In this document: in pieces, positions 1 to 64,000 of the stretch | Layout: each line of letters starts with the position of its first letter | How positions within the stretch are numbered: the first letter of the stretch is position 1 | Virus record (IMG/VR): IMGVR_UViG_3300021197_001203 | Location: 32,001 to 96,000 of that record | DNA length: 64,000 nucleotides | Direction: 5' to 3' (one strand) | Source of the DNA: a virus | Program-made: the position numbers and the translations under genes | The notes under the pieces: model-generated | What the model was told of the DNA's origin: nothing | The model's database searches: none | Seen by the model: the letters and a program-made list of their open reading frames with translations, nothing else

Positions 1-1
1 A

Positions 2-67
2 GTTTTCAGCTAATATTTGCGCCATTTCAGCAGCTTGTCGTTCCTGCCGTGTTGTAAATGGCCACAT
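2..67 (-). CDS. hypothetical protein, N-terminal part only (MWPFTTRQERQAAEMAQILAEN...), runs off the window edge
   Basis: ATG at 67 preceded by a GGAGTGA RBS; open to the window start; follows 83..550. Confidence 0.6.
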   Translation of the reverse strand, partial: MWPFTTRQERQAAEMAQILAEN

Positions 68-82
68 TTTCTATCACTCCAA

Positions 83-550
83 TCACTGAGGGGGTTGGTT
101 GTCTTCAGTGTTAGCGGGTGCATTAGGGAGGCCAAAAAGCTGTTGGCCTTCAGCCTGTGCTTGCATTTGCGCCATTTGTTGTTGCATTTCCCCATAATAT
201 TGTTGTTTTTGCATTCTTCTATTCTGCATTTGCATTTGATTTCTAAACCATTTGTCGTAGCTGGCTTCTTTTGAAAACTCGGCTCTCATGGCCATACTGT
301 CTCTTACACCACCTACTTGGAATAAAACCATAGCTATACACAAAAATCCGAATGAGATCAAACCATACTGAATACCCATCTCTCCGGCCCCAGCATCAGG
401 TAAATACCAACCTTGATGCGACAAACCCACAGCCATACCTGTCAACAGGGATTGCCATAGCAACATTGCTATTAAATTAACATCGACTCTATTCGATGCT
501 GCTGCGTCTGTTGGCGGCTGCCACATTGGTGTTCTTTGTCCCTGATTCAT
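83..550 (-). CDS. membrane protein, two predicted TM helices and a Gln-rich C-terminus
   Basis: 155-aa ORF with hydrophobic segments LIAMLLWQSLLTGMAVGL and YGLISFGFLCIAMVLF; GGAGA RBS. Confidence 0.75.
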   Translation of the reverse strand: MNQGQRTPMWQPPTDAAASNRVDVNLIAMLLWQSLLTGMAVGLSHQGWYLPDAGAGEMGIQYGLISFGFLCIAMVLFQVGGVRDSMAMRAEFSKEASYDKWFRNQMQMQNRRMQKQQYYGEMQQQMAQMQAQAEGQQLFGLPNAPANTEDNQPPQ

Positions 551-696
551 TATATCATGTTCTCCTTGTCTCTAATGTGCTTGAAATACATCTCAAGTGC
601 ATGATTGACAAAGGAAGATTTGGACTCACGCCCTCTAGTTTTTTCCATTTTCCGGTAAAGATCGTCCCTCATCACCACTGAAACGTGTTGGCTCAT
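550..696 (-). CDS. ribbon-helix-helix (CopG/Arc-like) DNA-binding protein, 48 aa, not in the ORF track
   Basis: Manual translation MSQHVSVVMRDDLYRKMEKTRGRESKSSFVNHALEMYFKHIRDKENMI fits the RHH pattern; TAATG overlap with 83..550. Confidence 0.7.
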   Translation of the reverse strand: MSQHVSVVMRDDLYRKMEKTRGRESKSSFVNHALEMYFKHIRDKENMI

Positions 697-751
697 TATA
701 GTGTGTGATACGTGTTAGGTTTAAGACAGTTGTCATATATAACAAGGTTAA

Positions 752-3067
752 TTAAGCGATTTTTCTGCCGCTTTGCGATTCTCGGATAGAGTTTTGTTGT
801 ATTACTCGGAATATGTCATCTAATGCTTGACCATGTTCCATGTAAGATGTGTTTTCGTTTTCTCTTCTGAAACACATCCGGCATCCCATTTCACCAGTCA
901 TTGGGTCAATATTCATGTCGCATTTTGTATCTGCACCGGGGAGTGATGCCGGACAAACCTGCTGCCGACTATTACCGCCAAAACCTTTCGGTGTTATCGT
1001 GCTTGTTGTAATTCCGGGGGATTCTAAAATCGAAGCGATGTCACCAACCCTGTCATTTCGTCCTTCTTTGCCCTTATACCACTCAGGTTCCTTGTCAATA
1101 GAAATCCTCATTGTTGCATTATCGGGCAAATGAGACTCTTGTGTCCCCCCTCTAGCCTCCATAGCCTCTCTTATGTATTGAGCTTGGCGTGAAGAAATCC
1201 AATGTTCTAAGTCTCGTAATTCTCTTGGGGTTTGTTGTTGTAGGAGATCGAAATAAGCTGAAACTTCACCGGGGCCTCTAAAATCTCCTGAAGCCTTTCC
1301 TCTAACATAACCCTTACCTGCAAGGTGTTTAGGCGCATTTCTTTTATTATTTGCGGTTTTCATCGCTTCAGAATACATTTCATTTTGCATGGCTGAAAGA
1401 TATTTAGGCATATCATTAAGAGAATTGTATAGATTACGGTGATATTTTCTTTGTGGGCCATTAAACGCCATTTTATTTTGAGCAGCATAACATATTTTAC
1501 AGGCCCCAGTTTTCATCGTACAAGCATGAACGGGCATATCCCCCAATGATATTCCGGGCATTTTACCGGGATTACCAAAGCCAGCCATTAACTTCGATTG
1601 TTTGTCGCTGCCCTCCCATGTTGGTATTTCCATCCCTTCTAAGGGATAATCCACTAGATTAGGGTTATCTTTGGGACCAGTGAGCTGTTGAACCTTTTCG
1701 GGGTATAGATTTATGAAATCAATTATATCTCTATTACCCCCCCCATACATCTGACCTTCAGGGCGTGGTGGGCCGTAATTTCCTTTTTTGTCTTTATTCC
1801 ACGGATATGGCACCGCATCCGGCAACTTACCACCGAACAGCTCTTCCCAAAAGAACATTTCACCGGGTTGCCCCCAGTGTTCTGAATCAAATACTGCTTT
1901 AACCAGCCCCCACGCATCTTCAAAGGTATTGTCTTCTGATAGATTAATGATCTGACCGAGCATTGCATTTTCTAATACGTCTCGGCCTGTATTGGTAAAA
2001 TCGCTTTCTCTAGCTAGAATACCATGAGTTGGGGTCACAAGACCCCGTTTCAAACCGAGTTTATCAGGATTGCTGCCTATATTCATAGGCACAGGAACTC
2101 CCTGATGCTTGAAACCTGATGAATCTCTATATGACGGCATTCTCCCTAACTCGTCTAATATTCTCATTATAGGGTCTATTGAGCCTGTCACTTTACTACT
2201 GTAAGGGACACCATCAGTGTGAACATCTGTATCTAAAGAACCAATACGATCACGCCAGTCATAATCATCAACATCTTCTCTATATTCCCTGTTATCAACA
2301 GAATATTTACCTTCTTTTGGGGTCAAATTGGGGTTTTTTGGTGTTGAGAAATCATAACCCACCATTATTAGAGGTCTGCCCGTTTCTTTATCCCAGCCCT
2401 GCATCGCCCCTTTCTTATCCCTGAAAAGGTCAACATCGTCCCCCCAATCTTGTAGCAACCGGGATTGGTCTAAACCTTCACCCAAAATATCAGATAATTC
2501 CCCGCGGCCTAGATTGCCGTGAACCCACATATGTTCATTTTTCTTACCATCGGCTTTTCTTTGACCATCAATTCTATGAGACCTAGACTGTGCGCCTCTC
2601 GATACATTAAATCTAGGGTCGTCTAAAGGGGTAGCATTAGAAGCCGCTAATGTTGTAAAACGCCCTTGTTTTTGAGGGTCTTCATCAAACCTTCTTTGTA
2701 ATGAGTGCATACCGCCTAAAGCTGGAAAATATTCACCACCAATTAAAGTAGGTGACGGAAGCGTATTACGTCCCGTAAATTGATTATTCCTAAACAAACG
2801 AGTGTTGTAGTCCCCAAAACGGTCTTTAGCAAACCGTGGTATAGCTAATCTGTCTCTCAATAATCGGCTCATACTCCTATGCGACCTTTTATCATCTAAT
2901 AAAGGATAAATAACTTCTCTAAGTGGATTTATTGTTGATTCTATACGGTCCACTGGGGTACGCTGCTGCCCCATTAACGCCCTAGTATTGAACCCATCAA
3001 TTGTAGCCCCGTCAAAGTCTAATGCAGTTTTCCAGCTCTTTTCAAAGAGACTGTCGTCACTGCCCAT
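752..3067 (-). CDS. bipartite protein: unknown N-terminal half plus C-terminal GP88-like (Cys-cluster, radical-SAM-like) domain; degenerate leader at the N-terminus and a full leader internally
   Basis: GNPGKMP..CTMKTGACKICYA..RGKASGDF..CPA..CRMC; FEKSW at the N-terminus; FEDAWGLVK at 1898-1924; start reassigned to ATG 3067. Confidence 0.65.
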   Translation of the reverse strand: MGSDDSLFEKSWKTALDFDGATIDGFNTRALMGQQRTPVDRIESTINPLREVIYPLLDDKRSHRSMSRLLRDRLAIPRFAKDRFGDYNTRLFRNNQFTGRNTLPSPTLIGGEYFPALGGMHSLQRRFDEDPQKQGRFTTLAASNATPLDDPRFNVSRGAQSRSHRIDGQRKADGKKNEHMWVHGNLGRGELSDILGEGLDQSRLLQDWGDDVDLFRDKKGAMQGWDKETGRPLIMVGYDFSTPKNPNLTPKEGKYSVDNREYREDVDDYDWRDRIGSLDTDVHTDGVPYSSKVTGSIDPIMRILDELGRMPSYRDSSGFKHQGVPVPMNIGSNPDKLGLKRGLVTPTHGILARESDFTNTGRDVLENAMLGQIINLSEDNTFEDAWGLVKAVFDSEHWGQPGEMFFWEELFGGKLPDAVPYPWNKDKKGNYGPPRPEGQMYGGGNRDIIDFINLYPEKVQQLTGPKDNPNLVDYPLEGMEIPTWEGSDKQSKLMAGFGNPGKMPGISLGDMPVHACTMKTGACKICYAAQNKMAFNGPQRKYHRNLYNSLNDMPKYLSAMQNEMYSEAMKTANNKRNAPKHLAGKGYVRGKASGDFRGPGEVSAYFDLLQQQTPRELRDLEHWISSRQAQYIREAMEARGGTQESHLPDNATMRISIDKEPEWYKGKEGRNDRVGDIASILESPGITTSTITPKGFGGNSRQQVCPASLPGADTKCDMNIDPMTGEMGCRMCFRRENENTSYMEHGQALDDIFRVIQQNSIRESQSGRKIA

Positions 3068-3140
3068 AGTGATACTAGGGCATACCATTCATCAAAAGTC
3101 TGCCGGACATTTATAGACGATTGCAGAACATAATATTCTT

Positions 3141-3227
3141 TGCAGGGGGGGCTATTCATTTGTCTCGTCCCATTTTTTTGACACACCCCTATTGGTAGGC
3201 TGCAACCTAAACCAACCCCCCCCTGCA
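3141..3227. repeat. 11-bp inverted repeat TGCAGGGGGGG / CCCCCCCTGCA with a 65-bp spacer, in a divergent intergenic region
   Basis: Arms read directly at 3141-3151 and 3217-3227. Confidence 0.7.
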
Positions 3228-3485
3228 CCTTCTAGTGCAGTTTGTTGATTTCATCAGCAATTTTTCCCAAAATATCAAAAACCTTCAAGGGAACGTACAA
3301 CACAAACAAGAAGGTGCCCACTATGAATAATAATAATAATTCTTTCAACATGGATTTAGAAGACATAAACAAAGCGCATACAATAGCATTTTTATTCTTT
3401 GCTGAGGATTATAACGCCAGCAATACAACTTTTGATTCTAGTTTTTATGATCATAGTTAATACTGATCGTAAGCTCAGACAAAGT

Positions 3486-4274
3486 ATGAAAAAACCTGCG
3501 AGGGTCACTAAACTAATACAAAAAACCAAAACATTAGACCCTTCAAATAACGAACCAGCCACGGTTTTAAGTGCAAATAAGGTCACTGGTTGGTCTTTGA
3601 ACTTCCCTATACAAAAGACCTGTCAGCCGTCTAAGCTGTGCATAGAAACCTGCTACTTCGCTTCAGGCATGACGACATGGACAAACTCGTTAAGGAAACA
3701 GCTATGGAATTACGAGTCTTGTGTCGAAGACCCAATTGCCTTTGCTGAAAACATAATATCTGAATATGATAAGAAAATAAAAGGTAAAACAGATTTCTTA
3801 AGATGGAACGGGGGCGGAGATTTGTTTTTTGAATCGACTGAAGCATTGAATTACATCGGTCAAACTAGACCCGACATAGTAATTTGGATAGTCACTAGAA
3901 GGCCCGATATGGCAAAAAGAATAGAGAACCATCCGAATCTCTATGTCCATTTCAGTCTTGATCGAGAATCTATGACTAGAAGAAAAACCGTACTGCCATT
4001 ATTAACCCCTGAAATGCGTAAAAGAGTATTCTTTTCGTATCAAACCGCAGCAGGTGAAGAGCCTGATATGACAAAATTGATTAAAGAGGGGGTAAAATTG
4101 TTCTTTTTTGATAATTATAGGGTGCCTTTAGGTACATATTGGGCAGTAAAAGAAGAAAAAGGGGCTAGATGGGATGCGTTGTGTCCACTCAATAAGATGA
4201 GAAGTGAAGGTAAAGACATAGAAGGTGCCTGTAATGCTTGTCGAAGATGTTTCGATGGTAGCTGGGAACAGTAG
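3486..4274 (+). CDS. GP88-like protein (Cys-cluster, radical-SAM-like)
   Basis: NKVTGWSLNFPIQKTCQPSKLCIETCYF..FLRWNGGGDLF..TRRP..FSLD..CPL..CNACRRCF; likely start ATG 3486. Confidence 0.7.
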   Translation: MKKPARVTKLIQKTKTLDPSNNEPATVLSANKVTGWSLNFPIQKTCQPSKLCIETCYFASGMTTWTNSLRKQLWNYESCVEDPIAFAENIISEYDKKIKGKTDFLRWNGGGDLFFESTEALNYIGQTRPDIVIWIVTRRPDMAKRIENHPNLYVHFSLDRESMTRRKTVLPLLTPEMRKRVFFSYQTAAGEEPDMTKLIKEGVKLFFFDNYRVPLGTYWAVKEEKGARWDALCPLNKMRSEGKDIEGACNACRRCFDGSWEQ

Positions 4275-4322
4275 TTGTCAGTCCTGACAGGTTTTTCTGA
4301 AAAATTGGGCGTGGCGATTTTT

Positions 4323-4682
4323 TCAGGGTGTGCGTCCAGCTCTTCTAAAGCGATCAATGAGTCCTTTTGAACCAAGAGCTTGGGATGTGCTATCAGGAAT
4401 TGATGGTCCCTGCATTGTATCAGTACGTGCATATTCAGAAGCTGGTTCATTGTCAAACATATCCTTGAGCCTTTCATACTCATCTTCAATACCATCATTA
4501 TCTGTTTCTAATATGTTAGCCATAACCTTTCGATTATGACTTTCACCGTCAGTTGTTGATTTCATATCTGCAAATCTTTTAGGAACAGGTCTGCCGCCTT
4601 CTTTGAGTGAATCCAGCTTACTATTAAACTTCTCACCGAAGTCAGCCTTAACCACATTCCATGCTTGATCAAATGTTGTCAT
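4323..4682 (-). CDS. leader-tagged hypothetical protein (MTTFDQAWNVVK)
   Basis: 119-aa ORF with the conserved leader. Confidence 0.8.
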   Translation of the reverse strand: MTTFDQAWNVVKADFGEKFNSKLDSLKEGGRPVPKRFADMKSTTDGESHNRKVMANILETDNDGIEDEYERLKDMFDNEPASEYARTDTMQGPSIPDSTSQALGSKGLIDRFRRAGRTP

Positions 4683-4683
4683 T

Positions 4684-5004
4684 CTATGACCTACCGTAGT
4701 ATTCTTCTTCTGAACCGGGGTGCATTTCGTTTAATGCGGCTTGTGCCCCAACAATCATATCTTCAACCTCTGACATTTCACCGCAGCATTGTTCTGCTAA
4801 TGTAGTTGCTTGGCTAAGTAGTCTGTGTAATTCCTGCACTTTTTTGCCCATGTCTTCCATAGGAGAGCCATCGCTGAGTTGTCCGTTTATTGAACCACTA
4901 AACTCATCTAATTCATCTATATCAATACCATACTGCTCAAGTGTTGCTGGGTCATACCCACCTGACTCTTTTGTTATGTTCCAAGCTTTATCAAATGAGG
5001 ACAT
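4684..5004 (-). CDS. leader-tagged acidic hypothetical protein (MSSFDKAWNITK)
   Basis: 106-aa ORF with the leader; AGGAGG RBS. Confidence 0.8.
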   Translation of the reverse strand: MSSFDKAWNITKESGGYDPATLEQYGIDIDELDEFSGSINGQLSDGSPMEDMGKKVQELHRLLSQATTLAEQCCGEMSEVEDMIVGAQAALNEMHPGSEEEYYGRS

Positions 5005-5075
5005 TATTTTTTCCTCCTGAATAGTAGTTTGCGTTCCAGTTTGCTAAACAATTTACGTGCTGCCCCTGAGACCAT
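5004..5075 (-). CDS. possible 23-aa basic peptide MVSGAARKLFSKLERKLLFRRKK
   Basis: Manual translation; TAATG coupling to 4684..5004. Confidence 0.35.
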   Translation of the reverse strand: MVSGAARKLFSKLERKLLFRRKK

Positions 5076-5112
5076 GTTAGTCTGTAATATTACTATCCTT
5101 TTTTACCTTTCA

Positions 5113-5502
5113 CTATATTTTCCGTGAAACAATGCCTCTTGATTTGATTTTTTTGGGTTTTGACCTTGATACCTCAGTTAAGGGATAACCATACCCCGTG
5201 GTTTTATCTTCTTTAGATTTAGAAGGAACCCGGTGGTTCTTTCTGTCCCTATCAAAATCTTGTTTGCTTTTGTATTTCTTAGGTTTACCCACCTTTGCGT
5301 GTCCTACTAACTCAGCTGGACCTTTACCAGTCCTTATTATGCCGACTTTTTGGCCGACATAGGAGTCAAGTGTGGGTTTTTTACGTGTTTCAACCTTCTT
5401 TTTACCTGATAATATCATATCAGTGTAAGGGACATCTTTGTCATTTATGTTAATTCCCATCTCTTTGACTAGCTGCCAAGCAGTTTCAAACTCGTAGCTC
5501 AT
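5113..5502 (-). CDS. leader-tagged ASCH-domain protein
   Basis: MSYEFETAWQLVK then PYTDMILSGKKKVETR (GxKxxExR ASCH motif) ... LVGHAKV. Confidence 0.75.
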   Translation of the reverse strand: MSYEFETAWQLVKEMGININDKDVPYTDMILSGKKKVETRKKPTLDSYVGQKVGIIRTGKGPAELVGHAKVGKPKKYKSKQDFDRDRKNHRVPSKSKEDKTTGYGYPLTEVSRSKPKKIKSRGIVSRKI

Positions 5503-5546
5503 TAGCTGGTTGGTGTTTTCGATCATAAATAAGTGATCTGTTAATA

Positions 5547-6410
5547 TTATATTCTTTTGGAAGGATAACGCCGAATCGTTTTATCTGCCATATTAGGGGT
5601 TGAGGGGGTCGTGAAATCGCCGAGGAATGAGCCGTCTGCATAGTAATCGAGCATTCTCATGCCTTCCGTTGAAGGATAGTTGGGTGCATGGTAATTACCG
5701 GGGCCTATGTCATTTGTGTTATCAGACCCAAAATAATATTCCAGCTCGTCCAAAAGCTGGGCATTGACCCCTCTTTTTCCTCCAAACTCAAAGCTAGTCT
5801 TTGGGTTGCTCTTGGCTTCCTCATACGCATCCCTCGCAAGCTGGTCCCACCAATTTTCAAGCTTGTCATCAAAGGCACTCGCATTTGCTTGTCTTCTTGT
5901 AAGAGGCCCTTGTAATATGACTCTTTCACGATTCGGCCACTTTCCCACGTATGCAGTTCGGTCCCATTCATGTCCAGTCCCTGCCCCTTGTGTGTATTGT
6001 GAATCTTGTCCCTTTAACCAGCTCATATCGACTCTAGGCATTTTCATAGCATTCACAGGAAGGCCATCCACAGTCATCTGTTCGGCTGGAAGAAGGTATT
6101 TCTCAGCAACGTCCGGCAGGACGTTCTTCATCCTGTCATATGTGAAAGCCTCCCAAAAATCGTCTTTTTTACCCGGAGATTCATCATTAAGCTGTTCTAA
6201 TAATCGCCTCCCTCCAGCATCCAAATTAGGTACTTTAGCCACAGAGCCGGGGTCGTCCCGAATGTCGAAGACCCTTCTTTGGCCTCCTTGATCAAATGCG
6301 TCTCCTAAGCCCAACTTTTCCGTAGCTATCCGAGAAAGCTCGGTCTCTCTTTCTAATGGGGTCGTATCGTCAAACTTAACTATCTCCCAAGCTTGGTCAA
6401 ATGCGGTCAT
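5547..6410 (-). CDS. leader-tagged protein-kinase-like protein
   Basis: MTAFDQAWEIVK; QGGQRRVF (Gly loop), VAKVP (VAIK-like Lys), DIGPGN (DxxxxN), LDY (DFG-like). Confidence 0.55.
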   Translation of the reverse strand: MTAFDQAWEIVKFDDTTPLERETELSRIATEKLGLGDAFDQGGQRRVFDIRDDPGSVAKVPNLDAGGRRLLEQLNDESPGKKDDFWEAFTYDRMKNVLPDVAEKYLLPAEQMTVDGLPVNAMKMPRVDMSWLKGQDSQYTQGAGTGHEWDRTAYVGKWPNRERVILQGPLTRRQANASAFDDKLENWWDQLARDAYEEAKSNPKTSFEFGGKRGVNAQLLDELEYYFGSDNTNDIGPGNYHAPNYPSTEGMRMLDYYADGSFLGDFTTPSTPNMADKTIRRYPSKRI

Positions 6411-6712
6411 TGATGGTCCTCCATCCTATTGTATCGCATCATTACCTCTTCGGGGGTAAGTCCTGAATCAGTCTCTGTATTTTCCCAATCCGTGTCACAC
6501 ACCCCACAACCACCCATTTTCGCACAGCAATCATTACAGATGTAATTTCCCGGTGTCCCACAGGCGTGTTCAGCCATACTATTCATACCGCACAACGGAC
6601 AAGGGGTATTTTCATTGTAAACGTCATCATCCTTCGACCTATCACGATTAGGGTCGATAGATATGGAAAAGTCCTCTTTTACAAGATTCCAAGCTCGATC
6701 AAAGGCGGTCAT
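6407..6712 (-). CDS. leader-tagged Cys-rich (Zn-finger) protein
   Basis: MTAFDRAWNLVK; CPLC..HAC..CNDCC..CGVC; ATGA overlap. Confidence 0.8.
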   Translation of the reverse strand: MTAFDRAWNLVKEDFSISIDPNRDRSKDDDVYNENTPCPLCGMNSMAEHACGTPGNYICNDCCAKMGGCGVCDTDWENTETDSGLTPEEVMMRYNRMEDHQ

Positions 6713-7101
6713 TCATAATCCTCCATTCTATCTCGGTATGCCTCATAGTCAATACCATATGTTCTTTTAGGGCCAACCGTACTACCGTTTTCAATTGCCT
6801 GATTAAGATCGAATGGCTTGCCATCTCCAAAGAAACCTTCAATCTCCATTGAATCAGACATTCGTTTATCAACCCACGGATGAATACATTTGCTACATAA
6901 TTTTGGAATACCCTCAACTATGTTGTTGATGTCGCTAAAACATCGCTCACATTCACTCGGCCAGTTTACACTTGGGTCGGGGTCAAGCGGTTCTTGAAGC
7001 AATAATTGGTTCTCATTCGCAATTCTTTGTATTTCTTCATCGGAAAACAACCGATGATATACGGACTTCACAATATCCCATGCTCGGTCAAATGCGGTCA
7101 T
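6709..7101 (-). CDS. leader-tagged Zn-finger protein
   Basis: MTAFDRAWDIVK; CERC..CSKC; ATGA overlap. Confidence 0.8.
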   Translation of the reverse strand: MTAFDRAWDIVKSVYHRLFSDEEIQRIANENQLLLQEPLDPDPSVNWPSECERCFSDINNIVEGIPKLCSKCIHPWVDKRMSDSMEIEGFFGDGKPFDLNQAIENGSTVGPKRTYGIDYEAYRDRMEDYE

Positions 7102-7721
7102 TGTTCCGCCCTCCTTTGCATTTCTTCAAGGCTCAATTCGGGCGAATGCCCTGTTTCATCGGGATCATCATCAAACCAAGCCAATCTTCTTTTTGGTCTA
7201 TCCACAGGCAGGTTTGCTCTTGCCAATGAATCAAGGTGTCCTCTTTCATAAGTCGGCCAATTTGTAGGTTCATTCACTTCAAAATCACTTTGATGCACCA
7301 ATTCTAAGAACTCCGGTGGTATGGTGACGTTTGAGAATAGGTGCGGTGAACCCCTGCCGTCATATCCTTCACGCATAGGGAATGATGGATCAATTCGTAT
7401 CATTGCAGGTGTAGCCACATCGTCTTGAATGTAGGGAACGCTAAGGTTTGGGTCACGCAGAAGATGAAGCCCTTGCTCATGCGCTCTTTTGCGTTGTGGC
7501 ATATTTGCTGCCATCATACCGTAAAGATTGGCAATGTTGGGATATGATGATGCGAACACCTTTGGCCCAGATCCGTATGTGTCTTTTCCTCCGATGAACT
7601 TGTTGCTATCCTCATACGTTCCGGGCTTCAATCCTTCACGCATTATGTTTTCAACACGATCTGATGTTGTTCCGTGATATGGCATCTTCACGATAGCCCA
7701 TGCGGTATCAAAGGCGGTCAT
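7098..7721 (-). CDS. leader-tagged ADP-ribosyltransferase-fold protein (Tpt1/PARP-like YHGT class)
   Basis: MTAFDTAWAIVK immediately followed by MPYHGTTSDRVENIMREGLKP..VFAS..A.LY..IPPEFL. Confidence 0.7.
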   Translation of the reverse strand: MTAFDTAWAIVKMPYHGTTSDRVENIMREGLKPGTYEDSNKFIGGKDTYGSGPKVFASSYPNIANLYGMMAANMPQRKRAHEQGLHLLRDPNLSVPYIQDDVATPAMIRIDPSFPMREGYDGRGSPHLFSNVTIPPEFLELVHQSDFEVNEPTNWPTYERGHLDSLARANLPVDRPKRRLAWFDDDPDETGHSPELSLEEMQRRAEQ

Positions 7722-8008
7722 TCCATGCCCTCCAATTCATCGTTCAGATTCAATTCAACCATAGCATCAGGATTTTCCCACCATTCAGTCAATTGTTTGG
7801 CAAACTCATTCGCTATCGAAGGCGACATCGTTTTTATGAAATTGAAAAATTGTTGCATATCTCCTAATCTCTTTGCATACATATCTGATTCATTGATGAT
7901 AGAAAGCATGGAAGCATTATCCGCGTTTCGTTTTCTGAGGAAGTTAATCTGCATCTCATAGTGTGGTGAGTTTTTCACCAAATCCCATGCTCGGTCAAAT
8001 GCGGTCAT
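7718..8008 (-). CDS. leader-tagged hypothetical protein (MTAFDRAWDLVK)
   Basis: 96-aa ORF; GGTGA RBS. Confidence 0.8.
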   Translation of the reverse strand: MTAFDRAWDLVKNSPHYEMQINFLRKRNADNASMLSIINESDMYAKRLGDMQQFFNFIKTMSPSIANEFAKQLTEWWENPDAMVELNLNDELEGME

Positions 8009-8093
8009 TTCGTCACCACTATCCTACAACATGAACCATCGATCACCCTAAGATTACCCAAAGCATTCCCACAATTAGGGCAATAAGATTTAC

Positions 8094-9551
8094 TCATGAG
8101 GCAATCATCCTCGCATACCACGGCATTTGTTCTAATTCACTTGGAGGAACTACCCAGCGTGTCATGTCGCCTTCTCCACCCTGACCTCTAAATTGATGGA
8201 GATTGTTTTTGTTTGCTAAGTTCCTAGCCAAATTAGACCCTCTTTCAACCCCCTCGTACCCTTTGTCAGCGATAAATTGTTCCATAAAATTAGATGTGAC
8301 TCCGGGGACATTTGACACTACTAAAGATTCAGGCTTGATTGCTTTGCCCGCTGTTTTCTGACTCCCAGCTCTATTTACCTGAGCGTTCTGAAGCTTGTCG
8401 TGTCGAGCCATCAATATACTCAGGGGCAAACCACGCTCATTTATTGCATCTATAACTGGTTTTGTTGCGCTATTGTAAGTAAATGTGGGTGTCCCCTGTT
8501 CAGCCAACTCTTTGTGTTTGTCATAAACATCACCAGTCAATTCATCTGACCATACGTGCTGACCTTTTTCGCCTCCGCCATAAGGGGGGTCTTGGCCTAC
8601 TATATCTTTGTCAGCTGCAATATCAGCCCTGTCATAAAAATCACTAAAGTCATCGTTTGTAAATGCCCAGTTTTCCATTATCTTAGACCACGGACTAACA
8701 TCCCACGGGTCCATCTCTAAGTTCCCTCCACCTGAGAAAAGATTCAGACCCTGAGCTGAAAAGATAGGACCTGTTTCAAGATCAGACCTACCAAACTTCC
8801 TGTCCCCGGTTTCGGCTTCAAGAAAATCAGCAGCTCTTTGTGCATAGGAGGGAGTCAATTTACCCCCAGCATAGGACTGTTTTGCCCCCGGTGCCGAATT
8901 AACAAGACCCCTACTATTTGTCCTCCAAATACTGTTATAGACTCCCCTACTTAACCCCAAAATATTTCTCATCAATTCCTGTTTTTCTTGGGTACTAAGA
9001 TTTCCTGAACGATAATCGGGTAATTTTTGATTTACCGTTGCTCTTAATTCATTGACCCTTTGGGGCATATATACCCCATCTTCAAATACAGAATTAGGAT
9101 TTAGTTTTCTAGCCTCTTCTATATCCGCAGCTGTAATTTCAGGTAGCGTGTGCAACAACTCAGAACCTTGATTCGGCGAAGAAAACAAACGAGGCTCATC
9201 ACCTACTCTATACAAAATATCTTTTGGATCGAATGCTAATGCTTCGGGGTTATCTCTCATCATTTCATTCATATCAACTAAAAGCTGGTCCTTATCATTA
9301 CCAAAATAACCCTCTTCAGCTCTAACCGCTAAGGGGACAGCCAAGCTACCCATAAACGGTTCAACCAATCTGCGGCCAGTGGTACCCCCGCCGCCTCTTC
9401 TTGACTTACCATACAGATAAGCATTGATCGCACGATACATCGGGTCGTCTTTGTTGCCAGCTACTTTGTAGGCTGGAGGCGCAGCTGTGTTATACTTCAG
9501 CGCGTTTAGAATCTGCTGCATAGCAGGATGGGATTTGCGAAGACTAGCCAT
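8094..9551 (-). CDS. Dam-like (D12 class) N6-adenine DNA methyltransferase
   Basis: YKVAGNK, LVEPFMGSLAV (motif I), ND, YN.IWRTNSRGLVN, DPPY (motif IV); start ATG 9551 after GGTGA. Confidence 0.8.
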   Translation of the reverse strand: MASLRKSHPAMQQILNALKYNTAAPPAYKVAGNKDDPMYRAINAYLYGKSRRGGGGTTGRRLVEPFMGSLAVPLAVRAEEGYFGNDKDQLLVDMNEMMRDNPEALAFDPKDILYRVGDEPRLFSSPNQGSELLHTLPEITAADIEEARKLNPNSVFEDGVYMPQRVNELRATVNQKLPDYRSGNLSTQEKQELMRNILGLSRGVYNSIWRTNSRGLVNSAPGAKQSYAGGKLTPSYAQRAADFLEAETGDRKFGRSDLETGPIFSAQGLNLFSGGGNLEMDPWDVSPWSKIMENWAFTNDDFSDFYDRADIAADKDIVGQDPPYGGGEKGQHVWSDELTGDVYDKHKELAEQGTPTFTYNSATKPVIDAINERGLPLSILMARHDKLQNAQVNRAGSQKTAGKAIKPESLVVSNVPGVTSNFMEQFIADKGYEGVERGSNLARNLANKNNLHQFRGQGGEGDMTRWVVPPSELEQMPWYARMIAS

Positions 9552-9553
9552 GA

Positions 9554-10444
9554 TCACCACTGTGGTTTCCCATAGGGTTTTACCCATTTTTCACAAGTCG
9601 TACAATATTTGTCATTCCATTCCCCTCTTGCTAGATTTAGATTGCCATCGCAATATGGACAAGTTTTTTGCTGCCTTTTGGAAATTATGGAAAATGATTT
9701 ACGAAGTTTTCTTTTATTATCCATCATTTGATGGTATCTAGCCAAAGCGGGATGCCACTGCGCCCTTGCTAAAGGATTCGGGTTCGGCATCAAACGTCTA
9801 TCATCCACAGCTGCATTTATGCCCATTCTTGCTAAATGCTGGTCCTGTTCCAATTTCCTGTCTCGTTTTCCTGAAGAATCCGTTATAGGGTCAATCTCAC
9901 CCAAAGTCGCTGCATATTCCTCTTGGTAATCATCTAACCTCTCTTCTTGAGATATTCCCGAAGAAGATAATGCCTGATGTATTGCCTCATGAGAAGCTAT
10001 CTCATTCATCCGGCTACCCCAACTAATGTCCTCATCCTCAGTCAAATCTCGGTCTAAGTCATCAATATTTTCCATTCCTAATATCTGAGCTAATACCTTT
10101 TCAGGATGGTTTCTAGCTGAATAAGGGCCTCTCCACTTGAGGGGGGCATAATTATCGCCACGCTCATTTGTCGCAATTCCGGTTTCTTTTAACCGTCTAA
10201 GCGGGCCAGCACTTGTTGTTTGACCTAAAGCACCCCCATGAGGTGCCTCTTCGCCCCAATCATCTAAGTAATCAGAAGTCCCTATTCTTGATTCAAGTTC
10301 TTCTTCTGAAGGGTCTCTTGTTGACGTTTCCCAATTGCTAGTCGTCAACGTGCTGGGTGCAGGAAAGCCAAATCTTGTCGGTGTTCTAGGATATGAAATC
10401 CTTGCCTTTACCAACTCCCAAGAGCTATCAAAGGCATCCGCCAT
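9554..10444 (-). CDS. leader-tagged zincin metallopeptidase-like protein with C-terminal Zn ribbon
   Basis: MADAFDSSWELVK; HEAIH..EEY; CPYC..CTTC. Confidence 0.65.
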   Translation of the reverse strand: MADAFDSSWELVKARISYPRTPTRFGFPAPSTLTTSNWETSTRDPSEEELESRIGTSDYLDDWGEEAPHGGALGQTTSAGPLRRLKETGIATNERGDNYAPLKWRGPYSARNHPEKVLAQILGMENIDDLDRDLTEDEDISWGSRMNEIASHEAIHQALSSSGISQEERLDDYQEEYAATLGEIDPITDSSGKRDRKLEQDQHLARMGINAAVDDRRLMPNPNPLARAQWHPALARYHQMMDNKRKLRKSFSIISKRQQKTCPYCDGNLNLARGEWNDKYCTTCEKWVKPYGKPQW

Positions 10445-10450
10445 GTATGT

Positions 10451-10621
10451 TCACTCTTTACCATCCTTCTTTTGCTTTACCATTATCTCGGTCCAAGCAT
10501 GACTATGTAAATCGTCCATCAGCTTACGTTGTGTTTCTAAATAATCACGCCATATCGGTTTCCGATTAGACTTCTCCATTTCCTCTAATTGAATATCCCA
10601 ATACTCTTCGGTCATACTCAT
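10451..10621 (-). CDS. small hypothetical protein (MSMTEEYW...)
   Basis: ORF track entry; start moved to ATG 10621 just after the upstream stop. Confidence 0.6.
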   Translation of the reverse strand: MSMTEEYWDIQLEEMEKSNRKPIWRDYLETQRKLMDDLHSHAWTEIMVKQKKDGKE

Positions 10622-10622
10622 A

Positions 10623-10706
10623 TTACTCTTCCCAATCTTCAAATGATTCTGTCATAAATGCTTGCCACATTTTACAAGCACCATTGTGATGTTTTCTATC
10701 TTTCAT
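10623..10706 (-). CDS. 27-aa micropeptide MKDRKHHNGACKMWQAFMTESFEDWEE
   Basis: GGAGG RBS; ATGA overlap with the upstream peptide. Confidence 0.55.
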   Translation of the reverse strand: MKDRKHHNGACKMWQAFMTESFEDWEE

Positions 10707-10786
10707 TGTATTCCTCCTTTTCTAGTTGCTACCCAAAACCAAAAGGTATGAGAAACCGACCAAAACCACTTATCTAGCTTGCTCAT
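10703..10786 (-). CDS. 27-aa Trp-rich micropeptide MSKLDKWFWSVSHTFWFWVATRKGGIQ
   Basis: GAGG RBS; ATGA overlap with the next ORF. Confidence 0.5.
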   Translation of the reverse strand: MSKLDKWFWSVSHTFWFWVATRKGGIQ

Positions 10787-10966
10787 TGTTTGCCTCATCG
10801 ATCAAAGTAAGGGTGAGGTGGCATATTTGCGTGGCGACAATTACAAAGAATGTATTGACATAAAACATCGCCATTTCCAATTTTATTGGTTGAGAAACTA
10901 TGCTTTCTAGTATCACGGTCTCCAACATGGTGTAAAAATTACACCGATTGTATTAATCTTTTTTGG

Positions 10967-11191
10967 TTATTTTTTCCAAAATCTATCCTCTAATTGCCTT
11001 TTCTCTCTTAACCGCTTCCTTGCTGCGGCCTTTGCACGACCCCTGCCAGCAGTACCGTCTCTCCTACGCTGGCTCTTTTCCTTGAGATAACATTTACCAC
11101 ACATACGCTGAAGCTCACTGGTCTGTTCACCGATCCCATTTGCCCTGCGATTAAACTCTCCACAGGTCGGACATCGGCGGGCCGAAGACAT
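10967..11191 (-). CDS. basic Zn-finger protein
   Basis: CPTC..CGKC followed by an Arg/Lys-rich tail. Confidence 0.6.
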   Translation of the reverse strand: MSSARRCPTCGEFNRRANGIGEQTSELQRMCGKCYLKEKSQRRRDGTAGRGRAKAAARKRLREKRQLEDRFWKK

Positions 11192-11221
11192 AAATCGAAT
11201 AAAAAGTGTTAATTATTTAAC

Positions 11222-11404
11222 TTAACGGCTTTTTTTGTCGCTTTGAACTTGAACTCGCACATCTTGTGCGGTTCCCTTGATAGATTGCATAGCCACACGA
11301 ACTCTTGTTCCAGCTGCGCCATTACCTCTATCGTGCTTCTCAGCATCTGCGAGGGCGTTTTCTAGTTTTGTCATCATTCCTTTGATCATATCTGCAACAG
11401 ACAT
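11222..11404 (-). CDS. Hc1-like (histone H1-like protein N-terminal domain) small protein
   Basis: DAEKHDRGNGAAGTRVRVAMQSIK matches the Hc1 GNxAAxxRxR signature; leaderless start with a TATA-like element upstream. Confidence 0.7.
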   Translation of the reverse strand: MSVADMIKGMMTKLENALADAEKHDRGNGAAGTRVRVAMQSIKGTAQDVRVQVQSDKKSR

Positions 11405-11479
11405 GACACGGGTGCGAATCCTGTTAGTTATAACAATTGTTGTGAAATAAGGGCATATACCCCCTATTTAGAGGTATAA

Positions 11480-12097
11480 TTAGCAATTCCATCTATCAAG
11501 AGCTGCGCCCTTTGGTGTTTTCTTGCCTTCTTTGCTGGTTGGACCCTTAACCCCACCCATTCTAGCGCAGAATGATTTACGCCTCTTTGCCTTCTTACTG
11601 TCAGGGTTGAGGGTTGATGGCTTCTCGGTCACTGGTGGTTTCAGGTTAGCACCTTCTTCACGCTTTGCTTTAGCTCGACCCTTAGCATTCAATCCACCTT
11701 CTTTGCTGTGTTTGTTAGGATTGTAGCCATGAAACGGTTTGTCATCCTTTTTCTCAAGAATATTATTGATCGAAACACAAATACCACAATTACAGGTTTT
11801 AGTCAGCTTGTCCCAGTTCTTCTTGTCAGGGTAGTCCTTGTCTCCGGGTTTAGCTGCCTTCTCGCCTCTTTTCTTTTTGGCGTGAACATTATCCCAAAGA
11901 CCACGTTTGCCTTTATCCATGTAAGTCATACTCTTTTCGATTTCATCCTCCTGATTTGCTGAAACACAAGTATAACAACTGTGTTTACCCAAATCATCCA
12001 TACCGTGAGCAGGGTCGCCACAATAATGACAATCAGGGCCTTCTCCCTCATACGGCCATTCTTTCAAGACACCCCAAGCCTTGTCGAATGCGGTCAT
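11480..12097 (-). CDS. leader-tagged multi-module basic protein with C-terminal DUF6321-like domain
   Basis: MTAFDKAWGVLK; CHYC..CYTC; GLWDNVHAKKKRGEK; GGLNAKGR..LKPPV..RRKSFCARM..WNC. Confidence 0.75.
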   Translation of the reverse strand: MTAFDKAWGVLKEWPYEGEGPDCHYCGDPAHGMDDLGKHSCYTCVSANQEDEIEKSMTYMDKGKRGLWDNVHAKKKRGEKAAKPGDKDYPDKKNWDKLTKTCNCGICVSINNILEKKDDKPFHGYNPNKHSKEGGLNAKGRAKAKREEGANLKPPVTEKPSTLNPDSKKAKRRKSFCARMGGVKGPTSKEGKKTPKGAALDRWNC

Positions 12098-12468
12098 TCC
12101 ATGTCCTCCGGCATACCATTATTGAAAAATCCCTGTAATATGTTCTGAAGGTAGGTATCAGCAGCAGCATCGTCATCTTGGTATTCATTATTCAATTCTG
12201 AGATACCCGTTTCTTGTTCTGATAATGAAGGCCCGTGATCTGCACAATAATATCCTGTGTCGCTACCAAAAAGCCCTTCCCATGAGGCTATATCGCCACA
12301 ACCGGGATGCTCACACATGGGATAATCCTCGTCATCATAATCATTACTGTCAATTTTGAACCATGATGGTGTTTTTTGATTCCACGGCAGGGGACCACCC
12401 TCATCATCGTGAGTCCTCCCTTCGATTGTGTTTTTCACCAAATCCCATGCTTCATCAAATGCGGTCAT
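12094..12468 (-). CDS. leader-tagged acidic Zn-finger protein
   Basis: True start ATG 12468 (MTAFDEAWDLVK); CEHPGC..YCADH. Confidence 0.8.
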   Translation of the reverse strand: MTAFDEAWDLVKNTIEGRTHDDEGGPLPWNQKTPSWFKIDSNDYDDEDYPMCEHPGCGDIASWEGLFGSDTGYYCADHGPSLSEQETGISELNNEYQDDDAAADTYLQNILQGFFNNGMPEDME

Positions 12469-12469
12469 C

Positions 12470-12757
12470 TTACTCAATCCTTCCTCGATCCTTGTAGCAC
12501 CCTTTACAAAAGGCATTACCTTGCTTTGATTCGTAGCTTATGTTTTCATCGTTAAACTCTTTACCGCACAGCTGGCATTCATTACCTGCATAGCCGCCCG
12601 GACCCATCTTGACAATGTTCCAAGCTCGGTCAAAAGATTTCTTTACGTCTTTCGCAGCATAACAAGGACACTTAGGCTCAGTCTTAGAGCATTTCATGAT
12701 GCCCTGCTTCATACAAGCACAAGGGTTAGACTTGGTGGCCCCGCAACAGCAGCCCAC
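12470..12757 (-). CDS. Cys-rich (metallothionein-like) protein with an internal leader motif
   Basis: MGCCCG..CAC..C..CPC then KSFDRAWNIVK then CQLC..CKGC. Confidence 0.7.
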   Translation of the reverse strand: MGCCCGATKSNPCACMKQGIMKCSKTEPKCPCYAAKDVKKSFDRAWNIVKMGPGGYAGNECQLCGKEFNDENISYESKQGNAFCKGCYKDRGRIE

Positions 12758-13162
12758 TTACATCAAGCCTCGTAGCATATCCATGAGCTTAATTTTGTCA
12801 AGAGTCCCATAAATGTCTTCACCTTCGTAATCACCCATGAAATCAGGGGCTAGTGGTTCGTATGGACCGCCTTCATAATGTCGGTCGAATAATTCAGACA
12901 TATCAGGACGGTCTTTCGTATATTGAGCGTAAGGACCCGCTTCGGTCCCATCATATCCTATATCTCGATAAACTTCAGGGTCTGACATCAACATTTCAAT
13001 CATAGGAACCATACTAGCTGGTACTTCCATAGTCACCATCCCTCCTTCTATGTCTTGGGCTATTGATTGTTGATCTGCAAAAACATCTTCATCTGTTCTG
13101 CTTAACTCTTTATTAACGACATTCCAGCTTTGCTCAAAAACAAAATCTTCGGCATCCGACAT
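12758..13162 (-). CDS. acidic hypothetical protein with a degenerate leader (MSDAEDFVFEQSWNVVNK)
   Basis: Start reassigned to ATG 13162; the upstream extension in the track is non-coding A-tract DNA. Confidence 0.7.
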   Translation of the reverse strand: MSDAEDFVFEQSWNVVNKELSRTDEDVFADQQSIAQDIEGGMVTMEVPASMVPMIEMLMSDPEVYRDIGYDGTEAGPYAQYTKDRPDMSELFDRHYEGGPYEPLAPDFMGDYEGEDIYGTLDKIKLMDMLRGLM

Positions 13163-13189
13163 ATCACACGCCACGGTACCATCGTTAAT

Positions 13190-13945
13190 AGAATTGTCGA
13201 AAAAAAATACCCCGAAAAAAAATACCCGAATATACTCCAAAAACACAGGTTTTTTCGATCAAAATGCCACCATGACAGCCCTGACAAAAAAATATCAGAA
13301 AAATCGCCGAGCTGCGTATGCGGTGAGGCGGGCGCAGCCCGCCAAAAAAAAAAAAAATATCGGCACCGAAGCCTAGCCATTGCTCAATGGGTGTGGCGGG
13401 CTAACCACCATTCACCAATGCCATTGCCCAGCCCCATTCAATAGCTAAACCCATTCGATCAGACCAGCTTGAGAACACATTGGTGAATGGCTGGGCTGAA
13501 ACGCCCAGCAACACACCCATTCAAGCCTAAATCTAGGGCTATTGACGGCTATCTGAGGCCATTCACGCCCATCCAGCCCACCGTATATCATTCGGGCTGG
13601 TTGCATTGGTCAATGAGGCCACATTGACACGCCATTCACCCATTCGCCAATCCCATTGACCAATGCCCAGCCAAAGCGCAGATGTTCGTGATATAATGAA
13701 AGTGGGTTATTGGGATAGGTGTCTTAGGTTGGCTGGACGAAAAGAGCATACTGCGGGCTTATCGAGACACGTATGACACGATGGACAGACACAATATACT
13801 ACTTTTACAAAGAACGATTTAATTATACTCTGATTTAGAGTATTATAGAGAGGCTGTCCAGTGTCCAACGTGGGTTTTGTCCTATGTTATCGATGTCTGT
13901 TAGAAACAGCCTAGAAAGGGGTGTTTAGGCTGGTTTGACCAACAG
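13190..13945. other. non-coding divergence region with A-tracts, iterated CCATT motifs and inverted repeats; candidate genome end/packaging site or origin
   Basis: No credible ORF; strand switch; about 10 NCCATT copies at 13376-13660; inverted repeats flanking an AT-rich core. Confidence 0.55.
13198..13227 (+). repeat. tandem 15-bp direct repeat CGAAAAAAAATACCC x2
   Basis: Read directly. Confidence 0.85.
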
Positions 13946-13948
13946 TGC

Positions 13949-13997
13949 TTAAGTAGGGTGTTCAACCCCGTAGGGGTATGTAGTCCGATGTGGCTAC
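13949..13997 (+). promoter_or_regulatory. early promoter class A (TTAAGTAGGGTG) plus 5' hairpin
   Basis: Motif recurs at 20859, 26502 and 27807 upstream of plus-strand operons. Confidence 0.6.
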
Positions 13998-14018
13998 GAT
14001 TAAATGGAAGTGTAAAAT

Positions 14019-17000
14019 ATGAGTATGACAGAAATAATGAATGTAATGAGAATGATACTAGGCAGTCTATTGCCTAGCGTATTCGGCCAAAAGGCTGGAT
14101 TAGAGATGACTGTAATGAGTGAGGCTAGAATCGGTGAAGCTGCCGATCAATTATACCACACCGATTTAGTGCTAATACAACAAGAACTACGCACATTATC
14201 GCACGTTGTTATCACCAATGAGTGGACTGGTGAACACCCAAAGAGAACCGATATGACACATGGTCTTGAAGCACAAATGAAAGTGGACAGATTAATCAAA
14301 GCGTCAGCAACACTAGAGACATACGCAAATGGCTGTGAATGTATCGAATGTAAGTTTGTAGTAGCAAAGGAGATGCCTAGCCTAAAGAATGTAGTATTAG
14401 GGACACCAGTGTCCTCATTCACATGGACAGGGACAGGTATGGTCGAAGAGGCCATTACACCTGACCCAGCACTAGAATTAGATGTGCCTATTACAGAAGA
14501 TGAAATTAGGTATCACATGAAGAAGTGGAACGGTGTAATACGGTCAACCTTCGTATGGCAACACAAAATGAATGCTGCTGAATTGATCGAAGATTTGCGT
14601 AAAGCGTCTTATCCTGCGGCTGGATATGAACCGACCTATGTTGGTGGTGGCAGTGATGCAGAACACGATTGGGTTGAGGCTAACTATAATTTCGATTCAG
14701 AATATGATAGAGAAAAGAATCGAATGAATGCTTCAATGGTAGTAGTGAATGAGGCTAGAACTGCAAATGGGTATAACCTCGATAGGGATAGGACAATACA
14801 CGATGTTCAGCCAGTAGTTAAGTCAATGAAAGAAGTGGAGGGCTGGACACAAGAGATGCTCTATATTATTATCCGTGATAGCACAAACGCATCTGATCGA
14901 GTGGAGGCGGCTGAAATGCTTGTTGAGCTAAAACAGAAGCAATTACACAGCTATCTGAAAGACAACCTAAAACCATCTGTCTTTAGAGCCGTGGATTTTG
15001 TTATTGGTTGTATGCCTAGCGACCTAGATTTGAACACGACAGTGGTGCAGGAATCCCGTGTTAATGATGAAGAACTTAGAGGCTTTCAAGACTATCGCAT
15101 GGGTGCAACACATCAGGCTACTGATGGTCTATACTATGAGACACCATTAGATGAATGCCTGTGGCAGATTCTTGACCGAGAAGATGTGGAGGCTAATTGT
15201 GGCTTAGAAGAGGGTGAAATAACCGAAGCGGCTTGGAAACAATTTCTTGCGTTGCATAAGGATGCCTTCGCTAGTGCGGTTTGTGCGTTGGCTTCGGAAT
15301 ATTACAATGATTATCATACACCAAAAGATGACTTGAGCGATACAGTAGTGCAGGAATCAAGAACTAGAATGTCATATATGTTCAAAGAAGGAGATGAATA
15401 TCCAGTCTCAGTGGCAAATAAATCTCAAGCTCACAAAATGCTTGTTCATATGATTGCTCATGCTTCGGGGGACGGCACACCTATTGCTATCGTTGTGGCC
15501 AACACATATGCAGATGAAGCCTTCGACATACCTATGGAAACTCCACATTCAGGAGATGAGTTATTGCATGGGACATATCAAGCAGTCAAAGAAGTTAGAG
15601 ACGGACAGAGCGTTCATGTTCAATTAAGTCGAGACGATGAAAGATTCGATCACACGACAGTAAAAACTAGCCATGTATGGGACAGGAGGACTTTGACTAA
15701 TTCAGACATTAACAGACTTAGAGAGCAATGGAATAGAGAGTTAGATGGTTTAGATTCAGACTCAAGATTCTTTCCTTATTCGATAACTGGTGCGAGGGCT
15801 GCTTCTAGCTTAATTGGCCAGCTTCTGACTAAAGCAGAAGATGATGATTATGGCGGTTCAGTAATGGTCAATGTTCTATGTGCCGAATACAAAGCAGAAC
15901 AGGTGTTGCGTGTGTATAATTTGAAAGATGAGTTTGGCGATCAGATTATGTCTCAAGCGGCTGGGTATAATCTCCCAATGACCGATGTAAGTCTGTTAGA
16001 GATGAGTCATTCAGTACCACTCATTGGTTATCGTGAGGCTAAAAATACCTTTATTTCATTAGATGGAGGTCGCTGGAGTCTTTCATGGGCTATTACTGGT
16101 AGTTATGATGATATGACTAATGAGTCGCCTAGAATAGAGATTAGCAACCATTACGTTATTGACAAATCAATTAGAGATTTGTGCGACCACATATTAACAC
16201 GAAAAGACAGTGGTCGCTTACTAACCACAGGACAGGTAAAGTCTGATGTGTTAGTCAAAGCCACAAGTAAAGAAAACACATATCTTGTTTCAGACCACCA
16301 GTTAAAGATAGTCAAGAAGGATTTGGCTGACCTTCGATCAGCCGCACAGCTCTCGCTAGATGACACAGTAGTCCATGAGGTTAGATTGGACATACCTGAT
16401 GAGCATTGGGACACACTGATGGAGACATTACTACTAGATACTGAAACAATGGCAATAGAGCCGTCTGAGAGGGACAGAATACGTGAGGCTTTGGATAGTG
16501 TCGAGACAGTCAATCCTTTCTTTGATAGAGGTCAATTGCATTGTGGATTTGATGTTCTTAAGAATCCACTTTACAGAATATCTCTTGCTGATGCGATTAA
16601 TGTATGTAAAGCAGGAGGATTAGTGTGGTTGGCTAATGAATCTCAAGATAACTATGGAGGGGAGGACAGCAGACACTATTCATACCCCGTTGAGAACCAT
16701 GAAGACCTATATGATTATGAAGATAGTGAAGAATTATTGATCGTATTAGAACCAATGTTTTACAATAAGCATGGTAATTTACTGGAGGGACATATACTAC
16801 CTAATTCTAAAGATGGTGTATGGAAGGTGTCATTGACTCTAGCTAGAGATGCGAGACATAGATTAGCTGATGAAACACACTTCGATGAAGAGCATATTGA
16901 AGGCGAAATTAAGTCATGGTTAGAGGACATAGACTACCGTGTCCTTGAGTGCGACATTATAGATGTATCAAACATCCCTAATGCTAACGATGGGGTCTAT

Positions 17001-17735
17001 GACTTAGGTGATGCTGTAAAGAATCAATTAATGGCTGTCGAGACAGAAGAAGAGGTCAAAGAAATAGCGATTCTTTATCAGACCCGTCAAGCATGGTTGG
17101 ATGGTTTCAGACACAAGAATGAGGAAGGTGAATATGAATTGCTTGAGCCTAGCACCAAAGAACAAATTGACGCTTTGTATGTCCCATTACCTAATTCAGT
17201 CGTTCTTGATGTGATAGAGCAATTACAACCAGTATGGGGTTATCATTGGTCAAAGGTAGTAGGCAATCTTGATACTGTGTCTGATCAGATATTTCACATA
17301 ATGAACCACGACAATAGGAATCCATTGTCAGTCAGTTTCCATAAGCATGGTATAGACGGAGATAGAACCATGCAGAATTGGATGGGGGACAACGGACTGG
17401 GACATACATCAATGAGTATGAATGACGTGATAGCCTACCGACTTACAGACGGCTGGGTGTATCACAGTTGCAGAGCTTTAGGATGGGCGTGGTTGCCTGT
17501 TATTCATCAGGCTCAAGGGGCAGAGAATATGACTCGCTTTGAAAAGGTAAAAGCAATGATTAATCTTGATACAAACAGGATTCCGCTTCAAGAGGGAGAA
17601 TTAGAATTGATTGAGGCTATGGTTAATGGTTTTAACCATCCCCGTATCAATGACTCATGGGGGGAACTCAATGAAGATGGAATGTTTTGGGCTACAAAAG
17701 CCATGGAAACTCTGAGTCATGAGGTGATCGAATGA
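14019..17735 (+). CDS. 1238-aa acidic early protein, mosaic of modules separated by repeated TVVxE[SAV]R linkers
   Basis: Long ORF with five copies of the linker motif. Confidence 0.85.
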   Translation: MSMTEIMNVMRMILGSLLPSVFGQKAGLEMTVMSEARIGEAADQLYHTDLVLIQQELRTLSHVVITNEWTGEHPKRTDMTHGLEAQMKVDRLIKASATLETYANGCECIECKFVVAKEMPSLKNVVLGTPVSSFTWTGTGMVEEAITPDPALELDVPITEDEIRYHMKKWNGVIRSTFVWQHKMNAAELIEDLRKASYPAAGYEPTYVGGGSDAEHDWVEANYNFDSEYDREKNRMNASMVVVNEARTANGYNLDRDRTIHDVQPVVKSMKEVEGWTQEMLYIIIRDSTNASDRVEAAEMLVELKQKQLHSYLKDNLKPSVFRAVDFVIGCMPSDLDLNTTVVQESRVNDEELRGFQDYRMGATHQATDGLYYETPLDECLWQILDREDVEANCGLEEGEITEAAWKQFLALHKDAFASAVCALASEYYNDYHTPKDDLSDTVVQESRTRMSYMFKEGDEYPVSVANKSQAHKMLVHMIAHASGDGTPIAIVVANTYADEAFDIPMETPHSGDELLHGTYQAVKEVRDGQSVHVQLSRDDERFDHTTVKTSHVWDRRTLTNSDINRLREQWNRELDGLDSDSRFFPYSITGARAASSLIGQLLTKAEDDDYGGSVMVNVLCAEYKAEQVLRVYNLKDEFGDQIMSQAAGYNLPMTDVSLLEMSHSVPLIGYREAKNTFISLDGGRWSLSWAITGSYDDMTNESPRIEISNHYVIDKSIRDLCDHILTRKDSGRLLTTGQVKSDVLVKATSKENTYLVSDHQLKIVKKDLADLRSAAQLSLDDTVVHEVRLDIPDEHWDTLMETLLLDTETMAIEPSERDRIREALDSVETVNPFFDRGQLHCGFDVLKNPLYRISLADAINVCKAGGLVWLANESQDNYGGEDSRHYSYPVENHEDLYDYEDSEELLIVLEPMFYNKHGNLLEGHILPNSKDGVWKVSLTLARDARHRLADETHFDEEHIEGEIKSWLEDIDYRVLECDIIDVSNIPNANDGVYDLGDAVKNQLMAVETEEEVKEIAILYQTRQAWLDGFRHKNEEGEYELLEPSTKEQIDALYVPLPNSVVLDVIEQLQPVWGYHWSKVVGNLDTVSDQIFHIMNHDNRNPLSVSFHKHGIDGDRTMQNWMGDNGLGHTSMSMNDVIAYRLTDGWVYHSCRALGWAWLPVIHQAQGAENMTRFEKVKAMINLDTNRIPLQEGELELIEAMVNGFNHPRINDSWGELNEDGMFWATKAMETLSHEVIE

Positions 17736-20599
17736 GCTGGAAAGTAATTGAGCTAGCCGACTCAACACCAGCACCTGCTATGGATGGTGATGAATCCTTT
17801 GACACTATGGGGGGTTATGCACATACAAGTCTATACGAACGTGCGGTCAAGCTGGGCGCATGGTGTCCTTCAACAAACAAAGACGGCTTCATGTGGTCCA
17901 TTGAACAAGCTGAGATATTAACTAAGACTCAAGTCGATTTAGTTAAATGGACACACTACGGAATACCTTGTCGTGTTTCGATCAATAGTGTTGCAGGTAG
18001 TGGTAAAACTACACTGATTGAAGGGATTGCCAAATTGATTTGTAATATGGGGCTAGGCAATCAGAAGATAATCATGACAGCCTTTAACACCCACATAGCA
18101 AAGGCATTAGGTGATGTGGCTAAGTCTCTCAAGAAGAGTGGTCTAACAGGCTTCAAATCAATGGGTTATAGCAACACAGCCTCAGCTGGTGGTCGTGAGC
18201 TGTTATTCAAAATGATAAGGGCTAATGGTATGACACCTATTCAGGATGACCAATACAAATACAGGAGTCTCAGTCGCCAAGTGTTTTCTGAGATAGCAGG
18301 AATGAAAGAGATGTTGATAGGCATAACAAGTCAGCATGAAGAGATTAAGAATCCAGTGGCTGGATGGATGAGTGGCACTAGGGCTATTGAACACCTAGTA
18401 AGTGCATCAATGGCCAGTGGGATAATTACAGAGACAGAAGGTAGTATTGATTCGATCAAGAAATTGATTACAAGTGAACACGGACAACGTGATGATGTAG
18501 TATTTCTAATTAGTTTCCTCGGTGTTGATGCAGTGGCTAATGCTGTTGAACAAGTCATAGAGAGGGCTATGGACACTTTGGTGTCAGACATAGTGTATAG
18601 AGCAGACAAGGATGCAGTAGTGCCTGATTCAGTCTCAGGCTACTATTCACGCAGGTCATTAGTATCAGTGGCCGAATTACTAGCCCAGCCCAATGGACAC
18701 CAAATACACAGGCAGTTAGGTGTGGACTTTCCATACAGGAAAGAAGTGCCTAAACAGGTAATGAATCATGAGCTTGGTAGTTTAGCTAAAGTTCAGAATC
18801 GTGGTGGTGTATCAGGCACTTACAAAGTATTGATCGAAGATGTTGATGATGGGTCAGCTTGTTTTAGGTCAGCTAGCTATGCAGCATCTAATATTGTCAT
18901 GGGTAGTGTTCAGGACATAGAAACAAGGCTGGGAGTTTCGTTTCAATATGTCCCTCGCAATAATCAGGTTGTTCTTCGTAATTTAATCAGGACAGCCTCA
19001 GAAGACAACCAAGCACCAGTGCCTGAATGTCAATACAGATACATTGTATCTAAGGACAGGGCACAAATATTGAAGGCTATTATTAACGAAGTATTAGGTG
19101 CAAAGAATGTCGAATATAGCAGTGAAGAGGTTCTTACGACAGGAGTCGCTACATCAGGCAGCAATGCCACTGTGCCTGTGTCGATGCAGGACTTTGTGTA
19201 TGGTTGTGTTTATCATAATCTAACCGACCCAGCACCAGCGGCTATGATAATGATTGATGAGGTGCAAGACTTTTCTCAATTACAAGGTAGGTTCTTACAG
19301 TGCTTTTCTAGTTCTAATACTTCTATGATTTGTGTGGGTGATGTTAGACAAAGCTTGTATCTATTCAATTTTGCTAACAGTAAAGCGACCAAGATGATCA
19401 TAAATGATTTCAATTGTGATGTGATGCCTATGACTATTTGCTGGCGAAACAGTAAGAATGTAGTCTATGATGTTCATCAATTTGTCAATCAATGTATTGC
19501 TGAGGCGGGGGTTGATGGTTATGATAAATACAAGTTATTGAATGCTGGTATGGGTGATTATTCAGCACATAAATGTCCTGATGCGGATTACTGGCCTGAT
19601 GGTAAAAGGTCTGTTGTTATGCCAGCGCATTTGCTACCTTATGCGGCTCAATTAGGAGATATAGTGTCGTGTAGGATAAATGCGCCATTGGCTAAATTAG
19701 CTTTGAGGACGCTAGTGGATGGTGAAAAGAGTATTACATTACCCGCTGGTAAAAAGGGAATAGGTGAAGAGGTTATGTCAATAGTCAAGGGTGGCTTGAG
19801 ATATAATGGGGCGCATCAAGGATTCGGTTTGTTAAATGGTGATGAAGCTAGAGAATATCTCGATCATGATACAATAGAAAAGAGATATGATTCATACATG
19901 GACACTAACTATGAAGCGGCGGTAAAGAGGTGTGGTGGTGATTTGACAGCGGCTAAAAGTGAGGCTACTTATGTAAAGCTGGCCGATATTGCTGATGCAG
20001 CTCAGACGTTGCTTCATGGTTATATTGACAGAAGAGGCGAAAGTGGGACAGCACCAATGGCTAAGTTTGAGGGTTGGTTGAACACTTTATGCGGTGAAAC
20101 AGAAGGCAGGTCAGGTCATGATAATACTATCAGATTTGCATCGGTTCATAGGACAAAAGGCGCACAAGGCAAACAGGCATTCGTAATAACTGATCGAATA
20201 AACCACGAAGGTCAATTGAAACCCACGTTTATGTTGCCACATTGCATGAATAATGCAGCCGAGGTCGTGCAGGAAATAAATGCAGCTTATGTAGCAGCAA
20301 CGAGAGCCATTGATAGAGTGGTCTTTGTTTCCTTCTCTCAAGCACTAGCTGATAAATATCCAACATGGGAATCATTCAGCTTAGTATGGAATCAAGAGAT
20401 AGAAGAAGGTCAGAAGGTTGTAGCAACACAGAAGATAATTGACCAAGATAACGAATATGGGGTCATAGCTAACACTGGCGATTCAGGAGAGGTTATCCAT
20501 GTAGCTGAGGATGGTTTTCCTTGCGTTAGATTTGAAAGCGGTTTAGCTACCGATGTATCATTCGACCAAATAGTGGAGGCGAACAAGCACGATGAGTGA
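17732..20599 (+). CDS. UvrD/Rep-family superfamily 1 DNA helicase
   Basis: AGSGKTT, TAFN, IDEVQD, VGDVRQSLY.F, CWRN, SVHRTKG, YVAATRA. Confidence 0.9.
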   Translation: MSWKVIELADSTPAPAMDGDESFDTMGGYAHTSLYERAVKLGAWCPSTNKDGFMWSIEQAEILTKTQVDLVKWTHYGIPCRVSINSVAGSGKTTLIEGIAKLICNMGLGNQKIIMTAFNTHIAKALGDVAKSLKKSGLTGFKSMGYSNTASAGGRELLFKMIRANGMTPIQDDQYKYRSLSRQVFSEIAGMKEMLIGITSQHEEIKNPVAGWMSGTRAIEHLVSASMASGIITETEGSIDSIKKLITSEHGQRDDVVFLISFLGVDAVANAVEQVIERAMDTLVSDIVYRADKDAVVPDSVSGYYSRRSLVSVAELLAQPNGHQIHRQLGVDFPYRKEVPKQVMNHELGSLAKVQNRGGVSGTYKVLIEDVDDGSACFRSASYAASNIVMGSVQDIETRLGVSFQYVPRNNQVVLRNLIRTASEDNQAPVPECQYRYIVSKDRAQILKAIINEVLGAKNVEYSSEEVLTTGVATSGSNATVPVSMQDFVYGCVYHNLTDPAPAAMIMIDEVQDFSQLQGRFLQCFSSSNTSMICVGDVRQSLYLFNFANSKATKMIINDFNCDVMPMTICWRNSKNVVYDVHQFVNQCIAEAGVDGYDKYKLLNAGMGDYSAHKCPDADYWPDGKRSVVMPAHLLPYAAQLGDIVSCRINAPLAKLALRTLVDGEKSITLPAGKKGIGEEVMSIVKGGLRYNGAHQGFGLLNGDEAREYLDHDTIEKRYDSYMDTNYEAAVKRCGGDLTAAKSEATYVKLADIADAAQTLLHGYIDRRGESGTAPMAKFEGWLNTLCGETEGRSGHDNTIRFASVHRTKGAQGKQAFVITDRINHEGQLKPTFMLPHCMNNAAEVVQEINAAYVAATRAIDRVVFVSFSQALADKYPTWESFSLVWNQEIEEGQKVVATQKIIDQDNEYGVIANTGDSGEVIHVAEDGFPCVRFESGLATDVSFDQIVEANKHDE

Positions 20600-20858
20600 G
20601 GGGACACAGGACACACCTGCATGGGCTAAAGCAGCTCTAAAGGTCAAAGGAGTAGGGGTTGGAACCCCTACCCCCGAAGACTGGGATGGTAGGTGTGATT
20701 CTTGTGGTCAATCAGGCGTTTGCCACCACCCTCATGATCAAGTCGTATGGCGACTTAATGAGAGTGAAGTGTGCTTAAAATGCAATCAATTACTACATGG
20801 TAGCCCCACAAAGGATGAAGAGAGATGTGCTTCTTGTGGCCGACTATGGTGTGAATGA
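20592..20858 (+). CDS. Zn-finger protein
   Basis: CDSC..C, CLKC, CASC. Confidence 0.65.
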   Translation: MSEGTQDTPAWAKAALKVKGVGVGTPTPEDWDGRCDSCGQSGVCHHPHDQVVWRLNESEVCLKCNQLLHGSPTKDEERCASCGRLWCE

Positions 20859-20902
20859 TTAAATAGGGTGTATTCCCTAGAGATTGATGTCCTACGTGGA
20901 CA
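20859..20902 (+). promoter_or_regulatory. early promoter class A (TTAAATAGGGTG) plus hairpin TGTCC-TACGT-GGACA
   Basis: Repeat of the motif at 13949. Confidence 0.6.
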
Positions 20903-20917
20903 GGAGTATGATGAGAT

Positions 20918-21799
20918 ATGATTAATGAACAAAATATAGAACAACAACAATACGATGAAAACTTGTGTATAGCTTGCGGCTATAAGTCGCTTGAATACTG
21001 TGATGACACTAGCTTAATGCCTAGTGAATATGCTAGAAGGATGATTTGCACGTCATGTGGTAAATCCACCGAGTTTTACGGTGAAGTCATTTGGACGCAC
21101 TTAGAGCAGGATGAGAGACATGATGAGATTACAGACGACTGTGCTGACCTGATAATACAAGCGACAAAAGTAAACCAATTGATTAGTAATTGGTGTGAGC
21201 CTTTAGAAGAAGTAATAGGGAGTTTTATTGGTTATGATCGAGAAGATTATGTGGCTTTAGATTCATTCGTAAATGCTGAATATTTTACCAAGTTTTTCAG
21301 TATCAAGAATATTGCCAGCTACTATGATGACACAAAATGGTCGCATGGACCCCATGTCCACCGTAATCGTGAGGATGGTAAAGTAGCAATGACTGATTTT
21401 ATGGCGGCTACTTTCGGCAAGATAAGACTACTAGGTGTAGGGATAACCACCGAAGTCCTATGGAATTACTTATGGTTTCACACTGAAAACTACATAGAGA
21501 CAAGATGTCAAGATGAGGATGATGAAGAGATTTATGAAGAATACATAAACTGGTTGAAAGGTTCTGTAAAACCAGCTTTATCGTTTATACATGAAAGAGA
21601 GTTTGCTTACGCATCTAACCTAGTGAAGAATAACACACATATGAATAGTAGCTGGGCAATTAAACACATGAAGCCGTTTAGCTTAATGCAACAAGCGATA
21701 GAATGTGCCATACGAGGGGACATAGAGATGTTTGAAGAGAATAGAAGAGAATTGAGCAATGAGTATTACGAAAGAAGGAACGGGGGGCGATATGTATGA
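20918..21799 (+). CDS. hypothetical protein with N-terminal Zn ribbon
   Basis: 293-aa ORF; CIAC..CTSC. Confidence 0.75.
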   Translation: MINEQNIEQQQYDENLCIACGYKSLEYCDDTSLMPSEYARRMICTSCGKSTEFYGEVIWTHLEQDERHDEITDDCADLIIQATKVNQLISNWCEPLEEVIGSFIGYDREDYVALDSFVNAEYFTKFFSIKNIASYYDDTKWSHGPHVHRNREDGKVAMTDFMAATFGKIRLLGVGITTEVLWNYLWFHTENYIETRCQDEDDEEIYEEYINWLKGSVKPALSFIHEREFAYASNLVKNNTHMNSSWAIKHMKPFSLMQQAIECAIRGDIEMFEENRRELSNEYYERRNGGRYV

Positions 21800-22302
21800 G
21801 TAAAGCTGTGTCGATCAGTCTTGAAGAGATGGATGCTTTTATGGAGGCTCAATTCTTTACTAGATTAGAGCCTGACCAAGTGGGGCATACTTGTTATGAG
21901 TGGGTCTATGAACAAGAGATGAATCATAGATATGCCCCAAACTGTAAGATTAGAATCTATTCAAGTATAGACCGTAATGGTGAATCAAGAGCTAAAGGTT
22001 CGGATGCAATAAGAGTAGTATTGACAGACCCTAAAGGCTATCCCTTCTGTAAAGCTTTCAAGCGTGTGCATAGAGTCAAAGGCTGGAGGCTTAACCTGTT
22101 AAGAAGATACGAGCCTGTGTTGCATGAGCCATGGAATTATACGTGGGCTGAGGAATACTGTTGTCCTAAGTGTAAGAACGGATTGCTAAGGACACGTTGG
22201 GGTAAAAAGGGTAGCTTCATGGGTTGTTCTAATTATCAATTGAGTAATCCCGATCCATGTAAATATACTGAACCCGTAATATTGCAGGAGGTATTACAAT
22301 GA
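21796..22302 (+). CDS. protein with C-terminal topoisomerase-type C4 zinc finger
   Basis: CPKCKNGLLRTRWGKKGSFMGCSNY..CKYTEP. Confidence 0.75.
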   Translation: MSKAVSISLEEMDAFMEAQFFTRLEPDQVGHTCYEWVYEQEMNHRYAPNCKIRIYSSIDRNGESRAKGSDAIRVVLTDPKGYPFCKAFKRVHRVKGWRLNLLRRYEPVLHEPWNYTWAEEYCCPKCKNGLLRTRWGKKGSFMGCSNYQLSNPDPCKYTEPVILQEVLQ

Positions 22303-22523
22303 AAATAGACTTAAGCGAAACAAAACCTGTGTATGAATTACACATTTGGTATGATAAAACAGAACCACCATTAGGTGAGTTCGATGAGTTTGTAAAGTAT
22401 GAAAATGCTAACGAAGCGATAGAAGCATATCACAAATTAGATTGTGCATACAAGATACTCATAGAGTATGCAGGTGATGATGGTGATGTGTTGTTGGAAC
22501 ACAGCAGGGGTGATGACAAATGA
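22299..22523 (+). CDS. hypothetical protein
   Basis: 74 aa; GGAGG RBS; ATGA overlaps; loosely resembles 29434..29679. Confidence 0.65.
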   Translation: MKIDLSETKPVYELHIWYDKTEPPLGEFDEFVKYENANEAIEAYHKLDCAYKILIEYAGDDGDVLLEHSRGDDK

Positions 22524-23059
22524 ATATATTTATCTTAGATGAAATACCAAGAATGGCGGCAAAATATCACTGTGATATTCACGTCAATAAAATGATATTA
22601 GAAACAACACAGATGTTATCAACGTGTTTAAGATTGAATGGTGCTGATGATGAGTGGATGATAGAAAGAGGCATTACTACCAAAGCAGGAACGCCATACA
22701 AAAAGACGCACCAACATCACCCAGCTGTGAAGTGGGCTTCTGAAACTAGAGATAATTTTGATTGGTTATCGGACTTAGGTTATTGGCTATTGATCGAATA
22801 TCATTTTCGCTACGACAAAACACACGGCTGTGAAAAACCTTTGATGAATATCATAAGATTAGACATAAATCAAAGTCATCTGATCAAAGAAGGTGAAATG
22901 ACCGACTTTGCTCAATGTATGCCCGATGAATACAAAGTCAAGGGTGATGCGGTAGCAGCTTATCGTGATTTTTACATCAATGATAAAGCTGGATTTGCTA
23001 AATGGAAACATAGCACCCCGCAACCTGATTGGTGGCCTCATGAAGAGGTGGTGGCGTAA
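22520..23059 (+). CDS. pyrimidine-dimer DNA glycosylase (DenV/Pyr_excise-related) family protein
   Basis: MNIFILD..AAKYHCDIHVNKMILETTQMLST..HQHHPAVKW..EY..RY.K.H..AQCMPDEYK..AYR.FY. Confidence 0.75.
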   Translation: MNIFILDEIPRMAAKYHCDIHVNKMILETTQMLSTCLRLNGADDEWMIERGITTKAGTPYKKTHQHHPAVKWASETRDNFDWLSDLGYWLLIEYHFRYDKTHGCEKPLMNIIRLDINQSHLIKEGEMTDFAQCMPDEYKVKGDAVAAYRDFYINDKAGFAKWKHSTPQPDWWPHEEVVA

Positions 23060-23376
23060 TGGGATGGTGGCCATTAGACTTAGAAACAGGCAACATCAAG
23101 TGGGGTAAAACCCCACCACATGATATGATGTGGGGTGATGCGGTTGCTGACGCTATGGACAGGATAATGGAAAATGCGTTAGAAGAAGCCATGGTTCAAT
23201 GTAAGGCTATCTTTGAATCCTTAGAAGGCGAGCCAGTGATGACTCCTTTGGAGTTTTTATCGGGTATTGCCTTTTCATTGAATACTGTTGAAGAATATGC
23301 TTTCAGCCCAGCTTTCAAAGAAGCGTTGGGTGGTTATACATTACAAGTTAAATTAGTCAAAAAGGAGGATGAGTGA
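23059..23376 (+). CDS. hypothetical protein
   Basis: 105 aa; TAATG coupling. Confidence 0.7.
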   Translation: MGWWPLDLETGNIKWGKTPPHDMMWGDAVADAMDRIMENALEEAMVQCKAIFESLEGEPVMTPLEFLSGIAFSLNTVEEYAFSPAFKEALGGYTLQVKLVKKEDE

Positions 23377-23377
23377 T

Positions 23378-23512
23378 ATGCCTATATGGAAAATATGTGC
23401 AAACTGTGGGATGCCTGACGGCGGGACGACAGAATGCTGGCGTGTTGAAAAGGGCGCAAGGGTTGTGTTTCCAGCTGGGCACAGCTTCTTCGATCAGGAG
23501 ATGAAAAAATGA
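23378..23512 (+). CDS. 44-aa Cys-containing microprotein (MPIWKICANCG...), not in the ORF track
   Basis: Manual translation; fills the gap; ATGA overlap with 23509. Confidence 0.55.
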   Translation: MPIWKICANCGMPDGGTTECWRVEKGARVVFPAGHSFFDQEMKK

Positions 23513-23859
23513 CTCGGTATGAATACACTTGTTTAGCTTGTAATGAAACTGTTTTGTTGCGAGGCGAGCCTATGCACAATGACCTTTTGGAAAAGGGTCA
23601 ATGTCCAGCTTGTGGACATAGTGGCAGCTCTATATGGGATTACCGCTATCCTGAACGGACACCCTCTTTTGACCCGTGGAGTAAATGCCCTACTTGTAAT
23701 AACAAACAAGGTTTAGCCCTCAAGGTCTTAGTGAAACATAATCCCGATTGGAGGGGCGTGGACAGATGTTTTCGTTTTTGCAGCCCTAAGTATGGTGGTT
23801 GTGGTGAAAAGTTCTTTGAAGATGGAATTGAAGGTATTGAAGGTGATGAAAATGAATGA
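23509..23859 (+). CDS. double Zn-ribbon protein
   Basis: CLAC..CPAC..CPTC..C..GCG. Confidence 0.7.
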   Translation: MTRYEYTCLACNETVLLRGEPMHNDLLEKGQCPACGHSGSSIWDYRYPERTPSFDPWSKCPTCNNKQGLALKVLVKHNPDWRGVDRCFRFCSPKYGGCGEKFFEDGIEGIEGDENE

Positions 23860-24115
23860 TACAGAAAAACGCTGGGTAAAGTATGCACAAGAGCATTTAA
23901 CGGGCAAAACAATCGTTTCAGTTAGATACCTGACCAAAGAAGAAGCAAAGGGTATGTATTGGACAGCTCAATGCCTTGTGATCACGCTAAACGATGGAAC
24001 GGTGTTATTCCCTTCAAGAGATGATGAAGGCAACGGTGCTGGGACAATGTTCGGCAGAACAAGCAAGAATGGCGGTGCTGATTTGACATTTCCAGTTCTT
24101 CAAATCTATGACTGA
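23852..24115 (+). CDS. hypothetical phage protein (PSRDDEGNGAG motif)
   Basis: Likely start ATG 23852 after GGTGA. Confidence 0.7.
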   Translation: MNDTEKRWVKYAQEHLTGKTIVSVRYLTKEEAKGMYWTAQCLVITLNDGTVLFPSRDDEGNGAGTMFGRTSKNGGADLTFPVLQIYD

Positions 24116-24124
24116 GGTGATTAA

Positions 24125-24328
24125 ATGAAAGATAATGAGTGGGGGACTAGGTTTTGGTCGCCTATGCCACAGCCGCCAAGAGAACCGCAGGATGAAGATG
24201 TAATGTCTATTCACTTGTGTCCTGTGTGTGAACGAAGATTAAGGCACCCTCAAGACCTAAAACTAGGGCTAAAAAAGGATAGTTTGCTACAATGTGATGG
24301 TTGTGGCTGGTGGACTATTTTGAAATAG
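24125..24328 (+). CDS. Zn-ribbon protein
   Basis: CPVC..CDGC; GAGGTGA RBS. Confidence 0.65.
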   Translation: MKDNEWGTRFWSPMPQPPREPQDEDVMSIHLCPVCERRLRHPQDLKLGLKKDSLLQCDGCGWWTILK

Positions 24329-24344
24329 TTTTGATCGAATCAAT

Positions 24345-24356
24345 GTGAGAGGTTAA
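24345..24356 (+). promoter_or_regulatory. promoter class B GTGAGAGGTTAA
   Basis: Recurs at 34927 and 42298; ends 28 nt before the leaderless thermosome ATG. Confidence 0.55.
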
Positions 24357-24383
24357 TAATAACACGACAATCGGTCAGCCTAC

Positions 24384-26018
24384 ATGGGACGAGATGAACA
24401 ACCAATATATGTATTGAATCAAAACATAGACCGCAAACAAGGCAGGACAGCACAGCGCAGTAATATAGCTGCGGCCAAAGCAGTAGCTGAAGCTGTTCGA
24501 TCAACATTAGGGCCAAGCGGTTCTGATAAGATGTTGGTATCAGGAGAGGGTAAAAGCGTCATAATAACTAATGATGGTGCTACAATACTGAGAGAGATAG
24601 ATTGCCAACACCCAGCGGGACAGCTTATGATTAGTGTCGCTGAAGTCCAAGAAGAAGTAGCTTATGACGGCACCACAAGCTCGGTTATAGTAGCAGGTAG
24701 TCTATTAGCTGAAGCTGAACAATTAATATCCAAAGGCATACATCCCACTACTATTTGTAAAGGTTTCAAGAGTGCTTCTAAGGTTGCGTTAGAAAAAATT
24801 AAGAGTCAGGCTAAAGATGTTGAAATGATGATGGAGGCTTCAGACCTTGAAAAAGAGGCGGCTCTGTCTATGATTGCTAAAACCGCATTAACTGGTAAAT
24901 CCGCAGAGAGTGAGATTGACCAAATAGCAGGATTAGCTATTGATTCAGTCATGAGAGTAGGTGGAGAGGGTAAAGCGGATTTGGATGACATTAAGATATT
25001 GACATTTTCAGGTGCTAGCTTTGAAGACTCACATATTTTAGATGGAGTGCTTCTTGAAAAAGAGCCAGTGCATAGTCAGATGCCCACATCAGCGAGTGGT
25101 AAAATATTGTGTCTAACATCTGATATTGAAGTTAGAGAATTAAAACAAGAGACTACCCTTTCGATCACAGACCCAAACGCACTAGAACAATTTCTAGCTA
25201 AAGAAGAGGCGGCCTTGTTAGAGATGGTTGATGCTATAAAAGCGTCAAAGAGTAAAATTGTGCTGTGTAAAGGGGCTATTGATGAGTTGGCCCAGCACTA
25301 CTTACAGAATGCAGGAATTATAGCTGTGAACCGTGTGAAAATGTCAGACCTTCAATTAGTTTGTAAATCCACAGGGGCAAAGCTAGTCAATTCTTTGAAA
25401 GATATTAGTCAGAAGGATTTAGGAGATGGTGCTACCGATGTAGTGGAGTATGGTGATCATAAATGCCTACACATATATGGCGAAAACGCCAACAATCCTT
25501 CACCTGTTTCAGCTGTTTTACGAGGTGTTAGCTCTCATACAGCCGAAGAGTTAGAACGAGCTTTTGATGATACTGTGGGGGTTGTTTCCGTTGCTTATAT
25601 TAATAATCAATTTTTAGTGGGTGGCGGGGCATCATACATGGGTTTGTCAAAGGAATTGAATAGCTATGCAAAGTCTGTTGGTGGACGTGAACAAATGGCC
25701 GTTGAAGCGTTTGCTAGAGCATTAGAGAGTGTCCCAATAACATTAGCCGAGAATGCTGGTGCTGATGCCGTTGATGTTATGATTCAGTTGAGGCACGTTG
25801 TCGCTAATAATCCCCGTTCAGTTCACGGTATTGACATGAGTGGTAAAGTAAGTAATATTCTAACCGAGAAGGTCATAGAGCCAGCGATAGTCATCGAATC
25901 AGCAGTTAAATCGGCTACTGAAGCAGCTGTGTCTATTCTGAGGATTGACGATGTTTTGAGTATGAAGCCAGCTGGTGGGCCTATGGGTGGTATGCCTAGT
26001 ATGGGTGGTATGGGCTAA
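24384..26018 (+). CDS. ths: thermosome subunit (group II chaperonin)
   Basis: STLGPSG.DKML, ITNDGATIL, DGTTS, GIHPT.I, GGGA, LAENAG, ILRIDD, Gly-Met-rich tail. Confidence 0.97.
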   Translation: MGRDEQPIYVLNQNIDRKQGRTAQRSNIAAAKAVAEAVRSTLGPSGSDKMLVSGEGKSVIITNDGATILREIDCQHPAGQLMISVAEVQEEVAYDGTTSSVIVAGSLLAEAEQLISKGIHPTTICKGFKSASKVALEKIKSQAKDVEMMMEASDLEKEAALSMIAKTALTGKSAESEIDQIAGLAIDSVMRVGGEGKADLDDIKILTFSGASFEDSHILDGVLLEKEPVHSQMPTSASGKILCLTSDIEVRELKQETTLSITDPNALEQFLAKEEAALLEMVDAIKASKSKIVLCKGAIDELAQHYLQNAGIIAVNRVKMSDLQLVCKSTGAKLVNSLKDISQKDLGDGATDVVEYGDHKCLHIYGENANNPSPVSAVLRGVSSHTAEELERAFDDTVGVVSVAYINNQFLVGGGASYMGLSKELNSYAKSVGGREQMAVEAFARALESVPITLAENAGADAVDVMIQLRHVVANNPRSVHGIDMSGKVSNILTEKVIEPAIVIESAVKSATEAAVSILRIDDVLSMKPAGGPMGGMPSMGGMG

Positions 26019-26281
26019 TGCCTATACGTGCAAATAAAACATTAAGATTAAGAAACAAATTAATTGCATTCTTAAAGGTGCGAGGCACTGCTTCTTCAAG
26101 GCAATTGCTCGATCACTTCAACTCAACGACAAGACAAGGCTCAACCATGAATAGCATGACAAACGTGCTAGCAAAAGACCCTAGATTCAAAATAGTAGGA
26201 CATACCAAAGTATCAAAGTTTTCAGGTAAATACTCTATGCTAGTGTGGGGTCTTTCAGGTGAAGAAGAAGAAGAAGAGTGA
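26018..26281 (+). CDS. small winged-helix DNA-binding protein
   Basis: SSRQLLDHFN..SMTNVLAKDPRF..W pattern. Confidence 0.6.
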   Translation: MPIRANKTLRLRNKLIAFLKVRGTASSRQLLDHFNSTTRQGSTMNSMTNVLAKDPRFKIVGHTKVSKFSGKYSMLVWGLSGEEEEEE

Positions 26282-26353
26282 TACGTTGTGCAACGTGCAT
26301 CATTTGAGAGTCAGAAGAGAAACTAAGTGTAGGTTATGTGGTAGGTCATATTC

Positions 26354-26458
26354 ATGAGAAATAGAAGAGCTTGCAGGTGGTGTGGAGGCAAGGTCGATCA
26401 CAACCATGATAGGAAATATAGGTGTGAAAATTGCCCCCCAAAATGGAACGCACGATAA
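26354..26458 (+). CDS. 34-aa Zn-ribbon microprotein (MRNRRACRWCGG...CENC), not in the ORF track
   Basis: Manual translation. Confidence 0.5.
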   Translation: MRNRRACRWCGGKVDHNHDRKYRCENCPPKWNAR

Positions 26459-26501
26459 AACAAAAAATGCCTCGCAGTATCACGTTTAGCTGACCTAAGT
26501 A

Positions 26502-26551
26502 TTATAAGGGGTGCCCCCCCTCATAGGTAATGTAGTGGACACGGGGCCACT
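26502..26551 (+). promoter_or_regulatory. early promoter class A (TTATAAGGGGTG) plus hairpin AGTGG..CCACT
   Basis: Repeat of the motif. Confidence 0.55.
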
Positions 26552-26570
26552 GAGAATGGAGATGAAGAGA

Positions 26571-26696
26571 ATGACAACAGATAAAACGGAATGTAATGGT
26601 AAAGAATGTATGTGCGGCACTAAATCATCAGGTGAGATGATAGTGCCTATTGGACAGGGACACAGCTGGTGTCTTGATTGTGGAGGGATTGTATGA
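26571..26696 (+). CDS. Cys-rich microprotein
   Basis: MTTDKTECNGKECMCG..CLDCG; ATGA overlap with the next gene. Confidence 0.55.
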   Translation: MTTDKTECNGKECMCGTKSSGEMIVPIGQGHSWCLDCGGIV

Positions 26697-27742
26697 GCCA
26701 CATGAAACATGAATCATGGATGATCAGATTGGACAACAAAGCAGTTAATAAAATGGAGTTAGTAAAACACTTCTGTCTAAATATAGACTGGGATTCGATT
26801 GTCGATCAAGCGTATGACTGGTGTAAAGAGAATCATTACTTAGGTCAGCAGCCTACACTTATGGATGAATTGCCTAAAGTAAAGCAGACAGAATATAGCT
26901 CAAATAAAAGAATGGCCGACCTATGGTCTAATACTGAATCCTCATTAAGAAGTCAAGCAATACTTAGAAGACAGCCAGTAAAAGTAGGCGGTGGATTCAT
27001 TGTGCGATTTAGTGGTAATGGGTCAAGAGCTGGCCCTCATTACGGTTGCACACTTGGGACTAATTGGGTATCGACAAAGGCAGGTGTTGATACAATAATC
27101 CATGAGCTGGCGCATATAGCTCATCTAGGACGTTATCATAAAGCAGTGATTAATGGACGGGCTAGGCCACACGATATATTTTACAATAGGATTATGCTGA
27201 CTGCTATGGACGCAGCGTTTGGTTTGACTAAATCATGCACTGACCCCATTTACATGGGTTATTCTGTTGGTAATGGCTATGCGCCAACATCAAAGGTAAA
27301 AGGAATGATTAATCTTGATACAGACAGGATGAAGCCATTCATCACAAGAGAAAACTTTGATTGGTTGGATGATCGAGAAGAAGCAAAACAAATCAAGGCG
27401 GCTAAACCAAAGAAACAACGAATTACAAGACAAACAGGTGAAGGGACATACGAAACTAATTGTGGTGATATTGAAATTACCAATGTTGGTGGCTACGGCT
27501 ATACTTGTTATGAGATTGAAGCACCAAACGGATTCAATTGGTGTGGTGCCCATTACAAAGAAGTTAATACAATCAAAGAGGCGTATTCCTACCTAGGCAC
27601 GTATGACAAAGACAAGGGACGATACACAGGTGATGAGCTAGAACGATGCGAGGCTGGTTGTGATTGTGAATGGGACGTTGTTGATAGCGAGCATTACAGT
27701 TCTGTCCGATCACTTGATGGTCTAGCGTCATTGTTTGCATAG
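26693..27742 (+). CDS. zincin (SprT-like) metallopeptidase domain protein
   Basis: IIHELAHIAH..PHDIFY. Confidence 0.65.
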   Translation: MSHMKHESWMIRLDNKAVNKMELVKHFCLNIDWDSIVDQAYDWCKENHYLGQQPTLMDELPKVKQTEYSSNKRMADLWSNTESSLRSQAILRRQPVKVGGGFIVRFSGNGSRAGPHYGCTLGTNWVSTKAGVDTIIHELAHIAHLGRYHKAVINGRARPHDIFYNRIMLTAMDAAFGLTKSCTDPIYMGYSVGNGYAPTSKVKGMINLDTDRMKPFITRENFDWLDDREEAKQIKAAKPKKQRITRQTGEGTYETNCGDIEITNVGGYGYTCYEIEAPNGFNWCGAHYKEVNTIKEAYSYLGTYDKDKGRYTGDELERCEAGCDCEWDVVDSEHYSSVRSLDGLASLFA

Positions 27743-27806
27743 AGGTATTGGGTGAATACCCTATATGAATTAATTAGGCAGTAAGTTAGAGTATCAAACT
27801 GCTGTA

Positions 27807-27851
27807 TTAATATAGGGAACCTACCCCTGAGAGGATTACCACTACGAGTGG
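27807..27851 (+). promoter_or_regulatory. early promoter class A (TTAATATAGGG) plus hairpin CCACT-ACG-AGTGG
   Basis: Repeat of the motif. Confidence 0.55.
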
Positions 27852-27856
27852 GAGTA

Positions 27857-28834
27857 ATGATTGAGATGACGAGAAAGATATTGAAAGAGAAACTTGAAGC
27901 ACAGCTAGAAGGAATGCTAACACCCGAAATAGGGCCATTATTAGAAGTGGCCGGATCGCTATGTAAGGAGATATGGCATGAAAAAAATGGTGTCTATCTT
28001 GATGCCGATGACCGTAAGGTCAAGCAGCAAACAAATGATGTATTGGCGGTAGTCGATTCAGTCAGCCATATTGAAATCAAATTAGGCAATGGTAAAGTAT
28101 TATCATTTGGCAATGCTAAACCTGACAAACCAGCTATGACTATACCTTACGGCATGAGTGATAGAATCAATACAGCAGCAATGCCTAAAGATTGGTTGCC
28201 TATGGCTCTATACCAACACTTAGTCGATGTATATGAAGGAGACACTACCTTTGCACAGGATGTTGCAGATTATCTGAATAAATGTATTGACGCAGCTACT
28301 GAGATTAGTGAAGAGGGTAGGCTTTCGATCAACAAGAAGAAACTACCGACTCCTTCAGCTACTGTGTTTACACAAGGTTTAGTGGAGTCTCACAAAAGAA
28401 TGTTCAAATCAAAAACCAAAGGTTCAACAGTATTCAATCTGACTTGTAGTATTGAAGATATTCAAGACGACCAGCCACTTAGAATACCACCACGATTAAC
28501 GGGATTCATATCCCCTAATATCATAGAAACTCCAGTTGCGCCACCAATGACTTCAAGGCCGCACACTTTACAGTCAGAAGCAACGGAGGACAAGGAGGCA
28601 GACGAAGGTGGTATGTCTGTTTCCGACCACTTGTTCAATGTGCTGGGTAATGACCCACTAACTAAGGGCATGATCAGAAAGGCGATAGCTGATAACGTCC
28701 CTGAGCCGATGTGGGTGGCTGAATTAGATAAGCTGGTCAAAGAGGGTATCATAATCAAGGACGCTAGTGGTGGGCCTAGAAGCACAAAATATGTGGTGGT
28801 TTCACCTATTCCTGATTTGGAGGTGATCGAATGA
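27857..28834 (+). CDS. hypothetical protein with probable C-terminal winged helix
   Basis: LTKGMIRKAI..LDKLVKEGII..GGPRSTKY. Confidence 0.7.
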   Translation: MIEMTRKILKEKLEAQLEGMLTPEIGPLLEVAGSLCKEIWHEKNGVYLDADDRKVKQQTNDVLAVVDSVSHIEIKLGNGKVLSFGNAKPDKPAMTIPYGMSDRINTAAMPKDWLPMALYQHLVDVYEGDTTFAQDVADYLNKCIDAATEISEEGRLSINKKKLPTPSATVFTQGLVESHKRMFKSKTKGSTVFNLTCSIEDIQDDQPLRIPPRLTGFISPNIIETPVAPPMTSRPHTLQSEATEDKEADEGGMSVSDHLFNVLGNDPLTKGMIRKAIADNVPEPMWVAELDKLVKEGIIIKDASGGPRSTKYVVVSPIPDLEVIE

Positions 28835-29214
28835 AGGCAAATGGTATTCCTGTCAAAGAGGCATACATTTTGAGAGCTTCAGGCGAGCTAGATTATACTC
28901 TCTTGTCTGAAGAGGATTGGTTTGAAGAGGTTTCAATCATATTAGGAGGAATGGTTGAGCCTGTAAATTATGTTAGAGAACACATAGGTGAAATGTATGT
29001 AAATGAAGAAGGCATACCTTTAGGACTCCAACCTAATCTTTTAGCTATGTCATTATTTGACCGACAGCCTTTCGGAAACACAGTGTTTAGAGGTAATGTT
29101 GTCTTGATGAGAAAAGGCATGAATGCTGATGTTAGAAATAACATAGACCTACTGATCGCATCAATGGAAATACAAACAAAAGAATGGTTCGATGTAAAGG
29201 AGGAAGAGGAATGA
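28831..29214 (+). CDS. DUF3846-like protein
   Basis: LGGMVE..MYVNEEG..LQPN..A..GNVVL. Confidence 0.65.
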   Translation: MKANGIPVKEAYILRASGELDYTLLSEEDWFEEVSIILGGMVEPVNYVREHIGEMYVNEEGIPLGLQPNLLAMSLFDRQPFGNTVFRGNVVLMRKGMNADVRNNIDLLIASMEIQTKEWFDVKEEEE

Positions 29215-29291
29215 ATAATTACGAATGTTCATGTTGTGGTCATATATGGGCTGATGATGACGGACAACCATGTGGATGTGGTGAAGAATGA
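29211..29291 (+). CDS. 26-aa Cys microprotein MNNYECSCCGHIWADDDGQPCGCGEE
   Basis: ATGA overlaps on both sides; RBS. Confidence 0.5.
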   Translation: MNNYECSCCGHIWADDDGQPCGCGEE

Positions 29292-29434
29292 GCGACACAG
29301 AAAAGACTTGTTGTGAATGGTGTAGTGAAACTATCTCATCTAAAAAAGATGAGAGACGCATTAGAGGGGAGACGATTTGTAAGGATTGTAAAGATGGTTG
29401 GAATGAGCAACCTGCTGATGGGGGGTTTTGGTAA
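29288..29434 (+). CDS. 48-aa Zn-finger microprotein (MSDTEKTCCEWC...ICKDC)
   Basis: ATGA and TAATG coupling. Confidence 0.55.
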   Translation: MSDTEKTCCEWCSETISSKKDERRIRGETICKDCKDGWNEQPADGGFW

Positions 29435-29679
29435 TGAGCAAGGCAACAGAATATGCAATATTAGTATGGGATGTGAAGCCCGAAGATTACCCCTTTCTCG
29501 GTTGTATAGACAGGGAGTTCAACGTGGACACTCTTGATGAGGCAAACAAAATCTATGAAGGTTTAACGGATGTGTTTGCTAAGGAACTACATCACTATTA
29601 CGAATACAAAACACATGGGTTCATGTCTAGTTCTAACTGTCTAATGTCATGGGCGATTGAAGGAGATGATGATGAATGA
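29434..29679 (+). CDS. hypothetical protein
   Basis: Coupled ORF in the early operon. Confidence 0.65.
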   Translation: MSKATEYAILVWDVKPEDYPFLGCIDREFNVDTLDEANKIYEGLTDVFAKELHHYYEYKTHGFMSSSNCLMSWAIEGDDDE

Positions 29680-29903
29680 GCAAAGAAGATTATTACATGA
29701 GTAATGAACACGGTGCGGCTCTTTACTTGTTTGCTGGTGCAGGAGATTTAAGATTCGTAATAACGCCTAGTGGTGATGGACGCATTGAATTGAGTCAGCC
29801 TAGAAAACATATTCAATTTAAGTTAGATAACTCTCAAATCACTATGATGACTAAATATCTTAATGAAGAATACGAGAAGGTGTATCAGGAGGAATCAGAA
29901 TGA
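29676..29903 (+). CDS. hypothetical protein
   Basis: ATGA-coupled ORF. Confidence 0.65.
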   Translation: MSKEDYYMSNEHGAALYLFAGAGDLRFVITPSGDGRIELSQPRKHIQFKLDNSQITMMTKYLNEEYEKVYQEESE

Positions 29904-30322
29904 AGTTTATGATAGAAGTTGAATTGTCAAAGGAGGACATTTGGGGTCAGCTTGTTGGGGCTTTAGAAGGAGGGAGTAATTATTGGATCGATTATGTTGA
30001 AGAACAAGTTCCTAAAGATTTCACCCATGTAAGCTCATCTGAAGTGCCTTATAGTAATCAAGAAATAGATTACCACACTAAGAATCAAACCTATTCATAT
30101 ACAAGTCAGCTGCCGTTATTAGGTGGTTCATTTACAGTTATAGAGAGAGGTTATGACCACAACCCGAAAGTGGTCAATGCAGAAAATATCCTAGCTGGCC
30201 TAAAAAAAATGGCTGAAAAATCACCAAGACACATGAAAGATTTGATCGAGGAAACATTCGACTCAACAACCAGTGATGTATTGCTACAATACACTGTCTT
30301 TGGAGAGGTTATCTATGGGTAG
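29900..30322 (+). CDS. hypothetical phage protein (ALEGGSNYW..FGEVIYG)
   Basis: 140 aa; GGAGG RBS. Confidence 0.75.
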   Translation: MKFMIEVELSKEDIWGQLVGALEGGSNYWIDYVEEQVPKDFTHVSSSEVPYSNQEIDYHTKNQTYSYTSQLPLLGGSFTVIERGYDHNPKVVNAENILAGLKKMAEKSPRHMKDLIEETFDSTTSDVLLQYTVFGEVIYG

Positions 30323-30548
30323 GACTCGTATAGAGTATAATAGAAAACCACGTTCAAGGTCGCAAAGAAGAGCAAACTTAGTTTGGAGTGGGGCTAGAAT
30401 GGTATTTGGTTCGCCTCCTGATTCTATGACTATCATAAAAGCTGGTCAAGGCAGAAGCACTGAATGGATAATAAGAAAGAATGATAAAAAGATAGAGTTG
30501 TCAGGAGACAGTAAAGCGGCTTATCAGAAGCTGATGGAGATGATATGA
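30315..30548 (+). CDS. basic hypothetical protein
   Basis: Likely start ATG 30315. Confidence 0.6.
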   Translation: MGRTRIEYNRKPRSRSQRRANLVWSGARMVFGSPPDSMTIIKAGQGRSTEWIIRKNDKKIELSGDSKAAYQKLMEMI

Positions 30549-31357
30549 TGAAGATAGTAAGGTCATTCCCTAGCTCGCTACCTACTGAATTATTAACTCA
30601 ATTTTATCGTGTAAGAAACACGATCAGAGTTGGGGGCGACTTAGTAAGTGTAGCTGGTGAATCGAAAGTCTCAAGATTTCCATACAAAGACGCAAGGTTC
30701 CCTATGTGGTCTAAAGAAGGCATTGAATCAATGTATGATTATGGGCAACATACAGTTTCTTCTAACCCGTTTTTTGTAGGCGGGGTTGAATATCTTGAAG
30801 AGCCAAAGGAACCAATACATTATACTAATAAAGAAGTATTAGGATGGATAGAATCAGAATATCCTATTCATAATGTTTGGGATGAAGGGGAGATAATTGC
30901 TTTATTACCCGAAGTCGAAATACCCCCTCTTTTCTTCAACAGGGGGCAGATGTATGCAGCGGTTAATATGAATGGCGAGCTGGGGGTTGTCTGTCGTTCT
31001 GTGCGTGATTCTTATGTTATGATAGACTTTGATGACACCTGTTTAGATGACTTCAAGATTGCAGCTTTAACATCAGGCTGGCAGTGTATAGAGTATGAAA
31101 CCCATCTATTAAACGACCCTCCAGTAATCAGGGCTAATTTATCAGGTCATCACGATTTGAAATATTTCCCAAGAGTCGATGACGGCCATTTTGATCAGAA
31201 AACCTTTGCATTTTGGGTGGGTTCCCGTTGTAAATGGTGTGGCTCATCATCCCTAACACCTCCGTTCTTAGGCGAAAGAGGGTGTGTTGCTTGTAAAACA
31301 GTCGGAGAGGATAACGTATCTAGTGATAACTTCATTAATCTAAATGATTTAGTGTGA
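30545..31357 (+). CDS. hypothetical protein with C-terminal Zn finger
   Basis: 270 aa; CKWC..CVAC. Confidence 0.75.
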   Translation: MMKIVRSFPSSLPTELLTQFYRVRNTIRVGGDLVSVAGESKVSRFPYKDARFPMWSKEGIESMYDYGQHTVSSNPFFVGGVEYLEEPKEPIHYTNKEVLGWIESEYPIHNVWDEGEIIALLPEVEIPPLFFNRGQMYAAVNMNGELGVVCRSVRDSYVMIDFDDTCLDDFKIAALTSGWQCIEYETHLLNDPPVIRANLSGHHDLKYFPRVDDGHFDQKTFAFWVGSRCKWCGSSSLTPPFLGERGCVACKTVGEDNVSSDNFINLNDLV

Positions 31358-31720
31358 GTGATTAAAGGCAGCACTACATTCAGATCGCTTAAGATGAACG
31401 ATAAAAGGCTCAAGGCAATAAGCATAGAGAGAAGATACAGGGTGTTTCATTCGGCATGGACAGATATACTGAGAGAGCTTAGAGCTGAAAGAGGGGCTTT
31501 GTTAGGCAGCAGTGAATATGATGACCAATTAGCTATGCAGAAGGCTGTTAGCTTAGATTTGATCGACCAAAGAATACAAGACGCTGAAACATGGATGACA
31601 AGATACCAAAATGAGAGAGAGGATAATTACAGGAAACTGAAATGGAATGCACGAAAGCTCATCAATGAGATAAAGACCATGACTGATAATGAATTGGAGG
31701 CAGGGCACCATGAAATCTAA
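31358..31720 (+). CDS. coiled-coil hypothetical protein
   Basis: 120-aa ORF. Confidence 0.65.
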   Translation: MIKGSTTFRSLKMNDKRLKAISIERRYRVFHSAWTDILRELRAERGALLGSSEYDDQLAMQKAVSLDLIDQRIQDAETWMTRYQNEREDNYRKLKWNARKLINEIKTMTDNELEAGHHEI

Positions 31721-31868
31721 AGTTAAGTGTAGTAGCAGGTGTCTCGATCCAAGAGGTAAACCAATTTATATGATTCGTGGTCCTGAAAAGTGGATGGTTA
31801 TAGAATCAAGAAAAGCACCAACTTTAGTGTGCCCTGCTTGTAGGGGGTGGACATTTGAAAGAGTTTGA
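31710..31868 (+). CDS. 52-aa Zn-ribbon microprotein (MKSKVKCSSRC...CPAC), not in the ORF track
   Basis: GGAGG RBS; manual translation. Confidence 0.55.
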   Translation: MKSKVKCSSRCLDPRGKPIYMIRGPEKWMVIESRKAPTLVCPACRGWTFERV

Positions 31869-32382
31869 AGATGTGTCCAATCATCAAATTGAGTGGTGCG
31901 ATAGACTTTGGACATCACTAAAGATAGACGCTAGCTGGACATTACCTAGTGTTGGCATCTATATCAAAACAGGAACCTACGAATTAACCTTGAATGAATT
32001 ATTCTTTTCAAAACCAACGCCTGACGCTTTTGGCATGAACGCATTTGATACGCACGATTGGGTTATTTACGTGGCAGGACTTTTGAATTGGAATGTAAAA
32101 ACCGAGATTGTAAAAGCCCATGACTGGGATGGGAACGAAGTTGAAATGTGGGACTCATCGAGGGTAGGTGAAGTTGATGTATGTTCTAAAAAGTGTGGTG
32201 CGGTAATACGAATTGAACCTTATGTTGCAGGAAACCATTACACACAGATTGACGACAAAGGTGTTTGTCCTTGTTGCGATCAAATAGGTTTTGAAAGTCA
32301 GTGGTTTAATTGTTGGGTAGTGGTCGATGATCGAGCTGCGAGATTGAAGATAGAAAACAGCTGGATAAAAGAAGAGGAATAA
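31855..32382 (+). CDS. hypothetical protein with Zn ribbon
   Basis: CSKKCG..CPCC; start uncertain. Confidence 0.7.
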   Translation: MKEFEDVSNHQIEWCDRLWTSLKIDASWTLPSVGIYIKTGTYELTLNELFFSKPTPDAFGMNAFDTHDWVIYVAGLLNWNVKTEIVKAHDWDGNEVEMWDSSRVGEVDVCSKKCGAVIRIEPYVAGNHYTQIDDKGVCPCCDQIGFESQWFNCWVVVDDRAARLKIENSWIKEEE

Positions 32383-32384
32383 AT

Positions 32385-32678
32385 ATGGTCAATAAACACG
32401 ATTACAAAAGCAAAATACATGAAGTTGTGCAAACTTCTTGCCACATGGGTCAGGAATTACATTTGACTACATCTAATGCTTATGGTAGTCGTGTCTTGAA
32501 TCTTAGGATGAATAGAGTGGTGCCTAGTAAAACAGGTTATACTGGCTACACAAAGGTTGGTGTATTTATGACAAGAAAAGAAGCTACTCAGTTAAGGGAT
32601 GCTTTGATTGATTTGCTAGCTGATGATATAGCGTGGGATGAAGGGGAGGATGAATGGAATGAAATGGAACACAATTGA
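32385..32678 (+). CDS. PC4/YdbC-like ssDNA-binding protein
   Basis: VLNLR..TKVGVFMTRKEATQLRDAL fits the PC4 pattern. Confidence 0.6.
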   Translation: MVNKHDYKSKIHEVVQTSCHMGQELHLTTSNAYGSRVLNLRMNRVVPSKTGYTGYTKVGVFMTRKEATQLRDALIDLLADDIAWDEGEDEWNEMEHN

Positions 32679-33123
32679 TGATTTTTTAGAATATCACCAC
32701 GACATAATTAGGAAATTGACCGAGGGCTGTTTTAGAGAAACTTATCTAAGAGACAAATACTATAATAAAAACACAAAGGAAATTGAAACTGAAAGAAAAA
32801 AATTAGACATTGACAGCATAACTCGGTTATCTTTTGAATTATGGAAACAAAGTCGTGTCTTTAGTAATAGACAAGTATTCCCTTTGTGTTTTGATTGTTG
32901 TTATTTGATCATGAAAGCAACAGGCAACAAGGTTTCAATAACTGAATTAGAAATGGTAGGGTTAGAAGCCGTAGGCAATCCAGTGTCGGCTCTTAAATGG
33001 CGTAAAGAAAGATGGTTTGAATCAGAAAAGGGCAAACAAGCTATTCTGAATGTGTTGTCAGATGGTGATAGCTCACACCCCTCATTCATACTAGAGCTGT
33101 ATGAGGATTTAATTGAAAGGTGA
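32638..33123 (+). CDS. hypothetical protein
   Basis: 161-aa ORF; start uncertain. Confidence 0.7.
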   Translation: MKGRMNGMKWNTIDDFLEYHHDIIRKLTEGCFRETYLRDKYYNKNTKEIETERKKLDIDSITRLSFELWKQSRVFSNRQVFPLCFDCCYLIMKATGNKVSITELEMVGLEAVGNPVSALKWRKERWFESEKGKQAILNVLSDGDSSHPSFILELYEDLIER

Positions 33124-33127
33124 TACA

Positions 33128-34570
33128 ATGTTATCTTTCAGGGGCTTTGCTGAATCGTGGAGGGTGCTTCACCCAAGTTTGGGAAATGCTCGCAATAAAG
33201 ATGTCTTGATCGCAAATAACCTAAAGGCAACCATGTCTAATCAATGGCCTGTAATATATTTATTCTATTCACCGATTTCTGAAAAAAGGTTATCAGACGA
33301 AGATTTCAGAGAGATTTATTACCTACTAACAGGGGCATATCCCTCAGAAGTAATGGAAAATCCTGACTTAATACGATTGATTAGTAAATTATCAGAGACA
33401 CAAATCACTACTGTTTCAGTGTTGTCAGCGTATATGCGTATTGAAAGAATAATACAGAACAAGGACAATGAAGTTAGAGCTGAGTTATTAGTCCCTATGT
33501 TTAGCGCAATTAACGAAAGGGACTTGTGGGTCTTTTTAGCCCGATTAAGTGTTAAGGGGGGTGCTACTAAACGAAGAGATATAATTTCAGGGTTGGCCTT
33601 AGCTAACGATGAAAGGTTCCATCATGTCAGGTCTTCTGTTAATCTGTCCGGCTTAAAACGCACCGTGTCTCTCATTTCATCAGGGTCTTTTGATTACAAC
33701 GCTGTCAGGCCACGCCTAGGCGTTCCTATGATAATACCAAGTCCATCTTACGAAAAAGACCCCTCTTCAATATCTTTTACTAAATGTTATGCCGAAGAAG
33801 TTGAGGGGGCATGGGTGTCTATCCACAAAACAGCCGCAGGGACTACTTTTGGCTATACTTCGTCCGGTGAAGAGCTTCCTGATGAGGACAACCAATCTTC
33901 ACTTAACGCATGGGCTGAGGCGGCTGGTTTGCCTACTGGCATATTCCTATGTGATTACGCTGAAATGAGAGAAACGCAAGTTATGGTAATTGACTGGCTA
34001 ACCCCCAGCGACCCAAAGATGCCCTTCAATAAGAGACATGAATATTTGCTCGATCATGTGGATTCATGGGCAATGAAAAAGTTAGTGCCATTAGACGACC
34101 CTTTAGATTCGATAGCTATCACAGGTAATAAAAGGCCGATAATAATAAGAAATGCAAGGGGCATTATTTCTTATGAGAACACGCCTGATGAGGTTGTATT
34201 AATCAAAACAGAAGAAACTCCTAAAATATTCAGGGTCATATCAGGCAAAGTAATACAATCTCAGACAGGCTCACCACCTACTATAATATGGGCAATATCA
34301 GCTAGAGATGGGCTGGGCTATTACACGGTGGGCGACATGGAAACCGAAAACCAAATTGCAGACCGATATATCAAAAGACACATAACGTCTAGTTTCAAGA
34401 TGTTAGAAGGCGAATTGATAAGGATTGATGTCCCTTGTTTTGTCGAAGTCGAAGTTATGTCAGCTGGGTGGGGGGATTATGGTCCTTATATTGTAGGCCG
34501 TATAGTCAAAGGTAGCCCCACTTCAGGTATATCGAATGTAGTAGGTATTGAGGAATTGGGATGGATTTAA
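33128..34570 (+). CDS. ATP-dependent DNA ligase-like protein, apparently lacking the catalytic Lys
   Basis: Ligase-like architecture (helical N-domain, P.LGVPM, AEEVEGAWVSIHK, FGYTSSGEE, YYTVG, FVEV); KxDG reads EVEG. Confidence 0.55.
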   Translation: MLSFRGFAESWRVLHPSLGNARNKDVLIANNLKATMSNQWPVIYLFYSPISEKRLSDEDFREIYYLLTGAYPSEVMENPDLIRLISKLSETQITTVSVLSAYMRIERIIQNKDNEVRAELLVPMFSAINERDLWVFLARLSVKGGATKRRDIISGLALANDERFHHVRSSVNLSGLKRTVSLISSGSFDYNAVRPRLGVPMIIPSPSYEKDPSSISFTKCYAEEVEGAWVSIHKTAAGTTFGYTSSGEELPDEDNQSSLNAWAEAAGLPTGIFLCDYAEMRETQVMVIDWLTPSDPKMPFNKRHEYLLDHVDSWAMKKLVPLDDPLDSIAITGNKRPIIIRNARGIISYENTPDEVVLIKTEETPKIFRVISGKVIQSQTGSPPTIIWAISARDGLGYYTVGDMETENQIADRYIKRHITSSFKMLEGELIRIDVPCFVEVEVMSAGWGDYGPYIVGRIVKGSPTSGISNVVGIEELGWI

Positions 34571-34938
34571 GCAATGACCAAAAAGATTTGATTGTCTTTG
34601 CCTCTAGCATAAGAGGGGGTATTGTTTCCCGAAGAAGCAGTAAAAGACGATGTGGTTATGAAATTAGAGTCGAATTAAATATTAAAAACACCTCTGACAG
34701 AAACATTGTCGCTAAGGTATTAGATGGTTTAGGTGTAAAACATAGAAAAACTTACACTAATTCAGATGAAATAGATAAAATAATGAAACTGATCGAGGGG
34801 TTAGAAGGACTTTCCGATACAACACACGGCTTGAAAATGGTGAATCGCCTTAATGGTGTGCTAAAACAGCCTGAAACCCATGATGAAGTCATACTAGCTT
34901 TATCGCTAATACAAACACATTTGGAAGTGAGAGGTTAA
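34561..34938 (+). CDS. hypothetical protein, possibly a degenerate LAGLIDADG fold
   Basis: CGYEIRVELNI..VAKVLDGLGV..EIDKIMKLI; weak resemblance only. Confidence 0.45.
   Translation: MDLSNDQKDLIVFASSIRGGIVSRRSSKRRCGYEIRVELNIKNTSDRNIVAKVLDGLGVKHRKTYTNSDEIDKIMKLIEGLEGLSDTTHGLKMVNRLNGVLKQPETHDEVILALSLIQTHLEVRG
34927..34938 (+). promoter_or_regulatory. promoter class B GTGAGAGGTTAA
   Basis: Identical to the motif at 24345. Confidence 0.55.
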
Positions 34939-34991
34939 AGGTAAGACCTATCTCCCACAATCTCCCGAACAAAAAAACCGAGGTATCAAGA

Positions 34992-36323
34992 ATGACTTAC
35001 AAAGATGAATTAGAATTGACAGCACAAGAACGTGGACAGAATGCAGAAGAGGTTGAAGCCTCTTTTACAGACTGGCTTAAAACTCATTTAGGTGAGTTAT
35101 GGGCAGCAAATGGCGGGTCATTAGAAAACTGGCCAGCTGTGGATTTAGCAGATGTATTCCAACAATATTACTCAGCATCATCAAGAAGGTCAGGTTCAAG
35201 CGGTGGCGGGAAAGGCGACACATGGGTTGGAATGGTAGTAGGCTACAACGGAGTAAGAGACAATATGAGAGTCCAGCGTCAGGCGGCTATTGATGCGGCT
35301 GAGACTAATTTAAGTGCTACACTAAAACATGGCTTTGTGCATAATAGTAAGAATATTGGAGTAGGTAGGGTGTTCTATGACTCAGGTAGCTGGGTTGCTG
35401 TAAATGCAGATGATCATCGTATTCATACTGAAGAAGGTGTGCAAGAACCGTTGCCTGATTGGGTAATCCCTATTAACAATGGTATGTCTAATATATGTCT
35501 TCTTAGAGAGGACCGCAAACCAAAAACTGCTTACATTTGGAAAAGGTCGTGGATTTTCGTGGGCAATAAGTTAGACGATTTCATGACAAATGGCCCACTA
35601 AAGCCTATGTCATTAGAATGTTCTTTTGATGCAGCTAAGGTTAAACTAAAGATGAATGTGCCTATACTTTTCAAAGCCGAAGAGAAGGCTGCGTGGAATA
35701 ATGAGAAGGTGATGAATCTTGAAGCGAATATGATAGACCCGAATTACGGCCTTGACTGGATTCCTGATGAACAATTAGGTAAAGCACAAGCAATGTTTTC
35801 GCCCGATCAATATATCGCACAATTCCTACCAGTGGTTCCTTTAGAGGATTACATGGATTACCACGATAACGCTCAAGATAAGATACAGCTAAGAAATGGC
35901 GGAGAGATTGGGCCTATCTTTGCGGTTATGGGTGAAGTGGATTATATACAGTCTGATGGACGTGATGACCCTTACGCAGAAGGTGGTTTCAAACACCCTA
36001 TTGTGTTATCTAATCAGAATCTAAAAAGAGAGAACCCTTCTAATTCAGGCATATGGATTAATTTAACAGCGGCTCATGTAAATGACCATCAAGCTCACAA
36101 AGTTAAGAAAGCCGATGGCTGGCATGATTACCAACAGGGGTCAAGAGTATGGTGCGTTGTCCAAACAAGGACATGGATCGGAAATGATGGTTCTATTGGC
36201 TACAATATGGAAGGGTTAAATGTTTATGCTTTACCACTACGTTCTATTGTTTCAGCTACGCCAACAGTAGCAACAAACGATGTATCACAATTTGATGGCT
36301 TCCATGAGGGGGAATGGGAGTGA
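34992..36323 (+). CDS. replication-cluster protein, possibly RPA-like OB-fold ssDNA-binding protein
   Basis: 443 aa; beta-rich and aromatic; acidic tail; position before the ATPase; function inferred. Confidence 0.45.
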   Translation: MTYKDELELTAQERGQNAEEVEASFTDWLKTHLGELWAANGGSLENWPAVDLADVFQQYYSASSRRSGSSGGGKGDTWVGMVVGYNGVRDNMRVQRQAAIDAAETNLSATLKHGFVHNSKNIGVGRVFYDSGSWVAVNADDHRIHTEEGVQEPLPDWVIPINNGMSNICLLREDRKPKTAYIWKRSWIFVGNKLDDFMTNGPLKPMSLECSFDAAKVKLKMNVPILFKAEEKAAWNNEKVMNLEANMIDPNYGLDWIPDEQLGKAQAMFSPDQYIAQFLPVVPLEDYMDYHDNAQDKIQLRNGGEIGPIFAVMGEVDYIQSDGRDDPYAEGGFKHPIVLSNQNLKRENPSNSGIWINLTAAHVNDHQAHKVKKADGWHDYQQGSRVWCVVQTRTWIGNDGSIGYNMEGLNVYALPLRSIVSATPTVATNDVSQFDGFHEGEWE

Positions 36324-37531
36324 GTGGAACAGGATTTTTTGACTCATTTGAGCCTGTTGATACCAACAGTGAAGAAGGTGCATTGAATAAGAAAAAGGTT
36401 CCAGCACCTACTGTTTTATCAAAAGGTTTCAAGCCTAACCCAACGCCTCAAAGGAAAACTCCCGATGAACATCTAATGCCTCCAACGCCCCCACCATTAC
36501 CGAGTAAGGGGGCTTTAGGTAATACAAACCAGCCAACCGGAATAATGCAACAACAGCCAGTCCCTCCTAGTAAGAGGACACGCAGTAATAACCCAGCATG
36601 GCAACAGATAGATGCGGCTAGAGGCAGGGCTTCTAGTAGCCACAAACATATCCTTCTAGGGATAGCTGGTCCCCCAAAATCGGGTAAATCAGGTATGGTA
36701 TTAGATTCTTTAACCGATCAGGAAAAAGAAAATGGTGCTGAAATACACCATATTGACTTCGATGCAGGAGGCGAAAGCACAAAGGCAGCACATCACAGTG
36801 GTTCAAAAAACATAGTCGTATTGAATCCGTGGGTTATGAATGATAAGCCCAGCCGTGTTCCTTATGATTTCCCTGCTACTTATCAGATGACGATTGATTA
36901 TCTGAAGGCAGCTATTGAACAAGCTGATTACCAAATGGCTTATTTTGAAGAGCATGGTAAAATGCCAACTCCTTATCTGAAAACAGTTTGTTTCGATGGG
37001 GCTGACCACTGGTTGAATATATGTGAGACTACAATGAAAGTGGATGACCTTCAATTAGGTGTGGATGGAATTGCTACTTCAGGAAAAGCGACAACCACTA
37101 AAATAGGCAGATTCAATTGGAACATTCGTAAAAACAGATATAACTCCGCTTTGACAGCGTTGCAGGAATTATGCAGAAGAGGTATTCATTGTTATTTGAT
37201 CACGCACATGAAGTCGGCTTACGATTCACAGGGTAATGAGTTAATAGGTGCTGATACCCCTAATTGGCTCAAGGACACCGAAGGCTGGTTGCAGCAAATG
37301 GCTGTCGTGGAGTTAGAAGAGGAACGAAATGAAAGAGGCGAATTGACGGGTGTCACTGAAGCTTCAGCTATCCTTACACAGAACCGCACTAGCTTGAAAT
37401 CTTACGGTAGGGTCAAACTATTCCGTAAGGACAACGAAGGTGGCGAATGGTATGGTTGGAAGGGCTTACGAGATGGAACATTTGAACATCCCGAAGATGT
37501 AAAAGACGATAGCGAAACTTCTTCGGAATGA
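36314..37531 (+). CDS. P-loop ATPase (AAA_24/Sak4/RecA-like recombination protein) with Pro-rich N-terminus
   Basis: GPPKSGKS Walker A; IDFD; VCFDG; LITH. Confidence 0.75.
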   Translation: MGVSGTGFFDSFEPVDTNSEEGALNKKKVPAPTVLSKGFKPNPTPQRKTPDEHLMPPTPPPLPSKGALGNTNQPTGIMQQQPVPPSKRTRSNNPAWQQIDAARGRASSSHKHILLGIAGPPKSGKSGMVLDSLTDQEKENGAEIHHIDFDAGGESTKAAHHSGSKNIVVLNPWVMNDKPSRVPYDFPATYQMTIDYLKAAIEQADYQMAYFEEHGKMPTPYLKTVCFDGADHWLNICETTMKVDDLQLGVDGIATSGKATTTKIGRFNWNIRKNRYNSALTALQELCRRGIHCYLITHMKSAYDSQGNELIGADTPNWLKDTEGWLQQMAVVELEEERNERGELTGVTEASAILTQNRTSLKSYGRVKLFRKDNEGGEWYGWKGLRDGTFEHPEDVKDDSETSSE

Positions 37532-38505
37532 TCGTAATGTCAGCTGAGACTGGTGTCGTCTGTTTTTCAGGGGGCAAAGATAGCACTGCTATGATGATTG
37601 AATTGCTCAAGAGGTATTACGAAGAAGGGGACACTGAGCTGCCTGTGACACGCATTATATTTGCAGATACTGGTTTTGAGTTTCCCGAATTGATAGCGTA
37701 TTTGAAGAAAATAGAGGTTTATATTCAAGAGAGATTCGATCCTGAACTCAAAGTGGAGTTTGTCAAATCTCCTAGAACATGGGAGGATTGGTTCTATGGT
37801 GAAATAACTAGAGGGCACAATAAAGGCAAACAACGAGGGGCACCATTACGTGCCTACCCTTGTTGGTGGGCTAGAGAGTCTAAGGTTCAGCCCTTACAAA
37901 GAGCCACAAAAGATGCCGACATTGTTTATGTGGGTATAGCTAAGGATGAAGAACACAGGACAAGGAATAGTGGGAAACACGGCAAATCGGGTAAATCACA
38001 TACAGAAGACCCTAGAAACGCACGTAATCGTTATCCTTTGGTCGAATGGGGGTGGACTGAGCAGGATTGTTTTGACTATCTCGATGACTTAGGTATTATG
38101 AATGAGCTTTATGTTAATTTTACAAGACTGGGGTGTTTCCATTGTATCAAACAACCAGCCGAATCATGGTGGGGGGTTTATCGTGGTTATCCCGATCTAT
38201 GGGAGATAGCGAAGCATTGGGACAAAGAGAGTATAAAGATTACAGGACACGGTTTGAGGTCTATGAAAGTAGGTGATGGTTGGTCTTTAGAAGAAATGGA
38301 AGTCCGTTTCAAAGATGGCTGGGTGCCTAAGAGTAGGACTAAGTTTGATTGTAATTCATGTGATGCTGTGCGCTTTGTTGCAGAAGGGCAGATGTCGTTA
38401 GAAGATTTTAACGATGATAACGCACATGAAAGAATGGGACTGATAGATGAAGAAACACCAGCGTGTGATATTGTATGGGGTAAAGAGGATGAAGCTTCAG
38501 CGTAG
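37528..38505 (+). CDS. PAPS-reductase-family (PP-loop) protein
   Basis: FSGGKDS, ADTGFEFPE, KVQPL, VGIAKDE, YPLVEW, RLGCFHC. Confidence 0.85.
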   Translation: MIVMSAETGVVCFSGGKDSTAMMIELLKRYYEEGDTELPVTRIIFADTGFEFPELIAYLKKIEVYIQERFDPELKVEFVKSPRTWEDWFYGEITRGHNKGKQRGAPLRAYPCWWARESKVQPLQRATKDADIVYVGIAKDEEHRTRNSGKHGKSGKSHTEDPRNARNRYPLVEWGWTEQDCFDYLDDLGIMNELYVNFTRLGCFHCIKQPAESWWGVYRGYPDLWEIAKHWDKESIKITGHGLRSMKVGDGWSLEEMEVRFKDGWVPKSRTKFDCNSCDAVRFVAEGQMSLEDFNDDNAHERMGLIDEETPACDIVWGKEDEASA

Positions 38506-39448
38506 GCCGCCAAGAGCATACCCTGTCCCAAATCGTGAAGGTTTGACATCTTCTTACAATTGGAACCCAGCTATGACAGACAGGGTAATTTTGAGAGTAT
38601 CGAAGTCATCATTAGGGGCTTACAATTTTTGCCCTCAACAATATTTTATTAAATATATTTTAGGAGTTAAAGAACCACAAAACGATAACATGGTTAGAGG
38701 TAGTAATGTCCACGATGCGACTGAGGACTTTTACAATGACGTTAATGTAAGTTATGCAGCTTCTATGCGTTCTTATGGGTATGATCGAGTTTTAGAATAC
38801 TTCAAAGGATTCATACCTGACTCTAATCCCGAAAGAGGACTTTTTGAGTTGGGTGAACAAAAACACCTAGAGATACTCTTTGAAGCTGAAGCTAAACGAT
38901 TTATGACCTGCGACCCATTGCATTTTCTTCCAGTGGGAAATGAAGTCACTTTAGATGCGGTGGTCGAAATAGAAGGGGTATTGGTTCATTTAACTGGTAT
39001 AGTGGACCGTATCTTTATGGATGAGAATAACGACATACATATTCACGAATTGAAGACAGGAGTTTGGAAACACAAACCCTCAAAATTACTTGGTATGCAG
39101 AAAGAAATGGCGTATTACGTTTATCTTATGACTCAAACCGATCATGAAAAGTTGGGAGGTATTAATGCGGCTTACTGGGGCTGGGACCATACTGCTGGAT
39201 TATTGAACCAGTACGATGATAGAGTATATCGGTTTATAGAAATAGTTCAAGCTGACGCAATTAGAGAAATGATGAATGACTTGAGGGATTTAGTTAAATC
39301 CCATAAAAGATATAACGGATTGGAACGGGATGACATATCATTCCCATTGAAAGACATCGGGGCTGTGCAATATATTTGCGAACCGTGGTGTCGTTTGAAG
39401 GGCTATTGCTCACGATACAACCGTGTTGCTATGTATGAGGAAGAATAA
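38489..39448 (+). CDS. PD-(D/E)XK nuclease (RecB/Cas4-like)
   Basis: SKSSL..CPQQY, GSNVH, GIVDR, ELKTG, YY, CEPWC..YC. Confidence 0.85.
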   Translation: MKLQRRPPRAYPVPNREGLTSSYNWNPAMTDRVILRVSKSSLGAYNFCPQQYFIKYILGVKEPQNDNMVRGSNVHDATEDFYNDVNVSYAASMRSYGYDRVLEYFKGFIPDSNPERGLFELGEQKHLEILFEAEAKRFMTCDPLHFLPVGNEVTLDAVVEIEGVLVHLTGIVDRIFMDENNDIHIHELKTGVWKHKPSKLLGMQKEMAYYVYLMTQTDHEKLGGINAAYWGWDHTAGLLNQYDDRVYRFIEIVQADAIREMMNDLRDLVKSHKRYNGLERDDISFPLKDIGAVQYICEPWCRLKGYCSRYNRVAMYEEE

Positions 39449-39450
39449 TT

Positions 39451-40548
39451 ATGGCCAGTATGTTTGATGGTTTCCCCCGTGAAGTGGATATGCGTGTCAG
39501 GAAGGTCATTCATTCAAAAGAAGAGTTTCAAAGATACGTGTCTAAAACAAACGGTAAAGCTAACATGACAATAACCGTTTATCCTTTTAGAGAGACAAAA
39601 CCAAAGGGAAACCGCTGTGAATACAATACCGCCATAATACCCCATTTTGTTATTGACCTCGATAAAGGTCGTGCTATTGATATGTTAGGAATGACTGATG
39701 AAGAAGCAGGACAGCGATGTGCCGAGGACACTTGGAAATTATCTTCGCACCTATTAAAAAATAATTGGAAACACTGTGTATTCTTTAGTGGTGGTGGCTT
39801 TCACATATGGTGTCTTTTAGATAAGACATATCGTTTACCCCCTGATGAGCTAAGTAAATTGTTATTTTCAGGGCGTATGCAAATCAACAAATGGGTTAAG
39901 GAAATGGACTTGGTTTCTCTTGATCCAGTAGTCTCCTTCAGACCTGATCGACACATAAGAATACCAAATAGCTACAATGTAAAAAGAAAGCTGTGGAGTA
40001 TTCCTCTAAGTTTAGGTTCACTCTCAATGGGTTGGGACCACATTACCGAATTAGCAGAAAAACCCTCTCACGGCATGATACCTATGGGAAATGAGGGTAT
40101 GCCGTTGGAGATAGTGGACACGGAAGACCAACAATATAAGATGTCAGGGCTGACAGGTTTTTTTGGAAAGTTTGACGCTGCGGCGATACGGGTTGAGATG
40201 AAGAATGTCGAAGGGATTCCCATGTTGCCCTGTCTCAAAGCGGCTTGCTGTGAACAGGGGTCTAACCCTCCGCATCAATCCCGTGTTTATCTTATGATGT
40301 ATCTCTTAGATTATTTCAGAAGGTTCGCTAGACCTGCTCATACTAGCAACATAACAAATAACGATGCTGTGCTTAAAGCACACGCATTTATCGAATCTTT
40401 AGAGTGGTCTGATTACAATCCTAAAATCACAAGACAGATGTTAAACCACGGTGCCGCACGTTATTATCAAACACCCTCCTGCCCGAAACTCTTTGCTGAG
40501 AGTTTATGTGTAGGACGCTGCCCGTTTTATGATGGGAAAGGGACGTGA
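39451..40548 (+). CDS. archaeo-eukaryotic DNA primase, PriS fused to a PriL C-terminal Fe-S domain
   Basis: IDLD, FSGGGFH, RIPNSYN; LPCL..NPPH..R..PSC..LCVGRC. Confidence 0.85.
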   Translation: MASMFDGFPREVDMRVRKVIHSKEEFQRYVSKTNGKANMTITVYPFRETKPKGNRCEYNTAIIPHFVIDLDKGRAIDMLGMTDEEAGQRCAEDTWKLSSHLLKNNWKHCVFFSGGGFHIWCLLDKTYRLPPDELSKLLFSGRMQINKWVKEMDLVSLDPVVSFRPDRHIRIPNSYNVKRKLWSIPLSLGSLSMGWDHITELAEKPSHGMIPMGNEGMPLEIVDTEDQQYKMSGLTGFFGKFDAAAIRVEMKNVEGIPMLPCLKAACCEQGSNPPHQSRVYLMMYLLDYFRRFARPAHTSNITNNDAVLKAHAFIESLEWSDYNPKITRQMLNHGAARYYQTPSCPKLFAESLCVGRCPFYDGKGT

Positions 40549-40872
40549 ATGAATATGTCAGACGAATTAAATGAGATTAGAATGAAAAAAGCTAGAGAAT
40601 TGATGGGGCTTCTTGAGAAGACCGAGAACAGTCAAGAAGACGAGGAAAAAATGGCAGAATTGAAGGCTATGATGCCGTGGTCATTCAGGGTCAATATAGA
40701 AAATGGATTTACTGAAGTGCTACACAACTTTCATGATGATGACGAAGAGCCTAATGTTGTCTGTATAACTGTTGACCCAGCCTTTGCAGACATGGTGACT
40801 GAAATGTTAAACCGAGCTTGGTTATTCCAGCAAGCTAACCCTGAACATTTAGGAGTTGAAAACGATGAATAA
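40549..40872 (+). CDS. hypothetical protein
   Basis: 107-aa ORF in the operon. Confidence 0.7.
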   Translation: MNMSDELNEIRMKKARELMGLLEKTENSQEDEEKMAELKAMMPWSFRVNIENGFTEVLHNFHDDDEEPNVVCITVDPAFADMVTEMLNRAWLFQQANPEHLGVENDE

Positions 40873-41098
40873 GATTAGGCTCAATACCGATAGCGGCTAC
40901 ACTACTATTGATTTGCACAAAGTCATGGCGATTACCACCATAGTGACTAGCGACCCACTGATCAAAGTGATGGGCAGAACAGCTATGGTAAAAATGGATA
41001 TTCATATGATTGGTGGGACTATTTTTACTACTAAAGAAATGGACACAGCCGAGGCTGCAAAAGTCACTTCGCAATGGGCAGGTGATGAAGATGAGTAA
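40856..41098 (+). CDS. hypothetical protein
   Basis: ORF in the operon. Confidence 0.6.
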   Translation: MKTMNKIRLNTDSGYTTIDLHKVMAITTIVTSDPLIKVMGRTAMVKMDIHMIGGTIFTTKEMDTAEAAKVTSQWAGDEDE

Positions 41099-41411
41099 AA
41101 TCGACAAAGCGATTGAATGGTTGGAAAAACGATGTGCAAAACATCCCCCTAATGATTATCAATTTGTTAATTTTATTAAAGAAACATTGAATCAAAGTAA
41201 AGGGGTGATAACACCTCACGCTTGTTGGTTCTGTAATGGTAATCTGATATGGGGCGGCGACCATTCGTTTGAAGACTATGGGGTATTAGTGGACGAAGAA
41301 ACTGGCAAGGGGGATGGGGTAATAGCCAATTTACAATGCAGTGATTGTGGGGCATCAGCATTTTTCTTAACCGCCCCCGATGAAGGACACCAACAACCGG
41401 AGATATTCTGA
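41091..41411 (+). CDS. Zn-ribbon protein
   Basis: CWFCNGNLIWGGDH..LQCSDCG; start ATG 41091. Confidence 0.7.
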   Translation: MSKIDKAIEWLEKRCAKHPPNDYQFVNFIKETLNQSKGVITPHACWFCNGNLIWGGDHSFEDYGVLVDEETGKGDGVIANLQCSDCGASAFFLTAPDEGHQQPEIF

Positions 41412-41599
41412 TGAGCGAAGAAGAGTATGAATGGGTTGATGTTGAAAACGAAGAGGATATAACTTGTATTCACCCTGAATGTAAGAGAGAGGTTTCAGTC
41501 AATTCAGGCATACATGGTATGTGTGAGCATCATTATGCGGAGTGGTATAACGGCTACGCTAGGGCTTACGGATGGACGGAGATCGAGATTGATGGCTAA
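41411..41599 (+). CDS. small Zn-finger protein
   Basis: CIHPEC..CEHH. Confidence 0.6.
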   Translation: MSEEEYEWVDVENEEDITCIHPECKREVSVNSGIHGMCEHHYAEWYNGYARAYGWTEIEIDG

Positions 41600-42296
41600 G
41601 ATATTGTTTATTGATAACCGTGAGAAATCGGGGTTAGAAGATTTGGTCAAAAAGTATTGCGACAAAAAAGGTTTAATGCACCAAACCAAACAAAATCTAA
41701 TCACGGACTATGCTTTCAATAGTGTAGGTATAGAAGCTAAGAGTGTCCAAGATTACATGAGTAGTATGATGTCAGGGCATTTAGAGCAACAGCTACAAAA
41801 TCTTGATGACAATTACAATCAAGGGATATTATTAATTTGGGGGACTCTTGACCAGTATCTAGCTCAAGCTGTTAAAAGTGGCCGCAAGATACCATATGGT
41901 AGGGCGTGGTCATCGTGGATTGGTTCTTTAGCACGTTATAGTATAGATTTTGACGTGAATATTATTACTTTACCTGACCGATCAAGTGCAGCTAGATATA
42001 TTTGTAAGAGATTTGAGAAAGACGGAACATTAAGGTCTTCATCGACTTACAGGGTATTAAGAAAAACATCTTCTGAAGATATGAGAGTGGATGTTCTTAG
42101 GGCGGCAGGGGCTAGTGCTACTATCGCTAAAAATCTATTAGATGAGTTTGGGTCAATAGCTGAAATCTCTTCGTTGCCAATAAATGAAATGACTACGCTT
42201 GCTGGTTTAGGTAAAATACGGTCTGAAAAAATAAGTCGTGTATTGAACAGCGAAGAAAAAGTCGTCAGTGAAAAGGTGAAAATGTCTCGTTCATAA
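41592..42296 (+). CDS. ERCC4/XPF (Hef-like) structure-specific nuclease with HhH motifs
   Basis: IDNRE, TDY, IEAKSVQDY..S, L..QL; AKNLLDEFGS, GLGKIR. Confidence 0.88.
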   Translation: MAKILFIDNREKSGLEDLVKKYCDKKGLMHQTKQNLITDYAFNSVGIEAKSVQDYMSSMMSGHLEQQLQNLDDNYNQGILLIWGTLDQYLAQAVKSGRKIPYGRAWSSWIGSLARYSIDFDVNIITLPDRSSAARYICKRFEKDGTLRSSSTYRVLRKTSSEDMRVDVLRAAGASATIAKNLLDEFGSIAEISSLPINEMTTLAGLGKIRSEKISRVLNSEEKVVSEKVKMSRS

Positions 42297-42297
42297 T

Positions 42298-42309
42298 GTA
42301 AGAGGTTAA
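42298..42309 (+). promoter_or_regulatory. promoter class B GTAAGAGGTTAA
   Basis: One mismatch to the motif at 24345 and 34927. Confidence 0.5.
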
Positions 42310-42344
42310 GAGTGATAACTATTACCCAAGTCTCCGGTGATACT

Positions 42345-43793
42345 ATGCTACTCAGAAACGAACAAGACACAACACGAAAATGGAGTGATTATTCCCTTGT
42401 TTCATCACCTTATGATGGCAGCAAGTTCATTCGGCAATACATAGACCGATTCAATACCGTATCATTCTTCAATGAATATGCAGGACTGATGTCATACTTT
42501 TTTGTTATGGGTCAGATACTTGCACCATACATGAGAATGCCTATTCATGGTATCTTTATTGATTGCCGTTTTCACTTGTATTGGATTCAACCATCTAGGT
42601 CAGGTAAATCAGTAGCTTACGAGTTTATATCTAAGATTCTGAAGCTTTGTGAAATTGATACAGAACAATTTAGTGCTGGTTCAGACGCAAAGTTAATCGG
42701 TTCTGTTATCGAAAAGGCAGTTTTTGATGAGAAGGGTGTAGCCACTGGCAAAACAGAATATGAAACCGTACCGGGAATATTGAACGGCTACAAGACGCTT
42801 TTATTCGATGAGGCTAGTGTTCTTCTCAACGATCAGAAAGCTTACTTCAGCGATAAGATTCTTTACTTACAGCAAGCAATGGCCCCAATCGGTTCTGAGA
42901 CAAATGTGCTGGTAAAGCATCTAGTCTCAGGGACAGTAAGGACACCTTCGGGGGTATCACTATGGATGACTACTTATCCTCCAAAAGATATTATGCACCA
43001 CGTTCTTGAGAAGGGTTTCTTTCAACGTGTATTCTTGTATCAGAATGATGTCACTGTTGAAACAAGACAGACCACAAGTGAACACCGATTGAGTGGGGCT
43101 TATGTCCCAGTGCCTGACCGTCTTTGGAAATATGAAGACCTAGCAAAATACTTTTTAGACATCAGAGACGAAATAAAAGGTAGGTTGTTTGAGGCAGCAG
43201 GTATAACAGAAGAAGAATGGGGGCAGCTATCAGACGGTGAAAGAGAGGACATAGCAATACGCCATTCTTACGACCTGTTCACAGTAGGACCGTCTTATCA
43301 TGCGGCTTTGTTGAATGCTGATGATAACTACTATGCCTTAATCAAATCTGTTGCGAATGATGACATTAGAGAAACTGCAATGAGCTTTTTACCTAACACT
43401 GAAAACTATACTATTATTTTGAGTAATCTTATTGCAGCTAGTATGAAGTCCACCGTTATAACGGCAGAACACATCAACATGGCTCATGAAATAATCTATG
43501 ATAATCTTCACAACCTCATAATATGGTTAGAACAGAAACAAAGTGTAGCCACTAAGAAGAGAACACAGGCAGAACAACATTCATGGAGAGAATCATTCAA
43601 CAAATGTGTAAAGGCGTTGCACCCTAAGACAGCTAGAGAAGTTGTGAAGAAAGCAGAATTAGAACAAAGATATGCTCAGGCTAATCAAGTAAGTGTCAAG
43701 ACAGCCAAGAGGCGTTTGGATAAGTTGATCGGCAATAAGACAGCCGAGAGATTCATGAAAGGCCGTGTGGCTTATGTTGCTATGAATTGGTGA
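42345..43793 (+). CDS. AAA+ ATPase, MCM-like putative replicative helicase
   Basis: WIQPSRSGKS Walker A; S.A.LIG; PGIL; LLFDEA Walker B; GFFQR; C-terminal winged-helix-like region. Confidence 0.65.
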   Translation: MLLRNEQDTTRKWSDYSLVSSPYDGSKFIRQYIDRFNTVSFFNEYAGLMSYFFVMGQILAPYMRMPIHGIFIDCRFHLYWIQPSRSGKSVAYEFISKILKLCEIDTEQFSAGSDAKLIGSVIEKAVFDEKGVATGKTEYETVPGILNGYKTLLFDEASVLLNDQKAYFSDKILYLQQAMAPIGSETNVLVKHLVSGTVRTPSGVSLWMTTYPPKDIMHHVLEKGFFQRVFLYQNDVTVETRQTTSEHRLSGAYVPVPDRLWKYEDLAKYFLDIRDEIKGRLFEAAGITEEEWGQLSDGEREDIAIRHSYDLFTVGPSYHAALLNADDNYYALIKSVANDDIRETAMSFLPNTENYTIILSNLIAASMKSTVITAEHINMAHEIIYDNLHNLIIWLEQKQSVATKKRTQAEQHSWRESFNKCVKALHPKTAREVVKKAELEQRYAQANQVSVKTAKRRLDKLIGNKTAERFMKGRVAYVAMNW

Positions 43794-43797
43794 TTCT

Positions 43798-44508
43798 ATG
43801 TTAGGAAACAGATTAGCAACATTTATGCAAACAGAAAAGATAATCTCATTTAGAGTTTTTAGCTCATATGATGATGACAAGGATTACACCGACCTTGATA
43901 AGTTTCATATTGATGCTGCTGTTTTCTTCGATGGCAGAACATTCTATGTATTCACTGATGTTGTGAATGAATTAATACATAAGGGGTATAAAACTCAAGT
44001 CAGATCAAGAAAAGAAATGGGTGCTTGGATAAAAGCTTTGGATCATGAAACTACATTAGTAGGTTTTAATTCTAACAAGCTACAATACCAGCTACTACTC
44101 AAAGCATACGATATACAATTCAAAACAATTGACTTGATGGATTCAATAGGACTCGCTGCTGCCTCTTACTATGACACTTCTAAACCACGCTTTACACTTA
44201 GAGAATGTTCTCGGTGGAATAGTGTCAAACAAAGTATATTGCCTCACTACACTTGGATGTTCACTACAATTGAATTGTTCGATGAATGGTATAGTGAAAG
44301 ATTTCGTAGTGTTGCTAAGAATCTAGCAGCTGAATGCGAAATGATAGCAAAGCTAGCACACCGTATCAGGAAGAGAAAACAAGTACGCTGGCTAGATAGG
44401 GTGTCAGGAAAAGGTGTTGCGATACCTATGGACTTCTATGGTCAAATCATACCTAGAGGTTTTTTCAAAGGGGCTAAAGATGACCCATCTCTTGAAGGTA
44501 GCGAATAG
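43798..44508 (+). CDS. degenerate DnaQ/RNase-H-like exonuclease-fold protein
   Basis: LVGFN..LL, IDLM, RFTL pattern; catalytic acidic residues not evident. Confidence 0.5.
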   Translation: MLGNRLATFMQTEKIISFRVFSSYDDDKDYTDLDKFHIDAAVFFDGRTFYVFTDVVNELIHKGYKTQVRSRKEMGAWIKALDHETTLVGFNSNKLQYQLLLKAYDIQFKTIDLMDSIGLAAASYYDTSKPRFTLRECSRWNSVKQSILPHYTWMFTTIELFDEWYSERFRSVAKNLAAECEMIAKLAHRIRKRKQVRWLDRVSGKGVAIPMDFYGQIIPRGFFKGAKDDPSLEGSE

Positions 44509-46258
44509 TATCAGGATGCACGATGTTGCTTAATTGATCGATAGTAGTCACGCCACCTTTGTCTAAGAATCGTTGCACGTTATGGTTAGGGTTTTCTAAA
44601 TGGAACGCTGTTTCCGGTTGCACAGGAGGTAATGCCCCCAGTGCTTCTTCAGTAGCCCTACCAAAGTCTGTACCCATTTGGAACGGTATAATTGATTTAG
44701 CGTGATATGCGGGTACTGATACTTTTTTCCCAGTGATTGGATTAATGTAGCTGAAACCTCTTGTTTGTTGTGTACCACGGTTTGACCCTTTAGGTGCAAA
44801 GGCATATCCAGCACCCGAAAGTATGCTGCCCATCGTCCTTACTTTTCCTTCACGATTCCCAAATTGAAAGCTATCCAATAATGCGTCTCTAGGTTGTCTA
44901 GTTAATGAATTACTTTTCATGCCTTTTTTTGAAAACTTTCTCATACCCTCTAATAATATTTCATCTAAGAAAGCTCTAGGCACAGGAACAGATGAACTTC
45001 TAAGTTGAGGGACGCTAGAGAAATCACTGTATTTTGCTTTAGTATTAAACAACACGTCTTTTCTAGGGTCTTTAGATATTTGTCCTATTCTTGGTCTAGG
45101 CACCCACCCTTTAGGAAACCTACCAAAAAAATCTGTTCTCTTTAACGGTGGAAGATTCGCAGCACCATACCTCAATTGTTCACCTGTATTCCCTGCATAT
45201 TTTATTGATGTCTCTAAGGGGTCTAAACCAGTCCCAGTAATAGGTGATCGATTTTGGGCTATACCGAAGAGAGAGGCTACTGGGTCAGAATAAGATGCGT
45301 GATTGACCGAAGCAAAATCAGGTAATATTTTACTGTATGTCATCGGCATAAATCTAGCCATCCCCGTAGGGTTTTCAAGAATACTAAACATATCGGGATT
45401 ACGGCGTGTCATCTCTTCAACTAATTTGAAAGTATCACGGAATAATTTTGCAGTTCCTTTATTAGACCCTCCAAAGTTTTTCTTTTTACCAGTAATAGGG
45501 TCGGTCCTCCAATCAGGCATTTTTGGTTTCCAATTACCAGCTGGATTTTCATCAGTCGATTCTCCCATCCACGCTGGGGCTTCATTTGTAGTGCCTCTAG
45601 CCTCTAGTGCTTCTCTTTTCCCTTCTTTATTATATCCCTCCGGTTCGTGCCATTTACTACCTACGGCAGCAACACTCATATCAACACAGGTAGGACTACC
45701 GAATAACACATCAGGCATACGACCACCAAAATGATCTTCGATTTCATTTACAGATAAGTCCTGTATATCAGATAAGAACGTAGGGGTTATACCCATTTGC
45801 TTACTGTCAGGGCCACCCGTTTTACCCCAATCAGACGTTGCCCCTGTATGTCCTCTTCGATACATATCAGAACCCCAGCCACCCGGCAAAACCTTTTCTC
45901 CACCTACTCCTGAAAACAATTCCATTGACATAAGTTCCTTTTGTTTAGGGGACATATTAGGACGCTCAGGTGCTAACACTGCTACACTCAATTCTTCTTC
46001 AGATGCTTTCGCAATATGTTTGCGGCTACCTCCCGCGCCCAGCTGCCTACGCATTGTAGGTCTAACATTACCCCTTGATTTGTTTCTTGAGTATCTTCTT
46101 TGAGTCTTTGCTCGTTTATTCTTACGGCTCTTATTCCAAGCTCTAGCTTTAGCTTGTCTCTCAGCTCGGCCACTTATTGTATTGCGTGAATAACCAGTGA
46201 ACTTACCCTTGTCCTCATTCTTGGTCATCTCCCAAGCCTCATCAAAAGGATCAGTCAC
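44474..46258 (-). CDS. leader-tagged C5-cytosine DNA methyltransferase-like protein with a basic N-terminal module
   Basis: MTDPFDEAWEMTK; ELFSGVGG (I), DIQD, GSPTC..MS (IV), ILENP (VI), KRT (VIII), KSIIP. Confidence 0.75.
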   Translation of the reverse strand: MTDPFDEAWEMTKNEDKGKFTGYSRNTISGRAERQAKARAWNKSRKNKRAKTQRRYSRNKSRGNVRPTMRRQLGAGGSRKHIAKASEEELSVAVLAPERPNMSPKQKELMSMELFSGVGGEKVLPGGWGSDMYRRGHTGATSDWGKTGGPDSKQMGITPTFLSDIQDLSVNEIEDHFGGRMPDVLFGSPTCVDMSVAAVGSKWHEPEGYNKEGKREALEARGTTNEAPAWMGESTDENPAGNWKPKMPDWRTDPITGKKKNFGGSNKGTAKLFRDTFKLVEEMTRRNPDMFSILENPTGMARFMPMTYSKILPDFASVNHASYSDPVASLFGIAQNRSPITGTGLDPLETSIKYAGNTGEQLRYGAANLPPLKRTDFFGRFPKGWVPRPRIGQISKDPRKDVLFNTKAKYSDFSSVPQLRSSSVPVPRAFLDEILLEGMRKFSKKGMKSNSLTRQPRDALLDSFQFGNREGKVRTMGSILSGAGYAFAPKGSNRGTQQTRGFSYINPITGKKVSVPAYHAKSIIPFQMGTDFGRATEEALGALPPVQPETAFHLENPNHNVQRFLDKGGVTTIDQLSNIVHPDTIRYLQEMGHL

Positions 46259-46896
46259 TGGACATCACCTACATTTAACATCAATTCAGGGTCAATGTCT
46301 AGCAGCTGTTCTTGATCGTACTGCCCTCTTAAGGGCATACCTTGTAAAATAAGCTGTCTTTGCATATCAGGGAAGTAATTTGATGATAGTTCAATAGGGA
46401 CAGGGACGTTTCCTAAGAGTTGAAGTATAGCCATCATCCTGTGTCTGCCTTCATGCCCCACAATATCTCTTGATTGAGACACTTTGCCCAAAGTAGTATC
46501 GTTATTTGATGCAATTCTTAGATTGGGGATATAAGTAGGCTTGCCCTCTTTCATTCCCTGTATAATATTTTCTGTACGAGGGTTTTTTTGTTTCTTCTTC
46601 TTATCCCACCACATATAGTCCTGTAATACGCTGCCGTACATTTGTTCACCTTTATGATTCCCTTTTATTGGAGAGGTGAGCCTGAGATAGTCCTGTGGCT
46701 TCATCATGGTCTTAGTATGGTAGCTTCCAAAAACCGGACTCCCCCCCATCGGATAATAATTCGTTTCTCCATCTATGCCGGGTTCTCGCCAGCTTCTGCC
46801 CTTGTCGTTTTCTTCTTTATCCCAAAACTCCGTAGGGCCGACTTTGTATGTAGCCATTTTGACTAATGCCCAACCATGTTGAAAGGCATCGCTCAT
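46255..46896 (-). CDS. leader-tagged ParB/Srx-like protein
   Basis: True start ATG 46896 (MSDAFQHGWALVK); MKPQDYLRL; P.L; GHEGRHRMMA..VPI. Confidence 0.65.
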   Translation of the reverse strand: MSDAFQHGWALVKMATYKVGPTEFWDKEENDKGRSWREPGIDGETNYYPMGGSPVFGSYHTKTMMKPQDYLRLTSPIKGNHKGEQMYGSVLQDYMWWDKKKKQKNPRTENIIQGMKEGKPTYIPNLRIASNNDTTLGKVSQSRDIVGHEGRHRMMAILQLLGNVPVPIELSSNYFPDMQRQLILQGMPLRGQYDQEQLLDIDPELMLNVGDVQ

Positions 46897-47090
46897 GTAT
46901 GCGCCTTTGTTTTCAATCCTTTTTTGAGTTTGGGGTTTATTTTTTTCCACACCGCATCACAAATAGGACATTCCCATAAGAAAATCCGGTCTCTCGATCC
47001 TGCATAAAATCCGTTTATACGGATAGCCAATACTCGATTAGAACACTCAGGGCAGTCTTGACTTATCTTATCCTGATAGTGATTGACCAT
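46893..47090 (-). CDS. Zn-ribbon protein
   Basis: CPEC..WECPIC. Confidence 0.7.
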   Translation of the reverse strand: MVNHYQDKISQDCPECSNRVLAIRINGFYAGSRDRIFLWECPICDAVWKKINPKLKKGLKTKAHT

Positions 47091-48256
47091 CAGGTATGCC
47101 CCGCATGAGTGTAGGTGACTAATATTTTATCAGCCCCGCCAGTCTCAAAACCACCACCATTGTCGTCAGGTATGGTTATCGCAGTGCCCGCAGTATTGAC
47201 ATAGAAATCACCAACGGGTGCGCCACCACCTTGAGCTGATTGGATTAAAATACCATCACGCAATTTTTCTCCTGCCCCTGTGTCCGAAGCATCATAAGAA
47301 TGAATCTCAATAAGATACAAAGTGGAGTCATCTTGTGATTGCAGCGGCTTAAAAAGAATGTCCGTTCCGAATGTAATAGTTTTTGCAGCAGCCGGATTCC
47401 AATCAAATATCTTTTTTGAAGTACGGTGTGTAGGAGTTAGTTGGTACACTCCACCCCCTCCTGCATATTCTCCTACACCTTTATCTGATTGGAAGAAAAG
47501 GTGTGTCTGATCAATGCCGTTTGGCGTTCCTGATAACCCTCTAGGGTTTCTAGCAAATAAGAAACCTAAATCTGAAACAGGCAGGGTGCCGTTTTGACTA
47601 CCTGCTATGAAATCGTTGGCTGGGTTGGAACCGTTGCTTGCATGATTACTTAAAGCCGAGATTGGATAAGGGCCGGGGCGAATGAATACTCTTTTGTCAT
47701 TACACTTCGCAATAGCAACGCCGCTGTTGTAAGTTAATCTGCATGAAGCTAATACGATAGTGTGTTTAGCTAGATGACCTGATGGGCTTTGTGGATAAAC
47801 ACCAGTTGCAGTATTCACTTCGTCTCCGTAAATATAACCTATGAAACCTGCTTTGGTAGGGTCAACATAAACTAACAACATTCTTTCGTAGCCACTACCA
47901 GTCAAGGTAGGAACCGAATTGCCGTTATACGGGAAAAAAGATGCAGTGCCTCCAGCTGTAATATCTTTAGCAATACTAGATACTTCGTAAAACATACCAT
48001 CTAGTAAAACAGTACCAGCTGCAACTGTAATAGTGGTGCCGCTAAATGAGGTGGCACAATTGCCATTAACATAGGACAACCTATTAGAATTAGAGCTGTG
48101 ATAATCATTTACGGTGATTGGTACTACCCCGTTCATCAAAGCCCTTTCATTAAAATTAGTTAGTGTGGGGCTTGTCAATACATCTCCATCGAGCAAACCA
48201 TCTTCTTGGTCAGACCCCGTTTTCTTCTCATGTCCTTCACCTAAACTCGCCATCAT
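47090..48256 (-). CDS. virion structural protein (tail tip/fibre-associated)
   Basis: 388 aa; G/T/S-rich; ITVAAGTVLLDG; DKRVF; tail-module position. Confidence 0.6.
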   Translation of the reverse strand: MMASLGEGHEKKTGSDQEDGLLDGDVLTSPTLTNFNERALMNGVVPITVNDYHSSNSNRLSYVNGNCATSFSGTTITVAAGTVLLDGMFYEVSSIAKDITAGGTASFFPYNGNSVPTLTGSGYERMLLVYVDPTKAGFIGYIYGDEVNTATGVYPQSPSGHLAKHTIVLASCRLTYNSGVAIAKCNDKRVFIRPGPYPISALSNHASNGSNPANDFIAGSQNGTLPVSDLGFLFARNPRGLSGTPNGIDQTHLFFQSDKGVGEYAGGGGVYQLTPTHRTSKKIFDWNPAAAKTITFGTDILFKPLQSQDDSTLYLIEIHSYDASDTGAGEKLRDGILIQSAQGGGAPVGDFYVNTAGTAITIPDDNGGGFETGGADKILVTYTHAGHT

Positions 48257-48594
48257 CTCACCTCGATCAACACATCAACCTTAATCTCATTAGTTGCGTC
48301 TTTGGTTATTGGCATAAATGTAGCCCTGTATGCAGGGGTGTCCAATGCCGTATCTCCCGTCAAAACTAATTCCTTAATTGATTGAGAAGATACAAGTTGG
48401 TTATCAAACGTAGCGGAAATAGCCAAAGTGCGGTCATCTATTCTTCTTACGTTTGGTGTCACACTCATCTGAGGATTACCCGCACCGCCGTCCCTACTAG
48501 ACGAATCGCCACCACTAGAACCCAATGTTATTTGAGATACTAAAGTGGCTAAGTGGTCTGTAAGAGCAGATTTTAATGTATCGAGAATAGGCAT
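48253..48594 (-). CDS. small tail/baseplate structural protein
   Basis: ITLG..IKEL.L..R..F.PI.K pattern; tail-module position. Confidence 0.55.
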   Translation of the reverse strand: MPILDTLKSALTDHLATLVSQITLGSSGGDSSSRDGGAGNPQMSVTPNVRRIDDRTLAISATFDNQLVSSQSIKELVLTGDTALDTPAYRATFMPITKDATNEIKVDVLIEVR

Positions 48595-51500
48595 TATTTC
48601 ACCACATAATATATTGATTTGGATTCGCCCATCGGTAAAGCCCGCTTGCCACCATCACGCACTCCTACCTTACCCATCCCATTAGTGTGTTTCGCACCAA
48701 TTAAGAATCCACGGTTGTTTGTTGAACGTATTGATATACGATGGACTGCCTTTATTTTAACACTACCCGATATTGCTAGCTCTATCAAATCTATTGTTTC
48801 AGAGGCTGAATCATCTGCTGGTGCTGTATTACTTGTGAATGCTTGTAAGTCTGATAATAATCCTTCAATCCCCTTATCATATTGCCCTATGACAAAATTA
48901 CTTTCTAGGTTAGTATAATCGTGTTCAGCCTCAAAGACGGCATATTCACCTCTAACTTCATGTATCGGTAAATTAAGATTTATGATCTCACCGGGGGCAA
49001 TATTTGTGCTAGACATAACACCCTTCAATTCTATAACAGGGCTTTTATTTTCAGTTCTCGCCAATATAGCCTTAGCTAATTTCATCGCTTCCTGTTTTGT
49101 TTTCAATCCCGGTATCTCTTGACGTAATGTTTTTGCTAAACCTGTTGTAGCACCTCTCCCCGCTTCGTCCCTCATTCTTTCAGGGTCTTTTATGGCAACA
49201 TATACTCGTTCATTGTTCGCTAGTGTATCTCCAGCAACAATTACTTCATTTGGAGAGTCAATCATTTTACTTACACCAACAGCTCTAACCGGATTACTGA
49301 CATTGATCGTTGAACCCTTGTTGTTGAAAGTAGCTCTTGAATAAATTAACCCTCCATTTCTTTCATTGACAAGTTGCCTCCCATCCAATTGTGAAAGATT
49401 TCTTATAGCCTCCATGATGTTAATTCCTTTTGTTTTTCTAGCAACAAAAGTATTAGAATGGTCATTGATTAATCTAAGTGATGGATGAGCATTTAAGGAA
49501 GAAGAAACCTCCTTATCATTTGCTGTTAATGCAGATGTAGGTGTCACGTTATAACCAGCTAATTCGGACCCAGCATCATCTAATAGCATCAAAGCTGCAT
49601 CTGATGTTCTGACACCCACAAAACCATATTGCCCTAAGACTACCCCACTCTCTAAATCAATTCCATTATCGCCCAAACTATCTCCTTTGATATTCTTAAA
49701 TCGTAGTGAAGTGGTGTTTTCTTCAGTAGTAATGTCTGCGATTCTTAACCTAACACCTTGACTATCGAATAGATATGGCGGGGAAAATGTCTCACTAAGT
49801 TCCCTACCGTCAACTCTAATTTTTTGAATACCTTTGTTCTGATTGGTAATTGCAGATATGTTTTTTCCATTAGAAATATTAAATATTCTCTGACTGACCA
49901 TTATGAAATCTGAAGGGTCGTATTCTAACAGCCCTCTGTATGAAAGCGAAGTTTGTTTTACCACTGAAAGCGTAGCATCAAATCTTTTCCAAGTATCAGT
50001 TTCTATTTTACCCAAAACCAATGCGTTATCTGCTAATGTGGGTATAGTGACATATGGTAATGTTAATGCCCGCCTGTCGGATAATGAAGTAGGACTTGAC
50101 TCGGTTGTGTAGTGAAGAGTCTGTCCTGTTAAGTCGGTGATGCCTGTATTGTTTGCAGATAGTGTCAATCTATTCCCTGATTTAGCGGAGTAAGTAAGTT
50201 TACCTTTTGAGACTACAAACAATGTACCACTGTTAGGTAGCAAAGAAGCATCATCGATCACGATGTAGTTATTGCTACTTATTGTATATTGTGATTTAAC
50301 CAAAAATGTGGGGTATGTCCTCATCATAGAATCTAATGTTGTATGCGTGGCTTGGTCTTCTAACCCTTGTTTAGCAAAGTCGCCCCCTATGCCTGTACCA
50401 TCAACATAGTATCTAACTTGTGTTTGATGAAGTTTCTCGCCGCCACCGGGGTGAGGGGTTTGAGAATATCTAGGCTCGATTTCAGGATTAAAACCACCGT
50501 CAATAGTTTTCCTAGCTGCATCTGATTTGAAAAATTGTAGCATTGATGAAGACGGTATAAGGTGGTATGCAGCATCATATTCATTAGCATCAGGCCAGTC
50601 AATGCTTAACGTGCCTTCAGCCGTACTCACGAATCTATTATTTCCTAAGCCTTTAGACACATTAGCTTCAAACACACCATAGCGGCCATCTCTAGTAAAT
50701 GGCTGATGAGCTAATTTTTCGGTGTTAGTGGTTTTACATCTAGCCCCATTTAGCCAACCATCTTGAAGTAAGTCAGATGCAAAACCAAATAGCTTCAATG
50801 GCCTTACTGGTCTAACTATGTAATCAACTGCTTTGCGTCTTGGATGTGATGACATAGCATTTCCGCTAGTCCCATGTACCTCAGTGGACATGACTCCATC
50901 TTTTTCTCTATTCAAATATGATTTACGAAGAATATAGACACCACCCCAAGCTGGCAGATCGGCAGAACCTCTTACCGTCCAAGAATCAAGAGCATGAGTC
51001 TTTGCATATACTAACGGGACATAATCTATTGTGGCTAATGTAGGGGCTATAACCGCACTGCTTCCTGCATTGCTGAGGACAATTGTAGGATTGCTTGTGA
51101 AACCTAACCCCCCATTGGTCATTGTTAGAGATATTACGGGGCCAGTTGTGCCTACTACTGCAACACCGGAACCGTTAGAGGGGCTGGTTTCCACGTAATT
51201 CCCTCCTAAATCCTGAACTTCATATGTTAAAGAAAGCGTATGTGCAGCTAAGAAATTAGCACCTGCACTTGTTATACTAATCCCCGTGACAGTCAATTGA
51301 CCGTTGACGGTTAAAGCAATTATGGCTTGTGTTGCTGTGATTCCACCAACCGCATTACTATTGATTCTGACTCTATAAGTTGTGGTTTCGGCATTCGACA
51401 TACGAAGGCTATTCAAAGTGAATCCAGTTATTGTTCGGCCTACTAGATAGGTACCCGCAAAACCACTACCGCCCCCTCCTGTTGCGGTTAGATTGCCATC

Positions 51501-54500
51501 AGAATAACCAGTACCAGCAGCGGAAATAGCCAGTGAAGCTACCGCAACGCCTCCACTCCCTTTAGCATCATCACTATCGGGAGACCATGTAGGTTGAGTG
51601 TATTCATTTGCGAAAGTAGTATTACTACCCGCACCACCATCAAGTGTGTACCCTGACTTTGACAATTGTGCTTTATTCACCCAAGAAGGTGCCACAGGGT
51701 AATGTTGCCCCACAATTAAATCAGAGTGTAATGATGCTGCTTTCGTTCCTATAACTTGATACTCAACACTTTTATTTTCTAGTATCTCGTTTTGTGTATC
51801 TATGATCAAACCCAATCTTGGTTCGGTTCTTGATTGCACTTGTCTATGTTCTGCAATTTCTGAAAGAGGAATAGGTTTTAGCTCAGTAGTTGCATTGTTT
51901 GATGAATTATATTTTGCACTACCCCAACCAGTCGTGGGATAATGTGTTTGTTTTTCACCACCGCTTGCTGCTAATATCCTCATAGCTGAATGGTCGATTG
52001 CTGAAGCATTTGTATGCAAAGCATTTCCTTTTAGATGGAAAAATGCTGCGCTGCTATTGCCAAAATTAGTTGCCGCATTATTAGCTGTCGTAGTCACTGC
52101 GGCATTAGATTGAGATTGATTGTAAGAGGCCGAGCCAGTATATTGATACAAGTCTATAAGCGGGTCTGAACCCTTGTTTTGGGGCTGTGCTTTCAACGGG
52201 GCTTCTAAGTAATCAGTGTCCCATAACCCAGCAGGGAATGAAGTGGGCAGCGTCATACCTCCTGACTCTAGTTTGAGAGTAGCACCTATCCCAATAGGAG
52301 TTTCAGATTTACTCAAAGGCAGATTCGATCTTCTCACATTATTTGAAAAGGGCGTAGCTTCAGATGTATGGCCACTCATTATCAACCCAATAGGTGTTGA
52401 TCTTTCAACGCCATTGTAATCTTTATCGAAAAACCACGAAGCACCGTGGTCTGTTTGGTTTGGCAATACTTGAACTGAATCATGCACCCCCCCATCAAAA
52501 CGTCCTTTACCATATATTGGCTGATTGTTTGACGTTGATTCATTCGGGTCTCCCGCCAACATATCTAAAGCATCTGAAGCTGTTCTAATTCCCCAAGCAC
52601 GTATAGGCAATCTCCTACTCATATCATATGCGACCATTGAATCAATTACTGACACATATTTAGAATATGAGACTCCATCAGCATCGACATCGTAAGATAT
52701 GGTACCCGCAGTTCTTTCAGGGTTCACTCCATCCCCTATACCTTCACCTCTTGAATGCCTTACGTTATCATATATGGTCTGTAATCTCAAAGTCCCCTGC
52801 GGTTCTCTAATTGTAGTATGCCCCATCAATACCGAGTTCGCACTTCTAAGACCTAATGTAGCCCCATGCCCCCCAGCGTTCAAACCATTGTAGCCATAAT
52901 TCTGAAGCCATTGAGTGACATATAGTCTTTCTATCGGGTCTGCGTTTTCAGCTTGTGCTGCGGTGGGGTGATGTGAAAAGTTTCTCAGATACAAACCCCT
53001 GACTGGTGGATATTGTAATGCCCGTGGCATCCCAGCTTCTCTATACCTAAAAGTCATAAAATGTTCTCTTGAAGTGCCGAACACTGCTGGATGGCTATAC
53101 TCAGCCAACCAATTACACAAAAATGCGTCAGGCGTTGCACCCGTTCCGGTGTCTGCTGCCTTCAACAATCCTCTGTCTGCATTTGTGGCCGTTATACCAC
53201 CACCAGCTGAAGTTCTAGCGGCTAAATTGAGGTATTCAGGGTCGTGACAAATTAATGGGGGAACCGTTGCTAACTCAGTACCTATTCGCCCTACTGCTAC
53301 CCCTTCTTCTCTTCCTGAGACAAAATAATTAGAAGAGCCAGCGTAAATTATAGGAGGAATTGGTTTGCCTCCTGCAAGAAGATAATCTCCAAGAATAAAT
53401 CCGTTTATAACGAACTCATTGGCTACGTTATATTCAGCAGAAGGTAGGGTATTGTCAAAAGTTAGCTTGGTAGGCCCAGCTACCGTCAAAGCCGTATCTC
53501 GACTTGGAACCGCCCTCCTTACAACGTGCCCCACGCCCATTTTTTCAGTATGTTCTTGACCGGGTGCGATCAGATAGTCTATCTTGTCTCTAGGTACGAT
53601 GCTGCTGTAAGTTGTTTTGACATCAGGAAGTCTATACCCCTTTATTTCGTCTAAAGGCATACCATCTGCTGAAAATGACCCTGTGGAGTAATCATAATTT
53701 GTTTGTCCTTTTGTGTCAAGAGTGTCTAATTCGTAAATCTGATTAGTTTGACCTGCTTTGCCCGAACCAAAACCATGATGTTTATGTTCGCTCTCAGCTT
53801 CAAACAAAAGAGAATAAGAGGAACCGTGTGAACGGTGCAATTGCTTTCTAAGAGCCATTGGTGTACCCCTGTGCATTAAAGGAGACACAAAGCTATGCCC
53901 TTGCCTACCAAAACGTATTCTATGGTGGGGGTAGGGGTAGCCTGATTGAACACCGTTAGCAGCCTGTGTAAGCACTGAACCCCTCTCAGCGTGGTCTGTT
54001 ATCCTATGAGCCGTATAGAGGCGTGTAGTGCCGCTTGGAACGGCCCCAGCAGTAGTATGCGGCACTAGACCTTGTTTCGTGGCTAGATCGGGATGCAATA
54101 GCCTTTGACAATGAAATACTAACGTGCGGTCATGTGTATCAAACTGTGAAGCCTTATTTGCTGCCTCCGCGATACCGGGTGTACGAGGGTCAGGTGCTGA
54201 AAGACCACCAAGCCCCCAAGTCATGTTAGAATAGGCTTGAACTCTATCGTGCCCACTTCTTACGAATATTTCTCCCGGTATGTCTTGGGGGTCGGGCAGC
54301 TGAATCTCCAAATTAGGGGTTAATTTACCATCAGTAGTCGAAGGGCCTGTTATTTCTTCACCAGTAATGGGGTCTTCTCGGACATTCTTTGTCTTCATGT
54401 CTTTGATTACTACCCCCCACGGTGAACCCCCGGATATAGTAAGCACATTTCCTTGATCATCTTTTGTCAACAAATCTTCAAAGACCATATGTTCGTTAGG

Positions 54501-55868
54501 TATCTGCAAACCTTTGACTTTGTTAGTTGAGTTTAGAGACTTAGCTGAGAATATGGGGCGGGGTACATACTTGTCGTTATCATATTTCACACCTTGAGCC
54601 ACGAAATCTCCAACATATGAGATAGAGCTAATTTCGTCAAGAGAATGTTTGACCATATTTGAAGTAGTTCCGGTTGTTGCTTTGTAGCCGTTTTTCAAAT
54701 GTAGCACATCTCCGCTAGTCATTGGGACCTTCGTACCATATTCTAAAGACGCTAATTTCACATTGGATGAACCAGTAGTATCTTCTTGGGCTTTTGTAAT
54801 TCCACGAAATGAAGGAGACGTGACTGTAAAGTCGGGAGGGGGTATTTCAGGTAGGTCGCAAGAATTGAGACCTTCTATGCTGAAACGAACATACCCATGT
54901 CCTGACGTATGTGCGACAGCTGTCGAACCTCTTGAATCGTAATTCGTGGCTGGTAGCCCCATGTTCCCTCCATCCATCGGCTTTGCAGCTAATAGCCAAG
55001 TAGGTACGCTTTGACCTAATCCTTGAATGATCGGGCCAGCGTTAGCACCAGCCCAGTAGCCACCAGCTGTATTCGGAGTAGTTTCTTCCCAACCTAGAAC
55101 TATCGTATGTTTCTCAGGTTCTCCAGTTATGGTGAAAGTTGCGCCACTCAGCACATCGGGGTTGGTAAAGTCGGTTCCTACCTGCGTTATATCGCTTGAC
55201 ATATTTTCAGTAATGGTAAAAATCGCCCTAGAAGTCTGTCCTGTGGCGATATTTATTATTCTTTTAGGGCCATAGACCACTCCTGATACATTAGTATAAT
55301 TTAATGTTATACCGCTTGAATGGTCGCCATCAGTGTATGTTAAGGTCCCAGTAGTAGGTAAATCTGACGGGAAACCTTTGCCAAATGCACCCGCAAAATC
55401 AACGGTTAGTAAGTTTGCACTGCTAGCCCACTTAGCGGTGCCGCTGTATGTCGGTTTGCCTGACATTCTAACATATCTAGCTTTTAGATAACGAGTTTCA
55501 CTGTGGTCTCCTACCTGTTTTACCCTCCGGCTATTTATCTTAGCAGCAATATATCTAGTAGCTTCCTCAGTCCCTAAATTGTAAGTATATCCACTGTGCG
55601 CTGCGCCAATAGTTTTCAGATCAACGACTATGACGTTATCAGCTTCAGAAGGTGCAGCTGCCGTAGCAAGAGGCGTTCTAACAATAACAGTCAATCCTTG
55701 TTTCCAACCACTTGAATTAGCACCATACGTCCAATCGGTGACATCATCATTGTATTCAGTATCAGGGTAGGTAATGTGCATCGCAAAGAATCCACTTTTA
55801 GGATAACCCGATGAACTAGCCAATGGTTGGACCTTAGCAGGGTAAAGTTGTTTTTCATATCGTACCAT
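48594..55868 (-). CDS. giant tail protein (~2420 aa) with C-terminal hub/baseplate-like region
   Basis: Long ORF; C-terminal NEVIVAG..QEAMKLAKAIL..IAPGEII..YAVFEAEH; start ATG 55868 coupled to the upstream stop. Confidence 0.75.
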   Translation of the reverse strand: MVRYEKQLYPAKVQPLASSSGYPKSGFFAMHITYPDTEYNDDVTDWTYGANSSGWKQGLTVIVRTPLATAAAPSEADNVIVVDLKTIGAAHSGYTYNLGTEEATRYIAAKINSRRVKQVGDHSETRYLKARYVRMSGKPTYSGTAKWASSANLLTVDFAGAFGKGFPSDLPTTGTLTYTDGDHSSGITLNYTNVSGVVYGPKRIINIATGQTSRAIFTITENMSSDITQVGTDFTNPDVLSGATFTITGEPEKHTIVLGWEETTPNTAGGYWAGANAGPIIQGLGQSVPTWLLAAKPMDGGNMGLPATNYDSRGSTAVAHTSGHGYVRFSIEGLNSCDLPEIPPPDFTVTSPSFRGITKAQEDTTGSSNVKLASLEYGTKVPMTSGDVLHLKNGYKATTGTTSNMVKHSLDEISSISYVGDFVAQGVKYDNDKYVPRPIFSAKSLNSTNKVKGLQIPNEHMVFEDLLTKDDQGNVLTISGGSPWGVVIKDMKTKNVREDPITGEEITGPSTTDGKLTPNLEIQLPDPQDIPGEIFVRSGHDRVQAYSNMTWGLGGLSAPDPRTPGIAEAANKASQFDTHDRTLVFHCQRLLHPDLATKQGLVPHTTAGAVPSGTTRLYTAHRITDHAERGSVLTQAANGVQSGYPYPHHRIRFGRQGHSFVSPLMHRGTPMALRKQLHRSHGSSYSLLFEAESEHKHHGFGSGKAGQTNQIYELDTLDTKGQTNYDYSTGSFSADGMPLDEIKGYRLPDVKTTYSSIVPRDKIDYLIAPGQEHTEKMGVGHVVRRAVPSRDTALTVAGPTKLTFDNTLPSAEYNVANEFVINGFILGDYLLAGGKPIPPIIYAGSSNYFVSGREEGVAVGRIGTELATVPPLICHDPEYLNLAARTSAGGGITATNADRGLLKAADTGTGATPDAFLCNWLAEYSHPAVFGTSREHFMTFRYREAGMPRALQYPPVRGLYLRNFSHHPTAAQAENADPIERLYVTQWLQNYGYNGLNAGGHGATLGLRSANSVLMGHTTIREPQGTLRLQTIYDNVRHSRGEGIGDGVNPERTAGTISYDVDADGVSYSKYVSVIDSMVAYDMSRRLPIRAWGIRTASDALDMLAGDPNESTSNNQPIYGKGRFDGGVHDSVQVLPNQTDHGASWFFDKDYNGVERSTPIGLIMSGHTSEATPFSNNVRRSNLPLSKSETPIGIGATLKLESGGMTLPTSFPAGLWDTDYLEAPLKAQPQNKGSDPLIDLYQYTGSASYNQSQSNAAVTTTANNAATNFGNSSAAFFHLKGNALHTNASAIDHSAMRILAASGGEKQTHYPTTGWGSAKYNSSNNATTELKPIPLSEIAEHRQVQSRTEPRLGLIIDTQNEILENKSVEYQVIGTKAASLHSDLIVGQHYPVAPSWVNKAQLSKSGYTLDGGAGSNTTFANEYTQPTWSPDSDDAKGSGGVAVASLAISAAGTGYSDGNLTATGGGGSGFAGTYLVGRTITGFTLNSLRMSNAETTTYRVRINSNAVGGITATQAIIALTVNGQLTVTGISITSAGANFLAAHTLSLTYEVQDLGGNYVETSPSNGSGVAVVGTTGPVISLTMTNGGLGFTSNPTIVLSNAGSSAVIAPTLATIDYVPLVYAKTHALDSWTVRGSADLPAWGGVYILRKSYLNREKDGVMSTEVHGTSGNAMSSHPRRKAVDYIVRPVRPLKLFGFASDLLQDGWLNGARCKTTNTEKLAHQPFTRDGRYGVFEANVSKGLGNNRFVSTAEGTLSIDWPDANEYDAAYHLIPSSSMLQFFKSDAARKTIDGGFNPEIEPRYSQTPHPGGGEKLHQTQVRYYVDGTGIGGDFAKQGLEDQATHTTLDSMMRTYPTFLVKSQYTISSNNYIVIDDASLLPNSGTLFVVSKGKLTYSAKSGNRLTLSANNTGITDLTGQTLHYTTESSPTSLSDRRALTLPYVTIPTLADNALVLGKIETDTWKRFDATLSVVKQTSLSYRGLLEYDPSDFIMVSQRIFNISNGKNISAITNQNKGIQKIRVDGRELSETFSPPYLFDSQGVRLRIADITTEENTTSLRFKNIKGDSLGDNGIDLESGVVLGQYGFVGVRTSDAALMLLDDAGSELAGYNVTPTSALTANDKEVSSSLNAHPSLRLINDHSNTFVARKTKGINIMEAIRNLSQLDGRQLVNERNGGLIYSRATFNNKGSTINVSNPVRAVGVSKMIDSPNEVIVAGDTLANNERVYVAIKDPERMRDEAGRGATTGLAKTLRQEIPGLKTKQEAMKLAKAILARTENKSPVIELKGVMSSTNIAPGEIINLNLPIHEVRGEYAVFEAEHDYTNLESNFVIGQYDKGIEGLLSDLQAFTSNTAPADDSASETIDLIELAISGSVKIKAVHRISIRSTNNRGFLIGAKHTNGMGKVGVRDGGKRALPMGESKSIYYVVK

Positions 55869-58800
55869 TACCACTCCCCCTTTGCTGCCCATATTGCGGC
55901 TGCTTCAGTAGCTGTAAGGGCGTGATTGAATACCGCAAGATTAGATAGATAACAATTCCATAGATAGTGGTCAACCGCATTTGTCATGGGGTTAGTTATT
56001 CCGTTAGTCCCATCTGTTGTACCCACTGACATTACAGCAGTCACAGCTGATGAAGTAGGGTTTGCGTATGTCCCCTGATATTGATTTGTCAAAGTATAAT
56101 TTGCCCCATTATCTGTGGAGTTAGCAATATCTCTTAGAGCCGATAATCCGATCAAGGTCATGTTTGTTGCGGCAGTAGTGCCCAAAGCTGAAGGTATTGT
56201 CGCAGCCACTACTTGGGACGGACTCATCCCCGTATCTTTTGTGTTTCTTAAAAATGCTGAAATTGGCGCACTGCTATAATCTGTTATATTTGTTAGATTG
56301 CCTATGTTCTGTTGCCCTGTTAAAGTAGCCTCACCGCCTTGATAACCTGCCTTTCCAAACTTTAAGTAAGATTCGTTAGCCAAATAGAATGAAGCTGTGC
56401 TTCCACTTTTAGTCACAATAATATTTGTCCAAGCGTCTCGGTCTATCCTTAGCCCCAATCTTGTCACATCATTAAAATGGATAATCTGAGTCCCGTCTGC
56501 TTCACACGCTATCAATCCAAAATTGACATATTGGTCTGCCGAGGAATGACTGCTGTTTTGACCGCCAGCCATAACTAATCCCCAAAAACGTCCTCCTGAA
56601 TCTCTCCCAGTAATGATCGGACCCGATGCCGGGTTTCCTGAAGTGGAGGCATTATTGCACTTGAACCAAACGCTAATAGAAAAATCTCCACGGCAATCGA
56701 AATCTTTCATAGGCCCATATTCTGCTTCAACGCCACTATTATAATTGTAAAGAGCTAGAGCTTGGTCGTTTCCAAATAACATCCCTTTGTCTGTATTGTC
56801 AACAGAATAAGCAGGGCCGTTAGTTAGAGTAAAGTCCCCCCCAGTCCCGGTGACTCTTACTGGAGACCCATACAAATCTTCGGTCATAACAGAAGCACTT
56901 TGACTTAGAGTGCCTGAACCAATTGTTTGATTCATACGCATATACAACCTACACCCGTCCTTAACTTCACCATTGTCAACTATTAATTTATGATGAACAC
57001 CTTGTAGTGTATTGTCATTGATCGTATCATTATTCGTTATGTCTGTAAAATCCAGTATTGCAGTGGCCGTACTAACTTCATGAAGATTCTGAAAACCACT
57101 AAAACCCGTTGGCCCCTTAGAATAATGATGTTTGTAATCGTCACTATAATCATTAGCAGTACCATCGCTTACATCAAGAACAACGCCAGTATGCCCACCC
57201 CCGAAGAACACTATCCCCTCGCTATCAATTCTCGGCCAAAGGATTTCAACGTCAATGTCTCCTATCCTATCTGAACCATCAAAAAATTGATTATAGAACG
57301 ATTTCGGGTCATTACGTGCAACAATGTTGTGAATGAAGAAACAGTTTTCCCCGGTATCAGGGCCGATATATTGACTGATATAATCAAAATCAGCAATACG
57401 TCCATTCACACTTAATATCCCTTTATTTATAGACGAAGTAAGCTGGCTAGTTCTTTGGTTCCAATCCTCAGCTTTCAATGATACAGCCAATGAAGTGATT
57501 GTGGAAGCGTAAGATGTAGGTTTAACCATTTCATCATTTACCGAATCCGCTGAACCGTCAGAGTTCTTAGTAGTAGGTGCTGCTATGGTTTTAACTACGA
57601 ATCTCCCGCCTAGTCCATCGTAAGTTCTAATATTGCCATCAGCATCTGTTATCGAACCGTGAGGTGCGCCCCTGAATGTGGATATAGGAACATAGCTTTC
57701 CCCGTCTTCACCTATTGGCATCGGTGCTGGGAATGAATTAGGAAGATACGCCCTACTATTAGTTGCTAGTAGCCCTGCATACCCTGTGACTGATGCTGGC
57801 TTATATGGATAAGGCGTTCTATTTGAAAGATGCACAGCAAAGTTTCTTCCTGTCGCACCGGGAACTGTGCTATGAATTACAATACTACGTCCACGTTCTC
57901 CCTCCCTGCTTTCAGTATTTGCACCCTCAAAGGCCCTAACATATCCCATATGTGTCCCTGTATCTGAACTTGTGCTACCAGTGAATAATGCTGGCGGATT
58001 AAATGCACTGTCTCCTGTGCTATTCTTTGCTTGTGGATGGGCAGCCATATTTATAATCCGAATAACCTCATTGACACATTGTTCAAAATCGTCCATTTTC
58101 AATGCTATATCTGAAAAATCTATTTCTAACGGGCGAGTATATTCTAAAGAAGTGCCATCTGTTTTTTTACCCTTCAAAGCTAAATGAGAGGTTTTACATA
58201 TAATAGGGGGGACTAACGGCCTATCATTATTTGATTCGTAAAGTTCTAACACGTCAAAATCAAACGCCTCCATATTAGGCCCGTCTTTGATCAAGTATCG
58301 TTTTGGGTTATTCGGGTCAACTTGAATAGCATTTGCTGTTTTACCAAATAGATGTCTAACAGCGGTTGCTATTTCAGTGGCTAACAAGGGGGCTACTAGA
58401 TCGAATAGATAATTTACATCAGAAGGAGTACCATAAGCAGTATTGTATTGAGAAATTACATCCGTGAGATTAGCTATACATTCGCTATCAACAGCAGTTC
58501 CTCCGTTTATCGGCACATATCCTCCAAGAGTCACTACCGCCCCATCAAACTCAAGAGTGTTATAATTTTGAGCTGCTAAAGTTAATGGGTGCCATACATG
58601 ACTTGTATCTATAACTAATACATTTGTTGAGGAACCATGAATAGATGCTTTGGCTAATACCCCTAAACCATCATTTAACACACCCTCTCCAATAGTAATA
58701 TAGAAGTTTGAGTCATTACAATATGATGCTTCGCCTCTTTCACCTGTGGCTTTTAGGAATGCACTGTAATCATCAACGGTTAAGTTTGGTGAAGACCAAC

Positions 58801-61800
58801 CCGTTTGGACAGCTTGGACAGAAGGACGCTGACATCGTATTAGATGTACCATTCCTGCCGTAAGAAAATCCCAGTATTGTTCCGTTATTTCAACTGATGC
58901 TACCTCGCTATGTAAGCCCCAATCAATCGCATATCTTGATTCATGCTCTTTCATTTGTGGCCTATTCATGGCTGTCATAGTAGTATCAACAGTCATCTTA
59001 AATCTTTTATTACTCGATATAGGGGTCCTAGAATCATTACCTTCTTTTTCTATTTTATCGACATCATAAAACATTGAGGGGAATAAAGGGATTTCCGTCA
59101 ACGCTCTTGTTGATGCGTAATATGTTGAAGCTTGTTTATCATTACGCACAGAGTTATTACCGCTGCCTACTATTCTATCCTTCCATCCGGGGAATAACGG
59201 GTGTTCGTCATATACTGGTTGAATGTCTATACCCCCTTGCCCAAGCCCTCCTAATGTCAAACTTACAGAAGGAGTCCCAAGATCGCCAATTTCTTTAACA
59301 GGTGTGCCTTGACTCAAATCAAAGTCTCTTTCTGCCCTACTATCGGAAATATCCATCAATATTGACCTGCCTCTTAGAGCTAAAAAGGAACCCACTTCAG
59401 ACAGCGTAGGGCTAACTTCTTCAATGCGCCCTTTCATAAGAGTCAACTCTAATGTAGCAATAGAAGCATTTTTTGTTCCATCTGATGAAACCATTATGTC
59501 GTCTAATGACCCAAAGCGGCTTCTTTTTGTTGGATGTACCAGCACATAACTTTCATCCGCTTTTATATCATTATCAACTACATCAAACCCTAAAAGATTT
59601 GACTTTCTAAATGATGAAGGAGTTTGTTTATTTGAGGTATGGGTCTTTAGATTTCGTTTCCCTATGTTTTCGATTACCATTGTATGATATTCAGAATTAC
59701 TAGAAGCATCCGGGGTATTAGTGCTGGGCACCGCCTTTGGCCTACCATACCCTCTTATGCTGGTGCCTAAAGACAAAACACAATCCTCTATATTGATGAA
59801 TGGAGAGGGTGTGATGTCCCCCGTGGGATTAGACGACAATATATTTCCTTGAATTGGTCTATTAAACGAAGCACTACTAACGCTCACAAGACCGCCGGGT
59901 GCGGTAATCTTCAACAGAACCTCCTTCGTATTGGAGGGCGTGTTAGTATAGGGGACTCTGAGGTAATCCGCAATAGTCCTATTGTTGAATACCGCTGAAC
60001 CATTTGGAACTGTTTTTTTCACCACCAAATAACCCTTATTCCCAATAGCATGAAATGGATTAAACTTAACATTAATTCCTGACCTTAAATTGAATCCGGT
60101 CCCAGCTACAACCTCTCCTGTGAGGTCAATAGCATCATAATAAACAAGTATCTTCTTTGGCCCTCCAGCTGAAACCAATACGCTAGGTGATTCGATCACA
60201 GCAATACGTGGTTCTTTCTCAGGAGTTAAATGACGGATATAAGAATCGTTTGTAGGCACACCGCCCACAATAGATGCGGTATGGTTATCGTCAAGACCCT
60301 TTAACAAAAATGGTTTAATGTTTTCAACCGCAATAGCCACTATCTCATCACGGGTCGAGGATGACATATTATTTGCCGAATCAAAATAACCTACCCCATC
60401 TTCAGTGACTATTCTGTTAAAGGGTGCGTTATCTGCTTTCAACGCCATAACAGTATTAGATGTGTTGACCACTCTTTCTATCTCGCCCGTAAATACGGTT
60501 TCAGTGACTTTAACAATATCATTCTGACCGATTATAGAATCAACATGAATATCCTCGCTAATGTATTCAAACGTGTTCGCAATACCCTGAACTGTCTGTT
60601 TTACCGTTTGTTGTTTAGGTATCGGCAATTTCTTCAGATAGAAATCACCTTCATACAAACTGTATGATGTCACGCCCCCCATAGCCGGATAGCTATCCGA
60701 GGGTTCTGATAATACAGTCCCATCCCCTAAACCAGTCATCCTACTCTTGGGCGACACAAAGTACGCATCGTGGTTATACGATGTTAAATCTGAAAACCTT
60801 TGACCTTGAGTAAATAAATATTTAGTAAACGTGTCGCTAGCTCTTGTGCGTTGTTGTGAAATTGTGCTGACACTTTCATTACCTGTATCAATCAACAAGT
60901 CGGTCTTACCAATCATAAACCAAATAGGTATATCTGCTGATCTTGGGAATAAAGGATTTTGAGTAATAGGTAGGTTATCTCTCCCCCCACTGTATGTAGT
61001 CGAAGAAGCACTATTCGCTAAAATAGTCGAAGTCGCAATCAATTTATTATTAGCAAAGTCAATACCAGTAATCCTCACTCTTTCAATATTATTTGCAGCA
61101 ATCATCGGGTTATGGTCAACTGCTGCCGAGGTGGATGTAGCTACGTCATCAGCCCATCTTATCCTTCTGCTTGCAGGACTGGTGATAACTCCAGTTAAGG
61201 GATGTGTCCCTGAATGATTGAATATTGCATTGAGGGTTGTTGATGATACACCATCAAAATACTCTCCGTCAGTCAAATCTAAAGTTCCGACAGACCATGT
61301 TTGATTTGCTATGTCTTTCAATTCAACGCCAGTCATAAGAGAAGCTAGTTTTTCCAATGCGGTATAACGGTCAACACTTGAATTAGGATTTGAGGGGTAA
61401 TCTCTCAGCTTGAAACTATTGCCGCTAAATGTATGCGCCATAGCCACCATTGGTATAGGCATCAAGCCGTCATGAGTATCAGGGCCATCCCTGCCCTGTG
61501 TCAAAACCGCAGCTCTAGCATTATCAAAGAAATATATATCGGGGGATTCGTAGTCATCTTCAAACAACCAAAGGCCCAGTGTTGAATCTTGTTTTGTTAA
61601 AGGTGCAACATTCGGTTCAATAATCCCCCTACTCACTCTAATAGATTCGATCAGGCCCCTGTATTCGCCTCCCTGCCCACCTATGAATAAGTCTGACGAG
61701 TTTTGAACCACATAGGGGGTATCGCCGCCGAAGTTAATTTCACCTACTAAATCCCCATTGATATAACACCGCATATACTCCTGACCAAACTGAGCTGTGA

Positions 61801-62266
61801 TCATCACAAGAGGCTGCTCACCTAAAGTCAACTCTTGAGGTTTGTGTCCTCCATCTGCAAATGTCCCTGAATTACTCTCAATTGATACAGGGATATTATA
61901 AGATGTTTCTATACGATACGTTTGTTTGTCAGATATAACATCGAATACAAGAGGGCCATTTGTAAATGGTTTACCATAACTTAGTTTGAATTGTCCCGGT
62001 TTATCTAGTATCACACCTCCATAATCAGGTATGATAAATGCGTCAACTGTGAACTCGGTTCTAAATGAGTTTAATGGGTTAGACATTTGTTCTTCGTGCA
62101 TTCTGCCTATTTTGGTAGCATTACTTTTAGGGTTCTTGGCTGTTGATTCAAAAAGCGGGTGCCGTATATCTTTACCGGATTCTTTGAACTTACCAGTAGG
62201 GACAATTAGGCCATCAGTCAAACCGTTCAGTCTTAGTGCCCTGCCGTGATAACGAATAATCCCCAC
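55868..62266 (-). CDS. giant tail protein (2132 aa) with N- and C-terminal LamG/concanavalin-like domains
   Basis: FTVDAFI..YINGDLV..LFIGG..YRGLIESIRVS; FSISVWF..WTNIIVT..LAVFNHALT..AIW. Confidence 0.8.
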   Translation of the reverse strand: MGIIRYHGRALRLNGLTDGLIVPTGKFKESGKDIRHPLFESTAKNPKSNATKIGRMHEEQMSNPLNSFRTEFTVDAFIIPDYGGVILDKPGQFKLSYGKPFTNGPLVFDVISDKQTYRIETSYNIPVSIESNSGTFADGGHKPQELTLGEQPLVMITAQFGQEYMRCYINGDLVGEINFGGDTPYVVQNSSDLFIGGQGGEYRGLIESIRVSRGIIEPNVAPLTKQDSTLGLWLFEDDYESPDIYFFDNARAAVLTQGRDGPDTHDGLMPIPMVAMAHTFSGNSFKLRDYPSNPNSSVDRYTALEKLASLMTGVELKDIANQTWSVGTLDLTDGEYFDGVSSTTLNAIFNHSGTHPLTGVITSPASRRIRWADDVATSTSAAVDHNPMIAANNIERVRITGIDFANNKLIATSTILANSASSTTYSGGRDNLPITQNPLFPRSADIPIWFMIGKTDLLIDTGNESVSTISQQRTRASDTFTKYLFTQGQRFSDLTSYNHDAYFVSPKSRMTGLGDGTVLSEPSDSYPAMGGVTSYSLYEGDFYLKKLPIPKQQTVKQTVQGIANTFEYISEDIHVDSIIGQNDIVKVTETVFTGEIERVVNTSNTVMALKADNAPFNRIVTEDGVGYFDSANNMSSSTRDEIVAIAVENIKPFLLKGLDDNHTASIVGGVPTNDSYIRHLTPEKEPRIAVIESPSVLVSAGGPKKILVYYDAIDLTGEVVAGTGFNLRSGINVKFNPFHAIGNKGYLVVKKTVPNGSAVFNNRTIADYLRVPYTNTPSNTKEVLLKITAPGGLVSVSSASFNRPIQGNILSSNPTGDITPSPFINIEDCVLSLGTSIRGYGRPKAVPSTNTPDASSNSEYHTMVIENIGKRNLKTHTSNKQTPSSFRKSNLLGFDVVDNDIKADESYVLVHPTKRSRFGSLDDIMVSSDGTKNASIATLELTLMKGRIEEVSPTLSEVGSFLALRGRSILMDISDSRAERDFDLSQGTPVKEIGDLGTPSVSLTLGGLGQGGIDIQPVYDEHPLFPGWKDRIVGSGNNSVRNDKQASTYYASTRALTEIPLFPSMFYDVDKIEKEGNDSRTPISSNKRFKMTVDTTMTAMNRPQMKEHESRYAIDWGLHSEVASVEITEQYWDFLTAGMVHLIRCQRPSVQAVQTGWSSPNLTVDDYSAFLKATGERGEASYCNDSNFYITIGEGVLNDGLGVLAKASIHGSSTNVLVIDTSHVWHPLTLAAQNYNTLEFDGAVVTLGGYVPINGGTAVDSECIANLTDVISQYNTAYGTPSDVNYLFDLVAPLLATEIATAVRHLFGKTANAIQVDPNNPKRYLIKDGPNMEAFDFDVLELYESNNDRPLVPPIICKTSHLALKGKKTDGTSLEYTRPLEIDFSDIALKMDDFEQCVNEVIRIINMAAHPQAKNSTGDSAFNPPALFTGSTSSDTGTHMGYVRAFEGANTESREGERGRSIVIHSTVPGATGRNFAVHLSNRTPYPYKPASVTGYAGLLATNSRAYLPNSFPAPMPIGEDGESYVPISTFRGAPHGSITDADGNIRTYDGLGGRFVVKTIAAPTTKNSDGSADSVNDEMVKPTSYASTITSLAVSLKAEDWNQRTSQLTSSINKGILSVNGRIADFDYISQYIGPDTGENCFFIHNIVARNDPKSFYNQFFDGSDRIGDIDVEILWPRIDSEGIVFFGGGHTGVVLDVSDGTANDYSDDYKHHYSKGPTGFSGFQNLHEVSTATAILDFTDITNNDTINDNTLQGVHHKLIVDNGEVKDGCRLYMRMNQTIGSGTLSQSASVMTEDLYGSPVRVTGTGGDFTLTNGPAYSVDNTDKGMLFGNDQALALYNYNSGVEAEYGPMKDFDCRGDFSISVWFKCNNASTSGNPASGPIITGRDSGGRFWGLVMAGGQNSSHSSADQYVNFGLIACEADGTQIIHFNDVTRLGLRIDRDAWTNIIVTKSGSTASFYLANESYLKFGKAGYQGGEATLTGQQNIGNLTNITDYSSAPISAFLRNTKDTGMSPSQVVAATIPSALGTTAATNMTLIGLSALRDIANSTDNGANYTLTNQYQGTYANPTSSAVTAVMSVGTTDGTNGITNPMTNAVDHYLWNCYLSNLAVFNHALTATEAAAIWAAKGEW

Positions 62267-62278
62267 AATATAGCCCCC

Positions 62279-63565
62279 TTATAGACCAATCAACTGTTCG
62301 GCAACACTCAGGGTCATATTGTATGACCAATACCCGTCTCCTGCATTGTAAGTAGGAACTACTGACATAAGAACCGCAGGGATAGCGACTCCCTGTTCTA
62401 AAAATGGATTAGGGCGTGAAATCTTATTATCGACTACAATTGTAGGGTCATAATCAGATGTGTTTTTTTCCGAACTATAATCCGTACCGGGGCCAGCAGG
62501 TATTACATATTGTCTTAACACACGATGACCTAATGCGTTGCTAGCTATTGATTCGTAAGGAACTCTAACACCTACTATGTATTTTTTGACTACTGCTGCT
62601 TCGTTAATTCGTAAAAACTTTGAAACATCAAACGAAGACATACTGTCGGGAAGGTCGAGAACATCACCTGTTAATGTTGCCGGAGATATTAATGCCCCCC
62701 CTGCTGATTGGTTGGCTAGGTTTAGTAAATCTTGAACCTTATCGCCCATTGAGAGTTTCACACTTGATGCGCCACCTGTCATACTACTGGTGACAAATGC
62801 TTTGTCCCATTTCTGAAGTGAGCCAGCGACTAATGCGTAAGTATTCGTGCCGTCTCTTTCACCCTTCTGAACGGACACCGAAACATCGCCGTTTACACCT
62901 ACTGTCTTATTTTTAATACTGATCAATTCGCCTGAATATACTGCATTGACATCTCCTGTCTGATGGTAATATGAATTATTCATTTGTTGCCCATTGGATG
63001 CAGACACGTCAAAAGCGGTGGTGAATGCGACTGTTGCCGTGTTTTCTTTGATCGAAGCTGAAGCCAAAGCATTCCTTATGGTTGTTGAAAGTGTGCCTGT
63101 ATTTGTAGTGGAAGATATATCCACTCCTATCAAACTTTCAGTAGCCACAACAGAGGTAGTGGTTCCGTTAGCTAACCTAATTTTTGTCGTTTCGCCTAAA
63201 TCCGCATCAACCTGTCCTATTGATTTGAAAGCAATCTCCACACCGTCTAAATCGGTTTTTACCGCCGACCAAGAACCTGTCACTACCGCATATTGCCCAT
63301 ACCATGTTGAGCTTGGAATTGTACCAGCTGATCTTGAGAGGTCTATTGTGAAAGCTGAACCATTTCCTGCAACCTCTCCCTCATCATCACTGATTATCCC
63401 ATCAATACTAATTCCGATTGTAGCAACATTCATATCTAAAGCAAATCTTTGAGCTATAACGGGCAAGGGAGTCACAGATGTTTCACGTTTAACATCAAAA
63501 GTAATCATGTTTGCATCTAATTCAATTACAGAACTATCCCTACGGATTAATTGTATTTTAGGCAT
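62279..63565 (-). CDS. tail protein (distal-tail-like position)
   Basis: 428 aa immediately after the tape measure protein; YNAGD..WSYNMTL. Confidence 0.6.
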   Translation of the reverse strand: MPKIQLIRRDSSVIELDANMITFDVKRETSVTPLPVIAQRFALDMNVATIGISIDGIISDDEGEVAGNGSAFTIDLSRSAGTIPSSTWYGQYAVVTGSWSAVKTDLDGVEIAFKSIGQVDADLGETTKIRLANGTTTSVVATESLIGVDISSTTNTGTLSTTIRNALASASIKENTATVAFTTAFDVSASNGQQMNNSYYHQTGDVNAVYSGELISIKNKTVGVNGDVSVSVQKGERDGTNTYALVAGSLQKWDKAFVTSSMTGGASSVKLSMGDKVQDLLNLANQSAGGALISPATLTGDVLDLPDSMSSFDVSKFLRINEAAVVKKYIVGVRVPYESIASNALGHRVLRQYVIPAGPGTDYSSEKNTSDYDPTIVVDNKISRPNPFLEQGVAIPAVLMSVVPTYNAGDGYWSYNMTLSVAEQLIGL

Positions 63566-63566
63566 A

Positions 63567-63998
63567 TTATATCACTCCCCTACCGAAACTATTACCCCTA
63601 GACCTTGACCTAAAAGCCCTTTGAACTTCTTTACTTACTTCTCTAGCTATTTCACGGGCATTTCCCCCGCCGGACACATTTATTGCTAGATTCATCGTGT
63701 CTCCTTCACTGCCGCCACCCATGCCGCTTAGTGTGACTGGTATAGACTGACCGTCAGGCAGAGGAACCACCGCTTCAGTTCCGTGTAGTGTGACTGGGTA
63801 GCCACTTGTTGGACCGGATGCAATACCTCCACTAGCAAACAGTAAATCTTTTGCTTTTCCACCCAATCCTCCTACGTCTTTCATCCAATCAGGCATACTA
63901 GGCATATTGCCCTCAATCCAATCAAAGGCTCTTTTTGCACCACCTGTTAAACCATCATAAAAATCATTACCAAGACTGGAAAAACCATCCGCTATCCA
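63567..63998 (-). CDS. tail tape measure protein, C-terminal part (partial)
   Basis: Frame open to the window end; FASGGIASGP..LHGTEAVVPL..INVSG..A signature. Confidence 0.75.
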   Translation of the reverse strand, partial: WIADGFSSLGNDFYDGLTGGAKRAFDWIEGNMPSMPDWMKDVGGLGGKAKDLLFASGGIASGPTSGYPVTLHGTEAVVPLPDGQSIPVTLSGMGGGSEGDTMNLAINVSGGGNAREIAREVSKEVQRAFRSRSRGNSFGRGVI

Positions 63999-64000
63999 AG

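Follow-up and report, generated by a model that had tools for sequence, protein, structure and literature searches.

We found that a leader of 12 residues, with the consensus M-T-A-F-D-x-A-W-x-[LIV]-[VL]-K (MTAFDxAWxxVK), starts about one in six genes (~17%) of a 108-kb virus, on proteins that are otherwise unrelated. These residues form a short N-terminal helix of amphipathic character, one face of which holds the Phe, Ala, and Trp residues and the two aliphatic residues. We propose that it may serve as a virion (capsid) address tag of a T4-like kind, by which proteins are loaded into the capsid and then trimmed, and we hold this reading to be nearly, if not quite, probable. To our knowledge, no such shared leader has been described in an archaeal virus.

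The virus encodes a chaperonin, and its capsid protein shares 32 to 33% identity with the HCTV-1 and HVTV-1 capsid proteins. A 106-kb contig in a Poseidoniales single-cell assembly carries a capsid protein 88% identical to that of the virus, together with 17 leaders. Magroviruses have been described by their association with marine group II archaea, a genome of ~100 kb whose replication block encodes a chaperonin, and a capsid protein ~33% identical to halovirus capsid proteins (PMC5434244). Judged by these genomic features, the virus can be assigned to the magroviruses of Poseidoniales, with a head module related to that of haloarchaeal siphoviruses. No PolB was found by Pfam among the ORFs tested.

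The back-translated motif had 15 exact matches in the window (the whole 64-kb stretch of DNA that was analyzed), all on the minus strand, against 0.15 ± 0.41 expected from 100 shuffles, which excludes a chance origin of the leader copies. Across the 108,315-bp genome there were 18 matches on the minus strand and 0 on the plus strand, and a reversed control pattern gave 0. In a genome scan with a leader HMM, ~20 true copies stood sharply apart from noise, and no copy was found in the capsid protein, the protease, the portal, the terminase, or any plus-strand gene. Neither the motif scan nor the HMM scan detected a copy in the replication genes, and the restriction to one strand described in the initial annotation of this DNA was confirmed. 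All 13 of the leader starts that it had listed were recovered as well (4682, 5004, 5502, 6410, 6712, 7101, 7721, 8008, 10444, 12097, 12468, 46258, and 46896), each on the minus strand with F-[DEQ]-x-[ASG]-W-x3-K within 2 to 4 codons of the start codon, as were two internal copies (1898-1924 and 12608-12634). The two degenerate leaders that it had placed at 3067 and 13162 are real but weak, with 5.6 bits at 13162 and a position below the HMM list for 3067. The ATG stood exactly 3 codons before the leader Phe in 235 of 345 hits. The tagged ORFs had been called mutually unrelated, with a similarity that stops after the final Lys; consistent with this, the cargo bodies of 15 proteins of this genome fell into 15 different BLAST clusters, and past the Lys there was only a weak preference for [AM] and then [PD].

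Leftward transcription from an iteron-rich, divergent intergenic region (13163..14018) would reach the main array as its first block. This region separates the array from the replication genes and contains many CCATTCA/CCCATTC-type repeats. Its sequence makes it a possible origin and promoter region; the replication genes diverge from it as well, and the position of the array beside it is also typical of early genes. The genes described here are on the minus strand unless stated otherwise. The first array gene (12758..13162; 134 aa) bears the degenerate leader MSDAEDFVFEQSWNVVN (...FVFEQSWNVVN), in which Asn replaces the Lys. A 95-aa Cys-rich protein (12470..12757) has its internal leader, at 12608-12634, between two Cys-rich segments. 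Tagged proteins then include a 124-aa Cys-rich/acidic protein (12094..12468; leader MTAFDEAWDLVK, found by motif and HMM), a 205-aa protein with a C-terminal DUF6321 domain (11480..12097; PF19846, E value = 3.9e-17), and a 296-aa protein with the leader MADAFDSSWELVK and an HExxH string (9554..10444). The array member at 8094..9587, a 497-aa D12-class N6-adenine DNA methyltransferase, is untagged, whereas a D12 methyltransferase does carry the leader in relatives. Further tagged proteins have lengths of 96 aa (7718..8008; HMM, 31.3 bits), 207 aa (7098..7721), 130 aa (6709..7101; motif and HMM), 101 aa (6407..6712; Cys-rich and zinc-ribbon-like; HMM, 31.9 bits), 287 aa (5547..6410; no family match), 129 aa (5113..5502; leader MSYEFETAWQLVK), 106 aa (4684..5004; acidic; motif and HMM), and 119 aa (4323..4682; motif and HMM). 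An untagged GP88-family paralogue (3399..4274; Pfam E value = 3.5e-21) lies inside the array on the plus strand.

Fusions and a second leader subtype were also found. A 778-aa fusion protein (752..3088) has a degenerate SDD-type leader near its N terminus (start 3067), which reads MGSDDSLFEKSWKTAL and lacks the final Lys; its internal leader (1898-1924) is ~120 residues upstream of a GP88-like domain at residues 506 to 684 (Pfam PF17338, E value = 1.2e-9). A tagged 594-aa protein (44474..46258; GTG start, TDPFDEAWEMTK) ends the tail-side gene block, and a tagged 213-aa protein (46255..46896) carries the second subtype, MSDAFQHGWALVK. The domain labels given in the initial annotation fared unevenly. 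DUF6321 and GP88 were upheld by Pfam and the ADP-ribosyltransferase (ART)-like fold by AF2 and Foldseek, and the "C5-MTase" label of the 594-aa protein corresponded to a weak PHROG DNA-methyltransferase match (phrog_116, E value = 7.9e-5). Searches of Pfam, PHROGs, and PDB sequences gave no support for the kinase-like (287-aa protein), ASCH (129-aa protein), zincin-family (296-aa protein), or ParB-like (213-aa protein) labels. The interpretation given in the initial annotation is partly supported: its broader proposal, in which exchangeable cargo would bear a removable targeting signal, fits every test that could be applied.

Structure modeling supports an ADP-ribosyltransferase-superfamily fold, closest to Tpt1/KptA, for the 207-aa cargo. 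The AF2 model had a mean pLDDT of 69.5, and its top Foldseek hits were almost all members of the superfamily (Tpt1/KptA, pertussis toxin S1, tankyrase, and Arr; E values of 1e-3 to 1e-1, TM scores of 0.3 to 0.36); a profile search reached Tpt1 at an E value of 0.2. In the model, the leader is a helix (residues 3 to 11), the first core strand runs from residue 15, and the ART core begins 2 to 3 residues past the leader Lys. The His of YHGT was invariant in a 15-sequence alignment of the family, in which no invariant Arg or Glu was found when the H-Y-E, R-S-E, and Tpt1 Arg-His-Arg-Arg sets were sought; the window's copy reads IRID, and the other aligned sequences read LEID. In a search of 5.8 billion proteins, homologues of this cargo kept the tag in 11 of 11 clusters.

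We then considered the leader across a survey set of ~50 related IMG/VR contigs and the Poseidoniales single-cell assembly. The 660 kb of related loci encoded 275 distinct tagged proteins, which formed 124 BLAST clusters (79 of them singletons), and only 8 of 115 cluster representatives had a Pfam match. Cargo types included ART-like proteins, methyltransferases, a nuclease, GNAT-like proteins, zinc-ribbon proteins, and small basic proteins, and GP88 was often itself a tagged cargo. The leader F, W, and K were invariant, and the D and A nearly so, even between proteins whose bodies were 10 to 30% identical. Every synonymous codon was used at the same time, with pairs of the same residue sharing a codon only 0.34 to 0.62 of the time. 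This codon pattern indicates that the leader is under selection at the protein level. The initial annotation had weighed its proposal against a purely nucleotide-level conservation, from which the variation of synonymous codons and the retention of the leader by ART-like homologues both depart. The survey also yielded ~15 truly internal leader copies, including four leaders in one 691-aa ORF, a pattern not expected of a targeting peptide that acts only at the N terminus.

In relatives, tagged genes held fixed positions within the head module. Genes for tagged small basic proteins immediately followed the portal gene (L105, 3010-3330; L090, 1750-1947), tagged genes reading (M/L)P[ST]DDIFDQAW.. 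with bodies of 306 to 590 aa immediately preceded TerL, and a tagged zinc ribbon lay ~3.3 kb after the capsid gene. Related haloviruses have the same head module but lack the leader.

The leader end ([LIV][VL]K|[AM][PD]) recurred at the N-terminal boundary of the capsid protein and at invariant sites of the S78 protease-scaffold linker. With a PSSM built from the leader ends of other genomes, the best match in a real non-leader gene was to capsid protein residues 34 to 39 (DLLK|AD). The tblastn match to the halovirus capsid protein starts at query residues 34 to 37, and the HVTV-1 capsid protein reads MSK|AD at the corresponding place (two sequences compared by eye). Six of the 24 top non-leader hits fell in the capsid protein and the protease, which make up 2.5% of the residues, and 0 of 150 column-permuted PSSMs reached 6 hits there; the motif being short and defined after the data had been seen, this control corresponds to a P value of roughly <0.01 and not more. 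The protease-scaffold linker was hypervariable, with the exception of a pair of invariant GNxxVIK motifs and of an ILKM, likewise invariant, at the end of the S78 domain, where HVTV-1 has VVSK|AD. The head protease itself matched Peptidase_S78 (HK97 type; E value = 4.2e-10). The likeness of the leader end to these conserved hydrophobic-hydrophobic-Lys sites, which are presumed protease sites, lends indirect support to the proposed cleavage after the leader Lys.

As a capsid address tag, the leader would bring accessory proteins with nothing else in common to one shared docking site, on either the scaffold or the inner shell of the procapsid during its assembly, and the HK97-type (S78) prohead protease would then remove it by cutting after the Lys. 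The trimmed payload (ART-like enzymes, DNA methyltransferases, nuclease, zinc-ribbon, and small basic proteins) would remain in the head and enter the next Poseidoniales cell together with the DNA, while the tag-coding DNA doubles as a homology patch for cassette swaps between virus strains. We infer the docking, cleavage, packaging, and injection of the tagged proteins and, from domain types, an anti-defense role that the payload may have; the fit to a T4-like capsid-targeting tag is circumstantial. Several observations speak against the address tag: 18 tagged proteins per genome, some of 590 to 778 aa, would be a heavy cargo list, leaders also occur internally, the main array has a position that early genes often take, and the related haloviruses lack the leader. 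A fuller version, which we put forward tentatively as a minority possibility, is plug-and-play delivery in an abundant clade of marine archaeal viruses, with a 12-residue ticket to the capsid, clipping by S78 after the Lys, and coding DNA that acts as the recombination joint of effector cassettes. If this were true, each virion would bring into Poseidoniales cells at least a dozen enzymes (ART-like, methyltransferases, nuclease, and GNAT-like) in a combination particular to its strain, and archaeal viruses would gain their first described capsid-targeting signal along with their first described arsenal of injected effectors.

The internal proteins of T-even phages are diverse defense proteins with only a capsid targeting sequence (CTS) in common, through which they are loaded on the scaffolding core (PMC3012670). 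The leader resembles the T4 CTS (IPI to IPIII and Alt) as a short N-terminal peptide (~10 to 12 residues) on unrelated, fast-evolving, defense-related proteins, and similarity stops at the tag in both, as found here in sequence. Moreover, the packaged ADP-ribosyltransferase Alt parallels our ART-like candidate cargo, and removal of the tag by the prohead protease is proposed here by analogy. The T4 tag reads MKTYQEFIAE, to which the leader has no sequence similarity. The protease here is HK97-type S78 rather than T4 gp21-type, the proposed cut follows Lys rather than Glu, the host is archaeal, ~17% of genes are tagged compared with a handful in T4, and internal and multiple tags are present. 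Methyltransferase, ART, peptidase-like, and nuclease domains are also delivered with the virion in P1 DarA, DarB, Hdf, and Ulx and in polyvalent MuF-linked proteins. Such a domain mix would act at entry, as the candidate cargo of our virus would; loading in those systems depends on assembly order or a MuF/portal-binding fusion, not on a common 12-residue tag. The tagged proteins do not conform to the polyvalent or MuF-linked type, as they are mostly separate genes with a few multi-leader fusions and gave no match to MuF in domain searches. The cargo-loading peptides of encapsulins similarly dock unrelated cargo inside an HK97-fold shell, as is proposed here, but are usually C-terminal, are uncleaved, belong to cellular nanocompartments, and have no sequence relation to the leader. 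The leader sequence also differs from the huge-phage N-terminal sequences MNRYDIALGKKP, MNWYK.., MKRYI.., and MEMxIALAA.

The same helix might instead dock to a common partner outside the capsid. This could be a host protein or complex, for example RNA polymerase, the replisome, or a defense hub, or else a hub of the virus, its chaperonin being one candidate. Diverse effectors would thereby be gathered at a single site during infection, and the tagged genes would serve early host takeover. An F-x3-W-x2-[LV] pattern on one helix face, which the leader has, is typical of short helical docking motifs. The main array adjoins the iteron-rich region from which the replication genes diverge, the tagged cargo resembles enzymes and effectors, and a binding motif readily tolerates internal and multiple copies. 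We nevertheless consider a noncapsid partner unlikely. It leaves unexplained the fixed head-module positions relative to the portal, TerL, and capsid genes, the absence of the tag from the replication block, and the match of the leader end to conserved capsid-protein and protease sites; furthermore, the host genome is nearly without the motif (2 hits in ~1.1 Mb of Poseidoniales sequence outside the viral contig of the single-cell assembly).

An explanation at the level of DNA, in which a shared stretch of ~36 nt at each gene start allows accessory genes to be swapped between strains or lost through homologous recombination and the peptide is a tolerated by-product or an aid to translation start in a tightly coupled operon, draws on the population contigs. 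These join leader to leader: one joint, 7074->7982, shares 28 letters and extends over 108 letters on its shorter side, there are weaker joints at 6715->7980 and 7724->12449, and contigs part from the reference at the gene starts 7102, 8009/8010, and 12097 and at 12445, just past a leader. Leader codons are also skewed relative to those of the bodies (ACC, 70% versus 22%; GAC, 75% versus 29%), and an orthologue 88% identical to the ART-like cargo bears a different leader subtype. Since leader codon usage is unlike that of the bodies and contigs break and join exactly at leaders, DNA-level exchange adds to the uniformity of the leader. As its whole explanation, however, a cassette boundary is improbable: synonymous sites are far from fixed while the F, W, and K are invariant, leaders stay intact inside fused ORFs where neither start codon nor boundary is needed, and neither an amphipathic helix nor invariant aromatic residues in it would be needed for a recombination patch. 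A genome-wide avoidance of CCWGG (0 observed versus ~110 expected), which forbids GCC before TGG, accounts for part of the codon skew. We regard as very improbable a role of the leader in recognition by a noncapsid modifying or processing enzyme of the virus or host (RiPP-like, a timed degron, or cytoplasmic proteolytic activation). The W-x3-K and F-x3-W spacing would suit a cross-link or cleavage site, and Cys-cluster GP88-family genes occur inside or at the end of arrays, but GP88 is often tagged cargo itself, an untagged GP88 was present in 4 of 59 loci (partial loci), and the cargo consists of large folded proteins rather than peptides. No untagged enzyme gene lay consistently beside the arrays in the 59 partial loci, which argues against a RiPP-like leader with a dedicated maturase; the only constant neighbors were a 48-aa ribbon-helix-helix-like protein and a membrane protein.

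We scanned the window in six frames for F-[DEQ]-x-[ASG]-W-x3-[KR], the core of the leader (the 12-residue N-terminal helix, MTAFDxAWxxVK, shared by otherwise unrelated proteins), and obtained 17 strict matches, all on the minus strand. The back-translated DNA pattern matched the window 15 times, against 0.15 ± 0.41 matches expected from 100 dinucleotide-preserving shuffles. The window spans bases 32001-96000 of an IMG/VR record of 108,315 bp that is rated 100% complete; across this whole record, the pattern matched 18 times on the minus strand and never on the plus strand (reversed control pattern, 0 matches). A profile HMM built from 217 leaders of related viruses and run on the genome's stop-to-stop ORFs parted about 20 true copies sharply from noise, and with it the plus-strand genes gave no leader, nor did the genes for the major capsid protein, prohead protease, portal, and terminase. 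The initial annotation, made from the sequence alone, had likewise seen none in the plus-strand early/replication genes; all 13 of the leader starts that it named were correct (the one at window position 46258 is a GTG codon), both of its internal copies are present in the window, and the two copies that it called degenerate are recognisable, if weak. These results confirm the leader and enlarge the observation considerably.

The minus-strand block at genome positions 1-45,246 encodes the major capsid protein (genome 8793-9959), a Peptidase_S78 prohead protease that continues into a coiled-coil C-terminal region (genome 9999-11321), a 1137-aa protein lying between protease and portal (genome 11379-14792; like the protease, in locus L067, outside the window), the portal (genome 16922-18715), TerL (genome 20008-21378), a membrane-protein cluster, and the array, which is the main block of leader-tagged genes (genome 32752-45246). 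Replication and repair genes, including a helicase, a Sak4-like protein, a PD-(D/E)XK nuclease, a PAPS-reductase-like protein, and a chaperonin, occupy the plus strand at genome 46,019-76,508, and giant tail-side proteins follow on the minus strand at genome 76,474-108,188, the last two genes of this block being leader tagged. In its capsid protein, the virus shares 32 to 33% identity with the haloarchaeal siphoviruses HCTV-1 and HVTV-1. Such likeness is part of the reported magrovirus signature (PMC5434244), which further includes a genome size near 100 kb and a chaperonin encoded among the replication genes; this virus has all three. Published magroviruses all encode a B-family DNA polymerase; none was detected with Pfam in the large plus-strand ORFs tested (window 14019-20599), and the first plus-strand gene (1238 aa) had no family match. 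Among prokaryote assemblies, the leader pattern turned up solely in a Poseidoniales single-cell genome. One of its contigs, 106 kb long, has 17 leaders, all on the same strand, and encodes a capsid protein with 88% identity to that of this virus; the remainder of the assembly has 2 pattern matches. The HVTV-1 genome has none.

Searching with the pattern ATG-ACN-GCN-TTY-GAY-NNN-GCN-TGG-..-GTN-AAR recovered 58 stretches on about 50 IMG/VR contigs, and these related loci together with this genome (660 kb) held 345 motif matches. The ATG lay exactly three codons 5' of the Phe in 235 of the 345; many of the 51 matches that appeared non-N-terminal simply use TTG or GTG starts, leaving about 15 that are truly internal. 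As a consensus, the leader reads M-T-A-F-D-x-A-W-x-[LIV]-[VL]-K; a weak [AM]-[PD] preference comes next, beyond which no similarity is left, in agreement with the earlier reading that similarity ends after the leader. A second subtype reads M-[SA]-D-A-F-[DQ]-x-[SG]-W, and a longer one, P-[ST]-D-D-I-F-D-Q-A-W, always adjoins TerL. In every leader-bearing contig tested, the capsid protein was at least 79% identical to that of this virus, so that the leader so far marks one tight clade; the long contigs of the same capsid clade that were scanned each gave 9 to 15 pattern matches, nearly all on one strand.

The proteins behind the leader are diverse. The 275 distinct N-terminally tagged proteins (cargo length, median 144 aa, maximum 674 aa) fell into 124 BLAST clusters, 79 of them singletons, and the 15 from this genome fell into 15 separate clusters. 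Pfam matches were found for only 8 of 115 cluster representatives, the families among tagged cargo being GP88, D12 methyltransferase, C5 methyltransferase, HTH_38, two zinc ribbons, GH-E nuclease, and DUF7249; by eye, further large clusters resemble another ART-like family, of YHAT type, a GNAT-like family with an R-G-x-G-Y-A motif, and very basic proteins of small size. We modelled a 207-aa cargo protein (window 7098-7721) from a 15-sequence alignment (mean pLDDT, 69.5). In the model, the leader forms a helix at residues 3 to 11, with confidence below that of the core, whose first strand begins at residue 15. Its top Foldseek matches belong almost all to the ADP-ribosyltransferase superfamily (Tpt1/KptA, pertussis toxin S1, tankyrase, and Arr; E values, 1e-3 to 1e-1), and a profile search against PDB points to Tpt1 (E value = 0.2). 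The model and matches support the ADP-ribosyltransferase-like fold named in the initial annotation, and the protein is a putative enzyme. All 11 of its homologue clusters among 5.8 billion proteins carry the leader. Among the other domain labels first given to the cargo, DUF6321 and GP88 held up, whereas kinase-like, ASCH, zincin-family, and ParB-like were left unsupported by Pfam, PHROGs, and PDB sequence searches: the kinase-like and HExxH proteins had no PHROGs match, the ASCH protein had only weak PHROGs matches to unannotated families (E values, 0.006 to 0.009), and the 213-aa ParB-like protein had nothing usable in a PDB sequence search (best E value = 0.34). The 594-aa protein labelled a C5 methyltransferase gave only a weak DNA-methyltransferase match and no PDB sequence match, and the tagged 581-aa protein next to TerL gave no usable match in an Atlas search.

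In relatives, tagged genes also occupy fixed positions within the head module. One or two small basic tagged genes begin right at the portal stop codon (locus L105, 3010-3330; locus L090, 1750-1947 and 2716-3024), and the gene directly upstream of TerL always bears the long subtype on a body of 306 to 590 aa. Some 3.3 kb downstream of the capsid gene there is a tagged gene for a zinc-ribbon protein, at genome base 6676 in this genome. The 1137-aa protein gave no PHROG match and may be a large internal head protein; at the equivalent place, HVTV-1 has a 1313-aa protein annotated as a zeta toxin. The protease-scaffold protein has a long, variable acidic linker, a coiled coil, and an invariant terminal amphipathic helix (..MGxDLDGWRAxExLARRALRGE), which is probably the capsid-docking end of the scaffold. 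In an alignment of 20 relatives, an invariant I-L-K-M closes the S78 domain, and the linker is hypervariable and gap rich, with two invariant G-N-x-x-V-I-K motifs. We considered whether the terminal helix is itself a leader copy and set the idea aside: it has a small residue followed by Trp, but the spacing differs, and the resemblance is unproven.

In HK97, the protease cleavage site in the capsid protein lies behind Lys103, on the boundary of the delta domain, and this would fit a cut after Lys. In the capsid protein of this clade, D-L-L-K-A-D is invariant at residues 34 to 39, and the halovirus capsid tblastn alignment starts at about this site. By reading, M-S-K-A-D stands at the equivalent position of the HVTV-1 capsid protein, preceded there by an N-terminal extension of some 100 residues, and the HVTV-1 protease has V-V-S-K-A-D just past the protease domain. 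We built a PSSM from positions +5 to +10 at the leader ends of other genomes, in a test designed after the motif had been seen. Of its matches in this genome's real non-leader genes, the capsid protein site was the best, and 6 of the top 24 non-leader matches lay in the capsid protein and protease, which make up 2.5% of residues; among 150 column-permuted PSSMs, the highest count was 5. The match between the leader end and these presumed protease sites is suggestive. An AF2 model of the capsid protein was unusable (mean pLDDT, 30.7), the alignment being too shallow at 78 to 89% identity. The best-supported mechanism, to which we nevertheless give somewhat less than an even chance, is that the leader would be a capsid address tag, loading its cargo and then being trimmed after Lys by the HK97-type protease, with its DNA serving a second role as a cassette junction. 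In T-even phages, internal proteins that are diverse defence proteins have only a capsid targeting sequence in common, and it is this sequence that brings them onto the scaffolding core (PMC3012670). Both systems feature a short tag common to otherwise diverse proteins, and in kind the leader would be a variant of the T4 capsid-targeting principle.

If the leader were mainly a recombination or translation boundary, its DNA should be what matters, and there is evidence for exchange at that DNA. Runs from 7 studies contain 31-mers of the array. Public marine runs hold contigs in which one leader is joined to another (7074 to 7982, with 28 shared letters, plus two weaker joints); contigs also leave the reference at the leader-gene starts 7102, 8009/8010, and 12097, and at 12445, just past a leader. 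Moreover, an 88%-identical orthologue of the ART-like cargo bears the other leader subtype. The joints and this swap indicate that leader DNA doubles as a cassette junction. The peptide is nonetheless under selection: conserved leader positions use all synonymous codons, pairs with the same residue share a codon at a rate of only 0.34 to 0.62, and F, W, and K are invariant in leaders on bodies 10 to 30% identical. Synonymous variation rules out purely nucleotide-level conservation, and we consider a mainly boundary role improbable. Codon choice in the leader is skewed relative to gene bodies, and genome-wide site avoidance accounts for part of this. CCWGG (CCAGG plus CCTGG) is absent from the 108-kb genome against about 110 copies expected under a maximal-order Markov model, and GATC stands at about half its whole-genome expectation (213 versus 415). 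The absence of CCWGG looks like strong restriction-site avoidance and would point to a CCWGG-specific host system; owing to it, the Ala before Trp is never encoded by GCC. The preference for GAC in the leader holds whichever base comes next, and a contribution from shared ancestry or gene conversion therefore remains.

Other features fit loading less neatly. Leftward from an 856-bp intergenic region (window 13163-14018), the array is the first block to be read, diverging there from the replication genes. This region, packed with CCATTCA, CCCATTC, and CCATTGA repeats and holding two GGGTATTTTTTTTCG repeats that adjoin the array, looks like a candidate replication origin with divergent promoters, and early genes often adjoin such regions. 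In two metatranscriptome runs, the array and early genes alike appeared only as small contig pieces, which give no expression ranking or timing. The truly internal leaders mostly follow S-x-D-x, as in GDFTASGDV-FEDAW. A related virus has a 691-aa ORF (locus L038, 7411-9480, minus strand) that is a natural multi-tag polyprotein, with one N-terminal leader and three internal ones that each follow S-G-D-[VS] and separate repeated modules of about 150 aa with a CC motif. Under loading, the internal leaders would be additional docking and cutting sites within a polyprotein; a binding motif would need no special pleading for them. A docking helix for a partner other than the capsid is a competing reading, which we rate as unlikely when set beside the head-module genes and the presumed protease sites. 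Recognition of the leader by another modifying or processing enzyme seems very unlikely: co-occurrence in 59 partial loci revealed no constant enzyme neighbour, and a radical-SAM or maturase partner was rejected on this ground.

To our knowledge, no such leader has been described for any archaeal virus, and almost nothing is known of how Poseidoniales viruses gain control of their host cells. Were the leader a packaging tag, it would label the entire delivered payload from sequence, more than 120 protein families that are almost all unannotated, would carry the T4 capsid-targeting principle over to archaea and to an HK97-type protease, and would give a concrete experimental handle; it could also become a tool to load foreign proteins into archaeal virus capsids. 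Even without packaging, a 12-residue tag on one sixth of the genes demands a common partner, whose identification would be informative. The magrovirus papers searched (PMC5434244 and PMC11706807) mention neither a shared leader nor an N-terminal motif, and the leader appears to be undescribed for magroviruses as far as searchable literature goes.

Two GP88-family (PF17338) paralogues lie at the end of the array, a tagged one on the minus strand (window 752-3088), with its leader about 120 residues upstream of the domain, and an untagged one on the plus strand (window 3399-4274), for which a PDB sequence search gave nothing usable (best E value = 0.34). Both carry non-canonical Cys clusters, C-x6-C-x2-C and C-x5-C-x3-C, and we found no literature on PF17338. 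Within the array, a 60-aa minus-strand protein without a leader (window 11222-11404) matches the chlamydial histone H1-like protein Hc1 (PF07432, E value = 9.8e-15), a bacterial family unexpected in an archaeal virus, and is kept in three related loci. Finally, a 48-aa protein that by eye is ribbon-helix-helix-like (window 550-696, minus strand) and a 155-aa membrane protein (window 83-550, minus strand) together consistently border the leader array on its downstream side in 14 related loci.

What the first reader, a model, noticed from the sequence alone, without database searches (positions are those of the whole stretch)
44474..46258. Leader-tagged cytosine methyltransferase at the end of the tail operon
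The same leader appears 31 kb from the main array, followed by a ~65-aa Arg/Lys-rich segment ending HIAKA and then a C5-MTase with motifs I, IV, VI and VIII plus large insertions. A late-expressed, tagged MTase suggests packaging and co-injection to protect incoming DNA. It also shows that the tag is not just a local tandem-duplication artefact.
Basis: partly seen in the sequence, partly recalled or inferred. Interest (0 to 1): 0.7.

Follow-up and report, generated by a model that had tools for sequence, protein, structure and literature searches.

The report
Cytosine methyltransferase fused to viral basic protein
In a marine archaeal virus, the last gene of the late structural block joins a small, very basic protein found in all related viruses to a divergent DNA cytosine methyltransferase, and a near-identical relative carries an adenine methyltransferase at the same join, so the basic protein looks like a fixed carrier for exchangeable DNA-marking enzymes.

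Summary
ORF 44474-46258 (-) is a 594-aa gene with three parts: the virus-wide F-D-x-A-W-x-x-V-K leader, a pI-12 basic segment, and a DNA C5-methyltransferase fold (VIA Z about 12 to DNMT3, DNMT1 and M.HhaI; hhalign to E. coli Dcm 95%, with motifs I-IV and the catalytic Cys aligned).

The basic segment is more than a linker. In the 35 related magrovirus loci that a search keyed on two peptides of this segment retrieved, it is always at the end of the same structural block. In most of them it is a stand-alone leader-tagged ORF of about 83-104 aa. In this genome the fused copy is the only copy.

The methyltransferase is accessory. In relatives it is fused, adjacent, on the opposite strand or absent. 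Two contigs with 92-96% identical flanks break homology exactly at the end of the arm: one carries the C5-like domain, the other a D12 adenine methyltransferase.

Best reading: an exchangeable anti-restriction methyltransferase cassette hitched to a core, probably DNA-binding, protein. Packaging and co-injection stay untested. The closest functional analogue is P1 DarB. Caveats are a Thr in place of the Pro of the Pro-Cys motif, a non-canonical motif VIII and no expression data.

The scan noted this same stretch before on the same genome (e1-5956135), and the leader has its own follow-up (e1-5956113).

The parts
44474..46258 (-). Whole ORF, 594 aa: leader + basic arm + C5-methyltransferase-like domain. 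The stop codon is at 44474-46476 minus 2000, i.e. 44474-44476.
46220..46258 (-). GTG start and shared leader (residues 1-13, T-D-P-F-D-E-A-W-E-M-T-K)
46004..46210 (-). Basic arm (residues 17-85). In most related viruses this is a stand-alone small basic protein. This is the only copy in this genome.
44477..46003 (-). C5-cytosine DNA methyltransferase-like domain (residues 86-594), with a structured insert between motifs IV and VI, a variable target-recognition region and a helical C-terminal tail
45899..45922 (-). Motif I (E-L-F-S-G-V-G-G), SAM binding
45674..45700 (-). Motif IV (G-S-P-T-C-V-D-M-S). Cys191 aligns with the catalytic Cys of E. coli Dcm. The residue before it is Thr, not Pro.
45362..45385 (-). 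Motif VI (E-N-P), invariant in all 26 family members aligned
46255..46896 (-). Upstream leader-tagged 213-aa ORF with a G-H-E-G-R-H-R-M-A-A motif. Its stop overlaps the methyltransferase start. The ParB-like reading is unverified.
46893..47090 (-). 65-aa zinc-ribbon ORF, stop/start-coupled to both of its neighbours

Best explanation
The gene encodes one late protein made of three modules.

(1) A 12-residue leader that about 19 proteins of this virus share.

(2) A 70-residue module of pI 12, called 'the arm' here. It is present in every related locus retrieved and is normally made as its own small protein.

(3) A divergent DNA cytosine-C5 methyltransferase that is probably active.

Inferred mechanism:
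- The arm binds the viral DNA through its many Arg/Lys residues and goes wherever the leader sends it.
- The methyltransferase is an exchangeable anti-restriction cassette bolted onto that carrier, so the enzyme is held on viral DNA late in infection.
- If the leader is a capsid-targeting signal, the enzyme enters the capsid with the DNA and is delivered to the next host, as in phage P1 DarB.

Shown: the three-module anatomy, the fold and motifs, the stand-alone arm in relatives, the swap of methyltransferase class at the arm boundary, and stop/start coupling to the late block.

Inferred: enzymatic activity on DNA, DNA binding by the arm, timing, packaging and injection.

Rough odds:
- C5-methyltransferase fold: 0.95
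- active DNA methyltransferase: 0.7
- arm binds nucleic acid: 0.65
- protein is in the virion: 0.4-0.45
For: Fold:
- The AlphaFold model of residues 86-594 has pLDDT 78 and pTM 0.84.
- Foldseek hits in the PDB are all C5 DNA methyltransferases.
- VIA-align gives Z 11-12 with about 220 residues aligned, spanning model residues 16-460, against DNMT3A/B, DNMT1 and M.HhaI residues 10-325.
- The top hits in the viral structure library are phage cytosine methyltransferases.

Sequence:
- PHROG 116 'DNA methyltransferase' scores E 8e-5.
- 7 of 26 family members hit PF00145, the best at 8e-9.
- hhalign of the family against E. coli Dcm gives 95% probability and E 3e-8, with motifs I-IV and the catalytic Cys aligned.
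- Cys191 and E295-N296-P297 are invariant in all 26 relatives; a motif I Gly is also invariant, and K373 is nearly so.

Arm:
- It is present in 35 of 35 related loci, which were retrieved through two arm peptides. It always follows the giant protein, p113 and p388, and faces p236, p493 and ERCC4.
- In most loci it is a stand-alone ORF of about 83-104 aa.
- It shows 73-78% amino-acid identity over its 60-residue core, and 53-71% of the identical residues use different codons.
- It is single-copy in this genome.

Cassette behaviour:
- L003 and L023 are 92-96% identical in DNA on both flanks, and homology stops at the end of the arm (residue 79). L003 carries the C5-like domain. L023 carries a D12 adenine methyltransferase (PF02086, E 7e-7, with a D-P-P-Y motif).
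- Another relative (P0036) has a D12 methyltransferase at the N-terminus and leader plus arm at the C-terminus; P0035 has the same layout and a D-P-P-Y motif but no Pfam hit.
- Stand-alone C5-like relatives often start with the leader themselves.

Late block: GTGA, ATGA and TGATG stop/start overlaps link this gene back to p388. The genome encodes an S78 prohead protease, capsid protein, portal and terminase on the same strand.

Precedent: P1 Dar proteins, including the roughly 2,000-aa DarB, are head-internal and are co-ejected with the DNA (PMC12810830).
Against: - Pfam PF00145 is below its gathering score for this protein (14.6-16 bits against 22).
- A profile search of PDB sequences found nothing.
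- The Pro of the Pro-Cys dipeptide is Thr in this clade; the family consensus is P-P-C.
- Motif VIII is K-R-T-D rather than R-x-R, and the Arg is not conserved across the family.
- There is no evidence for virion location, cleavage, timing or methylation.
- A virus that methylates its progeny DNA in the cell does not need to inject the enzyme.
- The very high conservation of the arm suggests a specific partner, not just charge-driven DNA binding.
- The leader also occurs inside proteins, between modules, in relatives. It is therefore not strictly an N-terminal address.
Confidence: 0.5

Rival explanations
1. This is an ordinary late orphan methyltransferase. It methylates progeny genomes in the cytoplasm before packaging and is never packaged. 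The arm only tethers it non-specifically to DNA. The leader serves another purpose, such as a docking helix for a virus factory, the viral thermosome or a processing protease.
For: The fold and motifs apply as above. Phage orphan methyltransferases acting late on progeny DNA are the common case (established knowledge: T4 Dam, P1 Dam). The virus encodes a group II chaperonin. The leader occurs internally between modules in relatives.
Against: The only copy of a gene found in all 35 related loci is locked into this fusion, so the fusion must go wherever the arm normally works. The arm itself carries the leader in most relatives.
Confidence: 0.3
2. The domain is a catalytically dead methyltransferase fold, kept as a DNA-binding or structural module.
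For: Thr replaces the Pro of the Pro-Cys motif, motif VIII is non-canonical, and there are large insertions. The Pfam score is below threshold.
Against: The catalytic Cys, E-N of motif VI, the motif I glycines and the acidic residues of motifs II and III stay invariant at 31-49% overall identity. The same slot is filled by a D12 enzyme with an intact D-P-P-Y motif in a near-identical virus, which argues that enzymatic methylation is what is selected.
Confidence: 0.1
3. It methylates RNA (Dnmt2-like tRNA m5C) or transfers a group other than methyl (the carboxymethyl-SAM type).
For: Dnmt2 structures and a DNA C5-carboxymethyltransferase are among the fold hits.
Against: They score no better than the DNA enzymes. 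The exchange with a Dam-class DNA enzyme at the same junction points to DNA. No cofactor-synthesis gene was seen next to it.
Confidence: 0.05

Closest known systems
Prokaryotic and viral DNA cytosine-C5 methyltransferases (Pfam PF00145; M.HhaI, Dcm, DNMT3 catalytic domain)
   Same: Same fold, with Z about 12 over the whole catalytic domain. Motif I, the acidic residues of motifs II and III, the catalytic Cys of motif IV and E-N of motif VI are in place. A variable region sits where the target-recognition domain lies.
   Different: - It scores below the Pfam threshold.
- Motif IV reads P-T-C instead of P-P-C or P-C.
- Motif VI reads E-N-P instead of E-N-V.
- Motif VIII is K-R-T-D.
- A conserved insert of about 65 extra residues lies between motifs IV and VI.
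- The N-terminus carries the leader and basic arm, and the C-terminus a 40-residue helical tail.
Phage P1 DarB and the Dar system (head-internal anti-restriction proteins co-ejected with the DNA)
   Same: The idea is the same: a methyltransferase-bearing protein travels with the DNA. Dar proteins present positively charged faces to the DNA, and DarA loses an N-terminal piece by proteolysis (PMC12810830).
   Different: There is no sequence similarity (tblastn against 50,697 phage records found nothing). DarB is about 2,000 aa; from memory it combines an adenine methyltransferase with a helicase. Packaging of the present protein is only inferred.
Capsid targeting sequence of phage T4 internal proteins (IPI-III, Alt)
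   Same: A short shared N-terminal peptide sits on unrelated proteins, in a virus that encodes a prohead protease. The T4 internal proteins are small basic proteins packed with the DNA (PMC9026906).
   Different: The sequence is different. The leader also occurs inside proteins between modules. Neither cleavage nor packaging has been shown.

Membership tests
DNA cytosine-C5 methyltransferase (PF00145) | Class I methyltransferase fold with the C5-methyltransferase arrangement of catalytic and target-recognition domains | tested here: met
   Model pLDDT 78. The listed PDB matches are all C5 methyltransferases, with Z 11-12, about 220 residues aligned and rmsd 3.4-5.
DNA cytosine-C5 methyltransferase (PF00145) | Motif I F-x-G-x-G for SAM binding, plus the acidic residues of motifs II and III | tested here: met
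   Residues 113-120, D143 and D164 align to motifs I-III of Dcm.
DNA cytosine-C5 methyltransferase (PF00145) | Catalytic Cys of motif IV | tested here: met
   Cys191 is invariant in 26 relatives and aligns with the motif IV Cys of Dcm.
DNA cytosine-C5 methyltransferase (PF00145) | Pro immediately before the catalytic Cys (the Pro-Cys dipeptide) | tested here: not met
   The window clade has P-T-C. The wider family consensus is P-P-C.
DNA cytosine-C5 methyltransferase (PF00145) | Motif VI E-N-V, with the Glu that protonates N3 | tested here: met
   E295-N296 are invariant. The third residue is Pro.
DNA cytosine-C5 methyltransferase (PF00145) | Motif VIII R-x-R | tested here: inconclusive
   K373-R374-T-D lies at the expected place. 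Lys is nearly invariant; the Arg is not conserved in the family.
DNA cytosine-C5 methyltransferase (PF00145) | Score above the Pfam gathering threshold | tested here: not met
   14.6-16 bits against 22. 7 of 26 relatives match at E <= 0.01, the best at 8e-9.
DNA cytosine-C5 methyltransferase (PF00145) | SAM-dependent transfer of a methyl group to C5 of cytosine in DNA | not testable with these tools
   This needs expression and methylome reading.
T4-type capsid-targeted cargo | Short shared N-terminal peptide on otherwise unrelated proteins | tested here: met
   16 copies in the window against 0.36 by chance; 18 in the genome.
T4-type capsid-targeted cargo | Removal of the peptide by the prohead protease, and presence of the cargo in virions | not testable with these tools
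   An S78 prohead protease gene exists in the genome. No proteomic data are available.
P1 Dar-type packaged anti-restriction protein | Sequence relationship to DarB | tested here: not met
   No tblastn match in the phage collection.
ParB/Srx fold (neighbour ORF 46255-46896) | ParB N-terminal domain fold with a G-x-x-R-x-x-A box | tested here: inconclusive
   A motif-like G-H-E-G-R-H-R-M-A-A is invariant. Nearest atlas clusters include ParB_N on only 18-26% of members. There is no Pfam hit, AlphaFold gave pLDDT 35, and hhalign to E. coli YbdM gave 0.4%.

The most novel reading that the evidence does not exclude
The arm is a virion-internal, DNA-bound carrier protein of magroviruses. Evolution plugs exchangeable DNA-modifying enzymes onto it: a C5-cytosine or an N6-adenine methyltransferase, at either end. 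The enzyme is then loaded into the capsid with the genome and delivered to the next archaeal host. This would be a modular cargo-delivery system for anti-restriction enzymes with no described counterpart in archaeal viruses.
Probability: 0.3. Interest if true: 0.8.

Novelty: new variant of a known kind. Interest (0 to 1): 0.58.

Why it matters
Magroviruses infect some of the most abundant archaea of the surface ocean, and none has been cultured. How they cope with host restriction is therefore unknown.

This locus gives a concrete, testable handle: a conserved small basic protein of unknown function that repeatedly captures DNA methyltransferases of two unrelated classes.

If the fusion is packaged, it would extend the 'inject your own protection' strategy of phages P1 and T4 to archaeal viruses. 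It would also show a plug-in architecture for it.

If it is not packaged, it is still a natural example of tethering a DNA-modifying enzyme to DNA through a short basic arm. It also marks the arm boundary as a recombination hotspot for anti-defence cassettes.

Tried and rejected
I used IMG/VR loci instead.
- A profile search of PDB sequences found nothing meaningful, either with the whole family or with the arm alone.
- The protein atlas gave no usable hit for the arm. Pfam also found nothing for the arm.
- tblastn against deposited phage genomes found nothing.
- A genome-level PF00145 search found nothing, which fits a remote family.
- The ParB-like neighbour could not be confirmed: AlphaFold gave pLDDT 35, and hhalign to E. 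coli YbdM gave no signal.
- I considered that the arm's conservation reflects a DNA or RNA element rather than a protein. I rejected this because more than half of the identical residues use different codons.
- I considered that the fusion is an assembly or frameshift artefact. I rejected this because seven protein clusters (P0001-P0007, drawn from several public sources) and L001 have the same fused architecture with a conserved junction.
- Two magrovirus papers mention no methyltransferase, N-terminal motif or ParB; one was also searched for 'basic protein'.
- The target site cannot be derived from sequence. AGCT, TCGA, ATAT and ACGT are the only four-base palindromes not clearly avoided in the genome, which is only a weak hint.

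Full report
**Context**

The window is bases 32001-96000 of a 108,315-bp IMG/VR virus record that CheckV rates complete. It encodes:
- a group II chaperonin, an ERCC4 nuclease, a UvrD-type helicase, a PAPS-reductase-like protein and a PD-(D/E)XK nuclease on the plus strand;
- an HK97-type capsid protein, an S78 prohead protease, a portal, a large terminase and tail-like proteins on the minus strand.

This is the gene set of the magroviruses of Marine Group II archaea (PMC5434244).

**The observation**

ORF 44474-46258 (-) is real and 594 aa long. Its GTG start overlaps the TGA of the upstream ORF (GTGA), behind a GGTGAT box. That upstream ORF is in turn coupled by ATGA to a 65-aa zinc-ribbon ORF, and this by TGATG to p388. 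The gene is thus the last of a tightly coupled run that closes the long minus-strand late block. Its last 35 nt overlap the 3' end of the convergent gene 43798-44508.

Residues 2-13 carry the shared leader. A strict pattern finds it 16 times in the window, always on the minus strand and inside ORFs, against 0.36 expected from shuffles. It finds 18 copies in the genome, and there is a looser one at genome 21416-23188. Codons differ between copies.

**The methyltransferase**

Direct sequence evidence is weak:
- PF00145 scores E 0.02, below its threshold.
- PHROG 116 scores E 8e-5.
- The PDB sequence search finds nothing.

An exhaustive profile search of 1.84 billion representatives found only 87 relatives. 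I aligned 26 proteins that carry the methyltransferase-like domain (A2). Their consensus shows a canonical motif I, an S-P-P-C-x-x-F-S motif IV and E-N-P. Seven of them match PF00145, the best at 8e-9. hhalign of A2 against E. coli Dcm gives 95% probability and E 3e-8, with motifs I, II, III and IV aligned residue for residue and Cys191 on the Dcm motif IV Cys.

The AlphaFold model of residues 86-594 (pLDDT 78, pTM 0.84) finds C5 DNA methyltransferases and nothing else among its top matches:
- Foldseek on the PDB;
- VIA-align at Z 11-12 with about 220 aligned residues, spanning model residues 16-460, against DNMT3A/B, DNMT1 and nearly all of M.HhaI;
- phage cytosine methyltransferases in the viral library.

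The fold assignment is therefore secure.

Departures from the canon:
- The window clade has P-T-C where the family has P-P-C.
- Motif VI ends in Pro.
- Motif VIII is K-R-T-D, with only the Lys conserved.
- 104 residues separate the catalytic Cys from the motif VI Glu. The spacing I recall for M.HhaI is about 38, from memory. The extra stretch is well modelled and holds conserved residues (W203, R221, P228).
- The last 40 residues form a small helical tail.

The catalytic Cys, E-N and a motif I Gly stay invariant down to 22% identity. I read this as selection for catalysis, but activity is inferred.

**The basic segment is a gene of its own**

A scan of IMG/VR, keyed on two peptides of the basic segment, returned 35 loci. 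In most of them only residues 1-84 match, at 55-76% identity. There the match is a complete small ORF of about 83-104 aa that stops a few residues after the invariant L-G-A-G-G box.

Its place is fixed: giant protein, p113, p388, then the arm, facing the convergent p236, p493 and ERCC4 genes. Because the scan was keyed on arm peptides, '35 of 35' shows conserved position and not universality.

Over its 60-residue core the arm keeps 73-78% identity, while 53-71% of the identical residues use different codons. This is protein-level purifying selection, as strong as on the best conserved neighbours. The arm has no detectable relative in Pfam, the PDB or the atlas.

In this genome the fused copy is the only one.

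**The methyltransferase is an accessory cassette**
- It is fused behind the arm in the window clade and in L001, and in a second, divergent form in L003.
- It is a separate ORF right after the arm in L002 and L017.
- It is a separate opposite-strand ORF with its own leader-like start in L022, L027 and L030.
- It is absent near the arm in the remaining loci.
- Many stand-alone relatives from the representative search begin directly with the leader.

The most telling pair is L003 and L023. Their DNA is 92-96% identical on both sides. Homology ends at nucleotide 10233, which is residue 79 and the end of the arm. It resumes after the gene. Between those points L003 has the C5-like domain, and L023 has a D12 N6-adenine methyltransferase with a D-P-P-Y motif (PF02086, E 7e-7).

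Another relative (P0036) puts a D12 enzyme at the N-terminus, followed by a leader, an acidic Cys-containing module, a second leader and the arm. P0035 has the same layout and a D-P-P-Y motif, but no Pfam hit at E 0.01.

Two unrelated methyltransferase classes have thus been joined to the same arm, in both orders. This is hard to explain unless the pairing of arm and DNA methyltransferase is itself useful. It also argues that the substrate is DNA.

**Mechanism**

Shown: the anatomy, fold, motifs, synteny, cassette exchange and stop/start coupling to the late block.

Inferred:
- The arm binds DNA. It has pI 12, with 24 Lys/Arg in 72 residues.
- The enzyme methylates cytosines in viral DNA to blunt host restriction. 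The genome shows very strong palindrome avoidance: many six-base palindromes are absent and GATC, GTAC, CATG and CGCG are depleted, so restriction pressure is real.
- The leader decides where arm and enzyme go.

If the leader works like the T4 capsid targeting sequence (PMC9026906), the fusion would be packed with the DNA and could be co-ejected, like the P1 Dar proteins (PMC12810830). This virus does have a prohead protease.

The main rival is that the fusion acts only in the cell, as a DNA-tethered late methyltransferase. I cannot separate the two readings with sequence data. The extreme conservation of the arm hints at a specific partner beyond DNA. The internal leaders in relatives suggest that the leader may mark module boundaries, perhaps processing sites, and is not a strict N-terminal address.

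**Neighbour**

ORF 46255-46896 carries the leader, as do all of its aligned homologues, and an invariant G-H-E-G-R-H-R-M-A-A box. A ParB-like reading is only hinted at by the atlas. Pfam, AlphaFold (pLDDT 35) and hhalign to YbdM gave nothing. This ORF had no match in any of the 35 related loci. The zinc-ribbon ORF was not searched there.

**Verdict**

This is a real, divergent member of the C5-methyltransferase superfamily in an unusual and informative architecture. The kind of gene is known: a viral orphan DNA methyltransferase. The carrier arm, the leader and the class swap at one junction are new. Earlier notes of this scan on the same genome had already flagged this stretch and the leader. 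My checks agree with them and add the stand-alone arm and the cassette exchange.

Noticed in passing
L003:9998-11539 and L023:9998-11479: Two IMG/VR contigs are 92-96% identical in their flanks and differ only in the domain behind the arm: C5-like in one, D12 adenine methyltransferase in the other. Homology breaks exactly at the end of the arm.
   Followed up: yes
P0036 and P0035 (representative-search proteins), L017:8807-10246: These are polyprotein-like ORFs in which the leader occurs inside the protein, in front of each module. P0036 runs D12 methyltransferase, leader, acidic Cys-containing module, leader, arm; P0035 has the same layout but no Pfam hit. L017, P0037 and P0039 run DUF5872, leader, arm. 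The leader may mark module boundaries or processing sites.
   Followed up: partly
window 46255-46896 (-) and 46893-47090 (-): A leader-tagged 213-aa protein with an invariant G-H-E-G-R-H-R-M-A-A box sits next to a 65-aa zinc-ribbon ORF, between p388 and the methyltransferase gene. The 213-aa protein had no match at this position in the 35 related loci. The ParB-like fold could not be confirmed.
   Followed up: partly
whole genome (G000), e.g. window 1-64000: Palindrome avoidance is very strong. ATGCAT, TTGCAA, TCTAGA, GATATC, TGCGCA, CGATCG, CTGCAG and GTTAAC have zero copies where 13-34 are expected. GATC, GTAC, CATG and CGCG are strongly depleted. AGCT, TCGA, ATAT and ACGT are not.
   Followed up: partly
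window 8094-9587 (-); genome 100888-101463 (-), outside the window: The virus has at least two more methyltransferases. One is a 497-aa D12-class enzyme inside the leader array, without a clear leader. The other is a 191-aa protein matching PHROG 15480 'methyltransferase' among the tail-like genes.
   Followed up: no
window 44474-44508: The 3' ends of the methyltransferase gene and of the convergent gene 43798-44508 overlap by 35 nt.
   Followed up: no
window 44477-44593 (-), residues 556-594: A conserved three-helix C-terminal tail follows the methyltransferase domain and has no assigned fold. It was barely covered by the fold searches.
   Followed up: no
genome 21416-23188 (-), outside the window: A 590-aa ORF next to the terminase has a looser leader (I-F-D-Q-A-W-D-L-A-K) about 14 residues from its start, which raises the count of tagged proteins to about 19.
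   Followed up: no
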